The notes under the pieces: model-generated
What the model was told of the DNA's origin: nothing
Seen by the model: only the letters and a program-made list of their open reading frames with translations
Databases searched by the model: none
Part shown: positions 1-34,329 of the stretch, in pieces
Position numbering within the stretch: the first letter of the stretch is position 1
Layout: every line of letters starts with the position of its first letter
Translations under genes and position numbers: made by a program
Virus record (IMG/VR): IMGVR_UViG_3300022217_000232
Coordinates: 1-34,329 of that record
Source of the DNA: a virus
Taxonomy: Duplodnaviria; Caudoviricetes
DNA: 34,329 nucleotides
Reading direction: 5' to 3' (one strand)

Positions 1-112
1 CGTCAACTTTATGAGTCCTACCTATTCTGATGTGTCTATTGTCGCCATAGTTTAATTGGCGGTTTTTATTAGCGAAATAATAGGCTTTAATTGGTTTAAT
101 CGGTTTGTTCAT
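1..112 (-). CDS. N-terminal fragment of a phage protein (MNKPIKPIKAYYFANKNRQLNYGDNRHIRIGRTHKVD...), runs off the left edge
   Basis: ATG at 112 directly after the AAGGAGATTGAAAAATG leader and an early promoter; open to position 1; not in the ORF track. Confidence 0.75.
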   Translation of the reverse strand, partial: MNKPIKPIKAYYFANKNRQLNYGDNRHIRIGRTHKVD

Positions 113-147
113 TTTTCAATCTCCTTTTTTATTATTTATTTATTATA

Positions 148-176
148 ATTATATAATATCATAAAACTAAAGTCAA
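148..176 (-). promoter_or_regulatory. sigma70-type early promoter, copy 1 (TTGACT-17-TATAAT)
   Basis: Minus-strand TTGACT 176-171, 17-nt spacer, TATAAT 153-148; near-identical cassette recurs at 7792, 14148, 24870. Confidence 0.85.
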
Positions 177-189
177 GTAAATAATTAAA

Positions 190-197
190 TATAAATA
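190..197 (+). promoter_or_regulatory. T4-type late promoter (TATAAATA) for the sugar cluster
   Basis: TATAAATA 24 nt upstream of ATG 222; same motif precedes head genes. Confidence 0.7.
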
Positions 198-221
198 ATT
201 TAAAATAAAAGAGGAGTTTAA

Positions 222-1376
222 ATGATAAGCTTAGCAGAAAATACTATAGATAATAATGATATTAATTCACTTATAAATTGGTTATCTCAAACACCTACTC
301 CTAGACTTACTAAAGGTCCAATAACTAAAAAATTGGAGGAAAAATTTGCAAACTGGTTAGGATCTAGATATGCTATTTTCGTAAATTCTGGTAGTTCAGC
401 TAATTTACTTATGCTTTACGCTCTAATAGAATTAGGTAAATTAAACAAAGGTGATAAAGTTGCTGTTCCTGCTTTATCTTGGGCAACCGATTTAGCACCA
501 ATAATTCAATTAGGATTAGAACCTATTCTAATAGACTGTAATTTAGAAAACTTATCTATAGATATTAATCACTTTAATAAAATGATTAAAGACAATAATA
601 TTAAAGCTTTAATGTTAGTTTCTGTATTAGGCTTAGTTCCTAATATGAGTCATATTGTTGATCTATGTAAAAAAAATAATATAATATTATTAGAAGATAC
701 CTGTGAATCAATGGGATCCAAATTTAATAATAAAAAATTAGGAACTTTTGGATTAATGTCTTCCTTTTCTACTTATTTTGGTCATCATATTTCTACTATT
801 GAAGGTGGATTTATTTGCACTAATAATAATGTAATCAAAAATATGTTGGTGAGTTTACGATCACATGGATGGGATCGAGATTTAGATAAAAATGTTCAGA
901 AAAATTTACAAAACAAATGGAAAATAGATGAATTTAATTCTTTATATACTTTTTATACAGCCGGATTTAATGTTAGATCTACAGATCTTCAAGCTTATAT
1001 AGGATTAGGACAGCTTGATAAATTAAATAAAATTTGTGTGCAAAGAAATGAAAATTTTAAAACTTATATGAAATTATTAAAAGTAGATTGGAAACCTGAA
1101 GTAAAATTATTAAATAATTATATTAGTAATTTTGCCTTCCCTCTTTTACATCCTAATAAAGATAAAATAGTTAATGAATTAATAAATAATGATATAGAAG
1201 TTAGACCACTAATATGTGGTAGTCATGGAACACAGCCTATGTACAAAAAAAGATATGGGGAATTAAAATTACAAAATGCTACATATGTTGATGAATTTGG
1301 ATTTTATGTTCCAAATCATCAAAATTTAACTACTGATGATATAAATAAAATTTGTAATATTATAAATTCTTATTAA
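222..1376 (+). CDS. DegT/DnrJ/EryC1/StrS-family PLP enzyme, ColD-like (NDP-4-keto-6-deoxysugar 3-dehydratase type)
   Basis: VNSGSSANLL, EDTCES, STYFGHHISTIEGG (His in place of the Schiff-base Lys, as in ColD/E1), HGWDR, IEVRPLICG. Confidence 0.85.
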   Translation: MISLAENTIDNNDINSLINWLSQTPTPRLTKGPITKKLEEKFANWLGSRYAIFVNSGSSANLLMLYALIELGKLNKGDKVAVPALSWATDLAPIIQLGLEPILIDCNLENLSIDINHFNKMIKDNNIKALMLVSVLGLVPNMSHIVDLCKKNNIILLEDTCESMGSKFNNKKLGTFGLMSSFSTYFGHHISTIEGGFICTNNNVIKNMLVSLRSHGWDRDLDKNVQKNLQNKWKIDEFNSLYTFYTAGFNVRSTDLQAYIGLGQLDKLNKICVQRNENFKTYMKLLKVDWKPEVKLLNNYISNFAFPLLHPNKDKIVNELINNDIEVRPLICGSHGTQPMYKKRYGELKLQNATYVDEFGFYVPNHQNLTTDDINKICNIINSY

Positions 1377-1383
1377 TTATAAA

Positions 1384-2142
1384 ATGGCAATTACAAAAGA
1401 AATTTCTGATATTATTTACATTCATAGAAATCAACCAGCAATAATAGATTGTTTTGGCCCTAGTGGAAACAAAAATAGGAATTATATAAATAGTTTACAA
1501 AAATCAAAAAGAATTATTAGATTTTCATGTAATGATTGGTGGAGACATTTACCTAGTTCCCCGCCACCAAATTATTGGGTATTAGCAAGTTCTGTTGATA
1601 GAATAGATACATATCAATCACAAATTAATCGTTATAAAATTCCAGTTTTATATGCCTATTCTATAGATCATTCACATAAAAATATAATAAATTCTTTAGA
1701 TTGTGAATTCATATTAGGATATGATCAAAAACACCAAGATGGTAATCCTAATGGAGATTGGTGTTGTTCTAATGGTTGTAAAAATAATGTAGTGTTGGGA
1801 AAATTAACAATACAACAAGAATTAAAAAAAATATGCAATATAGATGAACAATATGGATCAGGTGATTCTGTAGTATTTCATATGATAGCATTTGCTATTT
1901 TAATGGGATGTAATCCTATATATCTAAATGGAGTTGATTTAGACTATAAAAAGGGATATGCAAATAATAATATAAAACCGCATACAGATAATTTATGGCA
2001 AGAATGTGCAGATAGACAAAAGGATAATTTTTCCATATTATTAAAAAGTGCTCATACATTAGGATCAAATATATATAATCTCAATTCTAATGCATGGTAT
2101 GGTATTTTTAATACAGGAACTTTAAAAAATATAAATAATTAA
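1384..2142 (+). CDS. Maf/DUF115-like putative (nonulosonic acid) glycosyltransferase
   Basis: N-terminal GPS motif, C-terminal SVVFHMIAFAILMGCNPIYLNGVDL typical of DUF115/Maf/sialyltransferase-like folds; context with neuA/neuB. Confidence 0.55.
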   Translation: MAITKEISDIIYIHRNQPAIIDCFGPSGNKNRNYINSLQKSKRIIRFSCNDWWRHLPSSPPPNYWVLASSVDRIDTYQSQINRYKIPVLYAYSIDHSHKNIINSLDCEFILGYDQKHQDGNPNGDWCCSNGCKNNVVLGKLTIQQELKKICNIDEQYGSGDSVVFHMIAFAILMGCNPIYLNGVDLDYKKGYANNNIKPHTDNLWQECADRQKDNFSILLKSAHTLGSNIYNLNSNAWYGIFNTGTLKNINN

Positions 2143-2159
2143 AAAAGTAAGGATATTAT

Positions 2160-2405
2160 ATGAATAATTTAATTAAAAATATTTTTAATTTTATAAAACC
2201 ATTATTTTGTGATAATGGTGGAGGAATGTCTATCGGTAGACTAGGTTTATGGTTTACTATGGCACCTGCAATAGAAATATGGTATAGTGGTAATGATATT
2301 AAAGAAAATCATTTATATGTTTTAGTTATTTTTACCGTGTATAATATGTATAAAAAAATACCTCAATTTATTGATCTTATAAAAGCTTGGAAAGGTAATA
2401 ATTAA
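2160..2405 (+). CDS. Small membrane protein, holin-like
   Basis: 81 aa, D-x-G-G-x-S-x-G-R followed by two hydrophobic segments and basic C-terminus. Confidence 0.4.
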   Translation: MNNLIKNIFNFIKPLFCDNGGGMSIGRLGLWFTMAPAIEIWYSGNDIKENHLYVLVIFTVYNMYKKIPQFIDLIKAWKGNN

Positions 2406-2780
2406 ATGATATGGAAAGATAAGGCTTTAGTAATATCTGGTATTCTCTTATTGATATTAGCATTATCAACACAATATTATCAAAAAAGAGCAGTAGCTTT
2501 TGAAAAAAGGTTTAAAGATGTTCAATTGAAATTAAAAATAGAAAGAAATGAACCTAAATTAAAAAATAATTTTCATATGATTGTGGATTTGGAAAAACAA
2601 TTACAAGAAGAATATAAAAAATATGAATCATTACATTCTGAATATAAACTATTCAAAATAAATAGATTAAAAAATTTAAAAAAGGAATTAAAGGATGTTA
2701 ATACTACAAAAGATATTTGCAATAAATTTTCTAGTCTTGGTTATAATATTTGTAATATCGTATCCAGTCCATGCAAATGA
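2406..2780 (+). CDS. N-anchored coiled-coil membrane protein, i-spanin-like
   Basis: Single N-terminal TM (ALVISGILLLILALS) then heptad-rich helix, C-terminal cysteines; overlaps next gene. Confidence 0.4.
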   Translation: MIWKDKALVISGILLLILALSTQYYQKRAVAFEKRFKDVQLKLKIERNEPKLKNNFHMIVDLEKQLQEEYKKYESLHSEYKLFKINRLKNLKKELKDVNTTKDICNKFSSLGYNICNIVSSPCK

Positions 2781-3090
2781 TAAAACTATAGTAAGAATTA
2801 ATAAAGATCCTAGTATAAAATTAATAATTGATTTTACTTATTTAAAAGAAGAATCTACAAAATTAAAAGCTATAAATAATAATTTAGAAAATCAAAATAT
2901 TTCTTTATCAAATCAACTTAACAAATGGAAAGAAAATTATGATATTAAAAAATTGCAATCTATTGAATGGGAAAAAAGTTATAATGATTGTTCTAAAGAA
3001 ATAACGAAATTAAGTATTACCCCGATTTATAAGAAACCATATGTTTGGTTCATAATTGGTATATTATCAGGAGTTTATATAAATAAATAA
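2695..3090 (+). CDS. Signal peptide + coiled coil + C-terminal TM protein, spanin-like
   Basis: Hydrophobic leader ending VHA, coiled coil, C-terminal KKPYVWFIIGILSGVYINK; overlaps 2406..2780 by 86 nt. Confidence 0.35.
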   Translation: MLILQKIFAINFLVLVIIFVISYPVHANDKTIVRINKDPSIKLIIDFTYLKEESTKLKAINNNLENQNISLSNQLNKWKENYDIKKLQSIEWEKSYNDCSKEITKLSITPIYKKPYVWFIIGILSGVYINK

Positions 3091-3111
3091 TTTAATTGGA
3101 GGATCGATAAA

Positions 3112-3965
3112 ATGGATAAAGTAACTATAATTGCAGATATCGGAATTAATCATTGTGGAGATATAAAAATTGTTAAAAAATTAATAAAAATTGCTAAAGA
3201 TGCTGGAGTTGATATTGTTAAATTTCAAAAAAGAACTATTGAAGAAGTATATAGTCCTGAAGAATTAGATATTCCTAGAGAAAGTCCTTTCGGTAAAACA
3301 AATAGAGAACAAAAAATAGGTTTAGAATTACATCAAAATGATTATAATGAAATTAATTCATTTTGTAATTATTTAGGTATAGACTGGACAGCTTCTTCCT
3401 GGGATATTAAATCTCAAAAATTTCTACGACAATATAATTTAAAATATAATAAAGTAGCTTCTGCTATGTTAACTTGTTTACCTCTATTAGAAGAAATAGC
3501 CAAAGAAGGTAAATATACTTTTATTTCTACAGGTATGAGCACATATGATGAAATAAATATAGCTATTGATATTTTTAAAAATATGATTGCCCCTATGAAT
3601 TAATGCATTGTGTATCTACTTATCCTATGAAAGACGAAGATGCTAATTTATGTATGATTAATATATTAAATAATAAATATTGTTGCAATGTTGGATATAG
3701 TGGGCATGAAGTAGGACTTCAAATAACATTAGCTGCCGTTGCTATGGGAGCAACTTCAATTGAACGACACATAACATTAGATAGAACAATGTATGGTTCG
3801 GACCAGGCAGCATCTTTAGAACCTAATGGATTACGACAATTAGTTAGAGATATTAGAATAATTGAGAATGCTATAGGAGATGGTATTAAAATTATTTTAG
3901 ACAAAGAACAAGAATGTAAAAATAAATTAGCTAATCCATATTGGATAAAAAAGGGAAGGAAATAA
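3112..3965 (+). pseudogene. neuB: N-acetylneuraminate/nonulosonate synthase split by a -1 frameshift at A5 3577-3581
   Basis: IIADIGINHCGD, VKFQKR, KVAS, ISTGMS in ORF1; HCVSTYP, GYSGHE, IERHITLDRTMYGSDQAASLEP in ORF2; adding one A gives IFKKYDCPYELMHCVSTYP. Confidence 0.9.
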
Positions 3966-3967
3966 AA

Positions 3968-4312
3968 ATGGAAATAGGAAAAACATTAGACAATTATATA
4001 AAAATAATGGTTAAAAATATTTTAGATGAAAATAAATTTCCAGATTATGACGATATTCACACCGATACATTAGCCGAATTAATTGATAAATTAATAATTG
4101 TGCATATTAGATATTGGTATTTAGAAGATGCTATGTCTGAAGCTAAAACTGATGAAGAATTAGCTCATTTAAGACGTAAATCAGAATGTCTATTTAAAGA
4201 AAAAAGACCTATGTTAATTGAAGGGTTTGATAAATTAATATTTAAAATATTAGAAGGAAAGGAAGTTTATACTCCTTCTAATACTAAACAATATAAAGGA
4301 TGGAAAAATTAA
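3968..4312 (+). CDS. DUF4254-like helical protein
   Basis: DTLAELIDKLIIVHIRYWYLED motif; start reassigned to ATG 3968 after AAGGA. Confidence 0.5.
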   Translation: MEIGKTLDNYIKIMVKNILDENKFPDYDDIHTDTLAELIDKLIIVHIRYWYLEDAMSEAKTDEELAHLRRKSECLFKEKRPMLIEGFDKLIFKILEGKEVYTPSNTKQYKGWKN

Positions 4313-4313
4313 T

Positions 4314-5210
4314 ATGAAATATGGAATATGGAGACATGAAAATGCTTTAGGTAATTCGGCTGAGCATACAATAGCATTAGCTAAACATATAGAAAGAATT
4401 CAAGATGAAGATCCTATTATTTATGTAGAAAAAGATTTTCAAAAATATATGGCTATGTGTATACCTAAAATTACAGAAGATAGGATTAAATTTTTTGATC
4501 CCCATATAATAAAAGAATTTGATAGATATGGTCCTGGAAAATTAGGTGAATGGGTTAATACTCACTTAGCTACAAATGAGGAATATAAAGATGTACATTT
4601 ACCATATGTATATGCTTATAAACTACCTGCTTATAATGGGATGTGGGAAGATTTACCAGCCGATCCAGATATTACATTGAAATTTCCATACGAAACATAT
4701 AATAATAAATTTAATATTCCTTCAAAAGCTATTATCATTCAAGTTAGAGAACAAGGAACATATTGGAAAAGAATTGATGGTGCTAATTGTGAACCTGATC
4801 GATTTGTAAATCCAACTACTTTTAAAAATATAGCTTTATATTATGCAGATAGAGATTATAAGATGATTAGAATTGGTGATCCTAATCAAACTCCATTTCC
4901 ATCACATGAAAATATTATAGATTTAGCTATGAATTCAGAATCGACAGTATTAGACGATTTATATGCTATATCTGAATCTTCAATATTTTTATCATGTGAT
5001 AGTTCAATTTGGCCTATGGCAGGTGGCATGAAGAAAAATTTAATACTCAGTAATGTTACTAGTGCCTTAAACAAAAAATGTATTGTAGATTGGTTACCCA
5101 AAGAAACTTCTATTGTTCATTTTAAAGAATTAGTAAATGGTAGAAGAATGGATAATGATATAAATCTTTTAATTAATTCTATTGAAACTTTATTAAATAG
5201 GTCAGAGTAG
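4314..5210 (+). CDS. Putative glycosyltransferase (TIGR04372/GT-B-like)
   Basis: IIIQVRE..., MIRIGDP...P...IIDLA...DDLYAIS..SIFLSCDSS pattern; within sugar cluster. Confidence 0.55.
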   Translation: MKYGIWRHENALGNSAEHTIALAKHIERIQDEDPIIYVEKDFQKYMAMCIPKITEDRIKFFDPHIIKEFDRYGPGKLGEWVNTHLATNEEYKDVHLPYVYAYKLPAYNGMWEDLPADPDITLKFPYETYNNKFNIPSKAIIIQVREQGTYWKRIDGANCEPDRFVNPTTFKNIALYYADRDYKMIRIGDPNQTPFPSHENIIDLAMNSESTVLDDLYAISESSIFLSCDSSIWPMAGGMKKNLILSNVTSALNKKCIVDWLPKETSIVHFKELVNGRRMDNDINLLINSIETLLNRSE

Positions 5211-5212
5211 AT

Positions 5213-5902
5213 ATGAAAATAGGAGCATTTATTTTAGCTAGAGGTGGATCTAAAGGTATTCCAGGAAAAAATATTATTAATTTTATAGATAAACCCTTAA
5301 TAGCCCATACTATTGATCATGCTAAAAATTCAAAATTTATTAAAAACAACATATATGTATCGTCTGATGATGATATGATATTAGAAATATCAAAAAGATA
5401 TGGAGCTAGCACTATAAAAAGACCTGATGATTTATCTACTGATGAATCGGATTCAGAGTTAGCATTAAAACATGCTATTAAATCATCTGAAATTGATTGG
5501 GATATTATAGTATTTCTACAACCTACTTCACCAATTAGAAAAATCGACGATATAGATAAAGCAATCGAGCAATTTTTAGAAGATGAAGAGAACGATTCTT
5601 TATTTTCAGCATCTCCTTTAAATGATGATAGTTGCTTATGGTTGAATCATTCAACTTCTGTTGGAGATACCTTAATACCTACTTATGATATTGATGATAG
5701 AAAAAGAAGACAGGAATCAAAGGATAATTATTATATAGAAAATGGTTCAATTTACATTTTTAAACCTAATATATTATTTGAAAAAAATAATAGACTAGGT
5801 AGAGATATAGACATGTATATAATGGAAAAATGGCAACAATATGAAATAGATGAATGGGATGATTTAGGAGTATGTGAATTTATGATACGAAGATATTTAT
5901 AA
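5213..5902 (+). CDS. neuA: Acylneuraminate cytidylyltransferase (CMP-nonulosonate synthetase)
   Basis: ARGGSKGIPGKN, VSSDD, KRPDDLSTD, LQPTSPIR, ENGSIYIF, EIDEWDD. Confidence 0.92.
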   Translation: MKIGAFILARGGSKGIPGKNIINFIDKPLIAHTIDHAKNSKFIKNNIYVSSDDDMILEISKRYGASTIKRPDDLSTDESDSELALKHAIKSSEIDWDIIVFLQPTSPIRKIDDIDKAIEQFLEDEENDSLFSASPLNDDSCLWLNHSTSVGDTLIPTYDIDDRKRRQESKDNYYIENGSIYIFKPNILFEKNNRLGRDIDMYIMEKWQQYEIDEWDDLGVCEFMIRRYL

Positions 5903-5906
5903 ATAT

Positions 5907-6128
5907 TTATTCATCTTTATTTATAAATTTTGACCAATCTCTACGTTCAATATGTACCATGGGAGTATCATAATATATTCTTGTTCCTGATTGGCAAAAT
6001 AATAATACACTTTCTTGATCACTACTAAGCTGATATCTAAATTCTTTTGCATTTCTAGGTAATTCTTTATTTTGAATAAATTTAAAGTTGAGAACATCAC
6101 CTGGATTAATATAAATTGTTCTAATCAT
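5907..6128 (-). CDS. Hypothetical early protein
   Basis: ORF track; tightly packed in minus-strand array. Confidence 0.6.
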   Translation of the reverse strand: MIRTIYINPGDVLNFKFIQNKELPRNAKEFRYQLSSDQESVLLFCQSGTRIYYDTPMVHIERRDWSKFINKDE

Positions 6129-6130
6129 TT

Positions 6131-6607
6131 TTAATCTCTTTTTCTTTTATACATTAATTTATCCCACATATCACATAGTTGTTCCATTCTATCTTCATCC
6201 CCTTCAAATCCACCAATTTCTTCAGATTCATTAAAAATTTTATTTCCTTCTATCATTATTTTTTTTGGTCCAGCTAAAATTTGTTGAGGAGAAGCCACCG
6301 CATATATTCCTTCTAATAAAATATCGGCATCAGGAGAGTGATTCTTAAATGTTTGTTTAGCTAATTCTATTATTTCACTTGGTTTATTAAACTTATTAGT
6401 TGGTTCAGTTGGATATCTTTTAAATCCTTCCTTCTTTCTAAGATATTTTAATTCTTCTTCAGAAGTTATGAATCTATTTAATTCATATACTTGAAATTCC
6501 CCATTAATGTCCCTAAAATATAATTTACCATAATAATGTTCAGCATCTAAACATTGCCCCTGCCATGAACTTATTTCTAAAACTACTATATTATATTTTT
6601 TATTCAT
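6131..6607 (-). CDS. Hypothetical early protein
   Basis: 158-aa ORF with AAGGA RBS. Confidence 0.75.
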   Translation of the reverse strand: MNKKYNIVVLEISSWQGQCLDAEHYYGKLYFRDINGEFQVYELNRFITSEEELKYLRKKEGFKRYPTEPTNKFNKPSEIIELAKQTFKNHSPDADILLEGIYAVASPQQILAGPKKIMIEGNKIFNESEEIGGFEGDEDRMEQLCDMWDKLMYKRKRD

Positions 6608-6624
6608 AATTTTATCCTTTTAGC

Positions 6625-6819
6625 TTACTCAGTTGGAATTATTTTCCATTCATGACCAGGGTCTTTTATAAATTCCATGCTAGAATGAATGGAACACCCC
6701 TGCCAAATAGTTGAGATACGCGTTCTTACGATCCAACCACCTGGAACTTTAAGCCTATCAGTGCACGTACTGAGCTCCTTTTGTGTGGTTATTTCTTCCC
6801 ATTTACCATTAGTTTCCAT
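6625..6819 (-). CDS. Small phage protein (RLKVPGGWIVR family)
   Basis: T-x-R-L-K-V-P-G-G-W-I-V-R and D-P-x-H-x-W motifs recurrent in phage small proteins; AAGGA RBS. Confidence 0.7.
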   Translation of the reverse strand: METNGKWEEITTQKELSTCTDRLKVPGGWIVRTRISTIWQGCSIHSSMEFIKDPGHEWKIIPTE

Positions 6820-6908
6820 TGTCTACTATCCTTTCTATTTTAAAAATTTAAATTGAGGGAAATGTATATGTTTGAATTTTCCAATGACCTATATTAAATT
6901 TTATACGA

Positions 6909-7088
6909 TTAATAAATTATCATATCGCCATTAAAAACATTGATAGATGATAATAATTGATTATTTATATTATAAAAATGAAGTATTCTTTTATCTTTAT
7001 TATCTGATATACCTCTATGTACTATCTTCTTTTCTTTTCTTAATAAATTTTCTGCTTCTATTACAGTTTTTATTTTAATATATCTCAT
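6909..7088 (-). CDS. Hypothetical 59-aa protein (MRYIKIKTVIEAE...)
   Basis: Missed by ORF track; AAGGAGATTGACAAAATG leader, fills the gap. Confidence 0.65.
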   Translation of the reverse strand: MRYIKIKTVIEAENLLRKEKKIVHRGISDNKDKRILHFYNINNQLLSSINVFNGDMIIY

Positions 7089-7109
7089 TTTGTCAATCTC
7101 CTTTTTATA

Positions 7110-7331
7110 TCAAAAATATTTAACTTTATTAAGATGTAGATATATTTTTATTTCATATGGGTTCACTACTGGAATTATTAATTCGCCAATTGGGCTATCT
7201 CCCATAATCATTAAATACCCTCGTGATTCATGAAGTTTACATAATCCATGTGTTGGTTTAGTAATTCCCTTTCCACTTCCTTTATATCCAAATAATCTTT
7301 TGCATATTGCACAATATTTTGGCACTCGCAT
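7110..7331 (-). CDS. Small zinc-binding protein (CxxC...THGLCxxH)
   Basis: CAIC and THGLCKLH motifs; paralogous to 13325..13567. Confidence 0.65.
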   Translation of the reverse strand: MRVPKYCAICKRLFGYKGSGKGITKPTHGLCKLHESRGYLMIMGDSPIGELIIPVVNPYEIKIYLHLNKVKYF

Positions 7332-7332
7332 T

Positions 7333-7566
7333 TTATCCCCCTATTTTATGAAGTTCATTAACAATATCGTTAATACCTTCCCTGGCTATATTTAAAGCTT
7401 CTTTAGGAGTTTGTTCACCTTCTAACTGACAATCGATAGGGAAAGCAACTCTATTCAACGCATTTTTAATCCTATCTGTAAGCCATGCCATAGCAAGTGG
7501 ACTCATTGCACGTAATTCTTTTATTGCCATTTCCTCTATATCTCCGGTAGTAATTAGATTCCCCAT
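7333..7566 (-). CDS. Hypothetical early protein
   Basis: ORF track; GGGAGGG RBS. Confidence 0.7.
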   Translation of the reverse strand: MGNLITTGDIEEMAIKELRAMSPLAMAWLTDRIKNALNRVAFPIDCQLEGEQTPKEALNIAREGINDIVNELHKIGG

Positions 7567-7594
7567 GATACCCTCCCTAATTAAGTTAATATCT

Positions 7595-7759
7595 TTAACC
7601 TCCTATATAGAAAGATTTTTCACATTCAGGACAATAGAAGTTAACTGTGGTTAACCCATAATGTTCTCCTGCGTCTTCATCATAATCATGTTCAATTTCT
7701 GGAATATCTTTTATTTCAACTTTTTCTCCACATACTGGGCAGATCATTTCAATCTCCAT
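7595..7759 (-). CDS. Zinc-ribbon protein (CPVC...CPEC), 54 aa
   Basis: Missed by ORF track; first ORF after early promoter copy 2, AAGGAGATTGAAAATG leader. Confidence 0.7.
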   Translation of the reverse strand: MEIEMICPVCGEKVEIKDIPEIEHDYDEDAGEHYGLTTVNFYCPECEKSFYIGG

Positions 7760-7791
7760 TTTCAATCTCCTTTTATTTAATTTATATTATA

Positions 7792-7820
7792 ATTATATTA
7801 TATCATAAAACAAATGTCAA
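7792..7820 (-). promoter_or_regulatory. sigma70-type early promoter, copy 2 (TTGACA-17-TATAAT)
   Basis: Perfect consensus: TTGACA 7820-7815, TATAAT 7797-7792. Confidence 0.9.
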
Positions 7821-7905
7821 GTAAATAAAATAATTTAATTAAATTATTTTTTACTTTATGATTATACCATATATTGTCTTAAAATAAACTAAAAATATGA
7901 TGTTA

Positions 7906-7913
7906 TATAAATA
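7906..7913 (+). promoter_or_regulatory. T4-type late promoter (TATAAATA)
   Basis: 30 nt upstream of ATG 7944. Confidence 0.6.
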
Positions 7914-7943
7914 TTTTTATAAAAAAGAAGTATTGGAGGATTT

Positions 7944-8909
7944 ATGCAAGAAAGAAAAGTCTGGTGGAATGGTAATATTATTAATGAGTCTGACGCTAAA
8001 TTATCAATTTTCGATGAAGCTTTAATGTTCGGAAGCTGTATCTTCGAAATGACTAGATCATTTAGTAATCCACATAATCAATTTAAATTAGAAGAGCATA
8101 TTGATAGACTTTATAATAGTGCTAAATATATCCATTTAGAAATTCCTATGTCTAAATTAGAAATGTTAGAAGCTATAGATGAAACAATTAATTCTAATTT
8201 AGACTTTATTCCCGATAAAGATGAACATAGAATTTTAATAAATGTGACAAGAGGGCTACTTGGTATATATGATGGTAATGTAAATATCCCATCTGGACCA
8301 AATGTTATTATAGCAGATTTCCCTTTAAGATGGACAGTTAATTCAATGGGACATCTTTTTGATTTAGGAATTAATGCTGTTATACCTTCTCAAAGAGCTA
8401 TTCCTTCTAAATTATTAGAGCCTAAAGTGAAGAATAGGAGTCGGATGCATTATCTTATGGCTAATATTGAAATATCTAAAATAGAGGGCAATGATAATTG
8501 GGCTTTACTTTTAGATGAAGATGGGTTTGTAGCTGAAGGAACTGGTAATAATTTTTTTATAGTTAAAAATAGTAAAGTTATAACTCCTGAAGGTAGAAAT
8601 ATATTAAGAGGAATTTCTAGAGAGTATATTTTTGAATTATGCGAAGAATTAGGAATTAAATGTATAGAAAAAAATATAGAACCATATGATGTTTTAACTG
8701 CTGATGAAGCATTTGTGACAGGTACACCATTTTGTATGTTACCTGTTACTAAATTAAATGGACAAGAAATAGGTAATGGAAAAATGGAAGAAATTACATC
8801 TTTATTATTACAAAAATGGTCTAAGAATGTTGGAGTAGATATTATAAAACAAATTCAAGGATATTCAAAAGTAGAAACTGGTAAGGGAGTTACACCTTAC
8901 CAGTTTTAA
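7944..8909 (+). CDS. Class IV PLP aminotransferase (IlvE/Dat-like)
   Basis: FGSCIFEMTR, LEEHIDRL, KVKNRSR, AEGTGNNFF, ILRGISR, ADEAFVTGT. Confidence 0.9.
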   Translation: MQERKVWWNGNIINESDAKLSIFDEALMFGSCIFEMTRSFSNPHNQFKLEEHIDRLYNSAKYIHLEIPMSKLEMLEAIDETINSNLDFIPDKDEHRILINVTRGLLGIYDGNVNIPSGPNVIIADFPLRWTVNSMGHLFDLGINAVIPSQRAIPSKLLEPKVKNRSRMHYLMANIEISKIEGNDNWALLLDEDGFVAEGTGNNFFIVKNSKVITPEGRNILRGISREYIFELCEELGIKCIEKNIEPYDVLTADEAFVTGTPFCMLPVTKLNGQEIGNGKMEEITSLLLQKWSKNVGVDIIKQIQGYSKVETGKGVTPYQF

Positions 8910-9056
8910 TTGATTTTTCTTTCTTTGTTTAGCTTTTTCTAAATAATATTGACATACATTAGGATCTGAATGGGTAGAAAAATAAGAAAAAGCAGCCATT
9001 GGTCTACCTACGCCAGGCCCTCCATAAATAGAACATGTACCGTTATAATATTTCAT
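8865..9056 (-). CDS. Hypothetical protein
   Basis: ORF track; last gene of array, 3' end overlaps aminotransferase tail. Confidence 0.45.
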   Translation of the reverse strand: MKYYNGTCSIYGGPGVGRPMAAFSYFSTHSDPNVCQYYLEKAKQRKKNQLKLVRCNSLTSFYF

Positions 9057-9627
9057 CTTTTTCCTTATTCTTTAATATAAAATATATTGGATTATTTTTT
9101 AATTCGAATTCAATAGGATTAGGAGTATCTATTTGTATTTTAAAATCATCCATATTATTGCAGTATCTAAATATATTATTATTTATCCATTTATAAGAAT
9201 CCGCCCATATTTTATCATTATAGGTCCAAAATACTATAAATTGACCTTCTAGAGGCATTTCAAAAACTTCTTCATATATTGAATCAAACTTTTTTTCCAT
9301 ATTATCTTTTTCAACTTTTGGCCATAGTCTTTTCCATCCATTTTGATTGTGAATGATTTTTTCATAATCATTTAATGTTTTAATTGGATTATAAATAGTT
9401 TCATCTAACGAAATCATAGACATACTATCAGATTCTATAAAGTAATTTATAATATAAGGGTTATTATCATATAACCAAATTTCATTGACATTATTTGGAA
9501 CTATAATATTTTTAGATTTAGATTTATGATAAGGATACCATTCAAATTCAATAATTTCATTAAAAGGGACAATATCCATAGGACTTCCATCTCTTTTAAA
9601 AAAATATTGTAATATATTTTTTTGCAT
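9043..9627 (-). CDS. Hypothetical protein
   Basis: 194-aa ORF; may be two domains (second starting near MEKKF). Confidence 0.7.
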   Translation of the reverse strand: MQKNILQYFFKRDGSPMDIVPFNEIIEFEWYPYHKSKSKNIIVPNNVNEIWLYDNNPYIINYFIESDSMSMISLDETIYNPIKTLNDYEKIIHNQNGWKRLWPKVEKDNMEKKFDSIYEEVFEMPLEGQFIVFWTYNDKIWADSYKWINNNIFRYCNNMDDFKIQIDTPNPIEFELKNNPIYFILKNKEKDEIL

Positions 9628-9708
9628 TTATTTTAGCATATAATTTTTCCTTTTCTCTATTCTGTATCTTACCAGTTTTTTTAATAGCTTCTATTAATTT
9701 TTTCATTT

Positions 9709-10026
9709 TTAATCTCCTTCATATTCTATATTTTTTGTTCTAATAGAAAAAGTTCCGCCATGATTATATAAAGCATACCACTTTTCGTGATCACATCCTA
9801 CTATAATAAACAGTTTATTTAACCATCCATTTTTATGAATATCAGTATCATAATTCCCACCTATAGTAAGATCTTTAGCTTCTAAGTGTCCTAAAGCATC
9901 TAATTTAGTATTTGGAAAATTAGTCTTAACCCACTCTAATGCTACCTGTGGTGGTATATCAATTAAATGACTAAATCCATAATCATTTATATAACATCCC
10001 ATATATCCTAATTTTAATGTAGACAT
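9709..10026 (-). CDS. Hypothetical protein
   Basis: GGAGAGGAG RBS. Confidence 0.7.
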   Translation of the reverse strand: MSTLKLGYMGCYINDYGFSHLIDIPPQVALEWVKTNFPNTKLDALGHLEAKDLTIGGNYDTDIHKNGWLNKLFIIVGCDHEKWYALYNHGGTFSIRTKNIEYEGD

Positions 10027-10038
10027 ATACTCCTCTCC

Positions 10039-10221
10039 TTATATCATATTATCTTTTAATAGTTCTGATATTTCAACCGTTTTTTCATTACCACAACAAT
10101 CCTTTTCAGCATTGCTCTTAAAAATAAATATTTTAGCTTTTAGTAAATCATTAGTATATGCATCATGGCTTCCAGACAAACTAACAAATTTATTACCATT
10201 TATTCTTTGAATAACATACAT
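10039..10221 (-). CDS. Hypothetical protein
   Basis: GAGG RBS; YTNDLLKAKIF motif. Confidence 0.65.
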   Translation of the reverse strand: MYVIQRINGNKFVSLSGSHDAYTNDLLKAKIFIFKSNAEKDCCGNEKTVEISELLKDNMI

Positions 10222-10232
10222 AAAAATACCTC

Positions 10233-10565
10233 TTAAAAATTATTATTTTCTAAAGATTCAAAAATATATTCTTCAATTTTTTTAGTTAAAGAATCTAAAC
10301 TATATAAAATAGCTTTAATTTTATGTTGTACTTCAATTGATGGTAAAATAAATTTTACTCTTCTATCTGAATAAACTTCAACATCTCCAATTTCATAACT
10401 TTCAAGATAGTTACTCCCACGATCAATTCCCCTTTGTCCTTGAAATTCAAAGGGGCCAATGCCATCATTATCAATATAATAATCAGTAACTTCAAAATTT
10501 ATATGTAAGGATACTTCATTCAATTCAACATCATATTCGAAATATTTATTTAAAGTACCTTTCAT
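10233..10565 (-). CDS. Hypothetical protein (NDGIGPFEFQG motif)
   Basis: ORF track; GIG-x-[FY]-E-F-x-G motif common in phage small proteins. Confidence 0.7.
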   Translation of the reverse strand: MKGTLNKYFEYDVELNEVSLHINFEVTDYYIDNDGIGPFEFQGQRGIDRGSNYLESYEIGDVEVYSDRRVKFILPSIEVQHKIKAILYSLDSLTKKIEEYIFESLENNNF

Positions 10566-10992
10566 TTTTCAATTCTTTTTTTAGAGTAATGACAACTACA
10601 CATTTTTTCTTCTAGTACTGATAATAAAATATCTATCGCATTATAAACATCTTTTCTATATACTAAAAAATTATATTTACGCCAAATTAACATTTTTTCA
10701 TGGGTTCCAGATTTTCTAATTTCTTCAAATCCTATTTCTTTTAGCTTATTTATAGCATCTTGTTTATTGTAATCACAATTTTCACAATCATATTTTTGAA
10801 TAATATAAATGGAGTTTTAAAAATGGAAATAGAAGATTTTACATTTTCAATTATTATATGAATTTGATATCCTCTACCTTTCTTAACAATTTTATCTAAA
10901 ATATAAAGATTATTTTTAGAATATCTATAATCATATGATATTCTCTGATTTGAATAAAATAATTGACCTTTTTTTAAATCTTTAATTTCCAT
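10562..10992 (-). pseudogene. Hypothetical gene split by -1 frameshift at A5 (plus-strand T 10793-10797)
   Basis: Adding one A extends the ORF (FKKYDCENCDYNKQDAINKLKEIGF...) to a TGA overlapping the next ATG (ATGA at 10565-10562). Confidence 0.7.
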
Positions 10993-11194
10993 TAACTTCT
11001 ATTGTTGGCTTACTATTGTCTTTCTCCCATTGTTCAAAGGTTTCCAGATGTTTGGCATCAAATATACAGTCATAACATTGTGAATCGCAATGATGTATTT
11101 CCCATACCATATTACATAAATTAGTCTGCCTTTCCACCGGTGATCCTCCTACCTTGATCATTTCCGGCACCCTTTTCCCTTTATATGTATTCAT
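10982..11194 (-). CDS. Small Cys-rich protein
   Basis: C...HCDSQCYDCIF; GAGGA RBS. Confidence 0.65.
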   Translation of the reverse strand: MNTYKGKRVPEMIKVGGSPVERQTNLCNMVWEIHHCDSQCYDCIFDAKHLETFEQWEKDNSKPTIEVNGN

Positions 11195-11367
11195 TTTGAG
11201 TCCTCTCTTGGATCATCTTGATTCCACATTTGACCAATAAACGTCACGTACAGAGACCTAATCATCTCTGCCGTCAAACGACATCCAGTTCCCCTTTCAT
11301 GCGCTCTTCTCATTCTATTGAGAGCCTCTTGAGCAAGATCAAAACATTTATCATCTCTCTCTTCCAT
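11191..11367 (-). CDS. Hypothetical 58-aa protein (MEERDDKCFDLAQEALNRMRRAHERGTGCRLT...)
   Basis: Missed by ORF track; GGGAG RBS, ATGA overlap with next gene. Confidence 0.65.
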   Translation of the reverse strand: MEERDDKCFDLAQEALNRMRRAHERGTGCRLTAEMIRSLYVTFIGQMWNQDDPREDSK

Positions 11368-11596
11368 TATTCACGCTCCCTTCACTCAAATTTAAAAACT
11401 GGCCTACCGTTGACTCTCTCTCTCCTGTACTGTAAAATGTAACTATTTTCCCCTCTGGAACTTTTACAGCCTTTCTAGAATTTATGCTTAAATCAAGAGG
11501 AGGCAATATCGATACTTCAATTACGCCCCTGTCAAGTAAATATCTTGGCACGTCTTCAACTTTTTTCCATCCATTTAAGTCAAGAATTATTTCCAC
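11351..11596 (-). CDS. Hypothetical protein
   Basis: ORF track frame; start reassigned to GTG 11596 after AGGAG. Confidence 0.55.
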   Translation of the reverse strand: MEIILDLNGWKKVEDVPRYLLDRGVIEVSILPPLDLSINSRKAVKVPEGKIVTFYSTGERESTVGQFLNLSEGSVNNGRER

Positions 11597-11742
11597 TCGA
11601 AGTCTCCTGTCTGGGAGTTGTATTGAGCGCAATTATGCTCCACTATAGTTTTTTCATACCAATAATGCGTTGCCACTATTCCCAAGAAAAAACCAAACCC
11701 AAATAATAAAATTCCAACAGCTATTATTTTTTCTGTCTTCAT
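11587..11742 (-). CDS. Small single-pass membrane protein (...CAQYNSQTGDFEWK)
   Basis: Missed by ORF track; GAGGGAAGG RBS; N-terminal TM. Confidence 0.65.
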   Translation of the reverse strand: MKTEKIIAVGILLFGFGFFLGIVATHYWYEKTIVEHNCAQYNSQTGDFEWK

Positions 11743-11758
11743 CCTTCCCTCTCTTTAT

Positions 11759-11965
11759 TTAATTACCCAAGATATGAACCAGACATATGTATTCTTGCGC
11801 TCTCAGCTCCATAATCCTGTTTTCTATTTTTGTCTTTCTTTCAATAGACTTAATATATTCTTCAAGTTTATCGTAAGCAATGGTAGTCGGGAATATCCCA
11901 TACTCATCTGGATTATCCAGCATTTCACTTATTATATCGCATATTTTCTGCCGGTGATCATTCAT
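11759..11965 (-). CDS. Hypothetical protein (IISEMLDNPDEYGIFPT)
   Basis: Start reassigned to ATG 11965 after GGAGGGAGGG. Confidence 0.65.
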   Translation of the reverse strand: MNDHRQKICDIISEMLDNPDEYGIFPTTIAYDKLEEYIKSIERKTKIENRIMELRAQEYICLVHILGN

Positions 11966-12242
11966 CCCTCCCCTCCTTCTTGTATTCAAAGGTTAGTTTG
12001 CCTGATTTGCCTATAAGCTTTTTAAGACTTTCAACTTGCAGGCTTTCAGGAGCTATAAGAAGCCCCATTGATGTAACAGTCCAAGTATGTACATCTACCT
12101 CCACCCTTTCAATGTTATTGTCCTGCACCGGGGGATTAAAATACCCACATTCCATAGGACAACAACCATCGTTATGCTTACAGATTACATGGTGTATACA
12201 ATCCTCACGTTTTGGTAAAGTGTCCTCTTCAATAATATTCAT
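11958..12242 (-). CDS. Small Cys-rich hypothetical protein
   Basis: CIHHVIC...CCPMEC; GGGGAG RBS. Confidence 0.6.
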   Translation of the reverse strand: MNIIEEDTLPKREDCIHHVICKHNDGCCPMECGYFNPPVQDNNIERVEVDVHTWTVTSMGLLIAPESLQVESLKKLIGKSGKLTFEYKKEGRDE

Positions 12243-12245
12243 GGT

Positions 12246-12398
12246 TTAGTCTCCCCTTTCATTCTTGATATTATTAGCAATCAATATAAGTAGAATTGCA
12301 GTAGGCAGCTTCCAATCACCATCATGAATTATCCATAGCAATGCAAACCCTGGTGTACCGAATAATATAAATAAAAACCATGTTAAAAATCTATCCAT
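12246..12398 (-). CDS. Small two-TM membrane protein
   Basis: Missed by ORF track; MDRFLTWFLFILFGTPGFALLWII...; fills gap. Confidence 0.6.
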   Translation of the reverse strand: MDRFLTWFLFILFGTPGFALLWIIHDGDWKLPTAILLILIANNIKNERGD

Positions 12399-12401
12399 TA
12401 C

Positions 12402-12775
12402 TCACCCCCCCCTTTTAATTTTTAATATTCCACCCTCGCAAGGCAATGCACTATTAAATACCCTCACTATTTCAACAATATCGACATCATCCCAAGTTGC
12501 CGGACGTGAGACTTTTCCGGTGCCTTGGCACTTACAACAATGTTTCCAATAGCCATTTTCATTCATTTCACGGCTCACAAAATCTGAAGGGTAGCCATTC
12601 TTGCATCCACACTCTTCCTCAACAATCAATTTCGATATGTCAGGTAATAGGGAAAGGATTTTATAGGCTGCCTTCTCATGCCCCAATCTTCACCGTTGTC
12701 ATTTAAAATAGCGTCATCTTCTTTTTCTCGATATAAGTCCAATATTTTAATTATCTTCTCTCTAATCTCTTTCAT
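12402..12775 (-). pseudogene. Hypothetical gene with CxxCxGxG (DnaJ-type Zn finger) motif, split by -1 frameshift at G4 (plus-strand C 12681-12684)
   Basis: ATG 12775 with GAGGGAGGG RBS reads MKEIREKII...GEDW; one extra G joins it to GHEKAAYKILSLLP...CKCQGTG. Confidence 0.6.
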
Positions 12776-13082
12776 TATTTTCCCTCCCTCTTATTTCATC
12801 CTCTATTAAATTATGCCAACGGTCTAAACGATTACGGCGCTGCCCTGCTGTTTCCCTCCAATATTTTAAATCTTCACAATTACCGCCTTCGAATACAACC
12901 CAAGGACAAGCATAACAAACATGTCTTTCTTTTATTTCCTTTGCAACAAAACATAGAGGACATCGGCCAATGCCATGTCCTGGCACGAAGTTATCTTTAT
13001 ATGCATTATACCCTGCCCTTGTCTCCCGAATAGCCTCTTGCATCTGCCTTAATTCCGGCACTGTAAAATCAGATAGCTTCAT
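12762..13082 (-). CDS. Cys-rich hypothetical protein (CPLC...CYACPW)
   Basis: Start reassigned to ATG 13082 after GAGGGGAG. Confidence 0.65.
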   Translation of the reverse strand: MKLSDFTVPELRQMQEAIRETRAGYNAYKDNFVPGHGIGRCPLCFVAKEIKERHVCYACPWVVFEGGNCEDLKYWRETAGQRRNRLDRWHNLIEDEIRGRENNERD

Positions 13083-13314
13083 TACTTCTCCCCTCAAGAT
13101 CCGCGGCACATGAATTACAAAAATCAATACCAACTCCAGTTACATCGTTACCATCCCAATAACAACGATATTTTTTGCCGCATCCCGGACAAGTAAACGC
13201 TGGTTTCGGCCGCCAAAATGTAGGACAGTGAAATAATTTATGCCACCACCTTTTTAAAAAGCTCTTTTTATTTATAGAAATTATTCCAAAACTTGAACCA
13301 TCCGGTAACACCAT
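13069..13314 (-). CDS. Zinc-binding hypothetical protein (CPGC...CNSC)
   Basis: ORF track; GGGAGGGG RBS. Confidence 0.65.
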   Translation of the reverse strand: MVLPDGSSFGIISINKKSFLKRWWHKLFHCPTFWRPKPAFTCPGCGKKYRCYWDGNDVTGVGIDFCNSCAADLEGRSNEAI

Positions 13315-13324
13315 GATCCCCTCC

Positions 13325-13567
13325 CTAATTATTTAAACTAAACGCCTCTATTCCCCATTGGCCCAAACTAAATATATCAGCATTGGCCGGGACAAACTTA
13401 ACCAGTCCACGGGAAAGCATATATTTTATAGTTGTAAAATCATCACAATGCCTGCAAATACCATGCGTAACACCTGTTTGCTCCGCCATCAATCCGGGAA
13501 GGAATTCTTCCGCCTCACCTTTTACCCCTATTATTAATTTGCACCATACGCACACTCTTATAATCAT
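13325..13567 (-). CDS. Small zinc-binding protein (CxWC...THGICxxC)
   Basis: Paralogous to 7110..7331. Confidence 0.7.
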   Translation of the reverse strand: MIIRVCVWCKLIIGVKGEAEEFLPGLMAEQTGVTHGICRHCDDFTTIKYMLSRGLVKFVPANADIFSLGQWGIEAFSLNN

Positions 13568-13581
13568 GACGCCCCCCCTAA

Positions 13582-13851
13582 TTAAGTTTTATCGTCTACT
13601 GCCAAGCAAGCTTTAACCGTATTAACTGCACTTTGGAATGATTCTTTATATTATTTATTAATTTCGGCACCTACAGCCTTATTAATATTCTCTTGAGAAT
13701 TCATGAGGTCATTAGACATATTGACAAGCAATTCTCCCGTCTCTCTATTTCCAACTACATAAAAAGCACTCCCCACTGACTTTAACTCTAAAGCTATATT
13801 TATTATCAAATCAGTCTCTATTCTCATAGTTTTTAGATAATCATCCATCAC
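13582..13851 (-). pseudogene. Hypothetical gene with in-frame TAA at 13651-13653
   Basis: Frame continues after TAA (EINK*YKESFQSAVNTVKACLAVDDKT*) and ends against the next RBS. Confidence 0.55.
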
Positions 13852-13870
13852 CTTTCCCCTTTCCGTGTGC

Positions 13871-14104
13871 CTATTCAGCCTCTAAATCTTCAAAGCAATC
13901 CTTTTCACCAAACTTATAAAGTTCGGGGCCATAACCATCATTTAAATCGGCTTCCCAAAGCTCAAAGATTTCTCCATTGTAACTGCCTTCTGAGCTGACA
14001 TAGTTAATCAATGTTGCCTCACCCATAAAACTTCATTTCTCTCGTGTAAATGGTGCATCATAGATTCTTACTTTATCGCCTTTTTTAATGTTTAATCTTT
14101 TCAT
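13871..14104 (-). pseudogene. First early gene of the array, in-frame TGA at 14033-14035
   Basis: GGGAGG RBS, MKRLNIKKGDKVRIYDAPFTREK*SFMGEATLINY...DLEAE*. Confidence 0.55.
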
Positions 14105-14147
14105 TTTCTTACCTCCCTTTTCAATTTCCTTTTTATTATTTATTATA

Positions 14148-14176
14148 ATTATATTATATTATACATCTAATGTCAA
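14148..14176 (-). promoter_or_regulatory. sigma70-type early promoter, copy 3 (TTGACA-17-TATAAT)
   Basis: TTGACA 14176-14171, TATAAT 14153-14148. Confidence 0.9.
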
Positions 14177-14235
14177 GTAAATAATTATTTTTAATCATTT
14201 TAATATTATATAATATAGAAAGTCAAGATTTTAAC

Positions 14236-14272
14236 AAAAAAGAAGCCGATTAGAAATTAATCTAATCGGCTT
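14236..14272 (-). terminator. Intrinsic terminator after major capsid gene
   Basis: 12-bp stem AAGCCGATTAGA/TCTAATCGGCTT with minus-strand T-run. Confidence 0.85.
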
Positions 14273-14297
14273 AATTAATTAAATTTTAATGTTAAAC

Positions 14298-15467
14298 TTA
14301 AGCTATTGTACTACCACCAAAGTTAACATTGACTTTTCTGTAGTATTCAGTGCTGTTGATCAGATTGTCCACTACTCCGTAACGAGACATCATAGCCAAT
14401 ACCGGGATAAATGGGTTATCTTCTCTTACTGTTCTAGCCATTTGCAGTGGAACATATGGCAGATAAATAACACCACTTTGATCAAATCCAGGTCCTTTAT
14501 AGCCAATTGTTGCGTAGTCAGTTGCTGCGAAAGAATCTCTATAGACGGTAAATCTATTTTCTATCGTTCCTACTTTTGCAATTCCTGGTGATAAAGACAT
14601 TTGAGCACTATTAGTAGGTTGAATCATGAAGTTGCCAAGACTATCAAGCGCAGTAACTACTTTTGAAGAACAAATAATTATATTACCTGCTCCTGCTCTA
14701 GTACCAGTAGCAATTGCTTGAGCTTCATCTACGATTTTAGTGTAAAGATTTCTGAATTTTTCTGCTTCCCATTGACCGTCTCCAGCAGAAACAGTATAAG
14801 TAGAAGCATTATTATCAGCAAGCCCGTTGATTCTATCAACTAACTCTCTATCAATTTCTTGTTGAATCTCATATTGTAAGAATTCAACCATTCTAGCTTC
14901 AAGATCTTCACCATGCATTGCTCTCATATCTTGAGCAGCTTGAATGTTATATTCAGCAGCCATCATACGAGTTTCAGCTTCAACTGTTGTTTGCGCAATT
15001 TGCATTTTACCTCTTGGGATTTCTGCAGTTTGCACAGGATCTGATAAGTTAACATCAGTACCTGATCCCCAACGTTCAGAAGCTGTTGTTGGAACTGAAC
15101 CAGTATAATCTTTATCTACCGTATTATATCCAAGCTCAGTAACACCTTTCGTGTAATTACCTTTTGTAGTATCTGCATAAAATCTCATCGCAAATGCTTG
15201 TCCAACTGGGCCATTCATTGGCTGTACACCAACAATTTCATTAGCTAATAGATTTGGGAAGATTCTACGAGTTAATGGCATAAGAATCTTCTTATACTGA
15301 GCAATATCAGTAGAAAGAGTTGATTCATTTTGTATCATCCAATTGTGTTCATTTTCAAGTAATCTAGCAGTTACTCCTCTTGTGTGGTCATCAGCAATTT
15401 CACTTAATTTGAAATTTTTCTTTTCCCACTTATCAATCAATTGTTCTGTCATTAATCCATCATTCAT
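14298..15467 (-). CDS. gp23: Major capsid protein (T4 gp23-like)
   Basis: RRIFPNLLANEIVGVQPMNGPVGQAFAMR, AAQDMRAMHG, EIQQEIDRE, GYKG, YLPYVPL, MSRYG. Confidence 0.95.
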   Translation of the reverse strand: MNDGLMTEQLIDKWEKKNFKLSEIADDHTRGVTARLLENEHNWMIQNESTLSTDIAQYKKILMPLTRRIFPNLLANEIVGVQPMNGPVGQAFAMRFYADTTKGNYTKGVTELGYNTVDKDYTGSVPTTASERWGSGTDVNLSDPVQTAEIPRGKMQIAQTTVEAETRMMAAEYNIQAAQDMRAMHGEDLEARMVEFLQYEIQQEIDRELVDRINGLADNNASTYTVSAGDGQWEAEKFRNLYTKIVDEAQAIATGTRAGAGNIIICSSKVVTALDSLGNFMIQPTNSAQMSLSPGIAKVGTIENRFTVYRDSFAATDYATIGYKGPGFDQSGVIYLPYVPLQMARTVREDNPFIPVLAMMSRYGVVDNLINSTEYYRKVNVNFGGSTIA

Positions 15468-15533
15468 TGTTTTATTTTGTTTTCTTTTACTCCTTTTTTA
15501 TTTTTTATACTTATTTTAATTATATGTTTTATT

Positions 15534-15752
15534 TTACAATTTTTTCTGTACTAACTTTAATAATGCTTTACCATCTATTCTAGCTAATTTAGCATAATCT
15601 CTTACTATATCTTCTAATTTAATATTAACATCTTTCTTTTTAACATGTTTATATATTTCTATTACAAATTCCGACATATCTTCTAATGAAGATTTCACTT
15701 CCTCAATTACCTTCTTATTCAATTTCTTATTAATTTTATCTAATATATTCAT
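15534..15752 (-). CDS. Small head-module protein with shared N-terminal signal (MNILDKINKKLNKKVIEE)
   Basis: Start reassigned to second Met by similarity to four paralogous N-termini. Confidence 0.65.
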   Translation of the reverse strand: MNILDKINKKLNKKVIEEVKSSLEDMSEFVIEIYKHVKKKDVNIKLEDIVRDYAKLARIDGKALLKLVQKKL

Positions 15753-15765
15753 ATTAAAATCCATC

Positions 15766-16575
15766 TTACAGTAAGTGTTGCCCTAAACTATTTGGGTCTT
15801 CATCTTCTTCGACTAATGGAGTTTCTCCTGCTACACCTTCATCTAATACTAGTGTCTTATCGTCTCCATCATCTTCTTCTTTATTTTCAATTACAAGATC
15901 TCTAACTGTATCAAATTTTTCTTCGATTGTTTCAACTGAATCACCTTTGAAAATATTTTCAACTTTAGCAATTTGTTCTACAGTTAAACCTTCACATTTT
16001 TCTTTTAGAACATATTTTGCTAATAATTCTTCAGCTTTACTTTCAAGAGCAATCTTTTCAGATGTTGCTTTATTAACATCTTCTCTTAAAGTTTCAATTT
16101 CTTTCTTTGCTTCTTTTAGAACTTCATGAGCATCAGAATTAACTTCTACTCCTTTAGAACTAAATGTAGATCTAATACCTTCTACAATTGGTTCATAAAT
16201 AGCAACTTTAGCAGTAGCCTCTACTACTTCTTCAGGCACCAAAGATTCTAATTCTGATTCAAGAAAACTATCAAGTTTATCAACTAATTCAGATTTGTGT
16301 GCTTCCACTTCTTCTTTCACAGTTTTAAGAGTTACTTCTTTAATTTTCTTGATTTCTTCATTTTTAGCTTCAATAGTAGAATTAGCTTCATCTAATTTTT
16401 CTTGAATTGTTGCTTTTTCACCATCTTTTTCTTTTAATTCAATTTCATGTTTATCTTTTTCTTCTTGCACTATTGCATTGAAAGTTTCTTCTAACTGAGT
16501 CTTGAATTCATCAGTTAATTTTATTTCTTCATTTTCTTCAATTAATTTGAATAATTTTTTAGTTTTATTCTTCAT
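15766..16575 (-). CDS. gp22: Prohead core scaffold (T4 gp22-like)
   Basis: Acidic coiled coil, ELVDKLDSFLE, CEGLT; located between gp21 and gp23. Confidence 0.8.
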   Translation of the reverse strand: MKNKTKKLFKLIEENEEIKLTDEFKTQLEETFNAIVQEEKDKHEIELKEKDGEKATIQEKLDEANSTIEAKNEEIKKIKEVTLKTVKEEVEAHKSELVDKLDSFLESELESLVPEEVVEATAKVAIYEPIVEGIRSTFSSKGVEVNSDAHEVLKEAKKEIETLREDVNKATSEKIALESKAEELLAKYVLKEKCEGLTVEQIAKVENIFKGDSVETIEEKFDTVRDLVIENKEEDDGDDKTLVLDEGVAGETPLVEEDEDPNSLGQHLL

Positions 16576-16625
16576 TTTTACTCCTTAGATTTTAAAATCC
16601 TTTCATGTTTAATATTATTTTTAAT

Positions 16626-16633
16626 TATTTATA
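16626..16633 (-). promoter_or_regulatory. T4-type late promoter TATAAATA(ATTAAAAA)
   Basis: Upstream of gp22; same extended motif at 17086, 20217, 21915, 22497, 25178. Confidence 0.75.
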
Positions 16634-16679
16634 TAAACTATTTTTTACTTTAGTAATCTTTTACATAGTGTATTTATTT

Positions 16680-16997
16680 TTATAATTCCTTATCAATTTT
16701 TTGTATATAAAATTTTGTAATTTCTAAAATATCATCACTCATGTCATTTATTAATTTATTTATTTTTTTATTATCGATAATATTTAATAATGTTTTCGTA
16801 TTCATTTCCAAACCATTAATATTACCTATTAAAGAATTTTCAAATTTCTCCAAAAGTCTAGATATTTTATTTATTACTGCTAATTTTTTTGTGTTTTCGT
16901 TTAATATTATATTTATTTTTTCAGATATATTCTTTATTCCAACTCTACCTATTTTTGCTTCATTTAGCTTCTTATCTATCTTTTCTAGTATATCCAT
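16680..16997 (-). CDS. Small head-module protein with shared N-terminal signal (MDILEKIDKKLNE)
   Basis: AAGGAG RBS; internal second copy ISEKINIILNE. Confidence 0.7.
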   Translation of the reverse strand: MDILEKIDKKLNEAKIGRVGIKNISEKINIILNENTKKLAVINKISRLLEKFENSLIGNINGLEMNTKTLLNIIDNKKINKLINDMSDDILEITKFYIQKIDKEL

Positions 16998-17085
16998 TCT
17001 AATTTATTCTCCTTTCAACTCATTTAAGAAATTATTAATAGCTTTAGCCATTTCTTCTTTAAATGTGATATAATTTATTTTTAAT

Positions 17086-17093
17086 TATTTATA
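17086..17093 (-). promoter_or_regulatory. T4-type late promoter
   Basis: TATAAATAATTAAAAA upstream of 17051/16997. Confidence 0.7.
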
Positions 17094-17204
17094 TTTAAAA
17101 AAATTTACTTTTTAATCTTCTAATACAATTGTTTCAACTCATTCAATTTATCTATTCTTGACATATTAACTTTTGGTCTATTTTTTGATTTATTAAATTT
17201 ACTA

Positions 17205-17228
17205 AACAATTTAACAATTTAACAATTT
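17205..17228. repeat. 8-bp tandem repeat x3 (AACAATTT)
   Basis: 17205-17212, 17213-17220, 17221-17228. Confidence 0.9.
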
Positions 17229-18230
17229 AATTCTTCTATTACGAATTTTTAAAGTAATACTTATTTTATTTCGACTTTCTTGAGATATTTCATGCCCCAT
17301 TAACGCTTTACTTATATTCTTACATGTGTTCTGTGATCTTTTTATTCCTGTAAGTGAATTTCTTCTTTTATCTCTTGTTTCTTGAGATTGAGGAGGTCTG
17401 TTTTTAGCTGACTCTCTTTATTTAGCTTTTGTTTCATCTGATACAAATTTACCTTTTTGGCTTTCACTTATATTTTTACATTGCTCTTCAGTTCTTTTTT
17501 GCCCTCTATTTTTTTCAGAAATCTCCCTATAAAATTCTTTCCCCTCTTCTGTTTTAGCAAATTCTTTTTGTCTTTCACTCTGTTCTTTTCTTTGTTTATC
17601 TGTTCTGTTTAAACCAGTAATGGCTTTTATCATATTCAATTTATGTTCTTTTGAAAGAGGGTTTCCTGTTTTAGCAATACTAATTTTTTCTTTATGTTCA
17701 TCTGAGCACTTTGTATTTTTTAATGGATGAGGACCTAATCTTGTTTCATTTCTTAGTATTAAAGATTTACTAATTTTTTCTTTAGTTTTTTCTGAGCGTT
17801 TTTTACCTTTCCTGGCGTTGCTCATTTTTTCTCTTGTTTCTTTTGAAAATAATTGGCCTTGATTCCCTTCACCTCCATTTGTCATATTCAATAATGTGCC
17901 TCTTTTTAAATCTCTCCTACCAATTATTCTAATTAATTTTATTTCTTCCGCAAACGCTTCTATCTTTGTTACATTATGTAAAATTTTAAATCTTATAGGT
18001 TCAATATTTTTATTATACAAACTTTTCAATTTAGAATAAAAAGGTGTTATTTTTTCTAATACTTTACCTTCTATTATACATTTCCAATGTTCTTCTTTTC
18101 TACCCCTACAACCTTTTCCTATATAAATCGGCTCATAACAAAAGTTATATATTTCTAATCCTTCTTTGTAAATAAAATCTCCAGGTTTCCTTGGATCTAA
18201 ATAAACATAAGTATAAAATATATTTTTCAT
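17211..18230 (-). pseudogene. GIY-YIG homing endonuclease with NUMOD3-like repeats (Seg-like), in-frame TAA at 17418-17420
   Basis: FYTYVYLDPRKPG...YIGKG...R, EIKLIRIIGR...NMTNGGEG, SKETREKMS repeats; repeats continue past the TAA (KAK*RESAKNRPPQSQETRDK...) to 17211; true start 18230. Confidence 0.85.
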
Positions 18231-18254
18231 CCTTCTAACTCCTTTATAAATATT

Positions 18255-18322
18255 TTTGAGAGACAACAGTGATCTAACTTCCATTGCTGGTTTGATGGTG
18301 GAACATCAAACCTAACCTCAAA
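18255..18322. ncRNA. Conserved three-way-junction structure, copy A, upstream of endonuclease 1
   Basis: Gene-sense: P1 TTTGAG/CTCAAA, P2 GTTTGATG/CATCAAAC, P3 CAGCAATGG/TCACTGTTG; covaries with copy B; transcribed strand unresolved. Confidence 0.7.
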
Positions 18323-18324
18323 TC

Positions 18325-18999
18325 TTACTTTAAAGATTTTAAAAATTTTAAAATAGCTTTTTGCATATGATGCTCTAAAAATACACTTTTTTTAGGTAAA
18401 TTAGATAAATCTTCCTCTAATTCATCGTATACATTTTCTATTACTTCTTTTATTCCTCCTGTACTTTCATCGACAACAAATCTACGAGATTCAACAACGC
18501 TATCCATATAACACCCAGGTCCAGATGGATCAGAAACAGCATCAATTGTAACCAACTTATAGTTGCTACCAACTATGCCTTTTTCATTAACACTACCTAA
18601 TCCTCTAGTTGACATTCCAATTTTATATTCATCATCAATTAGGTTCTTTATTAATGAACCTAGTGGAGTAGATGCAACTTTAGCTTTACCTATCCATATA
18701 TTACCTTGTCTATTTAATTCTGTAATATAATGGGATATTCTTTCAGGATTAATTTCAGGAGTTTGAGGATGATTTAATTCACCACCTAACCTACCTCTTT
18801 CATTAATCTTTTTTAGAATATTATTAACTTCTCTTTCTATAACTGAAGCTTCATATATTCTACCATTTTTATTTTTTGTTTCTGAAACAATCATAGGACC
18901 TTTAATATAATAATCTTTCTTACCAGTTGTAGCTTCTTCTATAATTGATTCAAAATTTTGACAATCAATATCTTCACGTAAAAGTTTTAAATAATTCAT
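18325..18999 (-). CDS. gp21: Prohead protease (T4 gp21-like)
   Basis: NKNGRIY, GELNHP, ISHYI, TPLG, GMSTRGLGS, DAVSDPS. Confidence 0.95.
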   Translation of the reverse strand: MNYLKLLREDIDCQNFESIIEEATTGKKDYYIKGPMIVSETKNKNGRIYEASVIEREVNNILKKINERGRLGGELNHPQTPEINPERISHYITELNRQGNIWIGKAKVASTPLGSLIKNLIDDEYKIGMSTRGLGSVNEKGIVGSNYKLVTIDAVSDPSGPGCYMDSVVESRRFVVDESTGGIKEVIENVYDELEEDLSNLPKKSVFLEHHMQKAILKFLKSLK

Positions 19000-19002
19000 A
19001 TA

Positions 19003-19341
19003 TTATTTTACCTTAACCGATTTTTCTAATTTCTTAAGAATTTTTATAGCCTCTTCTTCAGTTTTAATTTTAGATTGATGAAATACTATTGCTCCTGTAG
19101 TATTCCCGCCTTTTATTTCTGAAGTGCTTGAAGTAATACTTACTTGAAATGGTCCAGAAAGTATACCTTCTCCCCAATTTGTATAAGCTCCTAATATGAT
19201 AATTTCGCCTTTACCTACTGATATTGTTTTTCTCCAAACTTCAGTATTTCTAACTTCACCAACATCATTAGGATATACTGATTCTTCAATGACTTCTTTT
19301 TTTATATTTAACTGTTTATTGATTTTGTCTAATATATCCAT
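19003..19341 (-). CDS. Small head-module protein with shared N-terminal signal (MDILDKINKQLNIKKEVIEE)
   Basis: ORF track; paralogous N-terminus, unrelated C-terminus. Confidence 0.7.
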   Translation of the reverse strand: MDILDKINKQLNIKKEVIEESVYPNDVGEVRNTEVWRKTISVGKGEIIILGAYTNWGEGILSGPFQVSITSSTSEIKGGNTTGAIVFHQSKIKTEEEAIKILKKLEKSVKVK

Positions 19342-19346
19342 ATTAA

Positions 19347-19622
19347 TTATTCTTCGTCCTTACCGTCGTCAGAATTCTTGTCTTTCTTATCATCTTTATC
19401 ATTAGAATCTTTGTCATCCATATCGTCATCTTCTTCTTTCAATGCCTTCTTTTTAGAATTGCTAGATTTATAATCTTTAGTTTCAGAAACAAATCCTAAT
19501 TCTTCAGATTTATTAGCAACTTTATCAATAATTTTTTCTTTAACAATATCTCTCAGTGCACTTTTTGCCTCTGCAAATTTACCATCATTTATGAAATCTA
19601 CTACTTCTTTAGTTGTACTCAT
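19347..19622 (-). CDS. Prohead core protein (T4 gp67-like)
   Basis: Short helical N-terminus, very acidic tail, positioned between gp20 and gp21. Confidence 0.55.
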   Translation of the reverse strand: MSTTKEVVDFINDGKFAEAKSALRDIVKEKIIDKVANKSEELGFVSETKDYKSSNSKKKALKEEDDDMDDKDSNDKDDKKDKNSDDGKDEE

Positions 19623-19638
19623 TTATATAGTTCTCCTT

Positions 19639-19939
19639 TTAATTTTTATTTAAATCTACACTTTTAACTTTTTTAGGTCCTAATCCCAATTCAAATAATA
19701 CTTTATCAAATATTAATGATCCACCTTTAACCCATTCATTATATTTATCATAAACTTTAGAACCTAACCATTTTTTAATTTCTTTTGCTACTTTCTTTTC
19801 ACCTGGATCTTCTCCATTTTCCCACTCAATCCATTCTTTTTTTGTAACATTTACTCCTTTATCTTTTAGAGCTGGTAAAACTTTATCATAATCTGTTTTA
19901 GCTTCATTTAATATTTTGTCTATTTTTTATAATATCCAT
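19639..19939 (-). pseudogene. Small head-module protein with shared N-terminal signal (MDII.KIDKILNEAK...), frameshifted at A6 (plus-strand T 19923-19928)
   Basis: Missed by ORF track; AAGGA RBS + ATG 19939; downstream frame open for ~93 codons (DKILNEAKTDYDKVLPALKDKG...DLNKN*). Confidence 0.7.
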
Positions 19940-19953
19940 TCTATATTATCCTT

Positions 19954-20184
19954 TTAATATGTTATATTACTTCCCGTAAATCCTTGAGAAGTTTTATGAT
20001 AATGACCCATTTGCTCTTCTGAAAATTGCTCAATCCCAGTCTCTTCTAAGTTAACTAATCTATGAAAATGACTACCTTCTTTAGTAACAATAGGAGGACC
20101 AGTTAATTGACCATTTCCATATTTATGAATATGACCATCTCCATATTCGTTTAATATATTATCTATCTTTTCTAATATGTCCAT
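19954..20184 (-). CDS. Small head-module protein with shared N-terminal signal (MDILEKIDNILNE) and three HxH repeats
   Basis: GHIH, SHFH, GHYH. Confidence 0.7.
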   Translation of the reverse strand: MDILEKIDNILNEYGDGHIHKYGNGQLTGPPIVTKEGSHFHRLVNLEETGIEQFSEEQMGHYHKTSQGFTGSNITY

Positions 20185-20216
20185 ATTTATTAAAAAAATC
20201 CTTTATCTATTTTAAT

Positions 20217-20224
20217 TATTTATA
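20217..20224 (-). promoter_or_regulatory. T4-type late promoter
   Basis: TATAAATAATTAAAA upstream of 20184. Confidence 0.7.
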
Positions 20225-20251
20225 TAATTTATTTTTTACTTTTAGTCATTC

Positions 20252-21892
20252 TTACTTACTATGTCCAAAACTATATGAACTTTGGAGAATTTCATTTTCT
20301 TCCTCAGGTTCTTTTTCTTTTTCAGGAGGAGCTTTCTCACCATCACCAGTTTCTCCTCCATCTTCTGGTTCTTCAATTGGCTCTAATTCTTTGGTTTCTT
20401 TTTCCATTTGTTTTTTCATTTCTTGTATTTCATCATCCGACATTCTTAAAATAGTCTTTTGTAGATACTCCAGTGAATATACTTTCTTTTGCTCTTCTTC
20501 ACCAGGAGTATATTGTAAAGCTTCAGCAAATAATTCTAATCTTTCTCTAAAGTTAGCTAACTTTTTAGATTCTCTCCATTCATTTTCAACATTAAATTGT
20601 ATAACTATTTGATCTTTAGTTAATTTATATTGTTTCCATAAACCTATTAATTCTAAATGTTTAACAAAAACCTGATATACAAAATCAGAAAATCTAACTC
20701 TTACTCGTTGCACATATTTAGAAAATTCAATTTCTTCTCTATTTACAGTACCTTCAGCACCTCTAGGATAATATTCATTACCACTATCTTCATCTAATCT
20801 TTTTGTAGGTACCTTTAGAGCTTTATATAATTTTTTAACAAATAACATTATATCATCTATAGAATCAGCAAAATTTGAAGTTCCACCTATAGTATCTACA
20901 GTAGTACCTGAACCATCTGCTCTCTTCGGAAAATAGAAATTTTCAATCATACTTATAACATTTCGTCCAACATCGACCTCACCTGTGCTTGGGTTATAAA
21001 CTTTTTTCTGTTTGTATTTTTGTATAATTTCATTTAAAAATACTTCAGCTTTATTTTTAGGTAGATTACCAACATCAATATTGAAAGCTAATTTTTCAGG
21101 AGCTCTAACTAATCTATGTACGATTAATGCATCTTCTAACCATTTTAATTGTCTATATGCTATTTTAGCTCTTTCTAAGTATGACAAATATACATTTCTT
21201 TCTGAACAAAATAATCCAGAATTAACATATGCTATCTGCTCAGAACTAAATTCAATTTCCTCTTCTTGAGAAGAATTTCTTATAACACTTAAATAATTTT
21301 GATGAGTACTTGAATCTGGTATAATTTTTTGAACAAATTTAGTATTTTCACCAAATTTATCTTGCTCAGTTATCATAGTTTCTGGTGGTAATACATTTAT
21401 CTTTTTAATACCATCTTTAGGTTTTTTAGGATTAATAACCATCTCTGCAAATAATTCAGCTTCAATATAAAATTTTCTAAAATAAGTAAATCCATTTGTA
21501 TTAAAATCTAAAACTTTATCTATTATATATTCAAATTCTTTTTGTAAATTTTTAATTACATTTTGATTTTTAGATAATTTTTCATCATTTATTTGCAGAG
21601 ATAAAACTTCATTATTATCATCTACTACAATAGCTTCATCACATATCTTATCTAAAGCATCTGCTACTTCAGGAAACATAGCCATAGCTCTATAATCATT
21701 AATTAATTTTCTTTTATCAGCAGCAATTTGATATATGGATGTATAATATGAATTTATAGAAAAAGTTTCAAAATTAGAAAATCCAACTGATTCTATTTCT
21801 TCTTCTTTTTCCGCTGTTTTATCAAAAGTTTTCTTTAAACTTTCAGGACTTTCTCCTAATAAGTAATATCCTATTTTTTCTCTAAAATTCAT
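20252..21892 (-). CDS. gp20: Portal protein (T4 gp20-like)
   Basis: YRAMAMFPEV, LEDALIVHRLVRAPE, IDVGNLPKNKAE, LYKALKVP, REEIEFSKYVQR. Confidence 0.95.
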   Translation of the reverse strand: MNFREKIGYYLLGESPESLKKTFDKTAEKEEEIESVGFSNFETFSINSYYTSIYQIAADKRKLINDYRAMAMFPEVADALDKICDEAIVVDDNNEVLSLQINDEKLSKNQNVIKNLQKEFEYIIDKVLDFNTNGFTYFRKFYIEAELFAEMVINPKKPKDGIKKINVLPPETMITEQDKFGENTKFVQKIIPDSSTHQNYLSVIRNSSQEEEIEFSSEQIAYVNSGLFCSERNVYLSYLERAKIAYRQLKWLEDALIVHRLVRAPEKLAFNIDVGNLPKNKAEVFLNEIIQKYKQKKVYNPSTGEVDVGRNVISMIENFYFPKRADGSGTTVDTIGGTSNFADSIDDIMLFVKKLYKALKVPTKRLDEDSGNEYYPRGAEGTVNREEIEFSKYVQRVRVRFSDFVYQVFVKHLELIGLWKQYKLTKDQIVIQFNVENEWRESKKLANFRERLELFAEALQYTPGEEEQKKVYSLEYLQKTILRMSDDEIQEMKKQMEKETKELEPIEEPEDGGETGDGEKAPPEKEKEPEEENEILQSSYSFGHSK

Positions 21893-21914
21893 TTAATACC
21901 TTATACTTTTTAAT

Positions 21915-21922
21915 TATTTATA
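21915..21922 (-). promoter_or_regulatory. T4-type late promoter
   Basis: TATAAATAATTAAAAA upstream of portal. Confidence 0.75.
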
Positions 21923-21931
21923 TATTTTTAT

Positions 21932-22474
21932 TTATCGTCTAACTCTTCTTTTACGACTTTTTGCCTTAGCTCTAGATTTTTTTACTTTAGTTTTTGCTCT
22001 TGCTTTCATAGCTCTAATAGCTAATTTTTGAATTTGCTCAGGAGATACCCCAATAATTCTTTGAGTATCAGATTTTATAATTTCTTTATTTACTGCTACG
22101 GGATCCCATTGCCATGCATCAGTAAATGAAACATTTCTAATTCTATTAGTAAAATATCTCCTATATGCGATCAAAGCTTGAGGATACGTTCTCTTAATCC
22201 ATTCGTATGTAAACCCCTTAATTGGCTCTCCAAATTCATGAAAATCACCAATATTGAAAACTTTTTTCATAATAGAGATAAGTTTACGTCTTTGTGATAC
22301 GGTCATCCAGTGGATGTTCAGGGCACTAATATATTTTTTTTCAGTATCATAGTTGATAAAAATAATTAATGGGCGTCTGTCAAATTCCGTCAATTTATCT
22401 AAGTGCTTTGGAGAATAACTGAATGTTGCAAAACCACCAGCTGCAAATTTTTTATAAGTCTGTCTAAAAGCCAT
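21932..22474 (-). CDS. gp2: DNA end protector (T4 gp2-like)
   Basis: FSYSPKH...FDRRPLI...LNIHW...YRRY pattern, basic tail; near gp4. Confidence 0.65.
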   Translation of the reverse strand: MAFRQTYKKFAAGGFATFSYSPKHLDKLTEFDRRPLIIFINYDTEKKYISALNIHWMTVSQRRKLISIMKKVFNIGDFHEFGEPIKGFTYEWIKRTYPQALIAYRRYFTNRIRNVSFTDAWQWDPVAVNKEIIKSDTQRIIGVSPEQIQKLAIRAMKARAKTKVKKSRAKAKSRKRRVRR

Positions 22475-22496
22475 TCATATCCTTAATATTTTTAAT

Positions 22497-22530
22497 TATT
22501 TATAAAAGTTGAAATTAGTTTATATAAATA
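22497..22530. promoter_or_regulatory. Divergent pair of T4-type late promoters
   Basis: Minus TATAAATA 22504-22497 (gp2) and plus TATAAATA 22523-22530 (endonuclease 2/gp4). Confidence 0.75.
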
Positions 22531-22537
22531 ATTAAAA

Positions 22538-22607
22538 ATAGAGATAAGGTTGGATGATGATGCATCCAACCAACAGTGGGGAAATTAATTCACTGCTGTC
22601 TCTCTAT
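22538..22607. ncRNA. Conserved three-way-junction structure, copy B, upstream of endonuclease 2
   Basis: P1 ATAGAG/CTCTAT, P2 GTTGGATG/CATCCAAC, P3 CAACAGTGG/TCACTGCTG; begins 8 nt after a late promoter. Confidence 0.7.
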
Positions 22608-22636
22608 CCACAATTATTTATAAAGGGAAATAAGTC

Positions 22637-23799
22637 ATGACAGATATCAATAATGAAATTCTATTAATTGAAGATAAACGATTCTATACATATATTTATC
22701 TAGATTCTAGAAAGCCAGGAAAATATTCATATAATGGAGGTAAAGATTGTTTTGATTATGAGCCATTTTATGTCGGTAAGGGTAAAGGAGATAGATATTA
22801 TGATCATGTAGAGGAAGCTATTAAAAGTAATAAAAATAATTATAAATTGAATAAAATTAAAAAATATTTAAAACTAATCTTGAACCAATAATTATTAAAA
22901 GTGAAGAAAATCTAAATGAACAAGAAGCGTTTGATGAAGAAATAAGATTAATTTGGGTAATTGGTCGTCGAGATATGAATATGGGTCCATTAACTAATTT
23001 AACATGGGGAGGGGAAGGTGGAAGAGGTATAATTTTAACTGAAGACAAAAAAAGACAAATTTATCACGATAATAATAGAACTAAAAATATGAAAGAAAGC
23101 TTATTAAAATTTTATCAAACAGAAAGAGGTAAAAAAATAGCTAAAGAAATTGGCATATCAGGTGGGAAAACTAGAAAGGGTGTAAAACGTGGCCCATATG
23201 GTCCTAATAAAGCTAGAGGTCGAATATCACCACTTAAAGGTAAAAAGTATACTGAAGAAGAGAAAGATATATTATATGAATCTAGAAGAGGAATAATAAG
23301 AACAGATGAACAGCGAAATAATTATAGTGAAGCAACTAAGAAATATTTACAATCTGAAAAAGGTAAATTGGAATTTAAAGAGAGGAACAAAAAACAAAAA
23401 GAATCTTTATCTTTAACTAATAAAAAGAAATTAGCAGAAAAAGATAAAATAGATCCTTGGATAACATATACTTGCGAATTTAAAAATTGTAAAAATGAAA
23501 CTACAATGAGAACATCAAAATATAATAAACGATTAGAAAAATACAAAATCAATATATGTACATGTAGAAAATCTTATTGTGCTAACAATCAAATGAATAA
23601 ATTAAAAACTATAAAAAGATTAGAGTTAGAAAATAAAGAAAATCCATATATTATTCTTAAATGTGAATATAATAATTGTGGAAAAGAATTTAAAATAAGA
23701 GTAAAAGACTCAAAGAAAAGGTATGAAAAATATAATATGAATATTTGTGACTGTGCACGTAAATTGCCAAAACCTAGAAAGAATAAAAATGGCAAATAA
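22637..23799 (+). pseudogene. GIY-YIG homing endonuclease with duplicated Cys-rich C-terminal domain, split by -1 frameshift at A6 22859-22864
   Basis: FYTYIYLDSRKPG...YVGKG...R; adding one A gives KIKKIFKTNLEPIII...IGRRDMNMGPLTNLTWGGEG; CEFKNC...CTC and CEYNNC...CDC repeats. Confidence 0.85.
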
Positions 23800-24253
23800 A
23801 AATAAATTTCATCAAGGAGAATATACTCCTATTAATCCAGAAAAATATAAAGGGACATATCCGATATATTTTAGATCATCCTGGGAAAAAAAATTTTCGA
23901 AATGGGCAGATTTACATTCAAGTGTGATAAGTTGGGGTTCAGAAACTATTTTTATTCACTATTATCATCCTATAAAAAAAAGAATAGCTAGATACTTCCC
24001 CGATTATTATTTAATTATGAAAGATAAAGAAGGGATAATAACAAAATATATAGTTGAGGTGAAACCATGGAAAGAAACCATTCCTCCAGAACGGAAAAAA
24101 GGTAAGCGTAAAAAAACATTATTATATGAATCTGCTACTTGGATTGTAAATCAGGCTAAATGGGAATCAGCTAAAAAATGGTGTAAAAAGAAAGGATTGA
24201 TTTTTATAATAATTACGGAAAAACAATTATTTCCACATCGTTTTAAAAAATGA
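23789..24253 (+). CDS. gp4: Head completion nuclease (T4 gp4-like, TnsA-like fold)
   Basis: NPEKYKG, RSSWE, WGSE, RYFPD, VEVKP, NQAKW, ITEK; start reassigned to MANK 23789. Confidence 0.9.
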   Translation: MANKNKFHQGEYTPINPEKYKGTYPIYFRSSWEKKFSKWADLHSSVISWGSETIFIHYYHPIKKRIARYFPDYYLIMKDKEGIITKYIVEVKPWKETIPPERKKGKRKKTLLYESATWIVNQAKWESAKKWCKKKGLIFIIITEKQLFPHRFKK

Positions 24254-24286
24254 AAAGCCGACTATTTTTAGTCGGCTTTTTATTTT
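24253..24286. terminator. Bidirectional intrinsic terminator between convergent genes
   Basis: AAAAGCCGACTA-TTTT-TAGTCGGCTTTT with A/T runs on both sides. Confidence 0.85.
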
Positions 24287-24304
24287 ATATTAAAAGCTAT
24301 AATT

Positions 24305-24490
24305 TTATTTTCCTACATCAATCCAACCAGTTATCATACCAACAGGAGGTAAAATGCCGACAGTATGAATAATTTCAGCTTTATAAGGTTCTTTAAAGTC
24401 ACATTCTGTTAATTTAATAATATTTTTTACCCAACCAATACCAACAACCAATAATACAATTATTTGTATTATCAAAATATTTTTTACCAT
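24305..24490 (-). CDS. Small membrane protein (GWVKNIIKL..CDF..PYKAE family)
   Basis: Motif recurrent in phage small proteins; AAGGAG leader. Confidence 0.7.
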   Translation of the reverse strand: MVKNILIIQIIVLLVVGIGWVKNIIKLTECDFKEPYKAEIIHTVGILPPVGMITGWIDVGK

Positions 24491-24506
24491 TTTTAATCTC
24501 CTTTGT

Positions 24507-24692
24507 TTATTTGATTAATTCAACTAAATTATCAAAATGATATTCAACTTCATTTAAACCATATGAGTGTCCATATTCCCATGCTAGATTAAAACATTTT
24601 TCCAATTTAGGATTGTTTTCAACATCATAACCTTTAGCCAATTTATTCTTAAAATCTTCTCTTTCTTTTTTAGCCTTTTTAAATCTATCCAT
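24507..24692 (-). CDS. Hypothetical protein (AWEYGHSYG)
   Basis: Start reassigned to ATG 24692 after AAGGAGATTGAAAATG. Confidence 0.7.
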   Translation of the reverse strand: MDRFKKAKKEREDFKNKLAKGYDVENNPKLEKCFNLAWEYGHSYGLNEVEYHFDNLVELIK

Positions 24693-24694
24693 TT

Positions 24695-24835
24695 TCAATC
24701 TCCTTTTATTAATCCAATAATAGACACAGCCCACATAATACCTGACATTACCCCTGCAAATATATTATCGTCTTCTGTTAAGAAAAATAAAGCTACCCCC
24801 GCAATAAAAATCGACGCATAAGCTAATTTGTTCAT
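24695..24835 (-). CDS. Small two-TM membrane protein, 46 aa
   Basis: Missed by ORF track; first ORF after early promoter copy 4. Confidence 0.65.
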   Translation of the reverse strand: MNKLAYASIFIAGVALFFLTEDDNIFAGVMSGIMWAVSIIGLIKGD

Positions 24836-24869
24836 TTTCAATCTCCTTTTTTATTTAATTTATATTATA

Positions 24870-24898
24870 ATTATATAATATCATAAACTTAATGTCAA
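24870..24898 (-). promoter_or_regulatory. sigma70-type early promoter, copy 4 (TTGACA-17-TATAAT)
   Basis: TTGACA 24898-24893, TATAAT 24875-24870. Confidence 0.9.
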
Positions 24899-24907
24899 GT
24901 AAACAAT

Positions 24908-25150
24908 TTAATTAGAATAATTACTTTGAATAAAAGCAATTCTAGAATATTTCAAATATTTTAAAGGTAGAATATCATTTTTAACTTTTATAATATTTTT
25001 AATATCACTATCTTCCATCCATAGATTATATGATTCTAATTGAATTTCTCCATTATTAACATATTTAATAGTATCTATAACTTCATATCCATCATGTGTA
25101 ATTATTTTAACCAAAGAACCTTCTAACTCTTGAGCTCTAAGTGAATTCAT
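24908..25150 (-). CDS. Hypothetical protein with its own late promoter (TATAAATA 25185-25178)
   Basis: ORF track; AAGGA RBS. Confidence 0.65.
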   Translation of the reverse strand: MNSLRAQELEGSLVKIITHDGYEVIDTIKYVNNGEIQLESYNLWMEDSDIKNIIKVKNDILPLKYLKYSRIAFIQSNYSN

Positions 25151-25188
25151 AAAAAATAAAATTATCCTTTTTTTAATTATTTATATTT

Positions 25189-26028
25189 TTACACAGCAAA
25201 TGGATATTTTATATGTTCATGATGCTGATATCCCTCTAACTCAAAGTCATCTATAGTTACCCAAGTTTCTAAATCTTCTAAAGTTTTAATATCTGGATTT
25301 ATTTTTAAAGTAGGTAGTTCAAATGGCTTTCTAGAAATTTGCTCTTTCATTAATTCCATTTGATTTTCATAAATATGTATATCATGTAAGAAATGTGTAA
25401 ATGTTCCAACTTTATGTCCAGTAATTTGAGCCATTACTGATAATAACCACGCATATCCAGTTATATTAAAAGGGACTCCTATTGGAACATCGCAACTTCT
25501 TTGATACATAGATAAATTTAATTTATTGCCATGTCTTCCAAATTGATAAAACATATGACAAGGAGGCAAAGCCATATCATCTAATTCACCTGGATTCCAA
25601 TGTGTTACAATTTCTCTTCTATTATCTTTACCTTGTTTGAGATCATAATAAACGTTCTTCAATTGATCCAATGAACCATTAGTAGATGCCCAATATCTTG
25701 CTTGAACTCCGTATATTCTTCCTAAATCATCTTCACCTGTTCTATTAGGATTATTTAGCCATGTTTGATTCTCATTAGCATTCGCATTCCAAACATTACA
25801 ACCTAATTTTCTGAAATCTTCAGCATTATCATATCCTCTTAAAAATCCCAACATTTCTGCTATAGCAGATTTCCAAAATAATTTCTTAGTTGTAACAACT
25901 GGAAATCCTTTTGATAAATCAAATTTCATCATATCACCAGTATAACCAATATGATCAATTCCAGTTCTATTTGTTTTACGAATTCCTTCATTTATTGTCT
26001 TTTTACATAAATCTAAATATTGTTTCAT
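25189..26028 (-). CDS. thyA: Thymidylate synthase
   Basis: NRTG, FDLSKGFPVVTTKK, MALPPCH, YQRSCD, PFN, HIYENQ. Confidence 0.97.
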   Translation of the reverse strand: MKQYLDLCKKTINEGIRKTNRTGIDHIGYTGDMMKFDLSKGFPVVTTKKLFWKSAIAEMLGFLRGYDNAEDFRKLGCNVWNANANENQTWLNNPNRTGEDDLGRIYGVQARYWASTNGSLDQLKNVYYDLKQGKDNRREIVTHWNPGELDDMALPPCHMFYQFGRHGNKLNLSMYQRSCDVPIGVPFNITGYAWLLSVMAQITGHKVGTFTHFLHDIHIYENQMELMKEQISRKPFELPTLKINPDIKTLEDLETWVTIDDFELEGYQHHEHIKYPFAV

Positions 26029-26031
26029 TTT

Positions 26032-27336
26032 TTACTCCTCTTCTTTAATTTCTATTCCTTCTACAGTATCTTTATATAATTGCATCCATATATTAGAGGA
26101 TGACTTTTTCTCTATACTAGAATAAAATTTAATAGCTTCTCGTAAAATTTTATATCTATCTTTTAATAATAAACAATTAATAATTAAATTTTTCTTATCT
26201 TTTTCATGTACAGAATTAGTAGTATCGACTGCAAATTTAACTATTTTCATTTCAAATTTAAAATTATGATCTATCTTATGAAGTACCTTAAATACCCATT
26301 GTATATTAGCATCATCAATTGCTGTAATTTTCTTAAATAATTTCCAGTCTAATTCGATTTTTCTTTCTAAATCTTCGATTGTACCTAGCTTTTTTCTTAA
26401 ATTATCAGAATAAGATACACTAGAATAAATTGGTCTATATCCCATTGATCTAACTTTTTCTGATTCTTCATTAGTTGTTACTGGATAAGATTTTTTTGAA
26501 TTTTCTTCAAAAAACTTTTCAACTAATTTTCCAGTTATAGTATAATCAGAAAATTGATCCATATATTTTACATCAGGACAATTAGCTTTGAGCATACTTG
26601 TTACATCATATAATTTTCCTTCTATATTAGCAGAAATATATGCCCATATTTTAGAAGTATTCCATTGTAAATTAAATGAATCAACCATATTTCGATCTCT
26701 ATTCAAAGACAATACTGATGGTTTAAAATCATATCCAAAATCTAATTCTTTATTATGACTTACAAATATTCCTCCACTATAAATTTTACCTTTAAAAGAA
26801 TCCTCTAATAACACCTTACCTTGTGGAGTTTTATGATAACTATCTTCCTTTAAATTACATAAAGGTATAAATTGTTTCTTTAATTCTAACCATTCTTCTT
26901 GATTTATATTCTTAATTTCAAAAGTTAATCTACCTTCATAAGGATTTCCAGATAAAATATCAAATTTTAGAACAGGAGTATCGATTTCAAAATGAGTATC
27001 AATATATGGTATCCATGTTTCATTACCATTATAAATAGTAACTTGTTTATTAATTCGACATAAAGCTAATGATCCTACTTTATATCCTTCGCCATAATTA
27101 CCTCTTTGATTAATATCATTATTTTTAGATGTTGAACCTAATAATAAAGATGCTTTATTTAAAATGACTCCTCTATTATAAATTATTAATTTCTTTTTAT
27201 CTTTAATATAATGCAGTCTACCAGTAAATCCTTTGTCATTAGCATCTAAAGCATTTTGCATTATTTCTCTAATGCCTTCATTTAATCCCCAATCACTGAC
27301 ATAGTCTTTGGAAATGGTAGTTTCTATAACATTCAT
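26032..27336 (-). CDS. GHKL (HATPase_c) ATPase domain protein
   Basis: REIMQNALDA, N-x-G, LLLGSTSK, GNYGEGYKVG. Confidence 0.8.
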   Translation of the reverse strand: MNVIETTISKDYVSDWGLNEGIREIMQNALDANDKGFTGRLHYIKDKKKLIIYNRGVILNKASLLLGSTSKNNDINQRGNYGEGYKVGSLALCRINKQVTIYNGNETWIPYIDTHFEIDTPVLKFDILSGNPYEGRLTFEIKNINQEEWLELKKQFIPLCNLKEDSYHKTPQGKVLLEDSFKGKIYSGGIFVSHNKELDFGYDFKPSVLSLNRDRNMVDSFNLQWNTSKIWAYISANIEGKLYDVTSMLKANCPDVKYMDQFSDYTITGKLVEKFFEENSKKSYPVTTNEESEKVRSMGYRPIYSSVSYSDNLRKKLGTIEDLERKIELDWKLFKKITAIDDANIQWVFKVLHKIDHNFKFEMKIVKFAVDTTNSVHEKDKKNLIINCLLLKDRYKILREAIKFYSSIEKKSSSNIWMQLYKDTVEGIEIKEEE

Positions 27337-27686
27337 TTTTTATTCACACTCATTAATTTGGGGGTTTCACAAATATTACCAATTACTTCAATTTTATCAC
27401 TAGTCCAACTATTAAAATTAGGACAATAAGAACACGCATAAGGGTCATAATATACTTCAACTTTATTTCCATTTTCTATATATACAAGAATATCACCTTC
27501 ATATATTTCTTTACCATTTTTATCTTTAAGACCAATATATTGTTGTAGTATAAACCTTTCAGTTATATTAAAACTATCAGAACTATATATTTGCCCAGTA
27601 TCAAAATGCATATAAAACCCATTCAAAAAACATTGAGTATAATGACTAAAATGTTTATCCCACACTCTAAATTTAATTACTCTCAT
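27333..27686 (-). CDS. YopX-family protein
   Basis: IKFRVWD, QYIGLKDKNGKEIYEGDIL, EVIGNI. Confidence 0.9.
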   Translation of the reverse strand: MRVIKFRVWDKHFSHYTQCFLNGFYMHFDTGQIYSSDSFNITERFILQQYIGLKDKNGKEIYEGDILVYIENGNKVEVYYDPYACSYCPNFNSWTSDKIEVIGNICETPKLMSVNKK

Positions 27687-27696
27687 AATCGATCTC

Positions 27697-29415
27697 CTAT
27701 TTCATTTTTAAACTATATAAAGATTTATTTTTATAGAATTGTACTTCTAATCCTGAATTACATAAAATCATATCTTTAGAAATAGCAGGATCTTTTATTA
27801 ATTTTAGTTGACTATGGCCAATTTGATTTTTAAAAATTTCTATTTCACCATCATCTATAATATTAATAACAATATTATTTTTTAAAGTAATGAAATTTAC
27901 TCTAGTCGTAGAATCTACATCATCAATTCTACATGTATATTTATTGAAATCATTAGAATCAAATATCATGGTAAATCTTTCATATTTACCACCTTTATAT
28001 CCTATCATAATACAGACGTTTTTGTCAAATTTAGCATCAATAATTTTATATTTTTCTAATTCCTTAATATAAATTAATGTAAAAAATATTGAACCATTTG
28101 TTAATTTAGGAATCATTATATATGATTTGCCTAACAAATTACTATATAACATACCATTAAATATTTGAGTAGAATTTGTCATGGTATCATATATTTTACC
28201 AGGTGAAATTAAAATATTATTACCTATTTCAGTAAGTATAATTTCTATTAATTTTATCCCACTCCAAACAAATAATTTATTATCAACAACTATAAGTTTT
28301 TTAGCTTTAAATAATGAATTTAAATTTTTTCCATCTTTTACTTTTCTTAAAATTAAATTTTCATCACTGTCTATTGTAGCTACAATAGGGGTTAAATATT
28401 TTTCAGTAAATACTATTTCTATATTATTAGGATCATTAATTTTAAGATAATTTAACTTATCTAAAAAAATTTCACTACTAGTTAAAATTACTTTATTTAT
28501 TGATGCATAATCATATACTTTAACTATTGTATTCTTATATTCTTTAAGTAATTTTATTATAAAATTGTTAGTACTTTCAACTATTTCAGTAGTTATTTGA
28601 ATAGCTCCCATCATACCTGCTATAGTCGGAGGTGGAATTCTTCTACCCTTTTCGAAAAGTTCTGTAAACCATTCTCTATATTTTGTTGGTATATAAGCAA
28701 AATCTCTAGTAGATGCTGGTACACTAACTTCTTTATTGAAAATAGATATTCCTTTAGTCATCCTTTCAACTAAACTATTCTTTTTAAAATTAGGATGTTT
28801 TCCCTTAAATGGATGAATCCCAATAAATAATTGGCAGCAAATAATAGCAAATGAATACCAATCACTTCCTATAGTAAATTTATTAGAACTATAATCTCTA
28901 ATAGAAGGCATAATAGCAGTAGCTGGAAAGTTTTGAGTTTGATAAGAATTTACATCTATAAAATAAGGAGTAGTAAAATCTTTATCATTAACTAAGTAAT
29001 TCAATTCATTGCCATCAACAATTAATGCCTGTTTTTCATGAATGAATTGAATTGTTTCTTGCATATTTTCAATTAACTCTAATACAATTTCGGGAGTTAT
29101 ATTATTTCTATTTCTAAAATCATTAGTAAAAAGTTTACATAATGCTAAAGTATTCTTGATATGATCCATAGTAAATCCTATAGGTATCATATTTTTATTA
29201 AGAACTATATCAATAGGAGCTAAAATATTAGCCCTATTTAACTTCTGCAGCTCTTTAATCTTCTCAATAGGTATCATTTTATTAAGATCATCATAGATCT
29301 TATAAATCAATGATCCTTTACCATAAATTTTACCTTCACCACCTTCAGTAATATAATCTTGATCATATAGTTTTATTGGACCTTTACCTTGAATTATATA
29401 TTCTCTACTTGACAT
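27697..29415 (-). CDS. Ser/Thr protein kinase (TerY-P triad type) with C-terminal beta-rich domain
   Basis: GGEGKIY loop, YKIY Lys, VDGNELNYLV catalytic loop, FIDVNS, SDWYSFAI...GIHPFKG. Confidence 0.85.
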   Translation of the reverse strand: MSSREYIIQGKGPIKLYDQDYITEGGEGKIYGKGSLIYKIYDDLNKMIPIEKIKELQKLNRANILAPIDIVLNKNMIPIGFTMDHIKNTLALCKLFTNDFRNRNNITPEIVLELIENMQETIQFIHEKQALIVDGNELNYLVNDKDFTTPYFIDVNSYQTQNFPATAIMPSIRDYSSNKFTIGSDWYSFAIICCQLFIGIHPFKGKHPNFKKNSLVERMTKGISIFNKEVSVPASTRDFAYIPTKYREWFTELFEKGRRIPPPTIAGMMGAIQITTEIVESTNNFIIKLLKEYKNTIVKVYDYASINKVILTSSEIFLDKLNYLKINDPNNIEIVFTEKYLTPIVATIDSDENLILRKVKDGKNLNSLFKAKKLIVVDNKLFVWSGIKLIEIILTEIGNNILISPGKIYDTMTNSTQIFNGMLYSNLLGKSYIMIPKLTNGSIFFTLIYIKELEKYKIIDAKFDKNVCIMIGYKGGKYERFTMIFDSNDFNKYTCRIDDVDSTTRVNFITLKNNIVINIIDDGEIEIFKNQIGHSQLKLIKDPAISKDMILCNSGLEVQFYKNKSLYSLKMK

Positions 29416-30263
29416 CTTTTATCTTCTCCAATTACAAATGCACCAAATGAAATATCATCGTAATGTTTCCAACCATCTTTAATTTCACTCTTAATAGCTT
29501 TTTTACATCTCCGCTTTACAAATTCACCTTTAACATTTTTAAAAGCTACAAATTCTGTAAGGATACTATGTGCATTTTTTTTATCACCGTTCTTACAAAA
29601 AGATTCTACTCCATCTGAAGCAATTCCTATATATTCTATATCACTTTTTTCTATATTAATAATAAATGGCATTAAAGAATTATAATTTTCATAATAATTA
29701 TTTTCTATGAAATCATTTGAATTACAACCTTCTATTACTGTATGTGTAAAGGACTTATTGTATTCTTCAGACATTAATAATTGATAGTCAGTCATTCTTT
29801 TCAAATCTAAATTATAAGATAGATAATAAGGAGCATTATGTTTATATTGAAAAGCATGACTAGTAAAACTACCACCTTTATGTCTTAAAAATAAATGACC
29901 GTCACCATAAAAATAAGTATAAATATTACCTTTAAACTCAAACATAACAATTATAGTTGAATCTAAACTATTCAGATTTAAATCAAATTTATTTATAATA
30001 TCTCTAGCCAAATCTATAGCTTTATAGCCTAAATCCTCTTTACTAATTAATGAATCAAAGCTTAATGATGTTGTTAATATATTTTTAACACAATGAACTA
30101 ATATTCTAGATCCTACATCAGTATTTTTAGAAGAAGAGCACCCGTCGCCTAATATAATATAAGGCGACGGGTACATGCCAGATATGATATAATCCTCGCA
30201 AATATGATGGCTATCTCCGATGATTAAAAATGTATCTACATTTTCTATTTTACGAGAACTCAT
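29394..30263 (-). CDS. PP2C-family protein phosphatase
   Basis: GDSH..CEDY, GDGCSS, GDG, ASDG, HYDD. Confidence 0.85.
   Translation of the reverse strand: MSSRKIENVDTFLIIGDSHHICEDYIISGMYPSPYIILGDGCSSSKNTDVGSRILVHCVKNILTTSLSFDSLISKEDLGYKAIDLARDIINKFDLNLNSLDSTIIVMFEFKGNIYTYFYGDGHLFLRHKGGSFTSHAFQYKHNAPYYLSYNLDLKRMTDYQLLMSEEYNKSFTHTVIEGCNSNDFIENNYYENYNSLMPFIINIEKSDIEYIGIASDGVESFCKNGDKKNAHSILTEFVAFKNVKGEFVKRRCKKAIKSEIKDGWKHYDDISFGAFVIGEDKRCQVENI
30140..30172. repeat. Perfect 11-bp GC-rich inverted repeat inside the PP2C gene
   Basis: ACCCGTCGCCT-N11-AGGCGACGGGT. Confidence 0.85.
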
Positions 30264-30273
30264 ATCATATCTC

Positions 30274-30996
30274 CTAAAAAGTTAATTGTTGACTAGGACC
30301 ACCTGTTCCCAGGCTCTGACTTTGTGAATTAACGCTCTTGCTCACAAAAGCTGCTAATTTAGCAAGCTTTTGATCAGTAGCTTCTCCAACATCAACATAT
30401 TGTGTCAAATTACTTTCATTTTTAAATTTATTCAATTCACTACTGCAATTTGAAGCATTAATTCCGATTAAAACTGTAATCAAAGATTCAATCTCTTCTC
30501 CATTAATAGCTAATTCCATTAAGTCTTTGACTGCAGATGGAGTATAAGTAGAACTAACATCCATTCCATCTGTAATAATAAACACTATACCATTGACATC
30601 AAAATCTTGACTAATTAAATTTTTAGAATAACTAAGAGTTGCTCCAATAGATTCATAAGTAGCATCATATAGTGATGTTAAATTAAAACAATTTAGATCT
30701 TGATAATCATCAACATTAATATCATTTAATAAAATGAATCCATGTACTTCATAAATTTCCTTGTTGAATGTTACTAATCTAATAAGTAAATTTTCAGCCC
30801 TAGGACTTTTCTTACATGAATTAATAGCAGTTTTAACAGTTTCTAATAGTTCAGCTGAAAATATATGTACACTTCCACTAATATCTACAACTATAGTAAC
30901 TAGGGTATATTCAGTTGCGCACAATTCTTCAGGTCTTACTGCTGAAAAATTAAAACTTCCGCCAATTATAGGCAAATCATCCATCATTTTAGGCAT
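30274..30996 (-). CDS. von Willebrand factor A domain protein (TerY-like)
   Basis: DISGS MIDAS, TSLYDA, ITDG. Confidence 0.88.
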   Translation of the reverse strand: MPKMMDDLPIIGGSFNFSAVRPEELCATEYTLVTIVVDISGSVHIFSAELLETVKTAINSCKKSPRAENLLIRLVTFNKEIYEVHGFILLNDINVDDYQDLNCFNLTSLYDATYESIGATLSYSKNLISQDFDVNGIVFIITDGMDVSSTYTPSAVKDLMELAINGEEIESLITVLIGINASNCSSELNKFKNESNLTQYVDVGEATDQKLAKLAAFVSKSVNSQSQSLGTGGPSQQLTF

Positions 30997-31025
30997 TTTA
31001 TTATATCTCCAATCTTTTTTATATT

Positions 31026-31190
31026 TTAAGGTTTACATAACGAATCATTTTTAATCATATCTCTAATGGTATCTTCAACCATAGATTCATAAAATAAAGT
31101 ATAAGATATAGTTTTGAAAAACCAATAAGAGCAATATATACTAAACAATATAACAATAATTATAGCAATTCCTATTATAATATCTTTCAT
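31026..31190 (-). CDS. Small single-pass membrane protein, 54 aa
   Basis: Missed by ORF track; AAGGAGG RBS, ATGA overlap with upstream gene. Confidence 0.65.
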   Translation of the reverse strand: MKDIIIGIAIIIVILFSIYCSYWFFKTISYTLFYESMVEDTIRDMIKNDSLCKP

Positions 31191-31618
31191 GTATATGTAT
31201 CCTCCTTAAATTTTTCAATATTTACTTCATCTAAGTGTTTATGTCCCATTTTACCAAGTTTTGATAGATTTTTCTTAATCCTAATCATAAATCTTAGAGA
31301 TCTAAGGATTACATAAACTATAAGAATTGTAATAGTTAGAGGCCATATGAGGTTTAATATTATAGTACATAAACATATTAATATTAAAGACATTATAAAG
31401 ATTATATAATTATTATCATCATCAAATAATATATCTAGTTTTTCTATCAAATATTTAACTATTTTATTTTCATTATGATCATATTTTTTATCATTTATAT
31501 ATCCAATAGCTTTATTAATAGAAATATATAAAATAAATAACAATACTAAACTTATACTAATACCACTTGTAATTATGAATCCTAATTCATATAATTCTTT
31601 TAATATATTCATTGTCAA
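31187..31618 (-). CDS. Membrane protein (about 3 TM)
   Basis: Hydrophobic segments, IWPL motif; likely start at second Met. Confidence 0.65.
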   Translation of the reverse strand: MTMNILKELYELGFIITSGISISLVLLFILYISINKAIGYINDKKYDHNENKIVKYLIEKLDILFDDDNNYIIFIMSLILICLCTIILNLIWPLTITILIVYVILRSLRFMIRIKKNLSKLGKMGHKHLDEVNIEKFKEDTYT

Positions 31619-31623
31619 TTCTC

Positions 31624-32418
31624 CTATTTTAAAAATTCTATACTAGTAGAAACTTGCATTCCACGAGCACTCATATCTTTAACAAATGAGTCACCTAAAT
31701 TCTCGAATCCTGGAACATTAGAACAAGTATCTTTAAGTAATACAAATTTCTTAATGTTATCTTCGCCGAAATTATCTGCAATATCAGTTACAGTATTTGC
31801 AACACAATGTGACAATGCCTGTCCAGAAATAACAATAATATCAGCTTCTTCCAATGTTTGAATTAATGGAACATTCAAATGTGTGCTAGGATCTTCAGGA
31901 TCAGGAACATCAGATTTAACTGCACTATAATGTTCAGTTTTATAATTACTACCTTTAGTCACATAATCGATCATATTAAAATCATTTTCCCACTCAGTAA
32001 TTGCATTATAAACAGGATCGACTACATTGTTTCCCCAGCTTCCAATCAAACAATGAGGAGGCCAAATACACAATGGATATCTACCATTAGCTTCTAAAGA
32101 TTCAATATATGATTTTACATATTCTTTAAAAGCTGGATTAGTTGGACCCCAAGTACCATTTTGAATTTCTTTACTAGTAATAATTGTAAATGGATCTGGA
32201 TTTTTACCTTCAGAATTTTTCCAAAAAATTGGATGTGCAATATCTACTAAATGATGACTATCCAATGTAACATGAATATCATAAATTTTATCCTTCATTC
32301 TTCGAATAAAATTACTTAGCCTTTTTGCATCTTCATCTGCACCTGGAACGAATAAACTACCAGATGGATCACAAAAATCATTTTGTGGATCAATAATTAA
32401 CAACTCTATTTTTTTCAT
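31624..32418 (-). CDS. pncA: Nicotinamidase / cysteine hydrolase (isochorismatase family)
   Basis: IDPQNDFC, GSLFVPGA, DSH, WPPHC, K-G, GQALSHCV. Confidence 0.85.
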   Translation of the reverse strand: MKKIELLIIDPQNDFCDPSGSLFVPGADEDAKRLSNFIRRMKDKIYDIHVTLDSHHLVDIAHPIFWKNSEGKNPDPFTIITSKEIQNGTWGPTNPAFKEYVKSYIESLEANGRYPLCIWPPHCLIGSWGNNVVDPVYNAITEWENDFNMIDYVTKGSNYKTEHYSAVKSDVPDPEDPSTHLNVPLIQTLEEADIIVISGQALSHCVANTVTDIADNFGEDNIKKFVLLKDTCSNVPGFENLGDSFVKDMSARGMQVSTSIEFLK

Positions 32419-32442
32419 TCTATTTCCTCCATTTTAGGTTTA

Positions 32443-32470
32443 ATTATAATATGTTTATTTTAAAAGTCAA
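32443..32470 (-). promoter_or_regulatory. sigma70-type promoter (TTGACT-16-TATAAT) for pncA-vWA-PP2C-kinase run
   Basis: TTGACT 32470-32465, TATAAT 32448-32443. Confidence 0.65.
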
Positions 32471-32475
32471 GATTT

Positions 32476-32673
32476 TTATTCTTCCCTTCTTGTTATTGTA
32501 AATAAACATCTACAATTTTTACATTGACAATGTGCTGTGTATAATTTATTTTTTTTAGATATATTATATACTATATCACTAGAATTACATTCTGGGCAAT
32601 GTGGCATTGGGCTATATTTGTTATTCTTAATCCATCTTATTCCATGTGATTTAATTTTTATATTATACCTCAT
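32476..32673 (-). CDS. Zinc-ribbon protein (CPEC...CKNC)
   Basis: Start reassigned to ATG 32673 overlapping the pncB TGA. Confidence 0.6.
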   Translation of the reverse strand: MRYNIKIKSHGIRWIKNNKYSPMPHCPECNSSDIVYNISKKNKLYTAHCQCKNCRCLFTITRREE

Positions 32674-34046
32674 TTTATTTCCCACACTACATCTTTTATT
32701 TTTGAGTGAGCTGTTAATTGCCAATACCCAAAATAATTATTTTTATTAGTAATAAGTATTACTTCAGTATTTGGATTATAATTCATAAATTTAAGACCTG
32801 GTAGATTTCCCTTTCCACATGACGCCTTTTCAGGATATAATGTAATTCCATCTTCTTTTTCAATTTCAACTAGCTTATAAACAAATCCAGCATTAATTGT
32901 TTCTGAGCCAAATATATTAACATAAGCAGTACCGGCCATACACATATCAAATGGAATATTCCTTTCTTCAAAATCTTTTAACCTTTCTGGTGTAAGATCT
33001 CCACTAATAAATATTTTAACATCTTGCCAACCTACTTTATTTAATTGTTTTCTTACTGCTATAGCATATTCATCCAATGGTTCACTATCAATTCTAATAA
33101 CAGTTGGTTTAATATTATTTAATATTAACATATTAATAGCTGCTTTAACATTATAAGTGTCTACAAGAAATGTACTATTAGGCCAAATATCATTCCATAA
33201 TTTATAAGCTTCTATTTCTGACTCTTGTCCCATTACAAAACTATGAGCCATAGTCCCACCTAAAATATCTAATCCTAATACTGTATCAAAAGCAGTAGAA
33301 GTATTACTAGTCCCATTCCATCCTTCATTAATAGCTACTGTTGATGCCATTAGAGCTGCTTCATATCCTGCGGCTCTTCTAAATCCTGCTTCAAAAAGAA
33401 TTTTACTAGTAGAATTTCTATACTCTTTAGCTCTTTCTACTAGATGATCTCTATATGTAGGAAGTAAATCAGAAACACTAGATGAAAAACTTTTACCATC
33501 AACTAAACTTTGTAAATTCGTGAGTTTTTTATTATAGGGTTCAAGATAAAATTTAGTAGCTAATCCAGTAGAACCATTAATGGCATTAAGAATTGGAGTT
33601 TCTAGTAATTGGCCTATCCATTTAGGACCTCTATATTGAAAAGCTGGAACAAATGGTCTTAACATAGCTCCTAAAGGATAATAAATTACTTCGAAATCTT
33701 TATTAAGATAATTCCATTTTTCTCTAATCCTTCTTTCATACTCAGCTACTCTATTTTTAGGGAATTTAGGTTTTACTAAATCTAAAAATATTTCCAATAA
33801 ATTAGGATTTTCAAGCTCTTTTCTAACATCTTTAATTAAAGTTTTTACTTTATAATTCCCACCAAAAATATAAAAATCATCATTGGGATTTATTTTTGGA
33901 TTTACTTTTCTATAGAAAGCTTCAAACCCAGCAATTTCATCAGCTTGATCTAAAAGAATATAAGCCACTACCATAGAAAGTTGATAAAAGTCAGTTTTTA
34001 ATAATTGAAAATGATTTTCTTTTAATAATAATGATTTATTATCCAT
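32670..34046 (-). CDS. pncB: Nicotinate phosphoribosyltransferase
   Basis: TDFYQLSM, LLET, GFRRA, GTSN, GTMAHS, LVDTY, IRIDS, ISGDL, VYKLVE. Confidence 0.85.
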   Translation of the reverse strand: MDNKSLLLKENHFQLLKTDFYQLSMVVAYILLDQADEIAGFEAFYRKVNPKINPNDDFYIFGGNYKVKTLIKDVRKELENPNLLEIFLDLVKPKFPKNRVAEYERRIREKWNYLNKDFEVIYYPLGAMLRPFVPAFQYRGPKWIGQLLETPILNAINGSTGLATKFYLEPYNKKLTNLQSLVDGKSFSSSVSDLLPTYRDHLVERAKEYRNSTSKILFEAGFRRAAGYEAALMASTVAINEGWNGTSNTSTAFDTVLGLDILGGTMAHSFVMGQESEIEAYKLWNDIWPNSTFLVDTYNVKAAINMLILNNIKPTVIRIDSEPLDEYAIAVRKQLNKVGWQDVKIFISGDLTPERLKDFEERNIPFDMCMAGTAYVNIFGSETINAGFVYKLVEIEKEDGITLYPEKASCGKGNLPGLKFMNYNPNTEVILITNKNNYFGYWQLTAHSKIKDVVWEIK

Positions 34047-34049
34047 TTT

Positions 34050-34328
34050 TCAATCCCTCTCTTTAAAATGGTTCTCTATCATTTCTTCTAGCATTTCATT
34101 TGCTGCTGACTCTGCTGACTCTGCTGCCCATGCTGCCCATGCTGCCTCTGCTACCCTTGCTACCCTTGCTGCTGTCCATGCTGCTGTCCATGCTGCTGCC
34201 CTTGCTGCTGCCCATGCAGCTACCCTTGCTGACCACGCTGCCTCTGCTGCTGCCTCTCTAATCTCTTCGTTTCCAGTCTCCAGCCAATCAACTATCAGAT
34301 CATAGTCTTTAGCAGAGCAATAGGGCTT
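34050..34328 (-). CDS. C-terminal fragment of an Ala-rich repeat phage protein (...WLETGNEEIREAAAEAAWSARVAAWAAA...)
   Basis: Open frame from the right edge to TGA 34052-34050; low-complexity GCA-rich 9/12-nt repeats at about 34100-34258. Confidence 0.75.
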   Translation of the reverse strand, partial: KPYCSAKDYDLIVDWLETGNEEIREAAAEAAWSARVAAWAAARAAAWTAAWTAARVARVAEAAWAAWAAESAESAANEMLEEMIENHFKERD

Positions 34329-34329
34329 G

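Follow-up and report, generated by a model that had tools for sequence, protein, structure and literature searches.

A putative family of antisense RNAs with loops matched to the ribosome-binding sites of homing endonuclease genes in uncultured T4-like phages

Sequence and comparison show a covarying three-way-junction fold beside two endonuclease genes of an uncultured T4-like phage, conserved on the G·U-keeping strand opposite the nuclease gene, adjoined by a late-promoter motif, bearing a loop that matches the start region of that gene and linked to nuclease families that are unrelated to one another. Each element is probably the gene of an antisense RNA of ~70 nt, with a late promoter beside the nuclease ribosome-binding site (RBS) and a loop that would pair with this RBS and damp translation of the nuclease. 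The DNA studied, hereafter the window, comprises 34,329 nt (positions 1 to 34,329 of IMG/VR record IMGVR_UViG_3300022217_000232, Caudoviricetes).

Architecture of the two copies and their promoter motifs

The letters, coordinates, stems and three compensatory changes reported in the original prediction were all recovered as described, and the spacing of 10 nt from TATTTATAAAGG to the ATG is correct at both genes. The three-way junction itself is real, in that both cores are predicted to adopt the fold proposed for them (z = -2.5 for copy A and -4.5 for copy B), and a structure descriptor matched twice in the 34-kb window, at copies A and B, versus once in control loci from bacteria and archaea totaling 223 kb. 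The genes and elements concerned are listed below.

17418..18230, minus strand: endonuclease A, free-standing, 270 aa, intact frame; LEM-3-like GIY-YIG with NUMOD3 (Pfam PF22945, PF07460; phrog_314 homing endonuclease)
18325..18999, minus strand: gp21-like prohead protease, stop codon 2 nt from copy A
22637..23799, plus strand: endonuclease B, LEM-3-like GIY-YIG, frame broken by a frameshift near 22850-22890
18255..18322, read on plus strand: copy A of the three-way-junction RNA, an element of the ~70-nt class
18255-18261/18316-18322, plus strand: copy A, P1
18262-18264 (GAC) and 18313-18315 (TAA), plus strand: copy A, junctions
18265-18271/18282-18288, plus strand: copy A, P2, enclosing L2 at 18272-18281
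18289-18297/18304-18312, plus strand: copy A, P3
22538..22607, read on minus strand: copy B of the three-way-junction RNA
22607-22601/22544-22538, minus strand: copy B, P1
22600-22598 (GAC) and 22547-22545 (TTA), minus strand: copy B, junctions
22597-22591/22578-22572, minus strand: copy B, P2, enclosing L2 at 22590-22579
22571-22563/22556-22548, minus strand: copy B, P3

With 2 nt between the protease stop codon and copy A, transcription of the prohead protease gene probably continues into endonuclease A. Judged from their sequences, the partner genes encode a GIY-YIG domain with a modular DNA-binding tail and sit between conserved phage genes.

The sequence TATTTATA of the original prediction is the reverse complement of the T4 late promoter TATAAATA and points into the element. 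Late-promoter motifs are thus present in the leader region, with the RBS-adjacent motif directed away from the gene, and three putative promoters were annotated around the two copies.

18245..18252, plus strand: putative T4-type late promoter TATAAATA, directed into copy A, antisense to endonuclease A
22615..22622, minus strand: putative late promoter TATAAATA, directed into copy B, antisense to endonuclease B
22523..22530, plus strand: putative late promoter TATAAATA, sense to endonuclease B, on the far side of the element from the antisense promoter and directed toward it

Among members found with a pattern that does not require ATAAATA, this heptamer is directed into the element in 26/33. 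A count of downstream TATTTAT (17/20) was dropped, since the class counted is partly defined by TATTTAT. A terminator scan flagged only P3 at copy B and no site at copy A. The antisense promoter of copy B could simply serve the downstream gp2-like gene.

Conservation of the fold and its strand

The model search, which covered loci other than L021-L074 (54 weak matches), returned 59 hits, copies A and B included, and delineates a large family in uncultured T4-like phages, with 16 copies in a single genome (G003). Across 56 distinct sequences, in an alignment fitted to the model, the covariation score was 0.691, versus 0.179 for shuffled and at most 0.166 for slid controls, and 20 of the 22 pairs change on both sides. 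The central claim of the original prediction, a conserved structured RNA associated with endonuclease genes, is supported. Other searches yielded little: an exact-core pattern built from the two window copies was found in 0 viral contigs, a looser pattern on genome contigs gave mostly chance matches (loci that served as control only), blastn of two elements against cultured phages produced no match over the element, and model R1 returned one weak match (E = 0.08) in five cultured phage genomes. No RNA run was among the sequencing runs listed as carriers.

Counted with a Watson-Crick-only descriptor and leaving out pattern-fixed positions, G·U outnumbered A·C by 28:9 on the promoter strand, opposite the nuclease gene (p = 0.003; 55 members), and by 22:6 in 37 members less than 75% alike. 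The G·U of P2 is kept in 52/56 members, its G being fixed by the search pattern, and the distance between the GAC junction and the start codon is 25-52 nt, in most members 27-33 nt. The family-wide fold is therefore conserved on the strand opposite to the one first proposed, where its mirror image had been read. This mirror strand folds nearly as well, with a mean of -20.2 kcal/mol versus -21.1 kcal/mol for the promoter strand, the latter being lower in 34/55 members. The placement of the RBS outside the stems holds for the core and fails for longer mRNA folds, in which an outer stem can reach the SD in copy A and is predicted to cover it in part.

Around copy B and most of the G003 copies (16 in all), late-promoter motifs face each other, an arrangement that favors a cassette acting at the level of DNA or transcription, in which the two promoters would interfere and the repeat would be a protein operator, as in the autorepression described for I-TevI in the cited account (PMC2988022). 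Such a cassette leaves the compensatory pairing in three stems and the G·U bias unexplained, and the repeat varies with the RBS instead of with a protein family; we consider it quite improbable.

Loop L2 and the ribosome-binding site of the adjacent gene

The loops of the two copies had been described as unrelated. They are indeed dissimilar to each other, but each is related to the RBS of its own gene through a shared 7-mer.

18273..18279, plus strand: anti-RBS 7-mer in L2 of copy A, the same 7-mer as 18234-18240
22579..22585, minus strand: anti-RBS 7-mer in L2 of copy B, the same 7-mer as 22625-22631
18231..18244, minus strand: RBS and spacer of endonuclease A, predicted target of L2
22623..22636, plus strand: RBS and spacer of endonuclease B, predicted target of L2

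The predicted duplex of copy A amounts to -11.0 kcal/mol with its own start region versus -7.8 kcal/mol with that of B, and the duplex of copy B to -11.6 kcal/mol with its own versus -4.4 kcal/mol with that of A. Over 58 members, the longest Watson-Crick match between L2 and its own start region averaged 7.19 nt, versus 4.12 nt when permuted (0/10,000), and the same comparison for the other loop was null (n = 58). The match persists in 27 members with a common GGAG (7.22 versus 4.84), in 37 non-redundant members (7.62 versus 4.17) and among the 16 copies of a single genome (7.69 versus 5.32; 0/100,000), where the own gene is the best or tied partner of L2 in 12/16 copies. It spans about -14 to -4, beyond the SD core, and at a locus without an SD (L293) it shifts onto the start codon. 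The L2 match is poor in 5/55 members, in one of which the start codon was miscalled. Inside the match G·U was favored weakly and not significantly (11 versus 4, p = 0.12, with 16 other mismatches). Comparisons of both mirror loops with the own start region or RBS were null, revealing no conserved pairing in cis on the mRNA; five other pairings, namely loop-loop kissing within the RNA and the pairing of L2 or L3 with the coding start or downstream DNA, were likewise null, and L3 matched nothing nearby.

On the antisense strand, then, the elements keep both their structure and a promoter motif of their own, together with a covarying loop complementary to the RBS. The original prediction had set control at the RBS aside; the evidence points to such control, though in trans. 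With the promoter motif ending immediately ahead of the SD, antisense overlap by itself would not extend to the RBS, and the direct repeat in the loop would supply the missing anti-RBS, which would give the loop a purpose. From this arrangement we infer that a small RNA of roughly 70 nt would be produced from the late promoter adjoining the nuclease RBS, that its three-way fold would display L2, and that pairing of L2 in trans with the RBS would repress the nuclease by damping its translation. The best reading of its working mode is one like that of P1 c4 or pAD1 RNA II.

The antisense RNA might instead have the mirror leader of the mRNA as its main target, its loop kissing the perfectly complementary mirror loop, with a full duplex forming and the message being cut or destabilized, so that the RBS match would be a second site or set a threshold. 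A sense transcript from 22523 would hold the full complement of the RNA, and the nearly equal folding of the mirror strand fits this scheme; mirror pairing, however, is automatic and needs no RBS match, yet the match is kept gene by gene, and the full duplex would stop upstream without reaching the SD. These points make it an unlikely account. Alternatively, the mRNA leader could be the working molecule, with a loop that mimics the RBS, as a decoy or on standby, and so captures 30S subunits or a repressor protein. The loop does repeat the RBS on the mRNA strand, where copy A also pairs better at two positions: it carries A·C at positions that are G-C and G·U in the family, and these become G·U on the mRNA strand. 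The G·U bias and the conserved junction nevertheless lie on the other strand, and the match extends beyond the SD core. A second, sense-orientation class, moreover, carries the GAC core on the mRNA as a leader with its other loop complementary, not identical, to the RBS, which this loop likely blocks in cis. A working mRNA leader is, on balance, distinctly unlikely, and repression by the antisense RNA is the reading retained below.

Partner genes and relation to known systems

A match to a nuclease or homing endonuclease was found for 38/51 partner genes, which include GIY-YIG, HNH and other nucleases as well as one TnpB, proteins of unrelated folds. LEM-3-like GIY-YIG proteins account for only 3 of the 51 scanned partners, and the element occurs at only 7 of the 178 loci of this endonuclease family, so that the proposed tie to a single family does not hold. 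No empty sites were seen among the rows listed for four DNA runs.

A role as endonuclease cofactor or guide scaffold, also raised originally, would agree with the tight linkage to nuclease genes, the TnpB included, and with a conserved junction core that is otherwise unexplained. Since so few loci of the family carry the element, it does not qualify as a cofactor or guide of that family; the partners come from several folds, and the partner's RBS explains the variable loop, with no other match found. We regard this role as extremely improbable. The small size, the conserved junction bases and the location at the boundary with host genes could also suggest an RNA with a self-cleaving or processing function, or a mobile unit's structured end. 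The Rfam scan proposed with the original prediction gave no match to a described family: Rfam 15 covariance models did not match the element over positions 17000-24500 of the window (E <= 10), nor at 12 loci at the gathering score and 12 loci at E <= 1, and the matches that fell elsewhere were terminator-like sites, tRNAs and a group I intron. The hammerhead ribozyme has a core motif of CUGANGA plus GAAA, which was present in 0/55 members on either strand. With no Rfam ribozyme family and no hammerhead core, self-cleavage or processing loses its footing, and as neither this idea nor a mobile end predicts an RBS-matched loop, both are very improbable.

If repression by the antisense RNA is true, a dedicated small RNA for each nuclease, with an RBS-tuned loop and across unrelated nuclease families, would constitute a new layer of control beside the cis hairpins and operators described for phage homing endonucleases (PMC2988022), and could account for the tolerance of 16 such genes by a single phage. 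Loop swaps would put the loop-RBS rule to a direct test. More speculatively, the GAC / G·U / UWA junction might be a portable, re-targetable riboregulator scaffold, perhaps protein-bound. One loop would serve in cis and the other in trans, the latter in elements flipped to lie between two late promoters; multi-copy genomes might then hold an addressed network of one RNA per selfish nuclease, able to silence further nucleases whose RBS is identical, even when a rival phage infecting the same cell encodes them. In cis or in trans, a scaffold of 70 nt whose anti-RBS loop can be exchanged could serve as a compact riboregulator.

We found no publication describing the element in a literature search that some supplementary material lay outside. 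The int-alpA motif (RF02996) is similar in size, with 71 positions, and gave no covariance match to the element (0/5 genomes or records jointly holding 25 copies, E <= 10). In the T4-like cyanophage S-PM2, experiments have confirmed an antisense RNA, CfrI, which overlaps a homing endonuclease gene (PMC2984593, PMC12197685); at about 225 nt, overlapping psbA and the nuclease gene and of unknown function, it is set apart by its description, which in the cited accounts mentions neither a three-way junction nor an RBS-matched loop. RBS-sequestering hairpins are described for the T4-type homing endonucleases I-TevI, I-TevII, I-TevIII, segB and Aeh1 mobE (PMC2988022), with marine examples (PMC2677866), while seg43(25) is preceded by a stable hairpin that leaves the RBS uncovered (PMC2988022). 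As described there, these systems share with ours the free-standing nuclease genes, the late promoter TATAAATA and control aimed at the RBS, but their control element is a hairpin of the mRNA itself, acting in cis and undone when late transcription starts within the stem, whereas here an opposite-strand three-way junction presents an anti-RBS loop. The c4 antisense RNA of P1 and P7 is reported to block translation through loops that pair near the target RBS (PMC12197685), and is likewise a small structured phage RNA with one or more loops for the RBS region of its target, pairing that is here predicted; its target is an antirepressor, whereas the RNA proposed here would address a selfish nuclease, with one copy per target gene and no Rfam match on the copies tested. 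RNA II of pAD1 par is, in the cited account, a convergent antisense RNA and uses direct DNA repeats to contact the ribosome-binding region (PMC4147584), a layout and a use of direct repeats that our elements resemble; RNA I and RNA II overlap at their 3' ends, with two repeats and a small membrane toxin as target, whereas here the overlap would lie in the 5' leader and involve a single loop repeat.

The junction element and its family

The window represents part of a T4-like phage genome, estimated by CheckV at 15% completeness, and encodes major capsid, scaffold, prohead protease, portal, DNA end protector and head closure proteins, and its portal shares at most ~35% identity with the best 25 cultured-phage matches listed. 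Two free-standing endonuclease genes sit amid these head and structural genes:

17418-18230, minus strand: endonuclease A, LEM-3-like GIY-YIG domain plus NUMOD3
22637-23799, plus strand: endonuclease B, LEM-3-like GIY-YIG domain, with a frameshift near 22850-22890

The frameshift, which may reflect decay or slippage, falls in an A-rich run and has no indel in the sequencing run from which the window possibly derives. Four small head-cluster genes (15534-15764, 16680-16997, 19003-19341 and 19954-20184) share an MDIL(E/D)KI-like start, with no PHROG match in the three scanned, and possibly encode head-targeted internal proteins. Behind the head closure gene, a strong stem bordered by runs of A and T (24250-24290) attracts several weak Rfam matches and is likely a two-way terminator. 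The window also contains a sugar-modification cluster (222-5902), consecutive kinase-like, phosphatase-like and vWA-like ORFs (27697-30996; translations judged by eye) and a pair of nicotinamidase-like and NAPRT-like genes (31624-34046).

Each endonuclease gene is preceded by a three-way junction of stems P1, P2 and P3 (copy A, 18255-18322; copy B, 22538-22607). The original prediction was confirmed as to sequence, stems, spacing and the three compensatory changes, both cores fold as drawn there (z = -2.5 and -4.5, respectively), and neither copy has an Rfam match at E ≤ 10.

Further members were drawn from 232 endonuclease-relative loci and from viral contigs in three pattern-based scans, the third represented by the best 122 of ~350 matches. 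A Watson-Crick-only descriptor gave at least 97 matches, of which 72 were retained as lying outside a bacterial control set, with the promoter motif on one side and an inter-hairpin gap of at most 2 nt; in 58 of these 72, the opposite strand carries an ORF. A 55-member set additionally requires a downstream TATTTAT, with the window copies and loci L241, L242 and L301 admitted by name. The covariance model of the element (R1), built from 21 members, found 59 matches in 100 chosen sources. The covariation score over 56 distinct rows was 0.691, against 0.179 when shuffled and at most 0.166 when slid, a score that is not a probability because the alignment is fitted to R1 and its members are related; changes on both sides occur in 20 of 22 pairs. 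The consensus runs P1, GAC, P2 (starting A-U then G·U), P3, UUA or UAA, and P1'.

A complete genome of 213 kb (G003) has 16 copies. Copy B also has a variant form in a contig of low depth (window 22490-22639; run X1 record 2), in which each of the three stems shows paired changes on its two sides, although as a single contig it may contain errors. Further cassette variants occur in other contigs of the same depth as the window, and the phage therefore likely carries additional copies beyond the window. Four members (L468:1193-1266, with a tRNA-like sequence after the leader, L484, L509 and L540) have no clear adjoining nuclease ORF and may be relics of gene loss.

Orientation and the late promoter motif

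The original prediction placed the fold on the mRNA strand; both base-pair bias and the direction of the promoter motif place it on the strand opposite the nuclease gene. Non-Watson-Crick oppositions on that promoter strand comprise 28 G·U and 9 A·C in the 55-member set (P = 0.003; counted without the final P1 pair or any position fixed by the pattern), and 22 and 6 in the 37 members less than 75% alike. The previously noted TATTTATA is TATAAATA read backwards, which PMC2677866 gives as a late promoter element. TATAAATA stands in sense orientation ahead of several late genes in the window, and at 18245 and 22615 it is directed into the element, away from the nuclease gene. Of 33 members retrieved with a search pattern lacking ATAAATA, 26 have that motif immediately upstream on the promoter strand.

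Counter to the strand bias, the mirror (the same element read on the mRNA strand) folds almost equally well, the promoter strand being favoured in 34 of 55 members, and two conserved positions are A·C in copy A, which is perhaps decaying or tolerant. The two main rival explanations are an antisense RNA acting via the mirror leader, with which the mirror folding is compatible, and a decoy on the mRNA side, against which the G·U bias argues.

Complementarity to the ribosome-binding site

In both window copies, a 7-mer in the P2 loop (L2) repeats the RBS region of its own gene; chance alone gives a 7-nt match in 4.4% of random window pairs. The longest Watson-Crick match between L2 and its own start region averaged 7.19 over 58 members, versus 4.12 when permuted (0/10,000), and the same test was null for the P3 loop. 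The match persists among 27 members with a common GGAG, in 37 non-redundant members and among the 16 G003 copies (7.69 versus 5.32), where the own gene is strictly best in 6 and best or tied in 12. It is centred on -9 and -8, covers the start codon in L293 and is poor in 5 of 55 members; its G·U excess is not significant (11 versus 4, P = 0.12). Predicted duplexes reach -11.0 and -11.6 kcal/mol with own targets, and -7.8 and -4.4 when crossed.

The same core also occurs on the mRNA strand, between a late promoter and the gene; R1 matches four such loci (L085, L097, L195 and L209), the rest coming from patterns. Here complementarity to the RBS resides in the second hairpin, both in an unselected test of 29 same-strand ORFs (4.31 versus 3.67; 4/10,000) and in 17 members picked by eye, a set biased by that picking (7.24 versus 5.22; first hairpin null). 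This class supports the GAC strand as the working RNA, and RBS pairing as its role. Three of the 17 (L106:2912-3003, L109:2900-2994 and L230:460-554) have no R1 match and represent another kind of leader, in which one hairpin is constant (GGCCGGCCAGCC) and a second loop has complementarity to the RBS; the leader of L109 directly follows a group I intron match. Other structured leaders precede endonuclease genes at L192:173-335, L102:2212-2374 and L135:1600-1669, either as an extended rod in which a late promoter is embedded or as a short hairpin interrupted by an internal loop, again lacking R1 matches.

T4 late transcription begins a few bases beyond the promoter motif. With that spacing, the reverse promoter would yield, late in infection, an RNA of ~70 nt ending in the U-rich stretch after P1; this stretch averages 5.8 T in 10 and consists partly of the opposite promoter motif, and a terminator scan does not support an end there. 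L2 would then pair with the nuclease RBS and keep ribosomes off the message, a scheme we hold to be moderately probable. The element is real and, most likely, a regulatory antisense RNA on the opposite strand, rather than the guide or ribozyme envisaged originally.

Partner genes and known systems

Among 51 partner ORFs scanned against Pfam and, for most blanks, PHROGs, 38 have a nuclease or homing-endonuclease match by our tally, some of them weak, spanning classic and SegE-like GIY-YIG, HNH, endonuclease-I-like and one TnpB; three are LEM-3-like, and 13, several truncated, lack assignment. Among 178 loci of the window's endonuclease family, 7 have an R1 match directly upstream of the gene, and locus L220 has one weak match elsewhere. 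The element is therefore a companion of selfish nucleases generally, and within this family it is optional. The TnpB gene (L301:21-1282, viral contig; Cas12f1-like TNB, OrfB_IS605) has the same antisense cassette, its loop matched to the TnpB start region.

The element belongs to no Rfam family tested, and no description of the motif was found in the literature covered, mostly listings and abstracts, with most subscription journals outside its scope. Candidates listed without names in supplement files 3 and 5 of PMC10690425 lie upstream of genes for GIY-YIG and HNH proteins, and the motif may already be catalogued there without a function. Hairpins in cis and operators are described as controlling T4-type endonucleases (PMC2988022, PMC2677866), and CfrI is described as a 225-nt antisense RNA of unknown function at a cyanophage endonuclease gene (PMC2984593, PMC12197685). 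In its mode of action the proposed RNA would resemble c4 (PMC12197685) and pAD1 RNA II (PMC4147584).
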